A stretch of DNA of 64,000 nt. Origin: Flaccisagitta enflata (taxonomy: Eukaryota). The translations under genes were made by a program, and so were the position numbers. Location: positions 38,874,001-38,938,000 of the forward strand of contig OZ231126.1 of NCBI GenBank assembly GCA_965153355.1. The letters run 5' to 3'. Below the pieces are notes generated by a model. The model worked only from the letters and a program-made list of their open reading frames with translations. It searched no databases and was not told where the DNA came from. Each line of letters begins with the position of its first letter. Positions within the stretch are counted from its first letter, which is position 1. Shown one piece after another: positions 1 to 64,000 of the stretch.

Positions 1-385
1 AAATGGGTTTGACTACGGACACACCTTCTTATAGAGATGTGAGGACGCATCTAATAATGATTGTGGACTGTTTGAGAGTGATTTGGCGTGAATAGGGTGA
101 CATTGAGAAAATGGTTTCGGATGACGGACATTGACTTTATAGATGAGGGACGCATTCATTAATGATTGTGGACTGTTTGAGAGTGATTTATGTGAATAGG
201 GTGACATTGAGAAAATGGATTTCGGACGGACGGACACACCCTCATATAGAGATGCTAGTATTCATCTTACAATGATTGTGGACTGTTTGAGAGTGATTTG
301 GCGTGCAGAGGGTGACATTGAGAAAATGGGTTTTGGACGGACAGACACATCCTTTTCTTATAGAGATGCGAGGCGCATCTAAAAA
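1..385 (-). repeat. Short interspersed element fragment with about 110-bp tandem internal duplications
   Basis: aatgattgtggactgtttgagagtgattt recurs at about 56, 162 and 271; the tatagagatgcgagg(ac)gcatct end motif also occurs near 9825-9840 and 54580. Confidence 0.6.
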
Positions 386-534
386 GTAGTGCAATTGATG
401 GGAAATTGTTTGATTCGTCTACATCCAAAATCTTGTATTTTCACTTTTTCTCATAAAACTTAATAAGGATCGATCTAATTAGTTAAAGATGTCTCATGTA
501 GGGTAGTGAGGTGGAGGTGGTCGAGGGTGTGAGA

Positions 535-1160
535 CCACCCCTCGGCCCCACCCTCCCACCCCTTGGTTGAAATTGACCACCCCTTGGTTTACCCCTCCCA
601 CCCCTCGGTTTACCCCTCCCACCCCTCGGTTTGCGACCTCCTCAGCTTACCCTCGTCCACCCCATCGGTCTACCCCTCGTTCTACCCCTGGGTCTACCCC
701 TGGGTCTACCCCTGGGTCCACCCCTCGTTTTTTTTATACTTCAAAAATTTAATAAAATTGCTAGTTTGCAAAAAGTACAAAAATCTCATTTACATATTGC
801 AGTCTCAATACCTTTAAGTTCAAGGGATTTTATAATTCAAAAAACCAAAAAGAGTGGTGGCGGGGGAGGGTGCTGGTTCAAACTGAAATTGTTTATAAAA
901 TACACGACTATCATTTAAATTAAAATGAAAATGTCTACCCCTCGGTCTACCCCTCGGTCAACTTCGGGTCTACCACTGGGTCTACCCCTCGGTTCTTTTT
1001 TATACTTCAAAAATTTGATAAAATTGCTAGTTTACAAAAAGTACAAAAATCTCATTTACATATTGCAGTTTCAATACCTTTAAGTTCAAGGAATTTCATA
1101 ATTCAAAAAAACAAAAAGGGTGGTGGTTTAAACTGAAAATGCACAGCTATCATTTAATTT
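535..1160. repeat. ctacccctcggt-type minisatellite plus a direct duplication of roughly 200 bp
   Basis: Repeated (t)acccctcggt/ctacccctgggt units; block ttttatacttcaaaaattt...aaactgaaa present at about 732-888 and 998-1139. Confidence 0.7.
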
Positions 1161-1280
1161 ACAGCCTAGAGAAAAGAAACATTTTGCAGATATATATATA
1201 TAGACATTTTTCCCATAGCAAGTAAAATATTTCATTCGTGGTAAAACAAAACCTTTTACCTTAAGCAAGTTAAAATTTGC

Positions 1281-1553
1281 CTAACCCCAACACAACCCGT
1301 AACCCTAACACAACCCTTAACCCTAAACTCAACATTACCCCTAGCCCTAAACCTAACACAACCCTTAACCCTAAACCTAATACAACCCTTAACCCTAAAC
1401 TCAACATTACCCCTAACCCTAAACCCAATACTACCTTTAACCCTAAACTCAACATTACCCCTAACCCTAAACCTAACACAACCCTTAACCCTAAACCTAA
1501 CACAACCCTTAACCCTAAACCCAACACTACCCCTAACCCTAAACCCAACACTA
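1281..1553. repeat. Degenerate (CCCTAA)-like minisatellite
   Basis: taaccctaaacc/caacccttaaccctaaa units in a 6-bp register with a roughly 24-bp higher-order unit. Confidence 0.8.
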
Positions 1554-2485
1554 CCGGTAGATTTTTTTCTCAGGCGGAAGTAGCTTAAAAAGTGCTTTTC
1601 TTGTACCTAAGAATGTGTTACGAGCGCCATGGCGTCATTTTTCAGTCAAAAATTATAAGATGTAAACATATTTCAAATTTCTACATCAAATTGAGAGGAA
1701 TTTCATGCAATTTCCTTCATTTTGCCCCTCTCTTATGTAGAAAATCGGGGAAAAAAATGCGTGATCTTTGCGTGATGGAGGCTTCCTACCAAATTTTTTC
1801 CATTTATGATCTATTCCAAAGTGTTTCTTACATCCTATTCCATTCACTCGGGCATCTTTGAGAACTAGATGAAAAAAAAAATGGAAGTAATCTATCGCAA
1901 ATACGAAAAATTGTGGCCTCCCGTATATTGTGACTCAACCGGGAAAACTTGGTTTTTTTCTGCTTGTTGATATATGTGCGATAAATCGCTCAGATTAAGC
2001 TCATATGCACACCAAAAATGTCTTCTTTTTTTTTAAATCATGTATCGGAAAGCAAAAGAAGTTACTAGAAGCAATATCGTATCAATTTGTTTTGTATTGG
2101 CTTTCACGGAGTACTTGCAAGAGTTTCTGGTTTTAAGACGCTTGAGCGAATTAATTGTCCCACGCTCTGTCCCATCTATTTTTTATTCCGTTACTTGTCA
2201 AATGGTCTCATGTCAGTTTTCCTATTGATTTTCTGGTTACGCTTGAGTGTTCTCCCATCAGCGAAAGTGTAAATAACTTTTAAAACTGGAAGAAACCGTA
2301 GCAATTAGGCAGGAATTGAAGTCGAGGAGTTTCTGGTTTTCAGACGCTATGCCAGAAACTCAAAAAAAAATGTTGGGTCCTTCAAAATCTTTTTCATTTA
2401 ATTGAATGAGCTCAGAATAAGATCAAAATTGGTGAATCCTATAAGCATACGACACAGGAAACAAAAATTCACCCGATGACTATTT

Positions 2486-2518
<33 letters not shown>

Positions 2519-2654
2519 TCATCTGACAAACCTATAATGAGAAATGTACATAAGCATTTTTGAAATGTTTTAAAGAACACAAAAAGTTGATTATGCTCCG
2601 ATGAATCATGTGTTGGTAGAAGTTGGAGTTCATGCAGAATTAAAGCAGTCTTAT

Positions 2655-3085
2655 CGGAAGAAAGCGCATTTAGTCCCTCTTTACAAGACATTCGTAAGGC
2701 CCAAGTTAGAGTTTGCAGCCTCAAGTTGGAACCCGTGGCAAGAAGGCGATATCAGAACGTTGGAGAAAGTCCAGGAGAGATTGTCTGACGCAAGGGGCTC
2801 GACGTACGAAGAAAGAGCAAAAGACGCAGGAATTACGACTTTAAAGAAGAGGAGGAGGAGAGGAGATGCGATAGAAACATTCAAAGTGTTGAATGGCTTC
2901 ACCAAAGTTGAAAAGAGCGAGTGGTTTGAGGAAGTAGGAGAGGCGGCGAGACACAATAATCACGGACCAAGGGCAAATCAAAAGGGAGAAAGTATTGAAA
3001 GTTGGAAGCGCTAAACTCGAATTAAGAAAGAACTTCTTTAATATCCGGGTGGCGAGGAGCTGGAATGAGATACCGGATGAAGTAA
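2655..3085 (+). pseudogene. 3' remnant of CR1-type LINE ORF2 (region C-terminal to the RT domain)
   Basis: LYKTFVRPKLEFAASSWNP...LEKVQER...YEER...LKKRRRRGDAIETFKVLNG, then after a frameshift RKNFFNIRVARSWNEIP; followed by an (ATTG)n microsatellite at 3085-3250. Confidence 0.85.
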
Positions 3086-3133
3086 TTGATTGATTGATTG
3101 ATTGTTTGATTGATTGATCGATCGATTATTAAT

Positions 3134-3165
<32 letters not shown>

Positions 3166-3267
3166 AAGATGATTGATTGACTGTTTAATTGATCAATTGA
3201 TTATTAAATTTATGAATTGATTTATTGGTTAATTGATTAATTGAGTGATTGAATTAACAACGGTAAA

Positions 3268-4252
<985 letters not shown>

Positions 4253-4355
4253 TAACAGTTATGAAAAGCATTTGGAACGAATGAAAGGCCTAGTCCTGAA
4301 ACAAATATCATGTAAACTGATAATCGTGCCATCCATACTAACAAATGTCGCTTAC

Positions 4356-4674
4356 CTACGACGTTGGTTGCCGGTTGACTTTTCGCGTGAACAACATCGA
4401 CTTGGTATCCGTCATAGGTCCAACTGCCAAATTTCATCAAACATTCTTGTTCGTCAAAGGGCAAGAATTCCGCGTTGATGTCACAAGACGATTCCAAAAT
4501 AGCCGAGGGCGACCAAACTACATTTCCAGTGTGGTAGATTGTGGCTTTGGGAATTGAGGACGACGTAGTTGGGGAAATAAGGTCGTAGTTGCCGTCGGCG
4601 GAGTTGAAGAGGACAATATCGGGACGCCACAGTTTGGATGTGGGCACGTGTAAATGCTTCACGCCACCATAGTC
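4356..4674 (-). CDS. nAChR subunit, coding exon 3 (loop A, Cys-loop, loop B)
   Basis: AG acceptor at 4676-4675; [11 protein letters not shown]...[16 protein letters not shown]...Cys-loop [15 protein letters not shown] (C-x13-C)...KFGSWTYDG; donor GTAAGC at 4355-4350. Loop C and the TM exons were not found, so alpha versus non-alpha cannot be called. Confidence 0.96.
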
Positions 4675-4687
4675 CTAATTCAGGATT

Positions 4688-5159
<472 letters not shown>

Positions 5160-5171
5160 TAACATATCTAC

Positions 5172-5292
5172 CTTGGGATCCCAGCTAAGTTGGTAGTCCT
5201 CCCATTGTTGCTCAAGCCAGACGTTGGTGGTCATGATTTGATTTGTTTCGTCGACGTCGACCAGATGACCCAGTCGCAATGAAATTTTTACC
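5172..5292 (-). CDS. nAChR subunit, coding exon 2
   Basis: AG acceptor at 5294-5293; translates (R)[40 protein letters not shown], including the conserved NQIMTTNVW and WxDYxLxWDP motifs; GT donor at 5171-5170, phase 0. Confidence 0.95.
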
Positions 5293-6257
5293 CTTATTAA
5301 ACGATTCAGAAAGTGAGGTTATCCCATCTATAGTAAGTCACGCGGGGTAGTTAAATCGTCATGGACGGGTGGGCTTTGGGCAGGGGCGTTCACCCACCGG
5401 CTTGGCAGAGGAGGTGTATATCTAATAGCACGCAGGTTACTGGCTAAAAATCGTCGGAACCTTTAAGTTCATGAGATGTGCGCACCATTTCATGATATTA
5501 TGCACCAAAAAAAATTTGGAGGTCGTCCGATGTCAGGAAGATGGCCCCGCCACCCCCCCCCCCTGAGTAAAGTGGTGGTGGTGGAACAAATTTTGTTGTT
5601 TCAAGGTCATTTTGACCTCAAAATTGGGCCAATTTGCCTTAGAAAAATGACAAAAATCCATGAGATTATAAAATTAGAGCTCAAGAGCTAGCCAGTGATG
5701 CAATCTGCATGTTTCTATCATAACCGGCCAAACCAGCCTACCACCCAACCAGCCTACCAGCCTAAAAGTGAAAAACATGCATAACTTTGGCATTTTTCAA
5801 CCGATTTAGTTGAAACTTGTTATGTGGTCTCTGAAGGGAAGGACTCAACATATGAATTTGATTTATAAAGATTTTAGCATGCTAACCAGCCAAACCGGCC
5901 TACCACCCAACCAGCCTACCAACCTAAAAGTGAAAAACGTGCATAACTTTGGCATTATTCAATTGATTTGGTTGAAACTTGGTATGTAGTCTCTGAATGG
6001 AAGGACTCAACATATGAATCCGATTTATAAAGATCTTAGCATGCTTACCAGCCAAACCGGACTACCACCCAACCAGCCTACTAGCCTGAAAGTGAAAAAC
6101 ATGCGTAACTTTGTCATTTTCTAATTGATTTGGTTGAAACTTAGTATAGAGTCTTAAAATGGAAGGACTCAACATATGTATTCAATTTGTTAAGATTTTA
6201 GTATGCTAACCGACCAAACCGGGCTACCACCCAACCAGCCTACCAACCTAAAAGTGA

Positions 6258-6450
6258 ACAAGGCCGGATACACGGCTACCGAAGTCGCGTGCGGGTGGGC
6301 AGGGGCCATATTTGAGGTCACCAGACCATTTGGGCAGGAGCAGTGAGGTCAAAGAAATAAAATCATAAAAAAAAGTAAAGTGTGACCGACCGACCAACCG
6401 ACCGACCGACCGACCGACCGACCGACGGACAAAGCGAGTTGTAGAGTCGC
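6258..6450 (-). mobile_element. DINE-1/HINE-like element (family A) nested in the foldback arm
   Basis: aacaaggccggatacacggc stem-loop end, agtcgcgtg subterminal repeat, (gacc)n microsatellite. Confidence 0.85.
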
Positions 6451-6924
6451 TGCATAACTTTGGCATTTTTCAACCGATTTGGTTGAAACTAGGTATGTAG
6501 TCTCTAGATGGAAGGACTCAACATATGAATTTGATTTATAAAGATTTTAGCATGCTAACCGGCCTACCACCCAACCAACCTACCACCTTCAAAAACATAA
6601 ATGTGCATAACTTGAACAATTTTTAATCAATTTGGTTAAAACTTGGTATGCAGACTCAAAATGAAATGACTTAATGTATGTGTGCAACCAGAGCAGCTTA
6701 CCTCTCAAACACTCCTAAGACAACGCCATTTGATAACGCCAAATTGATTGAAAATTGTTCAAGTTATGCACATTTATCATTTTGAAGGTGGCAGGTTGGT
6801 TGGGTGGTAGGCCAGTTAGCAGGCTAAAATCTTTATAAATCAAATTCATAAGTTGAGTCCTTCCATCTAGAGACTACATACCAAGTTTCAACAAAATCAG
6901 TTTAAATGTCAAAATTATGCAGGT

Positions 6925-7535
6925 TTTTGGGCAGCGGCCCCAAAGGGGACTAAGTCCTGTAGAACACAGGGGGAATCTGTCCGTCCGTACGTCTGTCCGT
7001 CCGTACGTCCCACCCTGCCCCATCCTCAGGGCTTCGTCTCCTTCGGGGCCTTTTCTGACCCTAATTCTGCCAAATAGCCCAAATCCAGGCAATATGGCCC
7101 AAATCTAAGCAAAATGGCCCAATTCCAAGCATAATGGCAGAAATCCAAGCAAAATGGCCCAAATCTTGCCAGAAATCCCTAAATCTGGCCTGATATCCAT
7201 CATTTTGGCCTCCAATACCTAGATTCTGACCAGATTTGGGCCATTTTGCTTGGATTTTGGCCATAATGCTTGAAATGGGCCATTTTTCTTAGATTTGGGC
7301 CATATTGCTTGGATTTGGGCTATTTGGCAGAATTAGGGTCAGAATAGGCCCCGAGGGAGACGAAGCTCTGAGGATGGGGCAGGGGGGGACGGACAAACAG
7401 ATGGACGGATGGACAGACTATGTCCTACAAGACTTTGTCCCCTTCGGGGCTGCAGCCCTGCTCCCCTTAACTTAAATCACACAAAACTCAAGCAGGGCAC
7501 AGGTACCACTGATCACTTACCGCCTTTGGGCTGTT
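6925..7535 (+). mobile_element. Interspersed element family B (gggcagcggcccc...ggggccgctgccc inverted repeats with 20-21-bp internal repeats)
   Basis: ttttgggcagcggccccaaagggg start, inverted copy near 7430-7460 and (gtcc)n tract; further copies listed below. Confidence 0.8.
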
Positions 7536-8421
7536 CACTTTTAGGCTGGTAGGCTGGTTGGGTGGTAGGCTGGTTTGGTCGGTTAGCATGCTAAAATCTT
7601 AACAAATCAAATACACATGTTGAGTCCTTCCATTTCAAAACTTTATACTAAGTTTCAACTAAATCAATTGAAAAATGACAAAGTAATGCACGTTTTTCAC
7701 TTTTAGGCTAGTAGGCTGGTTGGGTAGTAGTCCGGTTTGGCTGGTTAGCATGCTCAAATCCTTATAAATCGAATTCATATGTTGAGTCCTTCCATTCAGA
7801 GACTACATACCAAGTTTCAACCAAATCAATTGAATAATGCAAAAGTTATGCACATTTTACACTGTTAGGCTGGTAGGCTGGTTGGGTGGTAGGCCGGTTT
7901 GGCTGGTTAGCATGCTAAAATCCTTATAAATCAAATTCATATGTTGAGTCCTTCCATTCAGAGACAACATACCAAGTTTCAACTAAATTGGTTGAAAAAT
8001 GCCAGAGTTATGCATGTTTTTCACTTTTAGGCTGGTAGGCTGGTTGGGTGGTAGGCTGGTTTGGCCGGTTATGATAGAAACATGCAGATTGCATCACTGG
8101 CTAGCTCTTGAGCTCTAATTATATAATCTCATGGATTTTTGTCATTTTTCTAAGGCAAATTGGCCCAAATTTGAGGTCAAAATGACCTTGAAACAACAAA
8201 ATTTGTTCCACCACCACCACTTTACTCAGGGGGGGGGGGGGTGGCGGGGCCATCTTCCCGACATCGGACGACCTCCAAATTTTTTTTGGTGCATAATATC
8301 ATGAAATGGTGCGCACATCTCTTGAACTTAAAGGTTCCGACGATTTTTAGCCAGTAACCTGCGTGCTAATATCTAATTTTGAGAGGGATGTACACGCAAC
8401 TGAAATAATGCCCAGCATCAC

Positions 8422-8696
8422 CTGATCGTTTCACTGTCACTGGACACGGGCCGAATGAGATAGTTGTATCGAGAGGAGCCATTTGAGTCGCTTCCGAAAA
8501 GATCGTCGTAGAGACGATTCGCATCCGGACTGGCGCTTACAAAGCACGAGTGTGGAAGAAGAAAAAATGGCGTCAAAAGGGCCAAATAAGCGGATACATA
8601 ACGCGCGGAGGAGGAGGAGGAGGAGGAGGAGGAGGAGGAGGATATTAAATCCGGGCAGTAAGGTAGGATCTTAGTAGCGATAAAACGGATAGTCAT
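8422..8696 (-). CDS. Nicotinic acetylcholine receptor (Cys-loop) subunit, first coding exon (signal peptide and N-terminal helix)
   Basis: ATG at 8696; hydrophobic stretch YLALLTPFFLLPHSCFVSA followed by SPDANRLYDDL...RYNYLIRPV, the typical nAChR mature N-terminus; GT donor at 8421-8420 (phase 2) joins in frame to the next exon. The start codon is the least certain part. Confidence 0.85.
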
Positions 8697-9362
8697 GGTT
8701 AATTGGTAATACTAATGGTATCCCCAAGGGCTTTTTTTTGTCTCTTTAATTTGCCATTTGTTTGTGTCTATTCTTTTTATTACTTTATTTATTTCGTTCT
8801 TTTTTTTTCATTGAAGTGACGAATGCTAAATTTAACCAATCATGCATATGAAAAAAAAACAGCTTGCACTTTTTTGACGGTTGCTTTGATTGAACTCCAC
8901 GCGTAATATAACAGTTGCAATATGTGATTTTATTGATCGACCCTAACTTCTGAACTCTGTCTTGTACATGTATTAAGAGTAAATTAGATTTAGGAAGTGG
9001 TGGAGTGGTCGAGCTCTAGTTTCTTCATCGATCAGGTTTCTTGGTATCCTGCACGCGTCTCTTTAGGTTGTTGGCTGGACCTGTATTTATCAGTTAATTC
9101 AGTTTTATTCGTTTCGGGCTTTTCGGGTATTCACAAGCGGCTTTTTTTTTTTTTTTTTTTGGTCTCCCTGCCTATGTTGACCATAGGCATAGCAGCTTTT
9201 GCGAAACAGCCCAACCCACTTCTGGATGAAAAGGTCACAGCAATGAAGCCCACTTAAAGAAAGATTAAGATTAGGATTATTGAATATAAGAAAGACCTTC
9301 TCCGTCACTTGGACTGTATGTCGGGCTGTCTGTTGATCCATCTCCTAGCACAAAAAAGAAAA

Positions 9363-9568
9363 ACAAGGCCGGATACACGGCTACCCCAGTCGCGTGCGGG
9401 TGGGCAGGGGCCATAATTGAGGTCAGTGGAACATTTGGGCAGGAGCAATAAGGCCAAAACCCCCATTAACGCCAAAAAAGTAAAGTGTGACGGACGGACG
9501 GACCGACGGACGGACGGACGGACGGACCGACAAAGCGGGGTGTAGAGTCGCGTAGCACGCGACTAAAA
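9363..9568 (-). mobile_element. DINE-1/HINE-like element (family A), full length
   Basis: On the minus strand: ttttagtcgcgtgctacgcgact start, (gtcc)n, cacgcgact subterminal inverted repeat, gccgtgtatccggc stem-loop, cttgtt end in T-rich flanks. Confidence 0.9.
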
Positions 9569-10479
9569 AAGGAAATTTCGGCGCCTACCCAACCTCACGC
9601 GAGTGGTGATGACCGTGTATCCGGCTATGATTTTAGTCGTGGATACGCGACTCTGAAACTTGCTCTGTCGATCGGGCGTTTGTTGGTCAGTCGGTCTGTC
9701 AGCGGCAACGAAAACAAAATTAAGCGTTTTTTTCGCTATTCCTCTTCTGCCCAACCCGTCCACGACCGGGGGGAAGTTGTTTACGGCCTTGTTCTAACTT
9801 CTCTTGCTTTACAGTTTTTAATTGCGTCCTCGCATCTCTAAGTCTAAGAAGGTGTGCCCAACTGTCCGTAGGTCCGTAGGTCCATAAATCTATAGGTCTG
9901 TAGGTCGGTAGGTCTGTAGGTAATGTGAAAATTTCACGACGCGATTTTAGAGGGAAAACCCATGATTTCTCCAACTCTCATCTCTCAATCAAGATAATTA
10001 TCGAGAGAGGACTTACCCATTGGACATCTCTGTCTTTGAATCACTGACGGGATTGACTTAGCTTAGGGGATTATCTAATGAAGGCGGCTGTTGCTCGAGG
10101 AAATAAGATTTCTATTCCGCAGTATTAATAATTCGATTTACAAAAAAAAAAACTTGTTAAGACAGACGCTGTTGAAGGAAATGATCGCTCCTGTGATATA
10201 AGAAAAATCTATTTTCTACTTCTTGTCCGTCTACTTTTTTCTTCTCATTCTTTTTTTTTTCTTCTTTACATTCTTCTTCGTCTTAGGGCGTAGGGATGGT
10301 GACCCCATCCAAATCGTCCTTTTGGTCCTTCCAATAAATCCCATTTCTTCTTCTTCTTCTTCATCTTTTTCCTCTTACTCTTAAGCTCATCTCAAGGAAA
10401 AGGACAAAAAAGATGTCTCTTTGGCAATATGGATCATAGAATTAACAGAAACATATATGTTCATACCACCGTTCTTAGT

Positions 10480-10725
10480 CACGGATCTTGATCTTGTTAG
10501 TGATCTCGTTAGTGATCTCGTTAGGGATCATGTCAGTGATCTCGTTAGTGATCTCGTTAGTGATCGCATTAGTGATCATGTTAGTGATCTCGTTAGTGAT
10601 CGCGTTAGTGATCATGTTAGTGATCGCGTTAGTGATCATGTTAGTGATCTCGTTAGTGATCGCGTTAGTGATCGCGTTAGTGATCATGTTAGTGATCTCG
10701 TTAGTGATTGCGTTAGTGATCATGT
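10480..10725. repeat. 12-bp GATC satellite (gttagtgatcNN), left fragment
   Basis: About 20 units with NN = at/tc/gc. Confidence 0.97.
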
Positions 10726-11656
10726 CCGCCACATGCACGAGTTGAGCTAGCTGCATTATTTCTAGTCTCAAAAAAAAATTGAGTGACAAGGCTGGAAAAA
10801 AGTCAATCTTGTCTAAAAAAAACTGGGGAATCCAACCGTGACTTTTTTAGAGCCCTACGCGGCCCCCAAAAAACACCCAAAAACGGCTATTTTTGGGTAT
10901 TTTTGGCAAAAATTTGGTACTCAAAAGTAGGCCAAGTGTTTAAATTCGTATTTGGAGATGCTTCATGATGTAAGAGACTAGGAAAACAAGAATCTTGATG
11001 GTGGGGCTATAATGGGGTACCTAAAAAGGCTCAAAAAGGGCCCTTAAAGCGTGAAAATATTAGTTTTTTTTTCATTGTGGCTACAAAAATTATTGGAATC
11101 CCTTCAGATTTAAAATGGAATGTAAAATTTTGTGGCCCTCCCTAAATGGCTTCAAAGGAAAATTTGGCCCCAAAAAACAAAAATCGCCCCAAAAAAATCA
11201 TGTTTTTGAGTTCATTGACCTTAAAACAACATTTAAAGGTCAGGGTACCCCAATGTTTTTTCCTTTTTTGCAAATATAACATATCTGGAGGTTCCGAAAA
11301 AAATTTCTGGCCATATTTCCAAAAAATGGCGGAGATACGACCATTTGAAGTGACGTGGTAAAACTGAAAAATGCCAAAAATGGCCATTTTTTGGGATTTT
11401 TAGTAAAATTTGGTACAAAAATGGGTCCCAATAGTTATGATTCATAGTTGGGGACACTTCAAGATGTAAGAAACTAGAAAAACAAGAAATAATAATGGGG
11501 CTATTATGGGGTACCTAAAAAGGCCAAAAAAGGGCCCCTAAAGCGAAAAATAAATAGTCCTCTTTTATTGTGGCTACAAAAATGCTTGGAGTTCCTTCAA
11601 ATTTGAAATTGAACAAGGCCGGATACACGGCTACCCCAGTCGCATGCGGGAGGGCA

Positions 11657-12626
11657 CACTACCAGCCAAAACACGGAATGAGTTGCGGTAGAATGATTGT
11701 CTCTCACTTTGACAGTTTTTGGGTCATTGTAGTGTGTACAATATAAATCTAAAGAAAACTAAATCACTTTTGGGGCGCTTTTTGAAATATATGCAAAAAT
11801 GGTGTAAATTTAGTACATTTTTCATCGTAACTCTTTGTGGTGATCTTTTCTGGTATTTTTGACTGCAGATTCGGATTCAGCAAGTGCTTTGCTGTTCGTT
11901 TGATGGGTCACACTATATATTTTTGAAAAGGAAATAAAAAGTTAATTCTTTCATTATATTGCTATAAAATCTATTTATTTTTAATGATTTTATAACAAAA
12001 AGGAGCTTTTACTTCTTTTTCAAAGGTATATAGTGTGACATATCAAACGAACCGCAAACCACCCACTGAGTCCAAATCTGCGGTCAAAAATACTAAAATG
12101 AATCATCACAAAGCGTTATGATGAAAAATGTACTACCGTATTTCCTCTAATTAGCGCCCGGGGCGCTTACAAAATAGAAAAATGACATTGCCTCTTTTAC
12201 CTTCTAATTAGCGCCCCCTGTAGCAGGTCAAACAAGGAATGAAATACTGAAAAACAAAGTAAAATTGAAAATTTAGGGTAGGAAAAAATACAAATGTATT
12301 ATTCTAACAAAAAAATCCAAACATTAAGTCAGAAAAATAAAAAAACCCATAATGATTGACTGAAAATTTGCCAATCTTTAATGAAACAAAAAGCACAGCT
12401 GAGATAAGATTTTTTCAAAAGAGGGGGGGGGCGCTAATTAGAGGAGGGGCGCTAATTAGAGGAAATACGGTAAATTTGTACTATTTTAGTATATATTTCA
12501 AAAAGCGCCCCAAAAATGATTTAGTACTTTTTAGATTTGTATTATACACACCACAAGGACTCAAAACCTATCAGAGTTGTAGACAATCATTTCAAGTCAA
12601 CTCATTCCTTGTTCTGGCGGACAGTG
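11657..12626. mobile_element. CAC...GTG palindromic element (Chapaev/CMC-like) inserted in a family A HINE
   Basis: Termini CACT / AGTG with imperfect long inverted arms; 4-bp TSD ggca; HINE halves at 11612-11656 and 12627-12827 rejoin on removal. Confidence 0.75.
12136..12470. mobile_element. pogo/Tc1-mariner-type MITE
   Basis: TA|CCGTATTTCCTCTAATTAGCGCCC ... GGGCGCTAATTAGAGGAAATACGG|TA: terminal inverted repeats with a TA TSD. Confidence 0.9.
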
Positions 12627-12901
12627 GGCAGGGGCCGTATTTGAGGTCACCTGATCACTTGGACAGGAGCAGTGAGGCCATAGACCCCAAAAAACCAAAA
12701 AAAGTAAAGTGTGACGGATGGATGGACCAACGGATGGATGGACCGACGGACCAACGGACCGACGGATTGACGCACCAACGGACGGACCGACAAAGCGGGG
12801 TGTAGAGTCGCGTAGCACGCTACTAAAAATCGCTCCAAAAAAAATCATGTTTTCGAGTTCATTGACCTTAAAACAATATTCAAAGGTCAGGATACCATAA
12901 T

Positions 12902-13095
12902 TTTTAGTCGCGTGCTACGCGACTCTACACCCCGCTTTGTCGGTCCATCCGTCAGTCCGTCCGTCCGTCACACTTTACTTTTTCGGCGTTAATGGGGGTT
13001 TTGGCCTTATTGCTCCTGCCCAAATGTTCCGCTGACCTCAATTATGGCCCCTGCCCACCCGCACGCAACTGGGGTGGCCGTGTATCTGGCCTTGT
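12902..13095 (+). mobile_element. DINE-1/HINE-like element (family A)
   Basis: Near-identical, in reverse orientation, to 9363-9568. Confidence 0.9.
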
Positions 13096-13711
13096 TTTCC
13101 TCTTTTGCTAATATGACATGTTTGGAGGTTCTCAAAAAAATTTCAGGCCATATTTGCAAAAAAAGGGCATATGACCATTTGAAGCGACGTGGTACAACTG
13201 AAAAATGCTGAAAATAGTCATTTTAGGGATTTTTAGAAAAAATTTATATAAAAAGGAAAAAAAATAATTATCATATAATTGTACAGGAACTGTTTATTCG
13301 CTGTGGCTAGGCCAAGTTTGCGGATGCTGTATACAGTGTTTCTTACAGGGACTAATTCTTGGAGTGGGATTGTAAAGAAGTTATAAGTGGCTGATCTCAG
13401 AAAGCCACTTGCTCCATTTTGCCTTACTCTCTTACAGCAAGAAAACCCACCACAATATATTTTTTGGATCGCTCACATAAATCCAAGTTTGAAAAAGGGC
13501 AAATACTTTGTGAGGATATTTTGCTTTTAAGAGACCATTTTTGGTTTTTTTTTTAGACCATAAAAGTATTCCCACTGTGAAAAAAGCTTCTCATTTCAAC
13601 TACAGTGGTGTAGATTAGAAAGCCTGTTGAATGGAAAATTTTCTCACAAATATCACCATTTTCTTTTTTTTTTTACTTTCACCACTTAACTTCTGTCGTA
13701 TCTCAGCAATT

Positions 13712-13968
13712 TTTAGTTGCGGACACGCAACTCTATAAGAGGCTTTGTCCGTTCATCCGTCCGTCCGTCCGTCCGTCCGTTCGTCCGTTGGTCCGTTGGT
13801 CCGTTGGTCCGTGAACACGAGTCGAAAAGTGGAAAAATGAGCATTTTGAAGTTTTTTGTGAATGTGTCTGTGTTAGAAAGGGTATTGGGTGGGCTGTTGA
13901 ATGTGGATTGGAGTTTGCTGCCCCTGCCCACCCGTCCGCAACGATATTGTGACCCCGCGTCACTTGTT
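13712..13968 (+). mobile_element. HINE-like element, variant subfamily
   Basis: ttttagttgcggacacgcaactctataagagg start, (gtcc)n, cccctgcccaccc near the 3' end; a related copy lies at 29143-29319 (minus). Confidence 0.75.
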
Positions 13969-14778
13969 TTGAAATATGGAGTAAAATTTTGGTGGGAACC
14001 TCCAAAGATATTATATTAGCACAATAGAAAAAAGAATTAGGGTACCATGACATGTTTTCAGCTTAATGAACCAAAAAATTAGATTTTTTTTTAAGCAATA
14101 TTTGATTGTTGTGGTCAAATTTCGCTGTGAACCCCTTTAGAGAGGGCCAAAAAATTTTACATGGACAAAGTTGCATTGATTAGGAATTTCCATATCGGAT
14201 TTGAATGAAATACAACTTTTTTTATCCACAATGGGAAAACATCCAATTTATTTTTCGCTTTAGGGGCCCTTTTTTGTTTTTTTTAGTTCCATAATATCCC
14301 TATCATCTTAGTCCTTGTTTTCATAGTTTATGACATCTCGAAGTGTCCCCAACTATAAATTAAAACTATTGGAACTTCTTTTTGTACCAAATATTTTCTA
14401 AGAATCCAAAAAAATGGCCATTTCGGCGTTTTCTAGTTTTACCACGTTGCTTCAAATGGTCATATCTCGGCCCTTTTTTGTAAATATGGCCTGAAATTTT
14501 GTTTGGAACCTCCAAACATGTTATATTAGCAAAAGAGGATAAAAATGGGGTATCCTGACCTTTGAATATTGTTTCAAGGTCAATAAACTCAAAAACATGA
14601 ATTTTTTGGAGCAATTTTTTGTTTATGGGGCCAAATTTCCCTATGAAGCCATTTTTGAGCCCTATGAAGCCTAAAGCCCTGTGAAGCCAAAATTTTGCAT
14701 GATGATAGTTGCAATAATTAGAAACTTCCATTTCAAATTTGAAAGAATTCCAAGCATTTTTGTAGCCACAATGAAAAG

Positions 14779-16913
14779 CCACAAATCGAGAGATAGATAT
14801 GCGACGTGGCGAAGAAACACCATCTCTCTTCGACCTTCGCGGCTTTCCAAGAAAAATCATTAAAAAACTGCTTCAACCATAATGTAACTGGCTGGAAATA
14901 CACTCAAAATTCCATCTTTTTGTTCTCCACCCAACTGCAAATTTTCATCTCAATCAGTCAACGGGAAGGGTCAAAACTTTGAAAGAAACTACCATCATTA
15001 ATGGGCTTGATTTTATTTCATCATCAAAAAAAATCGCTATCGTGGTCTCACTCTCTCATCGCCTCATATTTGTTTGGAATCTAAAGTCCAAGTTGAATCA
15101 GTTCTCCAACCTCGGTCTTCTTGTGTAACAACTACAGCTAAGAATTTGTGTTACAAAACCGTTTACTCCTTCGCGGCTAAAAAAAAAACTACATCACAGA
15201 ACCAAAGACTGAATCTTACTGAAGGAAATTGTCATCTTACCGTCAACCTAAGATAGATTGTCACAGAGTTGGAAGTTACTGAGCACTGGGGCAGTTGGCA
15301 CAAGCGCCACTCTTTGAGACAAAGAGCTATCTAGAACAGTCTCGGTTTCATCCTGCTCTGACAATCTAATAAAGCTCAAGACATGGAGAAAATACAGCAT
15401 GATATTGCGCAACTGGAAAAAGAGTCAAAAGAAACAAATGAATGGAAAACCGGAATGGATGCTCTACTCATGACCTTCAAAAAAGGTTTTGAAGGTTTTG
15501 AAAAAGTCGTGGAAGGCATTAACAATAATCATACAGCTTTGAATGAAACAATTGCCATGCTAACCATCAAAATGGAAAAACATATCACAGGTGCTGATTC
15601 CTTCAAAGCCCAAGTGGTTAAGCATCAGGTTGCCTCAAAAACCGAATTTGAAGCCTTCAAAGCCCAAGTGGTTAAGCATCAGGTTGCCGCAAAAACCGAA
15701 ATTGAAGTCTTTGGAAAAAAATTGACTAAATCACAACAACAGTTAGATGCAACAAATCGCAAGTTTGCGGAGGAGATGGAAAAAAACAGGCGTATCAAAG
15801 ATGAATTGAAGACCAAGATGGATGCCATTGGAGAAAGAACAACATCAACTGACGTCAGATTACAGGAGCTCCAAACTGAATTTCAAGCCATCAAGGCAAA
15901 AGTGGATGAAACTCACAATTCTGCACAAAGTTCAACCAACCCTGCCACAATGAATAAAGGCTCACCTGTGCAATTTGTTCCAGAATGGGTCTTGCGCGAA
16001 CGAAAGAGAAACAACATCATCATTTTTGGTCAACAGGAAACAGATGACGATCTTGCCATGATCAAATTGCTTGCTGGTGACTTGGACCTGGACCTGGATC
16101 CTTCTACGGACATTGTTCATCATTTTCGTGTTGGAACATCAAACAGTAGCAATTTGCGCCCCCTGGTCGTTAAATTTGTATGCTCAGAAAAAAAGAGGGC
16201 AATGCTCCTGATGGCAAAGAAGCTGAGAGGAATGGAGAAATGGAACGGGGTGATTATCACTCACGACATGACAAAATTGGAATGTCAAGTGGAAAAAGCA
16301 CGGGTGATTAAATTGCGGAAAGATGCTGAACATTTGAACAATTCTCTTACTGCAGATGAAAAAAGCGTCAAGTTTTTCAAAGTTATTGGCGGCCGTCGCG
16401 AGCGAAGAATAGCATGCTTTCCGATTAAATGACTCACTAACTTAGAGACCATAAGAGCACAATGATCAAATCAGATTTTTTTTCTCTCTTTACAAATGGT
16501 TTCTTAGTATCATAAAATCTTTAGTATTTGCTCAGAGAATGATCACTGATATTATTTGCACTTATAAAAGCATCATATTTTCTATTTGGAAGTATTTATA
16601 GTCTTTATTTTCATATATTGGAAAGTCGTTGAAAATTTTGGTGAATATGCAACTTTTTCCTTTACTGATTTACACTTTTGATTTTTAAAACTAGTGACTG
16701 GTCAATTTTGAATATTTTGAACATAGAATTTTCAATTTTTAGCAGTTGCATGGTAACAATTCTCGCTTTTGGTTCTTATGAACTACTGACTGGTTAATTT
16801 TCTTTGCCACGTAAATTGTAATTGTGACGGAACAGCTATCATCTCGAAGAGCAAGTCGTAAAAAGCTTGCTTCCTTTGATAGCTTAAATTTTATATTATA
16901 TTATATTATATTA
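14779..16913 (+). mobile_element. ORF1-only non-LTR retroposon (HAL1-like architecture)
   Basis: Interrupts the right arm of the 10726-17778 element (host gtagccacaat.aaaag..gactatttatttt rejoins); short duplication aaaag at 14774-14778 and 16914-16918; single ORF; (TTATA)n 3' tail at 16891-16913. Confidence 0.75.
15383..16432 (+). CDS. LINE ORF1-like protein (N-terminal coiled coil, RRM/CTD-like C-terminus), 349 aa
   Basis: Intact ATG-to-TGA ORF; heptad-rich N-terminal half; motifs RERKRNNIIIFG, FRVG, RPLVVKF, KKLRG, VIITHDMT match the pattern of CR1/L2/L1-type ORF1p. Confidence 0.85.
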   Translation: MEKIQHDIAQLEKESKETNEWKTGMDALLMTFKKGFEGFEKVVEGINNNHTALNETIAMLTIKMEKHITGADSFKAQVVKHQVASKTEFEAFKAQVVKHQVAAKTEIEVFGKKLTKSQQQLDATNRKFAEEMEKNRRIKDELKTKMDAIGERTTSTDVRLQELQTEFQAIKAKVDETHNSAQSSTNPATMNKGSPVQFVPEWVLRERKRNNIIIFGQQETDDDLAMIKLLAGDLDLDLDPSTDIVHHFRVGTSNSSNLRPLVVKFVCSEKKRAMLLMAKKLRGMEKWNGVIITHDMTKLECQVEKARVIKLRKDAEHLNNSLTADEKSVKFFKVIGGRRERRIACFPIK

Positions 16914-17778
16914 AAAAGACTATTTATTTTTTGCTTTAGAGGCCCTTTTTTGGCCTTTTTAGGTACCCCTTAATAGCCCCATTATCATGATTCTTGTTTT
17001 TCCAGTCTCTTACATCCTGAAGTCTCCCCAACTATGAATCATAATTATTGGGACCCCTTTTTTTACCAAATTTTTCTAAAAATCCCAAAAAATGGCCCTT
17101 TTCAGCATTTTTCAGCTTTACCACATCACTTCAAATGGTCATATCACCGCCATTTTTTGGAAATATGGCCTGAAATTTTTTTTGGAACCTCCATACTTGT
17201 TATATAAGCAAAAGAGGAAAAAAAATTGGGGTACCCTGACCTTTAAATGTTGTTTTGAGGTCAATGAACCCAAAAACATGATTTTTTGGGGGCAATTTTT
17301 GGTTTTTGGGGCCAAATTTTCCTATGAAGCCATATAGGGAGAGCCAAAAAATTTCACATGATGGTAGTTACAATAATTAGGAACTTCCATTTCAAATTTG
17401 AAGGGATTCCAATAATTTTTGTAGCCACAATGAAAAAAACAAATATTTTTTTGCTTTAGGGGCCCTTTTTGAGCCTTTTTAGGTACCCCATTATAGCCCC
17501 ACCATCATGATTCTTGTTTTCCTAGTCTTTTACATCATGAAGCATCCCCAACTATAAATTCAAACACTTGGCTTCTATATAAGTACCAAATTTTGGGCAA
17601 AAATACCAAAAAAAGCCATTTTTTGGTGTTTTTTGGGGGCCGTTTCAAAATGCCCCACGTGGGACTCTAAAAAGGTCACGGTTGAATTCCCCAGGTTTTT
17701 TTTACACAAAAATGACCTTTTTCCAGCCTCGCCACTCTTTTTTTTTTTTCAACGTAGCCCAACTTGTGCATGTGGCGG

Positions 17779-19037
17779 ATGTTAGTGATCTTGTAAGTGA
17801 TCATATTAGTGATCATATTAGTGATCTTGTTAGTGATTGTGTGAGTGATCATGTTAGTGATCTTGTTAGTGATCACATTAGTGATCCCGTTAGTGATCGC
17901 GCTAGTGATCATGTTAGTAATCTCATTAGTGATTGCATTAGTGATCATGTTAGTAATCTTGTTAGTGTTCGCGTTAGTCATCATGTTAGTGATCTCGTTT
18001 GTGATCATGTTAGTGATCGCGTTAGTGATCTCGTTAGTGATCGCGTTAGTGATCATGTTAGTGATCTCGCTAGTGATCGCGTTAGTGATCATGTCAGTGA
18101 TCTCGTTATTGATTGCGTTAGTGATCATGTCAGTGATCTTGTTAATGACCCCGTTAGTGATCATGTTAGTGATCTCGTTAGTAATCATGTTAGTGATCTC
18201 GTTAGTAATCATGTTAGTGATCTCGTTAGGGATTGCGTTAGTGATCATGTTAGTGATCTCATTAGTGATCGCGTTAGTGATGATATTAGTGATCTCGTTA
18301 GTGATCCCATTTGTGATCATGTTAGTAATCTCATTAGTGATCGCGTTGGTGATCGCATTAGTTATCATACTAGTGATCACATTAGTGATCACGTCAGTGA
18401 TCATGTTAGTGATCTCGTTAGTGATCATGTTAGTGATCTCCTTAGTAATCGTGTTAGTGATCATGTTAGTGATCTCCTTGGTGATGGCGTTAGAGATCAT
18501 GTTAGTGATCTCGTTAGTGATCGCGTTAGTGATCATGTTAGTTATCTGGTTAGTGATCGTGTTAGTTATCATGTTAATGATCTTGGTAGTGATCTCTTTA
18601 GTGATCGCGTTAGTGATCATGTTAGTGATCCTGTTAGTGATCGCCTTAGTGATCATGTTAGTGATCTCATTGGTGATCGCACTAGTGATTATATAAGTGA
18701 TCTCGTTAGTGATCGCGTCAGTGATCATGTTAATGATCACGCTAGTGATCGCATTAGTGATCATGTTAGTGATCTCGTAAGTGATCCTGTTAGTGATCAT
18801 GTTAGTGATCTCTTTAGTGATCGCGTTAGTGATCATGTTAGTGATCAGGTTAGTGATCGCCTTAGTGATCATGTTAGTGATCTCGTTAGTGATCGCGTTA
18901 GTGATCATAGAAGTAATCTCGTTACTGACCGCATTAGTGATCATGTCAGTGATCTCACTAGTGATCCCGCTAGTGATCATGTTAGTGATCGTGTTGGTGA
19001 TCGCGCTAGTGATCATGTTAGTGATCTCGTTAGTGAT
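17779..19037. repeat. 12-bp GATC satellite, main block
   Basis: About 105 units of gttagtgatcNN, often cycling at-tc-gc (36-bp higher order). Confidence 0.98.
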
Positions 19038-19039
19038 TA

Positions 19040-19363
19040 GCATAACAAGAGTTCATACAAAGTCATAGGAAAGTTCTCTATCAAAGGGATATGACTCAAA
19101 ATCATGTATACATACAATCCACAACAAAAAATTGCCCCTGGGACCTCTCAAAATTACCGCCGCCACCCCCCTCATATCCCATAGAAAATGTACAGGAAGG
19201 ATATTTGCCTATGTTTTACTATGGGAAAGGGGGCAGGTGGCGGCGCCAATTTATAGGGGTTCCAGGGTTAAATTTTTTTCAGGAACCATCTGTAAACATG
19301 ATTTTGGGCCATATCGCTCTGATAGAGAACTTTTCTATGAAATCGCATTAATTATTGTTAGGC
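19040..19363. mobile_element. Diverged palindromic MITE inserted in the 12-bp satellite
   Basis: cataggaaagttctctatca...aaaatcatgt is inverted as acatgatttt...tgatagagaacttttctatg; exact ends uncertain. Confidence 0.7.
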
Positions 19364-19710
19364 GATTAGTGATCCTGTTAGTGATCATGTTAGTGATATC
19401 ATTAGTGATCGCATTAGTGATCATGTTAGTGATCATGTTAGTGATTGCGTTAGTGATCATGTTAGTGATCTCATTAGTGATTGCGTTAGTGATCATGTTA
19501 GCGATCTCGTTAGTGATCGCGTTAGTGATCGCGTTAGTCATCATATTAGTGATCATGTTAGTGATCTCTTTAGTGATCGCTTTAGTGATCTCGTTAATAA
19601 TTGAGTTATTGATCATGTTAGTGATCTCGTTAGTGATCACGTTAGTTATCATGATAATGAACTCGTTAGGGATCACGTTAGTGATCTGGTTAGCGATCAT
19701 GTTAGTGATC
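19364..19710. repeat. 12-bp GATC satellite, right fragment (more diverged)
   Basis: Same unit continues up to the junction with the 40-bp array. Confidence 0.95.
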
Positions 19711-21315
19711 CCTGGGATGTTCGATTTTGGCTTCTCCGAACATCCCCAGCCCTGGGATGTTCGATTTTGGCTTGTCTGAACATCCCAGGCCCTGGGATGT
19801 TCGATCTTGGCCTCTCCGAACATCCCAGGGCTTGGGATGTTCGACTTTGGCTTCTCCGAACATCCCAAGCCCTGGGATGTTTGATTTTGGCTTCTCCGAA
19901 CATCCCCAGCCCTGGGATGTTCGATTTTGGCTTCTCTGAACATCCCAAGCCCTGGGATGTTCGATTTTGGCTTCTCCGAACATCCCAAGCCCTGGGATGT
20001 TCGATTTTGGCTTCTCCGAACATCCCCAGCCCTGGGATGTTCGATTTTGGCTTGTCTGAACATCCCAGGCCCTGGGATGTTCGATCTTGGCCTCTCCGAA
20101 CATCCCAGGGCTTGGGATGTTCGACTTTGGCTTCTCCGAACATCCCAAGCCTGTGATGTTTGATTTTGGCTTCTCCGAACATCCCCAGCCCTGGGATGTT
20201 CGATTTTGGCTTGTCTGAACATCCCAAGCCCTGGGATGTTCGATTTTGGCTTCTCTGAACATCCCAAGCCCTGGGATGTTCGATTTTGGCTTCTCCGAAC
20301 ATCCCAAGCCCTGGGATGTTCGATTTTGGCTTCTCCGAACATCCCCAGCCCTGGGATGTTCGATTTTGGCTTCTCCGAACATCCCCAGCCCTGGGATGTT
20401 CGATTTTGGCTTGTCTGAACATCCCAGGCCCTGGGATGTTCGATCTTGGCTTCTCCGAACATCCCAAGCCCTGGGATGTTCGATTTTGGCTTGTCTGAAC
20501 ATCCCAAGCCCTGGGATGTTCGATTTTGGCTTCTCCGAACATCCCCAGCCCTGGGATGTTCGATTTTGGCTTGTCTGAACATCCCAGGCCCTGGGATGTT
20601 CGATCTTGGCCTCTCCGAACATCCCAGGGCTTGGGATGTTCGACTTTGGCTTCTCCGAACATCCCAAGCCCTGGGATGTTCGATTTTGGCTTCTCCGAAC
20701 ATCCCCAGCCCTGGGATGTTCGATTTTGGCTTGTCTGAACATCCCAGGCCCTGGGATGTTCGATCTTGGCTTCTCCGAACATCCCCAGCCCTGGGATGTT
20801 CGATTTTGGCTTCTCTGAACATCCTGGGCCTTGGGAAGTTCAATATTTGATCTTCCGAACATCCCAGGCCCTGGGAGGTTTGATATCAGCCTCTCTGAAC
20901 ATCCCTAGCCCTGGGATGTTCGATTTTGGCTTCTTTGAACATCCCAAGCCCTGGGATGTTCGATTTTGGCTTCTCCGAACATCCCCAGCCCTGGGATGTT
21001 CGATTTTGGCTTGTCTGAACATCCCAGGCCCTGGGATGTTCGATCTTGGCTTCTCCGAACATCCCAAGCCCTAGAAATGTTCGATTTTGACATGCCAAGC
21101 ATCCCAGCATGATGTTCATTTTGGAAACCTCTCCCGACATCCCAGCCCTGGGATGTTCGTTATGCTTCTCTCCGAACATCCCAGCCCTGGGATGTTCGAT
21201 TTTAACTTTTGTCTGAACATCAGCCCTGGGATGTTGATTTTAGCTTCTCTAACATCCCCAGCCTAGGATGTTAGGAGTGCAAACATCTGGAACATCCAGG
21301 CCTAGGATGTTCGAT
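19711..21315. repeat. 40-bp palindromic tandem repeat array (about 40 units)
   Basis: Unit cctgggatgttcgattttggcttctccgaacatcccaagc; homogeneous to about 20820, degenerate beyond 21070. Confidence 0.97.
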
Positions 21316-21354
21316 CTTACTCCCCCCTCACACACACATACACAAACACATAGA

Positions 21355-21800
21355 ACTAGTCATCCAAGGATCGCACATGGTCATGGCACTGATGCCCAAG
21401 TTGAGCGATCCAGTGAAAAAGTGAGTGAGAGAAAGGGGCCCTAAAGGGCCAATGTCCTGTAGAACACAGGGGGGAATTTCGAGACGTCCGTCCGTCCTGA
21501 GGGCGCTCTAGATGGCTGATTTATGCCACTGAAGGCATATCTTAGGGTTGGAGGGCATAATAAAGGCTTGGAGAGCAGATTTGAGATTTGGTAGGTTGGT
21601 TTTAAGCTTGGAGGGCTGATTGAAGGTCTGGAGGGCAGATTTGAGGTCTGGAGGGCAGATTTGAGGTCTGGGAGGCAGATTTAGGGCATGGGAGGGGGGC
21701 TGATTTGGAGCCAAAAGGTTCGATTTTAGGCCTGGAGGGCTAAATTGAGTCCTGGGAGGGCTAATTTGAGGCCTTGATGGTCAACGGGGGGGGGGGGCAG
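21355..21800 (-). mobile_element. Family B element, partial
   Basis: actagtcatccaaggatcgcacatggtca end shared with 40980; 21-bp gagggcagatttgaggtctg repeats. Confidence 0.7.
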
Positions 21801-22724
21801 ACAGATGTTTTTTTACATGTTAAAAGCCTGATTATTATCATAGAGCTTTGAATATGTTGCTTGATTTCTTAAGCAAACCCAAAAATGAAGTTTTTCTTAA
21901 TGAAAAGTTACCAATCTTCTAAAGAAAATCAAAAAAATTGCAAAATGGAAGTGTTTAAATGTTCATTTGGTTTTAGTTCAATTCACTCAGATCTAATAGA
22001 CAGAGAAAGGCCACTCTTTCAGGGTTTTGCTGCGCCCAGCATCTACCATACTACTATCTAGATCAAAAGTATGTCGGCAATATAAGAATCAGGTTGCATA
22101 TCCATTAAATTATTAAGAAAACATTAATGAAACACATGTGATACTTTCTTTGAGTCTCGTGAACATCAAAACATATCATCAATTTCATCGATATGCTTTT
22201 TAGTCGTGGACACGCAACTCTACACCTTACCGTGTCGGTCGGTATGTCGGTCCGTTATGAATTTTGTTGAATTCTGAGCGATTATAGCATAACGGCCCCT
22301 GCCTAATCGTCCGCGACTGTTTTGCCGTGTATCCGGCCTTGTTTAGATGTATTTTGAAGTAGGACGACACAATCTCCTCTCATAACTTGAAAGCAGATTT
22401 TTTAAAGCCCATGCTCAATGGTGTGTGCTCCCCTATCTGTATGTGTCTCCAAAACACTATCTAACACGACACCGGGTTAAGAAGGTAAAGGGATGTGTCA
22501 TGACTACCCTTCGGCGTCAAATAAGCAGCAAAAATTTCCTTAAATAGCTGAAAATATTGTTTAGTCAAGTGCGGTAACTGACAGGAAATGAATTATCATT
22601 TTTTTGCCAATTTGCTTTTGGAGTAGCGCTCTTGTTTTACTTGTCATTTCTTAACAAATTGAGTTGATGTAGTTTCAGAATCTCACCGATTGAAATCTTA
22701 GAATCATTTCTCCTTTCCAAGCTT

Positions 22725-22975
22725 TTTAGTCGCGTGCAACGTGACTCTACACCCCGCTTTGTCGGTCCGTACGTCGGTCTGTCGGTCCGTCTGTCCGTCA
22801 GTCCGTTGGTCCGTTGGTCCGTTGGTCCGTTGGTCCGTCAGTCCGTCACACTTTACTTTTTTTTGTTTTTAGCGGTCTTTGGCCTCACTGCTGCTGCCCA
22901 AATGATCAAGTGACCTCAAAAACAGCCCCTGCCCACCCGCACGCGACTGGGGTAGCCATGTATCCGGCCTTGTTT
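22725..22975 (+). mobile_element. DINE-1/HINE-like element (family A)
   Basis: Same ends and (gtcc/gttg)n core; a shorter variant lies at 22198-22343. Confidence 0.88.
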
Positions 22976-23442
22976 CACACATGTAGCGCCCTCTTACACT
23001 ATTGTTGATCAATGGTTATCTCTTTTGAGTCTCTGAAGCCATTTGCATATTCTCCCTCCAAGTCTACATCTGTGACTTTGGCCAAAATCCATCCACTTTT
23101 GTTTTAAATTCGTTTTAAATTTGTTTATTTCGTTTTAAATTCGTTTTTGATTGTGAATAACCAATTCTATTCTACTTATTTTGTTGCCCAGAATAGTCTC
23201 TGATAAGCCTAAAATAAGTGAAGCATGTCAGACTTTCTCCATGTTTTGGGACTCCGATAAAAGTGTCTGTGATTTTATACATTTTCATTACAATCTTCAC
23301 ACATCAATGAAAATGTGTTCTGTTTTTCTAATTTTCTCTTTTTCTCTTTTTTCCCCCTTTGAGTTCCCTCCCCATCTCCAGACCCTTTGATTTCCCCCCC
23401 CCCCCACGGGGGAATATACAGGCCTGTATAATAGTTACAGAT

Positions 23443-24513
23443 TTTTAGTCGCGTGAACGCGACTCTAGAAGCCGCTATGTCGGTCGGTCGGTCTGTCGGT
23501 CGCTCTGTCGGTCGGTCTGTCCGTCACACTTTTGAAATATAGCGTAATTCTTCATTTTAAAGGTACTTAAGGGTACTCCTGAGTACTTAAAGATACTTTA
23601 GGGTACTTTAAGGTACATTAGATACTTAAGTACTTAAGTACCATAGGGTACCGTGTCATCCACCTGAGTTGTCGGATTCTGTTAAGCTTTTACTCTTTGA
23701 TGCTAAGAGACATGGATTTGAAATTGATCAAGTCTTAAAGAGTATAGATTGACATTTTTTTTATCAAAATTTCAGCGATTTTGGTCAAGTGGTTTGTCTT
23801 TTACACAAATTTGAAGTGCTACAAGTATTTTCCCATCTTAAAGATTTTCCATTAGACAAAAGGAATTCTGCTTGCCTCCGTTTTCACTTTCTTTTTCGCT
23901 ATTCATATCAAAGAGACAAGATTGATCTGAAATAAAAGATAAACTGACTAAGTTATTAAACCACTTCAAAATTTTCCCTGATTAAAGCTTTTTTTGTATT
24001 GATGGCGTATATGACTCAAAAAGAATTGCGATGTTAATTTGCACAGTTCCTGGAATTAATTGGAAATTCTGCTCAGTCCTGAAATGAAAGCTTTTACTTC
24101 ATATTCATGTTGAAGACAAACTACTTGACCAAAATGGACGAAATTTTGACACAAAAAATGTCAATATATACTCTTTAAGACTGGATCAATTTTAAATACA
24201 TGACTTTTTGCACCTGTGAGTAAAAGCTTAACAGAATCCGACAACTCAGCTGGATGACCCGGTACTTCAGAGTATTTTACGTACTAATGGATACATTAGG
24301 GTAGTAAAGGTATCTAAGGGTACTTAGGGTACATTAGAGTTCTCCAGGTACTTAAGGTACTTAAAAAGTAATACAGGATAATTTAGGGTACTTAAAGGTA
24401 ATTAAGAAAGCCTTATTTCACCTTTATTACCTTTATTACCTTTATTACCTTAATGACCTTAATTATCTATATTACCTTTATTACCACGCGACTAAGGTTT
24501 GTTGACCTTGTTT
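23443..24513 (+). mobile_element. HINE-like element with ggtactta minisatellite core, interrupted by a MITE
   Basis: ttttagtcgcgtgaacgcgact start; cacgcgact...ccttgtttt end at 24485-24513. Confidence 0.7.
23651..24262. mobile_element. Tc1/mariner-type MITE
   Basis: TA|CCGTGTCATCCACCTGAGTTGTCGGATTCTGTTAAGCTTTTACTC ... GAGTAAAAGCTTAACAGAATCCGACAACTCAGCTGGATGACCCGG|TA. Confidence 0.88.
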
Positions 24514-24653
24514 TAAATTCGATCTAAAGACGGTGTATTCTTATTCTAAATATCTTTTCAGGCGAGTTTCCATCATCAAGAAAATGTTTGGAGATATGTT
24601 GCAGCACAACCAAAAGGTCACTCAATCGGACCATTGGGGGTCAGAGCTGGTGA

Positions 24654-27154
24654 GTTTCCAAAATCAATCGACATCTCAAACTAATCAAATCAAATCCTCA
24701 TGATGATTTTGGTGGTCTAAATATTGTTTTGTATGGTGATCCTTATCAACTGGGACCAGTGGCGGACAAGCATATTTTTGAGTATGATGCCAAAGATCCA
24801 TACGGCATAATTTCAGAAGGAGTACTCTTTGAAAATTTTTGTAGCTTTGAACTGACGGAAATTATGAGACAAGCGGACAAAATCTTACAAGATGCTCTTT
24901 GTGATTTGTCTGATGCGTCCACTCCTATGTCTGCCCAAAATGTTGCCCTTTTCAAGAGCCGAGTGAAGAACGAAGAGGATTTGAAAATTGAACCTCACAT
25001 GAGAATTGACCTATTCGCATTCAATGCGGATGTGAATGCTCACAATGATCAGCTTATTGCTGAAGTTAAAGGGGAATCGCATTTGGTTGATGCAGATTTG
25101 TCAATCATGGGTGATGAAACTAAGGCAGTTAAAGACAAAGTAAAGCAGGCCATACGAGACAGACATGACCATACTGAGACAGTCGGACTTAGGCTTCATG
25201 TTGATTACAAAGTTGGCGGGCGGTATTCTATTCCCGTTAATGTTGACTTGACTGATGGACTTGTCAATGGTGCCATAGGTACTTTGCAACATGTTGATAT
25301 TGATAGCCAAGGTAAACCGATCACCTTGTGGGTTAAATTTGACCATGAAGAAGTTGGCAAAAATCGCCGACAGTTACTGTCAAACAATCAACGTTACAAG
25401 CAACATATCCAAAATGGCCTAACGCCAATTTGGAAAGTTGCAAAAAATTTTCCAACTTGCAGGAAACGTTTAACAGGACGAGTTGTGTGTTTTCCCTTGT
25501 ACTATGCGTATGGTTTTACCATATGCAAAGCACAAGGAAATAACCACATTGGAATTCAAACTATTGTCCATCTAAATGCAAGAAGGAAAATTCCTCGGCG
25601 CCAAAAGTGTATGTTGCTTTCTCACGGACGGACAAAATTGACAATTTAACAATCATTGGGTCTTTTGAAGACCCATGGTTTCGAGAGGAAGAAGCAAGGA
25701 AGAAGTCTAGAGGTCAGATTAGAGAGGATGAAATAAGGGATGGTTATGGTAAATTACTGGAAAAAAAAGTTTTGTTGACTTGGAATCCCCTGTACAACAT
25801 ACAAAATTGCAACAGAATTATATCCTTTTTCAATGTCAATTCATTACACTGCCACATAAATGATGTAAAAAATGATTTCAGTCTTTTGGCATCTGATTTA
25901 ATCTTTTTTATAGACACAAGACTGAAAAAAAATGAAATTCTTAGTTTACAAGGATATAATTTCGTTGTTGGTCTTTGCATGAATAATGACAAACGTGTAC
26001 CAGGGGGAATATGTTTGTATGCCAAGTCAAATCAGAAGGTTTGTATCATAAAAGATGTAAACATCCAAGAGAACGGATATTACTATCAGGTAATCATATG
26101 TTCAGTGGGAGATTTGGTAATCCTTGGTCTTTATTTCAGCCCCAAGTGTTTAATGAAACATAGGGTCGAGTGTCTCCAAATAGCTTTGAAAGAAGTAGCT
26201 AGTTGTAAGGGAGATATTCTTATTGGTGGTGACTTCAATTGCAACACATGTTTTGACATTCTATCTGAAAATAGTTTCATCCAACTACCCTTAGATGAGA
26301 CAACAAGGTTTGCCACCAACATTGATCAAATGTACATCAAGACAAATAAGGAATATATTTTTGGTTGCAATCCTTGTTACTATAGCGATCACAATCCAAC
26401 ATATTTTGGGTTTAAATCTGTAGTTGATGATGACATGGATGTATTTGGTGACATAGACTTACCAACAATGGATACAACTTCTGGTGATCTTTCTCAAATT
26501 GATGACATGGATTGCTCTTCTGTGACTGATACAATTGGTTGTAATATGTTTAAAAGTGACAGGATGAGTGCTGGAACAGATGGCCAGTTTGCCTCTTTGC
26601 AACTGCCTGTGAATAAACATGCCCATGTTATTGACAGACTTGACTCGCGATCATCAAATGACCTCATTCAATTCTTGAACTGCCATGATTATCTTGTTAC
26701 CAACTGTAATAGCACTACTCAAATCGGTAACAGTTGTGGTTACATATGTGCCAGTATTGCAAGTTATGTCTATCAATCGCAACAGGATTCTTGGATATCA
26801 TTTGGTAAGTATGATCATCCAAGCTATCATCCAGATATAGTAGCATACAATTACATACTCAACATAGATCGCAGTGATGCGCAATTGCTAGACTCAGTGC
26901 AAATATTGAAGTTAGTCACTAGTTTGACTGGTGACCCCAATTTAAAGTGGTTTTTGGTACAAGATGTCAACTTATTTAAATCATTAGTGACATCTGATTT
27001 TAAGGATATTTCATTCCCTAAAAATGGTCAAAAGAAATGGGCAGTGTTTACTATCAATGATGCTATATTGAGCAATGAACAGAGAAAAAAAAATGTTCAG
27101 TCAAATGTCTGTGTTGGATCACACTGGTATACGGTTGTGATTGATATTGATTGA
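24654..27154 (+). pseudogene. 5'-truncated Helentron/Helitron polyprotein: PIF1-type helicase C-terminal half, EEP (APE-like) endonuclease, papain-like cysteine protease; one frameshift near 25600
   Basis: Helicase motifs FGGLNIVLYGDPYQLGPV, LTEIMRQ, DGLVNGAIG, AYGFTICKAQG and, in the -1 frame, YVAFSR; endonuclease motifs FNVNSL, GGICLY, YFSP, GDFN, IDQMY, SDH; C-terminal QIGNSCG...GSHWYTVVID. Rep domain and Walker A/B are missing. Confidence 0.9.
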
Positions 27155-27734
27155 GCAACGCGACTCTACACCCTGCTCTCTTTTTTATGTTTTTTATTCT
27201 CAGAATAAATGTCCAGTATCAAATAAAGCCTCTGATAACCTGCCTTGTTCAGTTTTGTGCTACGCAACTCATAGGTCGCTTTTCAGTTAGTTGGTTGGTC
27301 CGTCAGTCCATCTCAAAGTTGTTTTAAAGGTGTTTTCAATGTTTTTAAGGATTTTCCAACTATCACAAGGTCTCTCTGTTTTCCTGTCTGTGTCTGTCTG
27401 TGCGTCAAACTCTCTGAAAAAAAAAGATGCACACAGTGTTGATCTAATGACCTTGCTTTTTGTATCATTGCATCATTAAAAGGACTTGTTTGTCTGTACA
27501 GAAAGAGAGAGCAATAAAGAGAGAGAGAGATAGAGTGAGAGAGAGACACGCACGCAAACTTACACACATGCACACACATACACACAAACACACACACACA
27601 TAGACACAAAATACACTAAGAACCAACATATTCACAGACAAAAGACAAAGTTTGCCAAGATTACCTTGATCATTTCTATGCAATTATCATTGTCAATATT
27701 TTTACAAATATCCACATATCATATCAAAATTATT

Positions 27735-28720
27735 TTTAGCAACAAAAAATGGCTGTTTGATGCGCTAGTTTTGTCATGTGTCATGTGTGTCATGTGCAAT
27801 TCCTTGACAAAACTAGATGCATATTTTCTTTTTTATAATTTTCGCACGACTTTGTGTAATATGAGAGGATAAAACAATTTAATCCCAGCGATATATTTTT
27901 ATTAATCAGCAATTGTTAATCATTATTGATTATTATTAGTATTTATTGATTGTTAAATATCAATTTTGGATTATTTAGTATTGATTATTAACTATCAATC
28001 ATTAATCATCAATTATTTATTAATAATTGTTTATCCTTAATTAATAAGTATTCATTATCAATTATCAATTATTAATTATCAATTATTAATTATTGATTAT
28101 TAAATATTGATTATTGATTATCAATTATTAATCATTAATTATTATTTATCAGCTACTAATTATTGATTATTAATTATTGATTATTAATTATCATTTATTA
28201 ATTATAATTTTTGAAGTATTTTTAACAACAAAAAATGGCTGTTTGAGGCGCTAATTTTGTCATGTGTCATGTGTGTCATGTGCAATTCCTTGACAAAACT
28301 AGATGCATATTTTCATTTCTATAATTCTCTCAAAACTTTGTGTAATATAGGAGGATACAACACTTTAATCCCAGCAATATATTTTTAAGTTGCAGATGTA
28401 AAATGAGCCAAATTTTTCCTGTTCAAGTTATTTTGGTATTCACTGAAGCTGTGTCTTATAGATATTTTTTTATGAACAAAAATGGCTGTTTGAGGCGCTG
28501 ATTTTGTCATGTGTCATGTGTGTCATGTGCAATTCCTTGACAAAACTAGATGCATATTTTCATTTCTATAATTGTCGCACAACTTGGTGTAATATAAGAG
28601 GTAAAGCACTTTAATCCCAGCAATAAATTTTGAAGTTGCCAATGTAAGATGAGCCAAATTTTTCCTGTTTAAGCTATTTTGGTATTCACTGAAGCTGTGG
28701 CTTTCACATATTTTTTGACA
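27735..28720. repeat. Three copies of an about 250-bp repeat with an internal hairpin, downstream of the Helentron ORF
   Basis: aacaaaaa(a)tggctgtttga.gcgct..ttttgtcatgtgtcatgtgtgtcatgtgcaattccttgacaaaactag at about 27741, 28227 and 28476; copies 1 and 2 are separated by an AT-rich low-complexity expansion (27900-28210). Confidence 0.9.
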
Positions 28721-30091
28721 TAAAACGGCTGTTGGCCCTCTGGATGGTGGGTTTGAGTCCTGCGCATGGCAGGTTCTTTAACCAAGGTTGAAGCATTTGC
28801 CTCGCAGACGTGGCTCAAGATTCAGTTACTGGAAACTCTGGCGAAGGTTGGAGGTCTGGATAACTGTAGCTTGCTAGTATCATTGCTAGCGTTAATCATG
28901 AATGTTGTACCAAAACCCATCACAAAAATAGCAATATTTCAATTGGCTACTGTGTTATATTTATGTGATGACACATACAGGGCGAAATTTGAAAAACAAT
29001 ACATGCCCTCATATGAATTTTGTGTGAAAGAGGTTTAAAACATGGTTGGCCCAAACGCCTTTGAAAATGGAATTCATGGAGAAATTTGTGTAGGATGATG
29101 AGACCTCATTTTTATCAAATTGATTGCTTCTACCACTGCAATGATACACGGCCACCAGTTGCGGATGGGTGGGCAGGGGCGGATATGCGCGTCTTCCCAC
29201 TTTTCGACTCATGCTGATGGATGGACGGACGGACGGACGGACGGACGGATGGACAGACGGACGGACGGACAGACGGACAGACAAAGCCTCTTATAGAGTT
29301 TTGTGTCCGCAACTAAAAATGGCTGATGATCATGACTTTGTTGTCACTGCCAAAATCACTTTCACATCTTACAAATCTGTGACTAGCAGTAACTGATCAT
29401 AACAACCATTGATGCCAATACAATTTTGATGATATCTATTATCCTCTGCACATGAAAATGCTGTTGCTTCATTTTCAAAACTATTGTGTCATGTGCAGAT
29501 TCCTTAACAGAAGTAGATTAAGGATGTAAGTTTGTAGTGACCTGGGATAAGTGTTGTAAGAAATTGTGTTACAGCCATTTATTTGTTTGGAGACTAATTG
29601 TTTGGAGACTTACTTTTGTTTAAAATATTCTATCATTCTGATCTTGGTGGATGTCATATCATAGAGTTTTTTTTTTCAGGGAGGTATAGAAATCATTTTT
29701 AGATATCTTGAATGAGGGCTTAACTCAAATTCAAGATTTAGTTGAGGTAGGTAGGAGGGACCTAAAAGTCTCCCCCTCATTTATTGCTTATACTGTTTGG
29801 TCTGCAGACTTTGAATGTCATGAGAAACAGAGTCTCTTTTCAATGTATTGGTAGTAAGTGAGGGGCCGCCAAGTGGGTGGTCCTGGCGCGGGACAATGAG
29901 GGTATGAGTTTGCCATACCCTCATTCTCCTTACCGAAGAGACTAGTATGGTTAAATATCTGAATAATTAACTTCTTATGATCTTGGATTTGCAGATTAGG
30001 CCTTTGAAGATGAAATGTCTGCAGTTGTGACTAAATGTGTTAGTGAGGTATCATTGTGCAAGTGTTATGAAGATACATCAGAAGGAGGAAG

Positions 30092-30273
30092 TTTTTAGTC
30101 GCGTGCACGCGACTCTACAACCCGCTCTGTCCGTCGGTTGGTCTGTTGGTCGGTCACGCTTAGCTTTTTTTGGCATTTACGGGCAATTTGGGGGTTACTG
30201 CTCCTGCCCAACTTTTTCATCATTGCCCCTGCCCACCCGCATGCGACTAGGGTAGCCGTGTATACGGCCTTGT
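30092..30273 (+). mobile_element. DINE-1/HINE-like element (family A)
   Basis: ttttagtcgcgtgcacgcgact ... gccgtgtatacggccttgtt. Confidence 0.88.
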
Positions 30274-30314
30274 TGACTAAAAGAGTTACTTTCGCTAATT
30301 TGGGGAGATCCAGT

Positions 30315-31210
30315 GACTGAAAAGAGGAAACACAGTTGCTGACAAGAGGAGATGCAAATGTTGACAAGGGGAGTGACTGAAAAGAGGAAACGCAGTTGCT
30401 GGCAAGAGGAGAAGCAGTCGCTGGCAAGAGAAGAAACAGTTGCTGGCAAGAGAAGAAACAGTCGCTGGCAAGTGATGCAGTCGCTGGAAAGACAAGATGC
30501 AGACGTTGGCAAGAGAAGACGCAGTTGCTGGCAAGAGAAGATGCAGTTGCTGGCAAAAGGAGACGCAGTTGCTGGCACAAGAAGATGCAGTTACTGGCGA
30601 GAGGGATGCAGTTACTGGCAAGAGGAGACGCAGTTGCTGGCAAGAGGAGACGCAGTTGCTGCAAGAAGAGACGCAGTTGCTGCAAGAGGAGATGCAGTCG
30701 CTGGCAAGAGGAGATGCAGTTGCTGGCAAAAGGAGATGCAGTCGCTGGCAAGAGGAGATGCAGTCGCTGGCAAGAGGAGATGCAGTCGCTGGCAAGAGGA
30801 GATGCAGTCCCTGGCAAGAGGAGATGCAGTTGCTGGCAAGAAAGAGATACAGTTATTCGCAGAAGGAGATGCAGTTGCTGGCAAGAGGAGATACAGTTGC
30901 TAGCAAGAGGAGGTGCAGTCGCTGCAAGAAGAGACGCAGTTGCTGGCAAGAGAAGACGCAGTTGCTGGCAAGAGGAGATGCAGTTGCTGGCAAGAGGAGA
31001 TGCAGTTGCTGCCAAGAGGAGACGCAGTTGCTAGCATGAGGAGATGCAGTCGCTGGCATAAGGAGAAACAGTCATTGGCCAGAGGAGACGCAGTTGCTGG
31101 CAATATAGGACGCAATTGCTGGCAAGAGGAGATGCAGTCACTGGCAAGAGGAGACGCAGTTGCTGGCAATAGGATACGCAGTGGCTGGCTAGAGGAGACC
31201 AGTGGCTGGC
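30315..31210. repeat. 22-bp minisatellite (ggcaagaggagatgcagttgct)
   Basis: About 40 variant units; explains the many overlapping ORFs here. Confidence 0.95.
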
Positions 31211-31839
31211 AAAAAAGCCTTAAAGAAAAGACAAAATACTCACAGAAAGACACATTAGTGAAAGGACGCTATAGACTACTTTGATGAATGAATTCTTTCC
31301 TGATGGATAATCTCTCAATTTTTTTTTCTGATTTTCAATTTGTTGCCATGAAACAAATCTTTTCTTTCTATGATTAAAGAGTTGTTGTCTAACATTGAGT
31401 TTTGTATCAATAGTAGTCAGTGATTCTTATTTTTCTTCATTGAGAGATATTATGAGGTTGTGGCTGTATTAGGAATAATGTTATTTACGAGTGCTAGAGA
31501 GCTTGATTTTAATGTGGGAAGGCTGCTAAGGGAAAGATTTTAGCTTCGCCTGGACAACTATAAGAAATATGTCCACACCCTGTCACACTGAGTTTACACT
31601 TACACATAGGGATTTTTATATCTCTGGAACGATGAAGTGCAGTTTCTTTGGCGGATAAACTGAAAAAAAAAGTACCTAAAACCCATGGATAGATTTTTGT
31701 CAATGAATCAGTGAAATACTGATGTCACAATGTGTGGACGCATTTCTCATTGGCCCGGTGAATCTTGAATCATGCTTAAGAGGCCTGAAAAGCTCAATTT
31801 CAAATCTTAGAGGGCTCATTTAAGGTTGGGCAGGTCCCA

Positions 31840-34443
31840 AAGGGAGGCAGGGCAGCAGCGCCAAAGGGGACAGAGTCCTGCAGAGCGTAGGGGGACATTC
31901 CTTCTTCTTGCCTGAGGGCTGATTCAAGGCCTGAGGAAGCTGGCTGAACTAATTCAAAGCCTGAGAGGACTGAAATAAGCCGTGAGAAGGCTGATTTGAA
32001 GCTTGATAGAACTGATTTCAGGCCTGGAAGGGCTGCTTTCAGGGAGGCGACACCAAATTTGAAGCTTGCGACTTGAGAGGAGTAGTCTGAGGCTATATAG
32101 GATTGATTTGAAGCTTGAAGCTATTGAGGGCTTACTTCAGGTCTAGGAGGGATGATTTGATGTCTGAGAGGGCTAAACAGAGGTCTAAGAGGGTTTGTTT
32201 GAAGTTTAAGAGGCTTGATTGAGGCCTAAGAAGGCTAAAAGAGGCCTAAGAGGATTGATTTGAGGTTGGGCGGGCCCCAAAGGGGACAAAGTCCTGTAGA
32301 ACACAAGGGTTTTGAGGCATGAATAAGCAGTTTTGAAAGCGAATTTAATGCCTGATATAGGCTTATGAGGGCTGATATGCCCTTGACAGGACTGATTTGA
32401 GACTGGATTTAAAGCTGGAAAGGGTTGAGGCCTTAGGGGAGTTATTTGAGGCCTAGTACTGTATTGAGGCCTTTGAGGAATGATTTTGAGCTTGTGAGGG
32501 CTAATCTGAGGCCATACAAGCTTGATTTGAAGCTTGAGACAATAGAGAACTGGGAGGGCTGATATGCTGCCTGAGAGACCTGATTTGAGGCCTGGGAGGG
32601 CTGATTTGAAGTTTAGGAGGGTTGATTGAGGCCAGAGAGGGCTAAATGAGGCCTGAGAGGACTGATTCGAGTTTAGGCGGTCTCAAGCTGCTAATTTAGG
32701 GTCTAAAGGACTGATATGGGGTCTGATAAGGCTGATTTGGGTGTATATGGGCGGATATAGGGTTGATGATAGATGATTTGGGTCTGAGAGGAATTATTTG
32801 GAGTCTGGGGGGCAGATTCAGGGTCTGAAGCTGGCTAATTCAGGATCTGGAGGGTTGATACGGACTCTAAGAGGGTCTGTGATGGGTAATATGTGGTCTG
32901 AATGGGCTTGAAGCCTGAGACAACCAAATGGTTTATATGGAATCTGAGAGGGCTGATTTAGGGTCTGTTATGGCTAATATGTGATCTGAAAGGGCTTGAA
33001 GCCTGAGAGAGCTAAATATTGATTTGGGATTGAGAGGGCTAGTTTGAAGCCATAAAGGGGTCATATGGGATCTGAGAGGGCTGACGTGGGGTCTGAGAGG
33101 GCTGATAAGGGGTCTGAGAGGGATGACTTAGCGTCTTGAGAGCTAATTTAGGGTCTGAAACTGGGTAATTTAGGGTTTGAAGGGCTGATATGGGGTTTGA
33201 TAAGGCTGATTAGGGTCCGTGTGGGCTGATTTAGGGTCCATGATTGATTATTCGGGGATGATAATGGTTGATGTGGGATGTGAGAGGGCTGATTTGGGAT
33301 CCAAGAGGACTGACATCAAGTCTGACAGGGCTGATAAGGGGTCAAAGAGGGCTGATACCGGTCTGTGTGGGCGGATTTTAAGGTTTCTCATAGCTAATAT
33401 GTGGTCTGAAAGGGTTAGAAGCTGAGAAAGATAATTGCTGATTTGGAGTTGAGAGGGCAGGTTTGAAGCCTTGAAGGGGTCATTGATGGTTAATATGGGA
33501 TCTGAAAGGGCTGATTTGGTGTCTGAGAGGGCTAATATTGGGTCTGAGAGGGCTAATATTGGATCTGAGAGGGCTGATAAGGGGTCTGAGAGGGAAGATT
33601 TGGGCTTGATTTTGAGCTTGATAGGGCTAATCTGAGGTCATACAAGATTGATTTGAGGCTTGAGACAATAGAGGGCTGATTTGAGGCCTGGGAGGGCTGA
33701 TTTGATGTATGAGAGACCAAATCTGCGGCCTGGGAGGGCTGATTTAAGGTTAAAGAGGGTTGATTAAGGCCAGAGAGGGCTAGATGAGGCCTAAGAGGAC
33801 TGATTTGAGGTTGGGCAGGCCCCGAAGGGGACAAAGTCCTGTAGAACACAGGGGTTCTGAGGCATAAATAAGCACTTTTGAGGTTAAATTATGCCTGCGA
33901 GGTCAGATTTAAGGCCTGAGAGAGTTATTTTGAAGCTTTAGAGTCCAATTTAAGTCTGAATTGTGGCCTGGGAGGGCTGATTTGATGTATGAGAGACCAA
34001 ATCTGCTGCCTGGGAGGGCTGATTTAAGGTTAAAGAGGGTTGATTAAGGCCAGAGAGGGCTAGATGAGGCCTAAGAGGACTGATTTGTGGTTAGGCAGGC
34101 CCCGAAGGGGACAAAGTCCTGTAGAACACAGGGGTTCTGAGGCATAAATAAGCACTTTTGAGGTTAAATTATGCCTGCGAGGTCAGATTTAAGGCCTGAG
34201 AGAGTTATTTTGAAGCTTTAGAGTCTAATTTAAGTCTGAATTGTCTAAAATGAGGTCTGAAAGGGCTGTTTTAAGGCCTCTGAGAGCTGATTTGAGGTGT
34301 GGGAGGGCAAATTTGATGTCTGAGAGAGCTAATTCTAGGCCTGGGAGGGCTGATCAGAGGCTTGGTGGTAAGGGGGGGACGAACGAACGAAAGTCCCCTG
34401 TGTTCTACAGGACTTCGTCCCCTTCGGGGCCGCTGCCCAAAAA
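31840..34443. mobile_element. Expanded family B element(s) with degenerate 21-bp repeat arrays and internal tandem duplications
   Basis: ggcccc.aaggggacaaagtcctgtagaacaca recurs at about 32272, 33818 and 34098; near-exact ~280-bp duplication 33685-33960 / 33965-34240; closes with ccccttcggggccgctgcccaaaaa at 34418-34443. Confidence 0.75.
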
Positions 34444-34446
34444 AAG

Positions 34447-35255
34447 AATAGTCGCAAAAGCGTTAGATGGTCAGCGGAACCCGTTGCCCCTGTGTTTGTG
34501 TATGTAAGTGTGATGGTGAGAGGGGCAGCGGCCCCGAAGGGGCCGATGACCTATGCTCAGTAAGTTTGGAAGCTTGAGGCTGGAATTTGAGCATTGCTGC
34601 AAGGATTTGAGCCTTGAAGCTGAGATTTGAGCCTCAAAGCTAGGATATGAGCCTCAAAGCTAGGATTTGAGCCTCAAGGTTAGGATTTGAGCCTTAAGGT
34701 AAGGATTTGAGTTTTGAGGCTGGGATTAGAGCCTCAAGGTTGGGATTTGTGTCTCAAGACTGGGATTTGAGTCTCAAGGTTGGGATTTGAGTCTCAAGAT
34801 TGGGATTTAACTCTCAAGGTTGGGATTTGAGCCTCAAGGCTGGAATTTGAGCCTCCGGATTGAATTTGAGCCTTAAGGCCAGAATTTGAGCCACGAGGCT
34901 GGAATTTGAGCCACGAGGCTGGAACTTGAGCCTAGAGGCTGGAATTTGAGCCTTGAGGCTGGAATTTGAGCCGTGCAGCTGGAATTTGAGCCTTGAGGCT
35001 GGAATTTGAGCCTTGAGGCTGGTGATCTCATGGCTGGAACTTGAGCCTCATGGCTGGAATTTGAGCCTTATAGCTGGAATTTGAGCCTTGAAGCTGGTAT
35101 TTGAGCCTTGAGGCTGGTATTTGAGCCTTGAGGCTGGGGTTTGAGCCTCGGAAGGGGGGGGGACGGACGGAGGAGAAGGAGAAGGAGGAGAAGGAGAAAT
35201 TTGTCCTATGTGTGAAAGCAAAGGTCATCGGCCCCTTCGGGGCCGCTGCCCAAAA
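34447..35255 (-). mobile_element. Family B element with 20-bp gctggaatttgagccttgag array
   Basis: aatagtcgcaaaagcgttagatggtcagcgg end shared with 41778 and 47014; inverted gggcagcggccccgaaggggccgatgacct repeats. Confidence 0.82.
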
Positions 35256-36072
35256 AGGAACAAAAAAGAACAAGATTGCATACACACTGAACATGGCTAG
35301 CCCATTTGTGTGCGGGAGCCTCGAGGCTCAAATACCAGCCTCAAGGCTCAAATACCCCCCTCAAGGCTTAAATACCAGCCTCAAGGCTCAAACACCAGCC
35401 TCAAGGCTTAAATACCAGCCTTACGGCTCAAAACTAACCTTTCAGGTTCAGCTCTCATCCTTGAGGCTTTAGACTCACAAAGCATAGGTCATCGGCCCCT
35501 TTGGGGCCGCTGCCCCCCTCACTGCCACACATCCATCTATACTCATATAGGGGCCATTTATTACTACCCCTGCCCACCAGCACACAATTTGGATAGCCAT
35601 GTATCCGGCTTGATTTGTTGAAAAAAAAACAGAAGGGACTCATATTTTGCCCTTTTGGGCCCTTGAGGGGCCTCTGAAGGACCCCTCACGGGCCCTCATC
35701 CTGAATATTTCCATGATCCATCTTTAATCTTTAAATATCTTCCAAACGAGACTAATACCCAGTTTTTTTTTTTCAAACCCGTTTAGAAACAATAAAGAAA
35801 ATAAAGTAAACAATTATTTTCCTATTTCCATCATTGAGAAGGCTGTAAATAAAAGATCAGCAGACTAACGAAAATATTACAGCTGAAAATATTTCGCGAC
35901 GGTTTTCCGGCATTCAGCACACAATTATGGGTTGGAATGACCAAGAATTGGACGATGGTCTGTTTGTATAGGTACTTCCCATTAAATACGAATCGTGTGA
36001 ACCGTTTGAGATACAGACCTGGGATTGGTCTAGAATGAAAGATTTTTTGAAAATATTTCAAAATGTCTTTCT

Positions 36073-36273
36073 TAACAAGGCCAGATACATGGCTACCCCA
36101 GTCGCGTACGGGTGGGCAGGAGCTGTATTTGAGGTCACTTAATCATTTGGGCAGGAGCAGTGAGGCCAAAGACCGCGAAAATAAAAAAAAAGTAAAGTGT
36201 GACGGACGGACGGACGGATGGACGGACGGACCGACAAAGCAGGTTGTAGAGTCGCGTAGCACGCGACTAAAAA
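36073..36273 (-). mobile_element. DINE-1/HINE-like element (family A)
   Basis: Same structure as 9363-9568. Confidence 0.88.
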
Positions 36274-36304
36274 TAACTAATATTATTTTTTATATCTGTT
36301 TTAT

Positions 36305-38340
36305 TGGCGTGTTCAAGAATTGCAAAAAATTGATTGCACATGCCCTGCAGATGTTTGGGCACAGGTTACCATATGTATAACAAGGGGGAACCGTTATTGG
36401 GCATTTTCTAGTTACCCTCTGACTGCTCGGCGCATTCAAAATTGGTCAGGAAGGGCCAAAAAAGGCCAAAATCAATAACCCACCCACCAACTTGAAAAAA
36501 TTCAAAAATGGTTAAATTTTCGTGGTTAAGCATCTTTTTTGGACTCGTTGGACACAAAAAACATAAAGGTAGGTGGTTGAGTGGGTGGTTGGGTGGGGTG
36601 ACCCATGGGGTGGGGGCAAGGTGGCCAAATTGGCCAAAAATCACCTCCTGATGGAGGTGGTCGTAAAAAATGACAAAAATCAAAATTGTTGATTTTTTTG
36701 GCAAAAATACATCTTGTTTAGTGGAATTCTGCAAAAAAATTGGTATTATTTGGGTTTTTGGACAAAAAATGGCCCAGATGAAGTTTTGAGGGTTGTTGTA
36801 ATTTTAGCTGGCTGCACACCTTAACTTTGTTTGCTTATAGCTTCTAAACGCTTTAATTCCCAAAAATCTGGTTGGTCTCATCAGAAAGATCTTTCAAAAA
36901 GCTTTCAGAAGCTCATGAATTTTAATTGATTTGGTTGAAAAATGGGGATACAGTGATCTTCCTAAGTACAGTGAAAAATGGAATTTTGTCATCATTTGAC
37001 CTTTCAACTTTTTTTGCTTTTAACTTTTTATCCTTCAAAGCTAGTAAAACACGGTTGGTCTCATCTGAAAGATCTTTCAAAAAGCTTTCAGAAGCCCATG
37101 AATTTTAATTCATTTGGTTGAAAAATAGCAATACAGTGATCTCTCAAAGTACAGTAAAAATGGAATTTTGTCGTTTTTTGACCTGTCAACTTTGTTTGCT
37201 TATAACTTTTTATCCTTAAAAGTTAAAAAAACATGGTTGGTCTCATCTGAAAGATCTTTCAAAGAGCTTTCAGAAGCTCATGAATTTCTATTGATTTGTT
37301 TGAAAAATGGCAATACAGTGATCTCTCAAAGCCTAAGTTGAGGTCTTCAGCTCAACTCATTGAGGAGCAACAATCTTCCTAAATTGATGTCATTTTCAGA
37401 AAAATTGCTAAACCCTTTCAATTTTGAGAGCTTGTATCTACTAAATTGATTGACCTAGAGACCTCAACTTGGACTCATTTTAAAGAGCAGTTACAGCTTT
37501 TTAAAATGAGCCTAAGTCAAGGTCTGATGCTTTGTTCGTTTAAGAGCAGCAGCCTTCCATAGTTGTTATTTTCATAGAATAGCACAGACCCTTAGAACTT
37601 TTGCATCCTAATGATATCATGGATGTAAAATAGGTAAGAGCTGCAGCAGCTTTTTAGTTGCTTGCTATGCGACTCTACACCCTGCTATGTTGGTCCGTTG
37701 GTTGGTCTGTTGGTTGGTCCATTGGTTGGTCCGTCAATTGGTCCTTTGGTTGGTTGATCCATTGGTTGGTCAGTAGTCCCCATTTACTTTTTAGCGTTTC
37801 TGAGCTTTTAGAGCCTACTGCTCCTGCTCAAATGCTCTAGTGACCCTCTCCAGCACTGCCCCTGCCCACGGGCATGCGACTGGGGTACCTGTGTATCCGT
37901 CCTTGTTAAAGAGGAATTCTGTTACGGGGCAGCTGGCGGAATCTGTCCTCCCCTCATCAGGCTCCTCAGGCCTCAAATCTGGCCTCTCAGGCCACAAATC
38001 CAATCTCTCAAGCCTCAATCCTGGCCTCTCAGGCCTCAAATTAGGCCTCTTAGGCCTCAAATCCAAATTCCCAGGCCTTAAACCTGGCCTCTCAGGCCCC
38101 AAATTAGGCGTCTCAGGCCTTTTAGCCTCAATTTATTGCTCTCAGGCTTAAAATCAGTCCTCAGGCCTTTCAAGCCTTAATCCAGCCCTCTCAAGCATCA
38201 AGTCAGCCCTCTCAAGCTTCCAATTGGCATTCACAGGCCTTAAATCAGCCTTCTTAGACCTCAGTTTAGGCTCTTGAAGGCCTTCAATCAGCCCTCTATA
38301 GCATCTCATCCACTTCTTCAGGCAGGATGAACAAAAGTCG

Positions 38341-38403
<63 letters not shown>

Positions 38404-39761
38404 TGTGTGTGTGTCTGTGTCTGTGTGTGTGTTTGTGTGGGTGTGTGTGTGTGTGTCTTTTGAGGGAAATCAACCGAGTTAATGGGTCCAATAATGTTTA
38501 GATGTTATTTTTTACTCTACCTTGGGAGATCACTATAACGCCATTTCCTAACCAATTAATTAACTGTATTGCTATTTTTCAACCAAATGAATTAAAATTC
38601 ATGACCTCCTGAAAGCTTTCCGAAAGATCTTTCAGATTAGACCAACCATGTTTTACTAGCTTTGAAGGATAAAAAGTTATAAGCAAACAAAGTTAACAGG
38701 TCAAGTAACGACGAAATTCCATTTTTTTCTGCACTTTGAGAGATCACTGTATTGCCATTTTTCAAACAAATCAATAAAAATTTATGAGCTTCTGAAAGCT
38801 TTTCAAAATATCTTTCAGATGAGACCAACCATTTTTTACTAACTTTTAAGGATAAAAAGTTATGAGCAAACAAAGTTGACAGGTCAAAAAATGACAAAAT
38901 TCCATTTTTTACTGTTCTTTGAGAGATCACTGTATTGTTATTTTTCAACCAAATCAATAAAAATTCATGAGCTTCTGAAAAATTTTTGAAAGATCTTTCA
39001 GATGAGACCCACCATGTTTTACTAGCTGTGAAGGATAAAAAGTTATAAGCAAAAAAAGTTGACAGGTCAAATGATGACAAAATTCCATTTTTCACTGTAC
39101 TTTGGAAGATCACTGTATCCCCATTTTTCAACCAAATCAATTAAAATTCATGAGCTTCTGAAAGCTTTTTGAAAGATTTTTCAGATGAGACCAACCAGAT
39201 TTTTGGGAATTAAAGCGTTTAGAAGCTATAAGCAAACAAAGTTAAGGTGTGCAGCCAGCTAAAATTACAACAACCCTCAAAACTTCATCTGGGCCATTTT
39301 TTGTCCAAAAACCCAAATAACACCAATTTTTTTGCAGAATCCCACTAAACGAGATGTATTTTTGCCAAAAAAATCAACAATTTTGATTTTTGTCATTTTT
39401 TACGACCACCTCCATCAGGGGGTGATTTTTGGCCAATTTGGCCACCTTGCCCCCACCCCATGGGTCACCCCACCCAACCACCCACTCAACCACCTACCTT
39501 TATGTTTTTTGTGTCCAACGAGTCCAAAAAAGATGCTTAATCATGAAAATTTAACCATTTTTGAATTTTTTCAAGTTGGTGGGTGGGTTATTGATTTTGG
39601 CCTTTTTTGGCCCTTCCTGACCAATTTTGAATGCGCCGAGCGGTCAGAGGGTAACTAGAAAATGCCCAACGACGGTTTCCCCTTGTTATACATATGGTAA
39701 CCTGTGCCTAAACATCTGCAGGGCATGTGCAATCAATTTTTTGCAATTCTTGAACACGCCA
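36305..39761. mobile_element. Mutator/Foldback-like non-autonomous element with TIRs of about 1 kb
   Basis: Termini TGGCGTGTTCAAGAATTGC / GCAATTCTTGAACACGCCA; perfect 9-bp TSD ctgttttat (36296-36304, 39762-39770); near-identical arms with about 180-bp inner subrepeats; nested HINE at 37651-37907 and (TG)n at 38343-38457; no transposase. Confidence 0.93.
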
Positions 39762-40979
39762 CTGTTTTATCAATTAATAGATAGGTGCGTCTTTTTTTTT
39801 GATCCAAGTGGTATAGGTAAATGTACTGTCCTGTGTTTAATGCGCCGCACTGTAGGGCATCGGCCAATGAGGGGGGGCACAAGGTCGATAATACAGAATT
39901 AAGTGTGAGAATAAAATGCACTGGGCGTTAGGGTGTTTAGGAGAAATAGCGATCAAGAGAATGTAAGGCGTTGGGGCCAAGGGGCGTAGGGGCAAATGGG
40001 CATATTGCGTAAAGGTTTGTGGGCGCAAGGGCGTACGGCCTAAGAAAATGAAGAGATTTGAAACAGAGCATGTAAGGCGCGGGTATGCGTTGGTATGCAA
40101 GGACGGAGAAAAGAGATATGGGGCAGACTATGGCGTTAGGGTTTTTAAAGGAAGAAATTAGGCGCGGGGGCATTAAAAGAGAGATTTGAGTCGGCGGAAA
40201 TTCTCTTGGAACATCGCCAAAGTTTTTTTTTATCTCTCTCATAAAAAAAAAAAGTCGAATTAACGGAAGAAAAGCGCCGAAGCCAAACTGGCAGAAATAA
40301 CGGGGAAGTGGTTAGGGTTATGAGCTAGAGGGTGAGAGCCGAGGGCTAAGGGCGTAAGCCACAGCGGGAGTGGAGAGGTTAGTGTTATGGGCTGGTTGTT
40401 GAAAGTTTAGAGCCATAGACAAACCCAAAGAAAACTAGGCTATATGGTGACGGCTCAGGGTCCAAGACAAGATTGTGGAAGTGGTAGTGATTATATACCC
40501 TTGTTGGTTTCAGTTTTACGACCAACCAACGAAGTGACTAAAAAAATGCGCACTGCTGGGAAGGGACAGCTAAGAAAGGACTAATGGAGGTGAGGAGTGA
40601 AAGAGTAAAGACATAAGATGGTGAAGGTGCGGATTGCAAAGGGAGGGGGGAATAGAACAAGAAAAAAAATGAAAGCGATAAGCAAGTTTGATAAGAAGCT
40701 CTTCTGAGCGAAAACGAGAGATGCAGAATAACAGAGATAAAGTATCCTGATGGGTGAAGGGAGAAGAGGGAAATAAAGAGGAGGAAGAGGAGGAAGAGGA
40801 GGAAGAGGAGGAAGAGGAGGAAGAAGACGAAGAGGAGGAAGAGGAAGATGAGGAAGAGGAATATGGGAGAGTTTAAAATCTCCAAAGAATTGAAAAATAA
40901 TGGACTGTCAAAAGCCAAAAGAAGCCAAAAAAAGCTGAGGAACGAAACAAAAATAGAAGGGCGTGGAAGTTAAGTACAA

Positions 40980-41607
40980 ACTAGTCATCCGAGGATCGCA
41001 CATGGTCAGCGGTACCCGATGCCCTGCTTGGAGTGATCAAGTGAAGTAGTGGAGAGAGAGCAGGGCAGCGGCCCCAAAGGGCCGATGTCCTGTAGGACAC
41101 AGGGGGGAATTTCGAGACGTCCTGGGGTATATTAGGTCTGAGAAGATGGATAGAAGTCATTAAAGGCGGGTTTTGAAGCTTGGAGGGCAGAATTAGGTTT
41201 TAAAGGGTAGATTTGAGGTTTGAGGGGCAGGCTTGAGGCCCAGAGGACAAATTTGAGGCCTAAAGAGCTGATTTGAGGCCTTGAGGGTGGATTTGGGGTA
41301 TGGAGGGCTAATTTGAGGTCTGGAGGGCAGATATGAGGTATGGAGAGCTGATTTAAGGTCTCAAGGGCTAAATTGAGGTCTGAAAGGGCTATACAGCCTA
41401 TTCTGATGGCTCAGAGGGCCCAAATCAGGCCCAAATCAGGCCAAAATCAGGCCTGAGAGAGCAAAATTGAGGCCAAGGGGGGGGGGGACGGAAGGACAGA
41501 CGGAAGGACGGAAGGACGGAAGGACGGAAGGACGGAAGGACGGACGTCTCGAAATTCCCCCCTGTGTCCTACAGGACATCGGCCCTTAGGGGCCGCTGCC
41601 CAAAAAA
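40980..41607 (-). mobile_element. Family B element
   Basis: Inverted gggcagcggccccaaagggccgatgtcctgtaggacacagggggaatttcgagacgtcc repeats around a 21-bp array. Confidence 0.85.
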
Positions 41608-41777
41608 GCCGAGACGCTTCAAGTTAAGAATAAAAAAAAGAACAAACAATTGATGCGTCCCCTCTGTTTCCTTGAATATTCCTTACGTTGTACAGTACCG
41701 CCCATAAACGCTGGAGAAACAGATTGTTACCGACCAATCGATGGACAAACCAACCAACCAACAGATGCACCAACAGA

Positions 41778-42287
41778 AATAGTCGCAAAAGCGTTAGATG
41801 GTCAGCGGTACCCGTTGCCCCTATGTGAGTATATGTTGATGTGTGATGGTGAGAGGGGCAGCAGCCCCGAAGCGGCCGATGACCTATGCTCAGTAGTTTT
41901 TGAGCCATGAGGCTGTGATTTGAGCCTCGAGGGGATGATTTAAGCCTCAAGGCTGTGATTTGATCAAAGGCTGGGATTTGAGGCTTTAAGCTGGGATTCG
42001 AGCCTTGAGGCTGGGATGTGAGCCTCAGGGCTGGAATGTGAGCCTCAAGGCTGGAATGTGAGCCTCGAGGCTGGAATGTGAGCCTCGAGGTTGGGATTTA
42101 AGCCTTGAGGCTAGGATTTGGGCCTTGAGGCTAGAATTTGGGCCTCAAGGCTGGGATTTTAGCCTCAAGACTTGGATATGAGCTTCGAAGGGGGTGGACG
42201 TACGGAGGAGAAAGAAGAAGGAGGAGGAGAAATTTGCCCTGTGTAAAAGCATAGGTCATCGGCCCCTTCGGGGCCGCTGCCCAAAAA
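41778..42287 (-). mobile_element. Family B element
   Basis: Collinear with 34447-35255 but with a shorter 20-bp array. Confidence 0.85.
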
Positions 42288-42791
42288 GCGGGGTTTAGAA
42301 TCGCACACAACAAAAACCAAAACAAAAACAAAGACTTAAACAGACGGATACAAAAATGGAAAGATACGCGGATGGCTGGAGCGATGGCCTAATCTGTCCA
42401 TTATCTTTTGATAAGCGACGTGAGGACGTTCCTAGAAAAAGCTGTTGGGGGACGAACCGCAATCATTCAGAAAGCCATGGATCTGAGAGAAAAGGACGTT
42501 TTTCTCTTTAGCCGTGTGGGAATTGAAACGAAAAAAAAAGTTGGACCAGGACGCCAAAACGCCAGGAAACCAGGAAACCAGCAGAGTGCTAGAACGCCAG
42601 AAAAATGAATACTCCAGACACTGACCAAAACAATGGCAATTGGCAAAGCTTAAAAGCTCAGATTCGACGAAAGAAAATAAGGCTGGGCAGTGGCAAAAAG
42701 CAATGATCGCTGGTAGGGTAAAAACTTAGGTCATGCTTACCAACACCTACAAAACTTTTTCTGGGTCTGACCTTTTTTCTTCTTCATCGTA

Positions 42792-42890
<99 letters not shown>

Positions 42891-42899
42891 CCTCTCGTC

Positions 42900-42992
<93 letters not shown>

Positions 42993-43038
42993 GCGAAAAT
43001 CTGAGCGTTACCAAGATGGTTTACTAAAGATATAAAGT

Positions 43039-43114
<76 letters not shown>
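42792..43114. repeat. (GTT)n/(GTCGTT)n and (GA)n microsatellites
   Basis: Directly visible. Confidence 0.97.
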
Positions 43115-43118
<4 letters not shown>

Positions 43119-43860
43119 TTAACTGACAAACAGACAGAAAGACAGTCAGCCAGACAGATCGACACTGGGACCGAACTAATTCCGGTAACCCTCAATGAGG
43201 GTCTCAAATGCGGTTTGAGGAGGGAAGAGATAAGAACGAGTTAAATCATTCGCATTTTCAAAAATGGTGGCATAAAATATGAATGGAGGGGAAGAAGGAG
43301 AAAAAGAAGAAACAAGGCCGAAAACACAAGTCGCGTGCGGGTGGGCAAGGGTAGTGATAAAAGAAGCTACCCATGCGTTTGGGCGGGAGCCTCAATGCAA
43401 TAATAGCCTGAGAAGGCCAAAAAAGTAAAACAAGAAACGCGGAGTTACAATATTGTCGCGGACGGATGAGCAGGGGCGTCCAACCCCTCCCAGCCCATGC
43501 CCTCCCACACAAACACAAAGATAATCTAAAATGCACGTTTCCTACTTCTCAACCCGTGCTGACAGACCAATAGACGGACCAATGAACAGACAGACTGACC
43601 AACAGACCAATGGACAGTCAAAGCTTGTTATAGAATTGCTAGTCCATGACGGATGGATCGACCGGCCGACAGACGGAAAAAGTGGATGAGTTGCGTGCAC
43701 GCGACTAAAAAATCCGGACAGAGTGAAAAGAGGATATGAGAAATGAATATCTTAATAGAATATAGGAAAGCGAAAGATGGAAAAATCAAATTTTGGTATA
43801 TGGCATCCGTAATAAGTGGAGGCATCTCAGTGGAATATTGAATATTGTACAATGTACATA

Positions 43861-44460
43861 CAGTACGATGGGAGCAATGACGACCTAGACTTGAGGATAG
43901 ATTTTAGGTACCTTTATGTTGTCTGTATCATACAATATTTGAGATCTAGGGTAATTAAAGGTTGTTTTATCGAGTGAAAATCTTTGCGTCTCTCAAACTT
44001 GAACTTGCGACTTTACCACATCAAGACTTCATTTTTCGAAGTTCTAACCTATTTCAATAGATCGGGTGAAAAATTTTACATGGTTTTGAAAAAAAAATCA
44101 GCTCAATCGGTTCATTTTTACAGGTTTTATGGCCATTTTAAATTTTGCCTAAAAATTAGTTTGCATAACTTTTGCTTATTAAACATAGCCGTAAAACCTG
44201 TAGAAATGGTCCGATTGAGCTGATTTTTTTTTCAAAATTATATAAAATTTTTCGCCCAATCTAATGAAAATGATTAAAACCTTGAAAAATGAAGTCTAGA
44301 TGAGGTCAAGTCACAAGTTTGGGTTTAAGAGACACAAATGCATTCACTCAATAGAAAAACTTTCAATTAACCTAGACCTCAAATATTTCATGATACAAAT
44401 GAAATTAGGATATCTAAAATCTATCCCCCAGTCTTAGTCGTCATTACTCCCATCGTACTG
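43861..44460. mobile_element. 600-bp fully palindromic Tc1/mariner-type MITE
   Basis: TA|CAGTACGATGGGAG ... CTCCCATCGTACTG|TA; inverted similarity runs to a centre near 44160. Confidence 0.9.
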
Positions 44461-45052
44461 TAGATCTTTTCTGTGCTTTACTTACAACAGATCAACGGAC
44501 AAGCCACACAACTTACCAGGACCTAACCAACAACAACAATGAGACTGACAAAAAAAGTGTAGATTTAAGAAAGCATGATTTATCAACACACTAAAGCACA
44601 AACAAAACGACGACTGACCGACCGACCGACCGACTGCGAATTGCAAGACAAACGAACCGTCCAAAAAGACCAAAAAGACCTACGAATGCACTGGCTCACA
44701 CAAATCTACGAATCCATGAGACTGACGATTCTTTTGCGGCAAATCCAACACACACGATTATAATCCATTTTTTTTTTTCACCCTTTTCAGCTTCACGTTT
44801 CGGACCCCATTTTCCCCCAAAGCAATCATTTCTCATAAAAAAGCTGTTTCTTTCCTTTTCAAGGAGGGGGACAGCCCGCAGCATGTCCTGTGGGGGTCAA
44901 AAGCGACGGAAGAGGAGTAGGAGCAGGTGGAGGAGAAGAAGGATGAGGAGACGAAAGAGGAGAAGTAGGAGAGGAGTAGATAATAAGCAGTTTCAATGCT
45001 TCAGATGCAATGCCAAAGGCATCCAGAAGGAAGTAGCAAAACAGTTTCACCT

Positions 45053-46375
<1,323 letters not shown>

Positions 46376-47013
46376 ATATACACCCGCCTATTCATGAAAA
46401 TTGCCCCCAAGAGATGTCGATGGTGAGGAAGCTAACACAGACTCGTAACTGCTATCGCAACTACGCTTATACTTCAGATGACACGCCCCTTGTCCGAAGA
46501 ACCCCCTTCCTCAGCCTAACCCTGCCAACTGTTCCAACCCCTGCTTTTGCAAATATGCTTTTACTTATGACAGGCCTCTTGTCCCAAGAACCCCCCTGTC
46601 TCAGCCTAACCCTGCCCACCGTTCAAAACCCCTGCTATCGCAGATACGCTCATTCTTATGTCACACACGCATTGGCCCATGCACCCCTTGTCTCAGCCCA
46701 ACCTTCAGACCATCGCAACTTCGCAATATCTCAGATGAAACACTCCTTGTTCCGAGTCAATAGCTCGCTGCAGCGCAGCGCATCGATTCCCACTGCCCCG
46801 ACCCCCTGCCATCGCAAAACGCAAATACGCTTAGATCTCAGATGACACACTCCTTTTCTCAAGAACTCAGCTGTTTCAGCTCAATCCTGCTCACTGTTCC
46901 AACGCCCTGCCATCGCAACCTCGCTCATACTTTAGTTGATACATTCCTTGGACTCAGGAGCCCCCTGTCCTACCCCACCTCTGCCCTTTTACCCGACCCC
47001 GCGCCAATGTAAA

Positions 47014-47664
47014 AGTCGCAAAAGCGTTAGGTGGTCAGCGGAACCCGTGCCCTGCCTAAGTAGGTTGTGCTTGAAGTTGAAGGGGAAGCAGGGCAGTGGC
47101 CCCAAAGGGGTCGTTGACCTTTGCTTTCACATATAAGGGGAATTTTCTCCTTCTTTTCCCCCTCCTCCTCCGTTTGTCCCTCCCCTCTCAAATCCCAGTC
47201 TCGAGGCCCAAGTTCTAGTTTTGAGGCCAAAATCCCAGTCTCGAGGCCCAATTCCCAGCCTCAAGGCCCAAATCCTACCCTCAAGGCCCATATTCTAGCC
47301 TGGAAGCCCAGATCCTAGCCTTGAGGCCCAAACCCCAGCGTCAAGGTTAGCATCTAGGCCTCTTGGCTGGGATTTGGACCTCGAGGCTGAGATTTGAGCT
47401 TCAAGGTAAGAATCTGGGCCTCCAGGCCCTCCACGCTAGGATCCGGGCCTCCATGCTAGGATTTGGGAATCGAGGCTAGGATTTGGGCCTCAAGGCTGGG
47501 ATTTGGGCCTCAAGACTGGGATTTGGGCCTCAAGACTAGAATTTGGGCCTTAAGACTGGGATTTGAGGGGGTGGACGGATGGAGGAGGAGGAGGAGAAGA
47601 AGTAGAAGAAAATTCCCCATATGTGTGAAACTGAGGTCATCTACCCCTTCAGGGCCGCTGCCCA
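47014..47664 (-). mobile_element. Family B element inserted in a degenerate ~75-bp repeat region (46440-47800)
   Basis: agtcgcaaaagcgttaggtggtcagcgg end; internal 20-bp repeats in inverted orientation; closes with agggccgctgccca. Confidence 0.8.
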
Positions 47665-48021
47665 ACAACGGATATACTTCGTATAAATTGCTTCTGTCCC
47701 CAGAAACCACCTCCCTGTTTCAGACCATCCCTTCTCACTACCCCGATCCCCTGCTATCGCAATTACAGTTGCCTCGTCTCGAGTAGCCCCCTGCTCCACG
47801 AAGCCCGCTGCTAAGCCCCCAGTCCCCAGTTCCCCTTCCCCAACCTCAAGTTCTCAGTCCACAGAACCAGTCCCCAGTCCCCAGTCCTCTGTCACCCTCC
47901 ACCCTGCCATCGCAGTTTCCGTTACTGTTCGACTGTCTGTGTGTTCCTCTGTCCCTTATTGTCAGTCCGCATTTTTATTTTTATTTCTCTCGGCTCTGTA
48001 TATTTTTTTCAGTTCTCTTTT

Positions 48022-48076
<55 letters not shown>

Positions 48077-48079
48077 TAC

Positions 48080-48232
<153 letters not shown>

Positions 48233-49220
48233 CTGCTATGTTTTTTTGTCACGTGCACTAATGATTCAGCTCTTCTGGCAAAAAATGATTTCAATGCTAA
48301 GGACGAATTTCTTTTGGTTGCTCGTTGAGGGTTTCCTTTTTTGCCTTCATTTGGGTGCTAAGTGACGTATACATCAAGCAGCGAAATTGTTGGTTACCGA
48401 CTTGAACGAGAGATGCATGATGAATGAGTTTCTGTTGTTGTGAATAATGCTTCTACCATTTTATGTTGACTGCTGTATCTTTTTATCTTTCTTTGCTAAT
48501 GACTGATTTTTAAGCAATAACTTTTTCAGGTGCGCCAAGGCACCTCTATAACTGGCTGTGTCCGTTGGTCTGTCTTTTGGTCTGTCTATCTGTCGGTAAT
48601 GTATTCGTTCGTCGATCTACACGGCGCACCTTATTGGTTTACTTGGCCTTGTTCAGTTGCAGACACGGAACTCTGTAACAGGCTTTGTCCGTCAGTCCTT
48701 CGGTCCGTCAGTCCTTCGGCCCGTCCATCCAGCCGTCGGATCGTTGGTTCCTGTGCACGAGTCGAAAAAAGGGAAAACGAGTGCTTTAGATGCTTTTAGT
48801 TGGCCACTGATTTCAATAAGCTACTAGCCTTAAAAGCAATTAAAAGCATCTAAGAGTTGTTTGCGAAAGTGTTACCTTTACCGTGATACGCACTATACAC
48901 CCCGTGACCCCGATTTTAAAGATCAAGACAAACCCCCCGCCGATGGCGCATGTATATCTGATAAACACTCTCTTGAAAGTTCATCCAACTGCGTTTGCCC
49001 GCCAAGAATTCATAGAGCACCACGATTATGGCAATAAGCAGTCGACGAGTCTGAGTGGCGCTGCAGAGATAACCTTAATGTTGCTTATTAGTCAAAACCA
49101 AAAAATAAGATTCCCGCTTCCTCATCCACTTCCGCACCAGCATCCGCTTCAGTCGAAAAGTGTAGATACGTACGTGCGTTTTTGTGTGACTTTCGTTCGT
49201 GCGTCCATGTGAGTGTGTTC

Positions 49221-49324
<104 letters not shown>

Positions 49325-50607
49325 ATGATTGGGGGAAGGGGTGGAAGGGGGCACAGGGGTATGCCCCTGCCCAGCCGTGCGCAACAATATTGCAATCCCG
49401 TTTTACTTGTTCAGTAACTTCCGTCTCTGCTTTTACTGTAACCTCCTGTTTTAGCCTCTTCGACGCTTCTTCTTTTCTATTAATCATTTTCACGATCTCC
49501 GCTTCCGCTTCCACTTATGCTTCTAGTCACCACTTCCTCCTCTCCCGCTCAACCCTTTCCTTGTAACAACTTTTTCTTGTTTCCCATTAGCCTGAGCAAC
49601 CCATTACTTCTGGAGTTATGCTTCTGCTACTTTCTTTTTTCTATCACCTGATCATACTCTTAATCATCTTTCTCTTCTTTACTTATTGCTTAGCTACTTT
49701 CTTCTCTTTTTACCCGCCTATTCATTCCCTTGAATCATCTTTCTCTCTCATTTGCCATTAGCCTCACAAACCCGAGTGGCCTTAAAATCTTCACGTTCGT
49801 GATGAACTTTGGACCTCCAATTCACAATTCAAGCTTCACCTTTCCAACCTTAACGCGGTATTGTAAATCGTACGTTTTTTTTGGTCTTTTCACCTCTCTC
49901 GATGTAAAAATTGGAATATCATGAATATCATGAATATAACCATGAAAATATTCAGTACTTCGCGCGTGCTATTCAAACTGTAAATCGGTTCTCACATATT
50001 GTTTTTCATGCATTTTACCGTACGATGATTTGGCAACTGGTTGCAGGTTATATATAAACTACATAAAACGTTTCATTTTTTCATTAACCAACAGTCTAAT
50101 TTTCAGTCTTTGGTCGCGTACTACGTGTTCAACGAAGCTACTTTTCAGCTTGTTCTTCGATCGATCGATCGATTCGTCACATTAAATTAATGAATTTTGC
50201 GCGGAATTAGCGACGCTATCCCTGACTGAATGGCCTCCTGCATCACTACCATTGCCTACCCCGCTATTAGTATCAGGGTTGTCCTACCCCTGGTTCTTTT
50301 AAACAAGCGCTTGCTTAGTAAGTGTAGGTTGTGTGGAAAAGAGACATGTAAAGATAAACTTTTGAATGAATTGATGGATGATCAGTTGAGCGATCAGTTT
50401 GACCAACAGGTCTTACTAACAAGGCCAAGCAGGCCAATAAGGTGCGACGTGAGGATTGTCGAACGAATGTGTTACCCGACCGACCGACCAACCGTCCGAC
50501 CAACCGACCGACCAACCGACCGACCAACCGACTGACCAACCAACGGACACAGCCAGTTATAGAAGTGCTTTGTCGCACCTAATAAATGCACGAGATGGAA
50601 AAAGATG

Positions 50608-51172
50608 AACAAGGCCGGATACACGGGCCAAGACGGTGCGCCGAGCGTTAATAATTCTCGGACCTATCCCTAGCTCTATCAGACCTATCGCTAGCTCCAT
50701 CAGACCTATCCCTAGCTCTATCAGACCTATCACTAGCTCCTTCAGACCTATCCCTAGCTCTAGCAGACCTATCCCTAGCTTTATCAGACCTATCCCGAAC
50801 TCTGTTAGACCTCTCCTCAGCTCTATTAGAACTATCACCAGCTCTATCGGACCTATCCCCAGCTCTATCAGACCTACATCCCGCTCTACCAGACCTAACC
50901 GTAGCTGATTTTTTCAGTGAATGAAATGACGAGTAACATCAATGATTAACGAAAAGAGTTTTCAATTGGTTTCAAACATTTTCAGTGATTTTCCATTCGA
51001 GCGTGACGGACGGACGGACGGACGGACGGACGGACGGACGGACGGACGGACGGACGGACGGACGGACGGACGGACGGACGGACGGACGGACAGACGGACG
51101 GACGGACGGACGGACAGACGGACGGACGGACGGACAGAGCCTCTTATAGAGGTGCTATGGCGCACCTAAAAA
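50608..51172 (-). mobile_element. HINE-like element with a central 21-bp tandem array (agacctatccctagctctatc) and (ggac)n
   Basis: aacaaggccggatacacgg end, 21-bp array 50660-50905, (ggac)n 51005-51135, ttatagaggtgctatggcgcacctaaaa end. Confidence 0.8.
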
Positions 51173-51608
51173 AGCCCCCTAGCTATAACCATGAATCAAT
51201 TATCAATGGATGCAAGCCTGACATTGTCAGTCGTAGTGAATGTATGAACAGTCATACGTTGCGAAGAGCATCCACAAAACCAGCCCCAGATACATCGCGA
51301 ATAATTAAGTTGTCTTGAAGCTCGTATTACATAACTTTCTTTTCCTTATCAAGCTTCTATGAATATCTGAATAAGAAACTCACTAAAGAATTGTAAATGC
51401 GATGAAATAGTAATTTCTTGATAGCCCATTAAATGCCTTTGAGACATATTTTAAGATACAGACACGCGACTCATTACCTTACTATTTCGGTCCGTCCGTC
51501 CATCCGTCCATCCATCGGTCCGTCGGTCGGTCTGTTGGTCTATCTGTCGGTCAATCCGTCTCTGTCTCTCTCAGTTTCTCTCTCTCAGTTTCTCTGTCTC
51601 TCTCTCTC

Positions 51609-51720
<112 letters not shown>

Positions 51721-52083
51721 CTATCGCTTATTTTTATGTCTAGTTCTTTTTCCCCTTTATGATCTCTTTTGGTTCCTGCCTTCCTTTCGTAATCAAAGTC
51801 GTCTTTCCTGTTTTGGCTGCTGTGCCCCCCTCTTCTATTCCTCCTTCTCTTCCTCTTCTTTTTCCTCCTCCCCCTCCTCCCCTTCCTTAATCTACGTCGT
51901 CTTTGCTGTTTTATGTTTCATATCGTGGGACTACTCAAGCGGTGGCCACTGAGCCGGTTAGAAAAAAAAAAAAAAAATTCGCATGATCCTAATGGCTTCT
52001 GCTAAGATCCTCACAGCTTTTTACATTTCCAAACGATGACAGTTATGATTTCAAGACCCATTTTGAACACGTTCATTTTTTTG

Positions 52084-52264
52084 CTCATTCATTCATTCAT
52101 TCATTCATTCATTCATTCATTCAGTCACTCATTTATTCATTCATTCATTCATTGATTCGTTCATTCATTCATTCATTCATTCATTCATTCATTCATTCAT
52201 TCATTCATCCATTCATTCATTCATTCATTCATTCATTCATTCATTCATTCATTAATTCATTCAT
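52084..52264. repeat. (CATT)n microsatellite
   Basis: Directly visible. Confidence 0.97.
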
Positions 52265-52703
52265 TTTGTTTTACATATTTGTAAATGCATTTCAAAGCTA
52301 ATGACGCGACGCTTGCACTTTTCGCTCATGAGTGATGTCCTGGCAAAGAGAGGGAACACCGGGCCATGCTTGGGATGGAATGGAAGCCACGGAGCTGGAA
52401 TTTTGGTCTCTGTGACAAGATTTTCGCCAAACGATTTGGAAAGACAAAGATGAGATTGAGAAAGATGGAGAAGTTTCATTAACCCGTCATTGAAATGCTT
52501 TCCTCTTTGGTTTAGCTATCCATTACGAAAATGTAGATTTTGATGAAAAAAAAAAAAAACCGCGCTGAATTTTCTTTTATAAATGCCTTTCTTTCTATCA
52601 GTTAATTAGTCTCTGTTTCTCTATCTATGTCTCTTTCTCTGTCTCTTTCTGTGTCTCTGTCTCTCTCTGTCTGACTCTGTCTCTGTTTCTGTCTCTCTGT
52701 GTC

Positions 52704-52819
<116 letters not shown>

Positions 52820-52963
52820 CATCTGCCCAGGGACCACCATTAGGAAATCCCATGATTTATTACTTCAAACCTGGGGAGTGGAATATGATAAGAACAGAGA
52901 CTGAAGGGTAAAGAAAGGTGGAAATATGGCTGCAGAGAAAAATGGAATGGTACTCAAAGAGCA

Positions 52964-53469
52964 CAGTCAGTGGACAAAACAAAATAGGTAGTGAGCTGAC
53001 TCTGTTGGCTTTGATCCAACTTACTGTTATCAAACAGCAGGCTGTAAACAATAACTGGTTGTAAAAATTACAGCCGGCTGTCATGCTACAAAGTCGGCCA
53101 AAATCTAACTTTCACCAAATAGAACGAGACCTGCAAATTCATAATCCTGGTGAAATTCTGACAAGTTTGATATGTCATAATAAATCTTTTTATCAATGTT
53201 TGATAAAGTTATAATACAATGTTTAAAGATTATTTCTTATAAAAAGTGTTAAGTGTGACATGTCAAACTTCTCAGAATTTTATCAGGATTATGAATATGC
53301 TAGTCACGTTCTATTCTATTTAGGTTGGATTTTTGCCAACTTTGTAAGATAAAAGCCGGCTGTAATTTTCACAACCAGTTATTGTTTACAGCCTGCTGTT
53401 TGATAACAGTAAATTGGATCAAAGCCAACAGAGTGAGCTCTCTACCTATTTTGTTTTGTCCACTGACTG
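52964..53469. mobile_element. Palindromic MITE (CAGTCAGTGGACAAAAC family)
   Basis: cagtcagtggacaaaacaaaataggtag / ctacctattttgttttgtccactgactg; no clean TSD seen. Confidence 0.85.
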
Positions 53470-53488
53470 AGAATGCCTCGCCCATGTA

Positions 53489-53845
53489 CAGTACGCCGAT
53501 TGCATCCCGGGACTTTGCTTAATCGCTCTCATGCGCCCCTTCATAATGTGACACTCACAATTTTATTTCAAACGAGCCAATGTGCAGCTTTCTAGCTTGG
53601 TGGGAACCTTTTTTAGGGCCTGTTTAAAGTTTACATTAAAACTAATGGGAAAAAATCCCCTTAAGAATCCCCTTAAGAAAATAAGTTACTTTTATTTTCA
53701 TTGTTAATTTCAAATCTACCCTAAAAAAGGTTCCCATCAAGCTAGAAAGCTGCGCATTGGCTTGTTTGAAATAAAATCGTGTCACATTACAAAGGGGGCG
53801 CATGAGAGCGATTCAGCTAAGTCCCGGGATGCAATCGGCGTAATG
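53489..53845. mobile_element. Palindromic Tc1/mariner-type MITE
   Basis: TA|CAGTACGCCGATTGCATCCCGGGAC ... GTCCCGGGATGCAATCGGCGTAATG|TA. Confidence 0.88.
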
Positions 53846-54901
53846 TACAGTCTTGGCTGCAGCACCGACATAGATCTTACATGTTTATCTCACGGTTGAG
53901 TAAGAAATATCTGACTCTTTTGCTAAGGATTAGATCTTCAAAACGAAAATTTGATCAATTGATAAATGGCTGATTTCTTGCTGGAGTTGGCGCCAATATC
54001 AAAAAGCCGTCAAACGCTTATTTAACAAAAACAAGGCCATCACCTATCAGTCGCATAATGATCATAGAAAAACACTTATTACTTTTTTAACTATTCTAAA
54101 TCCCTTAAACGCTTTTCAACTATTTTAACCCTATTTTAAAACTATCTTTCAACCCTTCTTGACCCTTTTAAACCTTTTTTAAAACTCTTTATGACAACAA
54201 TTTTTCGAATTTAACAGATTTTACCTTTTCAAAAAAAAGCATAAGATTCTTATCATTATTTACCTCTTTTTGACACATTGTAGGAATTTTAGACCTCTAA
54301 TCCTACCTTTTTTTACAAAACAAGCCCGACCGGGCAACGATGTGTCCTGACCGTGTCACTGTGTGGGGTGAATCTCATGATGACGATCATGATGACCACG
54401 ACATTGACGGAGAATTTGAGTGAGGGTAAGGGAGTGCGAGGGCGAGAGCGAGGGCGAGATGCAGAATTGCAGATGGAGAGAGCTTTTCCTTTCATGTGTG
54501 ACATCCCTGCGGTTGAAACGTGTGAAGAAATGCAGAAGGACGGACAGGCAGATAGACGGACGCATGGACAAATCCTCTGATAGAGATGCATTCCTGGCGG
54601 ACACATATTAAAAAGTAAAATTGACTGAATGACAGACAAACCAACAAACTGACAGAGGAACAGACAGACAAACCCACTGACCGACGGAACGACGGACCAT
54701 CAGGCACAGCGGGTTATAGAGTACTGCGGCACGCGACTTAAAGTTAAAAAAAACATTCATGAGTACTGGTTAATAAAAATTCAGAGGAAGAAAGAATGTA
54801 TTCGGAGGGGAAAATCAAAAGGGGACAATCTCACAATATAAACAAGGCCGGATACACGGCTACTCTAGTCGCGTGTGGGTGGGCAGGAGCAGTGCTGGAG
54901 A

Positions 54902-55406
54902 AGTAATATAATTGTGTTATGCATAAATGAAGACCCCTGGATGAATAGAGATGTCCCTGATATCAATCATGTACAGATGTAATTAAGATGTCATTGTGCA
55001 AGGTAAAGTCCTTGGTGTAAATGGGTAAGAGGTGAACTATATCAAAAACCACCTATGATATGTCCTTGATAATAATGGTTTTGTGCTGAAGGACAAGGCA
55101 CGTGGCTCACGAGCCCAACCTCCTCTTTCCTCTTCCTCATCATTGCTGTTATTAAACTGTTTGCTGTAGTGAGGGTATATAAGTGAGGATGATCCAGCCT
55201 CTGTACATTCATTCATTTTGGACCGTCATCCTCCAACTAATCCATCATACTCTGGGCCCTGAAACCTTTCTTGGATAGAAGGTAACTGATATTTGACAAT
55301 AAATACTGCCGTGTCTTTAATCATTAGTAATTATTAGCAATAATTAAGATACCATAGCAATCAGTAATAGGAGTAACTCAAGCCAGCTAATTTAGCCCTT
55401 TTTACT
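54902..55406 (+). mobile_element. Putative 5' LTR (505 bp) of a Ty3/gypsy-like element
   Basis: Begins where a family A HINE (54841-54901) is cut off; inverted termini AGTAA...TTACT; TATATAAG at about 55176, AATAAA at 55298; immediately followed by a TGG-initiated PBS. The second LTR is not in the window. Confidence 0.75.
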
Positions 55407-55417
55407 TGGCGGCAGCG
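55407..55417 (+). promoter_or_regulatory. Primer-binding site TGGCGGCAGCG
   Basis: TGG complementary to tRNA CCA, directly after the LTR end; resembles a tRNA-Leu-type PBS (TGGTGGCAGCG) with one mismatch; primer identity not established. Confidence 0.7.
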
Positions 55418-55525
55418 AAAATTCGATTTATAGCTTTTATTATTTGATTTAATTGTCATTATTGGTCTGTCCTTTATTTCCTTGGGGGTGTAAGGGCCAT
55501 ACTCGAACTTCCAGCCGCTTGAACA

Positions 55526-58156
55526 ATGGCGACGGGCGACGATGATCCGGAGAAGAACAAGACTCCCTCCAACCGTCAACCTCCAGATAAGCGAATGTTC
55601 AACAGCGCAAATAATTTGGACAATTGTCCCCAATACCATAACATTGGGTTAGACATAGTACGCACTCAATCGGTGCCACATAATCTTCATGCCATACATC
55701 AAAACATAATGGCAAACGGCACTTTTGGATTGGCACGTCCTCAATCGCATGATATGTTAAATCCATTTGCATTCATGCCTATTAGAGAAGAAAATAAAAG
55801 ATCAGACGAAGATAACGGAGAAATAGAGGCTCAAGATTTGCCATCTCGATCTAGGCCTCATGGTATTAATCCCTTACCACCAATACCATTTGAGATCCAT
55901 CTAGACGAATCTACAACTGAAGCAAGAGCATCTGCTTCGGCGTCTCAGCTCCAACAAGGAGCGAAGCCACAATCGGGAATGATGCTGGGTAGTCACGCTA
56001 CTCAGTCGTCACGTGGTGAGAAGCCTGAAGAACGAGCGCACGTTTCCTCTGTGGATAAAGTGGGCGACAATCGTGGTCTCAATTTCAACGACGATACCGG
56101 GAACGTTTCGGCGAATGAAGCGGGAGGCGATAATGTGGCTACCGCTGACGACAATCCAGAAGAGAAAACGTCATCACTTGGGAGAAAAATAAAGTCTCTT
56201 TTTACGAAGAAGGAGCGGCCTCCGTCTTCCTCATCTCGATTGGCCACCGGGTTGAACGAATTCGACGCAAGCTCCATTACAACTTCAACGCCAAAGATTA
56301 CAACGGTAAATGGAAAGAGACTGAAGGGAATGGCGCATATTTTTCAAATAAGAAATCACCATGGATACCGTCTGAAGGATTTTCAAAATCGAATTAGTGC
56401 TTACATACCTTGGAGAGGTTTTACCGAAGACATTGATAGAAAATTTACTAAATTTGATTCACCAGACACTGAAAAATTGAACTTTGTTTATAGTAAATTG
56501 GGTGACTTAGCCTCACCCATTGATGAGAATGGTGAATACTATATTTTTGCCGTAAAACAATATTTAAAGGTATCAATGTGTGAAACGTGTAAAAAGGATA
56601 AAAAATGCCAAGAAGATCACCACTTGCAAGCTCTTATAAATAACATTGATTTTTGTAAAAACATTGATAGAGAGATCACTACTCGTGACATTGATATCAC
56701 TCGTGATTTTCACTTAGTATGTACGAATCCACTACCTATTTTCAATAAACATAATCAAAGTAATGAAAATTTAGTAGTGCCTAATCTGATTGTTGTACCA
56801 AGTCACGATAGCATGGCACGAGTGCTTACATTTACAAAGATGAATCTGGATGATGAATCTTTTCATGCAATGAATAAGAACTTTTTTCCGTTGGGAGAAT
56901 TAACTGGTGACCCAACCAATGGATTTCAATTTAGACTTTTAGAAAAAGCCCCTGAAGGCTCCGTGATTATTCGAATCTGTCTCATTCTTAATCATTTAGA
57001 AACTGACATTTTTCAAGCTTTAGAATCACTTATGACCTCTGGTGAACCAAGAGAGATAATATCTGATGGCGTTTTGGTTCAAACTGTTCGACATTCTACT
57101 TATGCTCTCTTCTGTTTATTTAAAAATCTTAGACTTAAGAGAAATGTTGAACTAGATTCCGTCTTTGAATTTCGTCATTTAAGCATGAAATTTTTCAGTG
57201 GTGATGAATTAGGAAGAGTTAAAAGCTCACTTATCCCCTTTGGGTTAATAGCCATGTTTGTAAGACTTCACGTTGAGTCTCAGATTGATTTTGCAAAATT
57301 AAGATTAATTAATATAATCACAGAAAAACCAAACGAAGAGTTGGTTTTGGAAGGAAGTAACATATTCTTAAAAAATGATGAAAATCGCAGTCTCGTCAGG
57401 CTGGTGAACAGTGTTCATTTTCCTCCTCTGAACATGGAGATTAACTCGGTTTTGGGTGAATTCTATTTGAATATTTCCAAAGTTCTAAATACGTTGAAAA
57501 CGTCAGATTTGGTTGAAATGGGTTTGCCCAATGATGTTTGTCATCGTTTAAACGTGTTGGTTCAGTCTGAGGAAGACCAGTTTTTGAGAGACCGTGGTTT
57601 GTTCATAAATGAAACTGACTCCGTTCAGGAAATGGTACTTGATATGTTTCGCGATAAAAAAACAGAAGAATTTGTCTGTCCGACTCCTTTACCCTTTAAC
57701 ATTTTTCATGATTCTCAAAGGGACCGTAATTTTGATGGAAGCTTTGAATTGCCAGATTTTGAAATAAAAAGAATAAACAAAGTAGACCAAAATATACAAA
57801 AGGGCGATTCTGGGGGTGCAAATAAACATGTGTCTCAGTTAAATGTGATTGCGCCTGCTTCAGTTGTAAATGAGGGGTCAAACGTGAGACAAAATGAAGA
57901 TGTTTACCCTGTTAAACAGAAAAGGGTTGGGTTGAAAGAAAGAGTGATGACTGGTCAGGCTGAATTAACGCTACCTCCACCTTCACTGCCTGCAACCACT
58001 CAGTCAAGCAGCCTGCCTCCAGTCAGCAATGTAAATTCAACCTCACATTTCAGTCATGCACCTCACTCACATTTTTCTAAACCAATGCCTCAATGTGATT
58101 TGTCGGATTCAAATAAAAGTGAATCAAGGCTGAATGATGAGCCACCCATACACTAA
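55526..58156 (+). CDS. 876-aa ORF of unknown function inside the LTR element
   Basis: Long non-repetitive ATG-initiated ORF about 110 bp after the PBS; disordered-looking N- and C-termini around a globular-looking core; C-x2-C-x5-C-x3-H motif (CETCKKDKKCQEDH). No family recognised. Confidence 0.8.
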   Translation: MATGDDDPEKNKTPSNRQPPDKRMFNSANNLDNCPQYHNIGLDIVRTQSVPHNLHAIHQNIMANGTFGLARPQSHDMLNPFAFMPIREENKRSDEDNGEIEAQDLPSRSRPHGINPLPPIPFEIHLDESTTEARASASASQLQQGAKPQSGMMLGSHATQSSRGEKPEERAHVSSVDKVGDNRGLNFNDDTGNVSANEAGGDNVATADDNPEEKTSSLGRKIKSLFTKKERPPSSSSRLATGLNEFDASSITTSTPKITTVNGKRLKGMAHIFQIRNHHGYRLKDFQNRISAYIPWRGFTEDIDRKFTKFDSPDTEKLNFVYSKLGDLASPIDENGEYYIFAVKQYLKVSMCETCKKDKKCQEDHHLQALINNIDFCKNIDREITTRDIDITRDFHLVCTNPLPIFNKHNQSNENLVVPNLIVVPSHDSMARVLTFTKMNLDDESFHAMNKNFFPLGELTGDPTNGFQFRLLEKAPEGSVIIRICLILNHLETDIFQALESLMTSGEPREIISDGVLVQTVRHSTYALFCLFKNLRLKRNVELDSVFEFRHLSMKFFSGDELGRVKSSLIPFGLIAMFVRLHVESQIDFAKLRLINIITEKPNEELVLEGSNIFLKNDENRSLVRLVNSVHFPPLNMEINSVLGEFYLNISKVLNTLKTSDLVEMGLPNDVCHRLNVLVQSEEDQFLRDRGLFINETDSVQEMVLDMFRDKKTEEFVCPTPLPFNIFHDSQRDRNFDGSFELPDFEIKRINKVDQNIQKGDSGGANKHVSQLNVIAPASVVNEGSNVRQNEDVYPVKQKRVGLKERVMTGQAELTLPPPSLPATTQSSSLPPVSNVNSTSHFSHAPHSHFSKPMPQCDLSDSNKSESRLNDEPPIH

Positions 58157-58718
58157 GGGCGTTTTTTTAGTAATATGGCGAATAAACAATGAATTTTTTA
58201 TTTCAATTTTTGACTGATAGATCTATAGATAGGTCTTATGGAAAGTGATCCACACCAGTTTTGAACAATTCTTTATCTTGTATTGCCCAGAAAGTTACTT
58301 TAAGTAATGTTTTCCTCTTTACATCATTACTGAGACAGAAAAAAAATCCATTGCCGCCTTTTGCCATGGAAAGACTAGGCTCTATCTGTAGCTATGGCGA
58401 TAACGATTCTAGGTTCAAAATCTGAAGATACACTTTTTATCACTTTAGGAGTTATAGCACATGGAAAAAAGTTGCAATATCTGCTCATTGCATTATGGAA
58501 ATCCATCATCGCATCTTTCATCGAATTTTTCCCTTAAAAAACGGGACCAAAATGCAGCTGAGGAACAGCAGAGACAGCTGAGAGGCAGGAGAAGCTGCAG
58601 GGGAGTGAGAGTTTTTTGTTTTCATTGCACTTTTTGGCAATCAGAAGAGGCGGCCTCTTTGTGCAAAAGTGTAAACCATTGCTCTCACAGACTCCAGACA
58701 GATGGTACAGACGGGTAA

Positions 58719-59998
58719 GCATGCCCTATTTTCCAGTGTGCCATATATTCTTCACCAGCAAAAGATTCATCAAATGATGCTCCTGTTAATAATGAGATCA
58801 AAGGCAAGGTCAAAATATCGTTGCCACCAACGGAGCATTTGATTGAAAAGGTTTCAAGTATGACAGGTGAAGGAGAATGTAACGATTTTGATAAAAATCG
58901 AAATTTGGGTGAGAAATTGAAGGATCAAGGACAATTTGGTGATAAAAACAACATGTCCAAGGACAACATTGATCCATCAACTCGAGGTGCTCACTACATA
59001 TCCCCTGCTCAGTTGAGATCAAACGCGATTTTCGAGTTCAAGGATCTTGATAAAAACGCAAGTAAATTAAAAGGACAGGGGGCGCGTCAGAAAGATAAAA
59101 ACAAGAGTCATAGCAAAACATGTCAAGGAGGCATACTTAGAAATAAGAAAGACATCCATCCAAATTACGACGATCTGAATGGGATAATTGATAGCAAGAA
59201 CAAAATTAAAAATGATAAAGAGTTCTTGAATACTACTTTCACTAAGGGTGATGAACGGAGGACCAGATATAACAAGGCCATTGATGATAAAAAGTCAAAA
59301 ATCACGATGGACCGTGAACTTAGGAACGCGATGCGTCCTAGTGACAATCTCCCAATCTATGATAAAAGCAAAAAGTCAGAACTTTCAAAGATTGAAAAAA
59401 GTTTTAAAACGCATACAAATGATCTTTATTCCATCTGTAAAGAAAACAAGCAAAGTACAAAAACGAATTTTGATCATTCCATAAATAAAGATATACGTGA
59501 TAGAAACATGACTTATGCAAATCAGATCAATCATCGCCGCAGCTCTAGCCAGAACATGGTGTTTGGCAGTGGCCTTTGCCCTAATAACCATCAATTGAAA
59601 CCTGATCATGGGCCATTTGACTGCAATCTTTGTCACAAGCATTTTGATAATCACAAATGTTACATTTGTGAAAGTTGTGGCTATGAATTATGTTCATCTT
59701 GTTATGAGCCATTGAATTCTGGAAAAAAGTGGAAACCACGTGATAATGGCTCGAAACGCGCTCAGAGACGCCGGAAAAGCTCAAGTGAAGAAGATTCTGA
59801 AGATGACAAACAAAAGGGGCACAAACGTCACCATGGTAACCGACGTCGAAAAAATCGTAAGAATGACGGTGATGATGGTGATAGCAGTGACAATGGTGAC
59901 AGTGACAGTCATAATGGAGATGACAGAGGTCAAAACGGTGATAATAGAACCAGAAGAGCAGAGAGGAATGATGATGATGATGATGACGACCATCATGG

Positions 59999-60030
<32 letters not shown>

Positions 60031-61367
60031 GTGACGGTGATAGTAGTTATGATTATTACCGTGATAGTGACTCAGATAATGGGCAGAGAAAAAGAAGAAA
60101 TCGTGGTTACAATGCTGCCTTTAGCCGTCGTGTGCGCAGAAAGCAAAACAAGTTGAAGCAGAGAAAAAATCTTCTTGAATATCGTCAGCGCCTGATGGGA
60201 CCACTGAAAAAGTACAGTGTTACTGATGATTTTCAAATTTTCTATGACGACTTTCTGTTAAGAGTCAAATTCTTTCAACTACAGCCGTATGAAGCACGCA
60301 TCTATCTTATCACGCACATTCAAGACGAATTCATCAAGTCACAAATTCAACACATATTAAAAAATCATCCCGGAGCGTCACTTGACACACTTGGCACCCA
60401 CATTTGCATCGCACTAGGTGTGAAAAGTAAAGAATTGGTCTCAGCCGAGGGAGCTGGAATATCGCGCAAGACAAATGAAAACATATTCTCTTATGCCTTA
60501 AGAACTAAGGATTATAAGAATAAAGAAGTAATGGGTTATGATAACCCTGAGCAAATAATTAACACTGATTATTTTGCCATGGACATCTTACGCACATTCC
60601 AACGCGGTTTGCGTTCAAAATGGATGGTGTCTCAAATCGAAAAGAAGTCGTGCAAAAATCTGGATGAAGCACTTATTGTCCTCAATAGCAGTATGGCAAA
60701 ACAATTGAGAATTGATCAGCTCACAGGAAAGGACGAAATTTCTCTAGAGACGGATAAAAATCTGTTTGTCAACCCAAAGTCGTCCCAATATTATGCAAAT
60801 AACATCAATGAAGGCGACTTGGATTGGGATGGGAATCCTCTAAATGGAGAGGTCAATGCCATTAGTGGCATGTGTCCTAACTGTGGAAATTCCACAGATA
60901 GCCATATACAGGGGAAGTGCAAAGCATATGGAGTTAAGTGTCACAAATGTGGACAATATAACCATTTCTCGAGATGCTGCCCAAAAAAGGTGAAAATGGT
61001 CACCCAAACTACACCTGCCCAAATGAGATATGCCAAAAAATCGGCAAGACGGCGTGAATTGGATAAAAAAATGGTCAATGCTGCCATAGAGGAATCTGAC
61101 AATGAATCAAGTGCATCTGATGATGGAATTGAAGGAAGCGTGAAGAATTGTGCGCCACTAAATGACACTGAAAGTGATTCCGATCCTGAAATTGTCAATG
61201 CCATCAGGAGACTGAGAAAAAAATTTGGTGCAAAGAAGTTTGAAAAGGAGCTCAGGAGAATAAATGTCATTGAAGAGTCAATTAACTCAATCGCGTCATT
61301 GCCTTTGTGCCCGCTCGCTCCCTTTCTCCTAACCGGAGTTACAGTGACGACGCAATTAACGGTCTGA
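58719..61367 (+). CDS. Gag-like ORF with extra Cys/His finger, acidic/basic low-complexity linker, capsid-like region and double zinc knuckle
   Basis: Frame is open from 58719 (first ATG at 58860); CPNCGNSTDSHIQGKCKAYGVKCHKCGQYNHFSRC at 60873-60977 has the two-knuckle spacing of Mag-type gypsy Gag; RKTNENIFSYALR...FQRGLRS resembles the retrotransposon gag major-homology region. Confidence 0.8.
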
Positions 61368-61904
61368 AATAATTTATTAGCAATCATTAGTAATCAGTGG
61401 TAACTTAGGCAATGAGCACAGTAATAATTAGTGGCAATCATAAGTACACCAATTTACATCTTTGCAAGGCTTAGTACCTGAAACTTCAACTCATTTCGGC
61501 ATTCAGGGAACCAGAGGGTAAGTAATGCTAATCAATTCATCATTAATCTGCAAAGGATGGAAAAAGAGTAACATTAGTAGGCTTATTTACTCCTAATCGC
61601 GAATAAACAATGAGAGCGAAGGAATAAAGACGAGCGAATGGACTAAACAGCAGGTAAACGCTCTTATAAGGAAATTCTCATGGCATGTATCATGAATCCC
61701 AGCTCAGCTTCCGTTCAATTCGAAGCGGTGAACTACTAATAGAGGGCGTTGCTAAAAGGGTAAGTTTTAAGGGCAAAGTAAGGTCTTAAAACAAATGAAC
61801 AGTGCTTGCTCACGCGAGCCCGCACACCCCCCACCTGGACTGTAAAACATGTCCAGCACAAGCATGAGAAATCGTAAGCGCAAGCTTGAAAAATTGTAAG
61901 CGCA

Positions 61905-62586
61905 AGCTTGAAAGCGTGAAAGCCAAAGGCCAAACTTGAAAGCGTGAAAGCCAAAGGCCAAACTTGAAAGCGTGAAAGCCAAAGGCCAAACTTGAAAGCA
62001 TGAAAGCCATAGGCCAAACTTGAAAGCGTGAAAGCAAAAGGCCAAACTTGAAAGCGTGAAAGCAAAAGGCCAAACTTGAAAGCGTGAAAGCAAAAGGCCA
62101 AACTTGAAAGCGTGAAAGCAAAAGGCCAAACTTGAAAGCATGAAAGCAAATAGCCAAACTTGAAAGCATGAAAGCAAAAGGCCAAACTTGAAAGCATGAA
62201 AGCAAAAGGCCAAACTTGAAAGCATGAAAGCAAAAGGCCAAACTTGAAAGCGTGAAAGCAAAAGGCCAAACTTGAAAGCGTGAAAGCAAAAGGCCAAACT
62301 TGAAAACATGAAAGCAAAAGGCCAAACTTGAAAGCATGAAAGCAAAAGGCCAAACTTGAAAGCGTGAAAGCAAAAGGCCAAACTTAAAGCGTGGAAGCAA
62401 AAGGCCAAACTTGAAAGCATGAAAACAAAAGGCCAAACTTGAAAGCATGAAAGCAAAAGGCCAAACTTGAAAGCATGAAAGCAAAAGGCCAAACTTGAAA
62501 GCATGAATGCAAAAGGCCAAACTTGAAGCCATGAATGCAAAAGGCTAAACTTGAAAGCATGAATGCAAAAGGCCAAACTTGAAAGC
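61905..62586. repeat. 28-bp tandem array (gccaaacttgaaagcRtgaaagcaaaag), about 24 units
   Basis: Period 28 (62041 to 62069); highly homogeneous. Confidence 0.97.
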
Positions 62587-63649
62587 TAGAGCATCGCAAT
62601 GCCTGAAATAACTCTCTTTATCTTATCAAATGTTTTGGGGAATTAATTACCCATCCTACTTAAAAATGAAAAGATCGCGAGGAAAAGATTGGGGCAGTCA
62701 CGATATTAAAGAGGGGAAAATTCCGTTCAAACAAAAGAGAATTAACCAAATCAAAATCTTATACTTTAAAGTAGTTGACTCAAACTACTGTCAACAAGGA
62801 AAAGATGAATGTAAGCATCGTAAACTTGAGGGTAGTTGCTGACGCAAACTCTTTGTCAACAAGAGAGAATGTACATGAAATCTTAACTTGCTTATTTTCA
62901 TGAACGTTAGAAAAGCTTACAAGCATCATTAACTTCAGGGTGGTTGTTGATGCGCAAATCAACAATGGAAAAAAGCAATCGCAAATTAAATGTAGAAAAT
63001 TTAAGCACCTCTAACTTCATTGTGTAGTAGATGCAAAGAAAATGCTTGAAACTCAAAAATGGAAAAAGTAAGCGTCATTAATCGCAATGTAATTGTTAAC
63101 GCAAACAAAAACTTTTTCCCCTCCCACCCCCCACGTCCTTCATTCCATGTAAATCTAACCCAAAGAACCAATGCCCGACGGCGAGTTGCAGTTGGAGAGA
63201 GTAGGAAAAGGTCGAAGGAGCGGAGGTGTAGCAGAATCGTTGACGCGTAAACTCGTACAAGAGCAGCGTGCAGGAGCGTCGAATTGTATCGTATCATAGG
63301 GGCTTATCACTGAAGCCATATTTCTTATCATAGAGGGCGGGCTCTTCCATCACTAGAGCAACTTTCATTGAGACTTGACGCACTTTTACCGTCGGCAAAT
63401 TGAAAGAAGGAAAAATGCAAAATCAATGAGAGCATAAACTAACTGACGAGAAAGAGCTAAAAAGAGTGAGAGTATAAAGAGCAACAATGAAAATGTTATC
63501 ACTAAAATGCCGTCTTCTCTTCGTCGAATTGAGCGAAGCTGCCTAAGATAAGCATTGAACTCATTCTCACTTTTTCTTCCCTTCATGATGACGTAGCGTT
63601 GGTAACGTAATCGGAAGGCCCGTGACATCGTTGCCGCGGGAAAAGGCTT

Positions 63650-63972
63650 GGGGTGGCGGCCGGGAATCTTGTGGGGTGGCGGCCGGGAATCTTGTGGGGT
63701 GGCGGCCGGGAATCTTGTGGGGTGGCGGCCGGGAATCTCGTGGGGTGGCGGCCGGGAATCTCGTGGGGTAGCGGCCGAGAATATCGTAGCGTAGCGGCCG
63801 AGAATATCGTAGCGTAGCGGCCGAGAATATCGTAGCGTAGCGGCCGAGAATATCGTAGCGTAGCGGCCGAGAATATCGTAGCGTAGCGGCCGAGAATATC
63901 GTAGCGTAGCGGCCGAGAATATCGTAGCGTAGCGGCCGAGAATATCGTAGCGTAGCGGCCGGGAATCTCGTG
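63650..63972. repeat. 23-bp tandem array with two unit types
   Basis: ggggtggcggccgggaatctYgt (about 5 copies) then agcgtagcggccgagaatatcgt (about 8 copies). Confidence 0.95.
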
Positions 63973-64000
63973 ATTGTGGCCCGTAGAAGCATGGTTGTGG

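Follow-up and report, generated by a model that had tools for sequence, protein, structure and literature searches.

A long open reading frame in Flaccisagitta enflata is probably the N-terminal half of a divergent retroelement Gag frame

What is an intact reading frame of 876 codons doing ahead of a gag-like coding region? The window analysed here is a stretch of 64,000 nucleotides from Flaccisagitta enflata (assembly GCA_965153355.1, contig OZ231126.1, positions 38,874,001 to 38,938,000 of the forward strand), and the frame in question, ORF1, occupies 55526-58156 on its + strand. The original prediction described it as an orphan protein in the first-ORF position of a retroelement, sitting where gag is normally translated, and suggested a captured or novel accessory protein. 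In our opinion, ORF1 is probably the N-terminal half of one very long Gag frame (Gag-Pol in the relatives) of a divergent LTR-type retroelement. As to the architecture, we consider it very likely that a single Gag frame, running from a conserved core through CCHC-type knuckles, was split by an insertion.

The open frame and the repeat that ends it

ORF1 runs from ATG to stop over 876 codons, encoding 876 amino acids; a stop codon stands in frame immediately 5' of the ATG, and the stop-to-stop frame starts at 55523. The start context, AACAATGG, is good, and the protein begins MATGDD. GC over the frame is 0.38-0.41, and the computed chance of 876 open codons at this base composition is about 4e-26. 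The original prediction was thus right that an intact ORF over 2.6 kb of AT-rich DNA is improbable by chance. Its 3' end is a different matter, as the stop codon TAA (58154-58156) lies within an inserted repeat. The features around the break are the following.

57773..58150, + strand: poorly conserved linker, whose last native codons are P-P-I
58146..58150, no strand assigned: CCATA, left copy of a direct repeat, a putative target-site duplication (from the sequence)
58151..58740, no strand assigned: dispersed high-copy repeat of 590 bp, inserted (metagenome depth, contig ends and one skipping contig)
58741..58745, no strand assigned: CCATA, right copy of the direct repeat (from the sequence)

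The metagenome word depth is 1292-2749 over 58138-58871, as against 4.6-9.3 in the coding bins, and repeat contigs terminate precisely at 58151 and at 58740/58741. One marine-metagenome contig joins 58145 to 58741 and skips 595 nt (5 letters fit either side); it is one contig from one run, with a depth of 12.2 and 79 letters on its shorter side. This contig could stem from a paralogous copy instead of the same locus. Since 595 leaves a remainder of 1 when divided by 3, skipping the segment turns the frame of ORF1 into that of the downstream ORF (ORF2), which is open from 58743. Both flanks of the insert are one frame, and the description of ORF1 as a first ORF does not survive, its 3' end being set by the repeat. 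The insert contributes the last codon and the stop of ORF1, and the stop-to-stop frame downstream also takes a spurious, TTG-less start from it. In all likelihood ORF1 and ORF2 are two here because a repeat insertion interrupts a single frame.

No terminal inverted repeats were found on the 590-bp insert, and no further copy of it was found within the window. We rejected an intron at 58146-58740, as this stretch is a dispersed repeat and GT..AG appears at none of the 6 cut positions that are possible.

One could also suppose that the metagenome sequence lost the 595 nt through a microhomology-mediated deletion, and that the two ORFs were ancestrally separate. Such a deletion also leaves a 5-bp direct repeat at both edges. 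However, what would have been deleted is a dispersed repeat in its own right, about 150-600 times as deep as its flanks, at whose edges independent repeat contigs terminate exactly; the exact fusion of two frames would need chance, and relatives at 47-61% identity run unbroken through the region. We regard this scenario as extremely improbable.

One frame in the relatives and a dead copy in the window

Contrary to its description as an orphan, ORF1 has a family. A word-index homologue search at near lengths gave zero matches, which an exhaustive HMMER search proved to be a false negative: the latter finds 39 relatives at E<=1e-3, 26 at <=1e-10 and 13 at <=1e-30, which are unnamed marine sequences. 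At greater lengths the word-index search returned no long fused relative (>1533 aa). The relatives allow the window to be read beyond the insert as follows.

58743..61307, + strand: very probably the same Gag frame continued, the downstream 'gag' ORF of the original prediction (frame arithmetic; homology to the relatives P0049, P0004 and P0056)
59130-59147, + strand: conserved basic motif GILRNK in the downstream frame
59577-59711, + strand: Cys/His finger in the downstream frame
about 59970-60041, + strand: acidic tract in the downstream frame
from about 60171, + strand: capsid-position region, so named by position only
60873-60920 and 60939-60980, + strand: two CCHC-type knuckles, read directly in the window
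61308..64000, no strand assigned: unrelated repetitive DNA in place of protease/pol (end of homology, rise in depth)
61791-62667 and 63583-63996, no strand assigned: tandem arrays of 28-bp and 23-bp units respectively (repeat scan)

P0049, an uninterrupted protein of 1113 aa, aligns with 56330-58006 of the window at 61% identity and also with 58983-59777, in the other frame of the window, at 53% identity. The frame can be followed further by tiling, as P0049 and P0004 overlap at 98.8% over 417 aa and P0004 and P0056 at 88.8% over 107 aa. In P0056 the knuckles are followed by a DSG-type aspartyl-protease-like stretch (E 0.002, below the cut-off) and then by a reverse transcriptase with a YLDD motif (RVT_1, E 4e-8, 33.6 bits against a cut-off of 29.6). 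The DSG stretches of P0003 and P0056 match Asp_protease_2, RVP_2 and gag-asp_proteas, all under the Pfam cut-offs; a comparison of P0056 with PDB sequences gave just one unrelated bZIP chain (E 0.7). In other parts of the frame, the Cys/His finger of the relatives has a weak C1_2-like match only (E 0.03-0.05, below the cut-off), and the zf-CCHC_2 match in P0003 is weak as well (E 0.012, below the cut-off). Six of the relatives analysed continue for 100 aa or more beyond the core, and a G[IV]L..[KR] motif of the ORF2 type is present in five of them (P0049, P0006, P0014, P0053 and P0061). The exception, P0015, lacks a gag-linked motif; its cluster-mate P0053 has one. The term LTR-type refers here to the gene order in the relatives; neither an LTR pair nor an integrase or RNase H was found.

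The retroelement context that had been proposed is borne out, given the CCHC-type knuckles in the downstream ORF and the relatives that run on into a protease-like stretch and a reverse transcriptase. With regard to location, the original prediction was correct in placing ORF1 upstream of the capsid and nucleocapsid part, and incorrect in separating it from gag, of whose frame it is probably the N-terminal part.

It may still be argued that ORF1 is an independent accessory protein, made from its own ORF ahead of gag like the small upstream ORFs of the MDG1 group. In the assembly, ORF1 does stand apart, with its own ATG in a good context and its own stop codon, and some LTR elements have accessory ORFs upstream (bioRxiv 10.1101/2025.03.14.642691). 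An accessory ORF has its own stop and is translated separately; on the contrary, the stop codon of ORF1 falls within an inserted high-copy repeat, P0049 is unbroken from the core into the ORF2 homologue, and the ORF2-type motif stands in the same protein in five of the six long-enough relatives. We therefore find such a protein highly improbable and do not retain the captured or novel accessory protein, whose frame is continuous in P0049 and split by the repeat in the window. Nor did any finding favour host-gene capture, anti-silencing or RNA binding, which had been suggested along with it.

What is the state of the copy in the window? On the 5' side, metagenome and metatranscriptome contigs match rightwards from 54903/54904 and diverge leftwards, which delimits one more feature.

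54904..55525, + strand: non-coding leader 5' of the ATG, which may represent the element's 5' end, either LTR or 5' UTR (contig matches)

The leader holds TATATAAG at 55176-55183 and a PBS-like string with an initial TGG at 55408; the window contains no tRNA genes for comparison with this string. No LTR direct repeat beyond 20 nt was found between 54700-55525 and 61367-62000, the 3' part being either missing or beyond the window, and no LTR pair was found within 54000-64000. On the 3' side, a tblastn search of the window with P0056 and P0003 shows homology ending at 61307 with no further match, protease and reverse transcriptase being absent. Metagenome depth climbs to 80-2400 from about 61306, and the repetitive DNA beyond 61307 provides the downstream ORF with its last 20 codons and its stop. 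Since homology ends there and other repeats begin, this copy is without protease or reverse transcriptase. It is dead, both interrupted and 3'-truncated.

The original prediction took the long open frame as a sign of recent activity or selection. A second version, P0059, is differently disrupted and is set apart from the copy in the window by 6 substitutions and a single indel of 3 residues in 662 residues. In our view a young copy accounts for the open frame better than selection at the locus does, P0059 being nearly identical and the copy in the window both interrupted and 3'-truncated. No related loci were confirmed in JGI metagenome contigs and IMG/VR. As for expression, the portion of one polyA RNA run that was sampled (about 6%) had no reads over the coding parts, a lack of detection that does not imply absence, and metatranscriptome contigs covered none of the coding parts, only the repeats and 54904-55423.

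In metagenome depth the coding parts (4.6-9.3) do not exceed the adjacent unique sequence (4.7). This low copy number, the lack of pol in the window and the conservation of the core down to about 25-30% identity would all suit a domesticated gag-derived host gene, or a host domain recently fused to gag, that is not part of a mobile element. Yet the frame is broken by a repeat and truncated at 61307, and RNA reads were not found in the sample above. Further, close relatives retain protease-like sequence and reverse transcriptase in the same frame, the near-identical and differently disrupted P0059 is what one expects of transposable element copies, and P0015 is the only long-enough relative without a gag-linked motif, which its cluster-mate has. 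A host gene is in our opinion very unlikely.

The conserved core

What does the N-terminal half of this frame encode? Its parts are the following.

55526..56140, + strand: N-terminal tail of Gag (residues 1-205), low-complexity, disordered and unconserved
56141..57772, + strand: family core (residues 206-749; 39 aligned relatives, conservation map and AF2 model)
56288..56761, + strand: N-subdomain (residues 255-412), predicted alpha/beta (AF2 pLDDT 90.5, pTM 0.85)
56579..56620, + strand: CX2CX5CX3H motif, a putative single zinc site (C352, C355, C361, H365)
56780..57667, + strand: C-subdomain (residues 419-714), acidic, with predicted beta-hairpins and long helices (AF2 model)

Before the core, the relatives carry unrelated tails of about 120-340 aa, and AF2 pLDDT is below 50 where the modelled part of ORF1 begins. 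Over the core the model has a mean pLDDT of 81.6, with 328 of 544 residues at 90 or higher; the confident part, alpha/beta, covers residues ~255-714 (460 aa) and forms two subdomains. This agrees well with the roughly 480-aa mixed alpha/beta core that had been anticipated. The CCCH-like motif that had been noticed is indeed present and kept across the family: in the family alignment, conservation reaches 90% for the first and second Cys and the His, and 70% for the third Cys. The only conserved cysteines of the core are in the N-subdomain, which has exactly three Cys in 11 of 16 members. We infer from this pattern that C352, C355, C361 and H365 may bind zinc. The motif belongs to a near-invariant polar cluster of the N-subdomain, comprising E..NF..S..G..AS, C..C.....C..DH and, downstream, D, N and R.F. 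The two subdomains differ in charge: the net charge of the N-subdomain is zero or positive in 13 of 16 members, and that of the C-subdomain is negative in all nine members covering it.

The AlphaFold and Foldseek analysis recommended in the original prediction produced a confident model and no match: a Foldseek search of the whole-core model against PDB and BFVD gave none at E<=0.001. With VIA, the best of 48,161 PDB representative chains reached Z 6.1 against the whole-core model, barely beyond one helical hairpin, and a second look at 994 chains gave a best Z of 5.2. The N-subdomain model found a single chain at Z>=2 among the same 48,161 representatives (Z 2.0), and its best Foldseek E was 1.9. 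The C-subdomain was modelled as part of the whole core, and its fold matches are just helical-hairpin (Z<=6.1). There is no enzyme class among the fold matches of the core or the N-subdomain, and no MA chain among the fold matches listed. The ESM Atlas returned no usable match for the whole ORF1 protein or for residues 255-720. Sequence searches were similarly negative: Pfam gave sub-threshold noise only on ORF1 and ORF2 (no Pfam gag family) and no recurring family across 37 members, and PDB sequence searches with the ORF1 protein and with a profile returned nothing below E 0.1. Judging by these models and searches, the core appears to have no detectable relative among Pfam families or solved folds, a statement that is least secure for the C-subdomain; it accords with the earlier remark that the core carries no recognised retroelement motif.

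A module in the matrix position

The linker after the core deserves attention. In P0049 and P0006 it contains two PPRY motifs each, while in P0014, P0053 and P0061 PPxY is absent from it. In the window, P-P-I precedes the insert and the first codon after it is Y. The linkers of the window and of P0049 have no significant alignment around the break (best E 0.53), and their PPxY correspondence would be one at motif level only. NEDD4-type ligases have PPxY as a ligand (PMC2958808).

This arrangement invites comparison with retroviruses. In orthoretroviral Gag (murine leukaemia virus, Rous sarcoma virus) the order is MA, L-domain peptide (PPPY), CA and NC. The likeness consists in a folded N-terminal module, a loose PPxY linker (in P0049 and P0006), a capsid-position region and CCHC knuckles, with a protease-like stretch and reverse transcriptase in the relatives. 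There are also differences. Retroviral MA has a small helical fold of about 100-130 aa and an N-terminal Met-Gly myristoylation signal that is not universal. The module here is predicted to be alpha/beta with a CCCH site, measures about 540 aa, roughly five times as much, and does not start with Met-Gly (MATGDD in the window; MENV, MSRS, MTPS, MSAF and MNLN in relatives). In addition, a finger, a basic motif and a long acidic tract stand between the module and the capsid-position region. Among the matches listed, we found no fold or sequence similarity of the core to any matrix protein. The missing Met-Gly start, the large size and the failure to find a fold match that supports any function speak against a matrix-like role.

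Among LTR retrotransposons, Ty3/gypsy and BEL/Pao elements are similar in having CCHC knuckles, as in the window, and a DSG protease-like stretch followed by reverse transcriptase with YLDD, as in P0056. Our lineage is very divergent from them, with a reverse transcriptase match of just the 33.6 bits given above, a protease match below the cut-off and no Pfam gag match. To our knowledge, a Gag N-terminal extension of about 1,300 aa far exceeds anything in either group. Upstream of gag, the Drosophila MDG1-group elements 412 and Stalker2 carry sORF1 and sORF2, of about 110 and 70 aa, which the authors link to cell-to-cell transfer (bioRxiv 10.1101/2025.03.14.642691). As described there, these resemble our case in adding coding capacity before the capsid part of an env-less LTR element, but they are separate and small, whereas a 540-aa domain lies inside the Gag frame here. 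Plant Ogre/Tat elements have an ORF1 of unknown function, separate and upstream of gag. Going by this general description, it is likewise a large uncharacterised coding region before gag in a Ty3/gypsy-like element; the core, in contrast, is within the Gag frame. In the literature surveyed, mainly titles and abstracts, there was no description of a comparable Gag N-terminal domain or of PPxY in a retrotransposon Gag.

What might the core do? It would occupy the matrix position, upstream of the PPxY late-domain motif and of the capsid-nucleocapsid part, and because of this position we tentatively take it to serve Gag structurally, in targeting or assembly, as an analogue of matrix held together by one zinc site. 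Such a module would position or organise Gag ahead of particle formation, and the PPxY motifs would recruit NEDD4-type ligases. The argument is one of position and analogy, and the function it suggests is possible, though doubtful. A more specific version, in which the core is an undescribed fold acting as a membrane-, trafficking- or cargo-targeting head of Gag and, with PPxY, gives an env-less lineage of marine eukaryotes its own budding or cell-to-cell route, strikes us as improbable as it stands.

The same architecture can be kept with a core that is an enzyme or a module acting on nucleic acids, such as a metal-dependent nuclease or an RNA-modifying or RNA-binding domain. Extra enzymatic domains do occur in retroelements, the near-invariant polar residues cluster in the N-subdomain, and this subdomain is mildly basic in most members. 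Nevertheless, there is neither a recurring Pfam family among the 37 members nor a PDB sequence match, no fold match points to any enzyme class, and three Cys and one His suffice for a purely structural zinc site. We hold this reading to be unlikely.

There is a practical lesson in this locus: a small repeat insertion that splits one frame can mimic an orphan ORF before gag. The Gag of LTR retrotransposons usually has little beyond capsid and nucleocapsid, and the combination of an N-terminal targeting module with a late domain after it is regarded as retroviral. The lineage described here, known only from marine sequences, puts a conserved domain of about 540 aa before the capsid position, together with a Cys/His finger, an acidic tract and, in some members, PPxY. 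We infer that the core gives Gag a new N-terminal module at the place of matrix, seen here in a dead copy; its function can be suggested from that position. If the core is an enzyme, it would represent a new retroelement activity. If it is the targeting head considered above, a 'matrix' function would have been invented independently outside retroviruses. And if it targets or organises Gag in any manner, it would bear on how retroelements gain virus-like exit routes.

One Gag frame and the insert that splits it

The analysis concerns two reading frames and two short sequences that relate them:
55526-58156, forward strand: ORF1, ATG to stop, 876 codons
58821-61367, forward strand: downstream ORF, in a frame other than that of ORF1, stop-to-stop from 58719
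58146-58150 and 58741-58745, no strand: CCATA direct repeat
59130-59147, forward strand: basic motif G[IV]L..[KR], within the downstream ORF

The original prediction held that so long an intact ORF is unlikely by chance, and indeed the probability of 876 open codons at local composition (GC 0.38-0.41 around ORF1) is about 4e-26, so ORF1 is genuine. An in-frame stop lies directly 5' of its ATG, and the stop-to-stop frame starts at 55523. The proposed retroelement setting is also reasonable, given two CCHC-type knuckles inside the downstream ORF; Pfam has no family for either ORF. The observation is thus partly confirmed and the interpretation partly supported, because what was described as an orphan first ORF is instead part of a split Gag. 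Relatives, metagenome contigs and frame arithmetic all agree against a separate ORF.

The related database protein P0049 (1113 aa, a member of P0005's 90% cluster) aligns to 56330-58006 at 61% identity and, uninterrupted, also to the downstream ORF's frame at 58983-59777 (53% identity). It overlaps P0004 (98.8% over 417 aa), which overlaps P0056 (88.8% over 107 aa), where knuckles are followed by a DSG stretch and then RT. The aspartyl-protease matches of the DSG stretch all fall under Pfam cut-offs; the RT matches RVT_1 at E 4e-8 (33.6 bits, cut-off 29.6) with YLDD present. Between the protease-like stretch and the RT start, P0056 has about 250 residues (~465-730), outside the window and with no Pfam match, of which part looks beta-rich; they are a further uncharacterised piece of this element lineage. 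Six stored relatives reach at least 100 residues past the core (ORF1 residues 206-749), and five of them (P0049, P0006, P0014, P0053, P0061) have the basic motif; the sixth, P0015, departs from its cluster-mate P0053 before that position.

The insert is a high-copy repeat at 58151-58740. When contigs of the marine metagenome run X3 were compared with 53000-64000, word depth was 4.6-9.3 in coding bins versus 1292-2749 on 58138-58871, and insert-repeat contigs from three runs terminate at 58151 and 58740/58741. A single metagenome contig (depth 12.2; its shorter side has 79 letters) links 58145 to 58741, omitting 595 nt, with the five letters of the CCATA repeat fitting either side; this joint is one contig from one run, reported as "between: not known", and its source may be a paralogous copy. 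Codons start at 2 mod 3 in ORF1 and at 0 mod 3 in the downstream ORF, and the 595 nt (595 mod 3 = 1) account exactly for this offset. From 58743 onwards the downstream ORF's frame is open. The ORF1 stop (TAA, 58154-58156) and the opening part of the downstream stop-to-stop frame both fall within the insert. No possible cut position yields GT..AG, hence the insert is not an intron; neither terminal inverted repeats nor a second copy within the 64-kb window were found.

State of this copy and its surroundings

Similarity to P0056 and the related P0003 stops at 61307, and the rest of the window has nothing matching their protease or RT parts. From about 61306 metagenome depth climbs to 80-2400 and the sequence consists of repeats, including two tandem arrays:
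61791-62667, no strand: 28-bp tandem array
63583-63996, no strand: 23-bp tandem array

Since homology ends there and repeats follow, the downstream ORF too ends in foreign sequence, which supplies its 20 final codons and its stop. This copy is interrupted once by the insert, and its 3' side is truncated or interrupted again. The window showed no LTR pair. Left of ORF1, metagenome and metatranscriptome contigs agree rightwards from 54903/54904 and diverge leftwards, and this boundary may be the element's 5' end.

Expression of the coding parts was not detected: ~6% of a single polyA RNA run gave 0 reads on them, and none of the metatranscriptome contigs fell there, which is non-detection only. 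Metatranscriptome contigs of two runs cover the leader 5' of the ATG (54904-55423) with few differences and leave the coding parts uncovered; transcription of a leader or LTR, additional solo copies or carried-over DNA may be the cause. All or part of the stretch is listed for 19 runs, drawn from 9 studies and for the most part marine metagenomes; only 3 of the 19 carry half or more of its words.

The window has several other features. At 24654-27154 (forward strand) two overlapping-frame ORFs of 331 and 536 aa resemble a degraded protein of Helitron/Helentron type; one includes a piece similar to PIF1 helicase (E 2e-5, 24.6 bits, narrowly below the cut-off of 25.9), the other a weak endonuclease match (E 0.003, below cut-off). 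A unit of ~60 bp occurs about 11 times (54841-54903 and some ten more, e.g. 9361-9411, 30211-30274, 36074-36126), and its word depth in one marine metagenome run is close to 1e5; often preceded by tetranucleotide runs of (GGAC)n type and by a "CAAAGC..GTAGAG" string, it resembles the terminal part of a highly abundant repeat associated with SINEs or Helentrons. Adjacent palindromic MITE-like units lie at 52964-53469 and 53485-53849 (arms of 228 nt, 86% complementary, and of 55 nt, 95% complementary); the two bins spanning 53000-53733 have a metagenome depth of 8,800-26,000, which drops to ~1,200 on 53734-54100. Tandem repeats whose periods are 8, 12 and 40 nt are unusually frequent and create long spurious ORFs on either strand and in several frames (e.g. 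17583-19040, 19335-20885):
4814-5228, 10364-10855, 17685-19050, 19590-21050 and 44972-46400: tandem-array regions

Finally, a 356-aa stop-to-stop frame at 15362-16432 (forward strand), with a long coiled-coil-like N-terminal part and weak sub-threshold Pfam matches only, could be left over from a TE, such as a LINE ORF1-like sequence.

The conserved core

A word-index search of 5.8 billion proteins returned no match to ORF1. Contrary to the original claim, it is nevertheless not an orphan: an exhaustive phmmer scan, covering 1.84 billion cluster representatives, gave 39 relatives at E<=1e-3 (26 at <=1e-10, 13 at <=1e-30), all of them unnamed proteins from ENA or Logan assemblies. They match residues ~206-749; outside this span, the tails of different members bear no relation to one another. 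The CCCH-like motif noticed earlier is a family feature, since C352, C355, C361 and H365 fall in the best-conserved block of the family alignment, E..NF..S..G..AS.I.....Y..FG...Y..V..C..C.....C..DH.L.....D. In 11 of the 16 members covering the N-subdomain, the motif cysteines are its sole three. P0059, a second near-identical version, differs from residues 152-813 by 6 substitutions (2 in the 544-residue core) and one 3-residue indel, and has a translated (GGAC)n-type repeat in place of residues 1-151.

The structural check suggested in the original prediction gave a confident core model but no known fold. AlphaFold2, run on residues 206-749 with a 37-row family alignment, reached mean pLDDT 81.6 and pTM 0.62, with 328 of 544 residues at 90 or above. 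The modelled N-subdomain (~255-412) is alpha/beta (alone, pLDDT 90.5 and pTM 0.85) and has a net charge of at least 0 in 13 of 16 members; the modelled C-subdomain (~419-714) comprises beta-hairpins and long helices and is acidic in all nine members that cover it. Foldseek against PDB and BFVD gave no match at E<=0.001. Using VIA against 48,161 representatives, the best Z for the whole core was 6.1, spanning little beyond a helical hairpin, and the N-subdomain matched a single chain, at Z 2.0; when 994 Foldseek candidates were re-examined, the highest Z was 5.2. No known fold was therefore found with the whole core and the N-subdomain as queries, and, as the search tool itself warns, weak or missing matches are no proof of a new fold.

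Order of the Gag frame and its possible role

Along one Gag frame, the parts run in this order:
1: disordered tail
2: core
3: loose linker
4: basic motif
5: Cys/His finger, with a weak C1_2-like match in relatives
6: acidic tract
7: region in capsid position, a label of position and not of fold
8: two knuckles
9: protease-like stretch and RT, in relatives

Orthoretroviral Gag is laid out as MA - L-domain - CA - NC, and in this order the core would occupy the place of matrix. In view of that position we tentatively suggest, with low confidence, that it is a zinc-stabilised targeting or assembly module of Gag. The chief competing function, that of an enzyme or of a module acting on nucleic acids, is in our opinion only slightly less likely. 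By no test run is the core a member of the matrix family.

The linkers of P0049 and P0006 each have two PPRY motifs. In this copy the insert is preceded by codons for P-P-I and followed directly by one for Y, hence it sits in a PPxY-type motif. Given that the linkers of this copy and P0049 show no significant alignment and that PPxY is absent from P0014, P0053 and P0061, the correspondence is at motif level only. PPxY motifs act as late domains, to which NEDD4-type ligases bind (PMC2958808).

In working and gene order the element resembles LTR elements of Ty3/gypsy or BEL/Pao type: knuckles are present here, RT and a protease-like stretch in relatives only, and LTRs and integrase were not seen. 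Ogre ORF1 is an upstream accessory ORF, and the ORF1 of the window is not one of that sort. It is likewise unlike the upstream accessory ORFs sORF1 and sORF2 of MDG1 (bioRxiv 10.1101/2025.03.14.642691). The literature searched contained no account of a comparable Gag head, nor of PPxY in the Gag of a retrotransposon. The element is of a known type and carries a large, conserved domain at the N terminus of Gag, undescribed so far. What remains of the orphan ORF, once it is read as a split Gag, is a conserved Gag-head domain, new to description, in an uncharacterised marine retroelement lineage.
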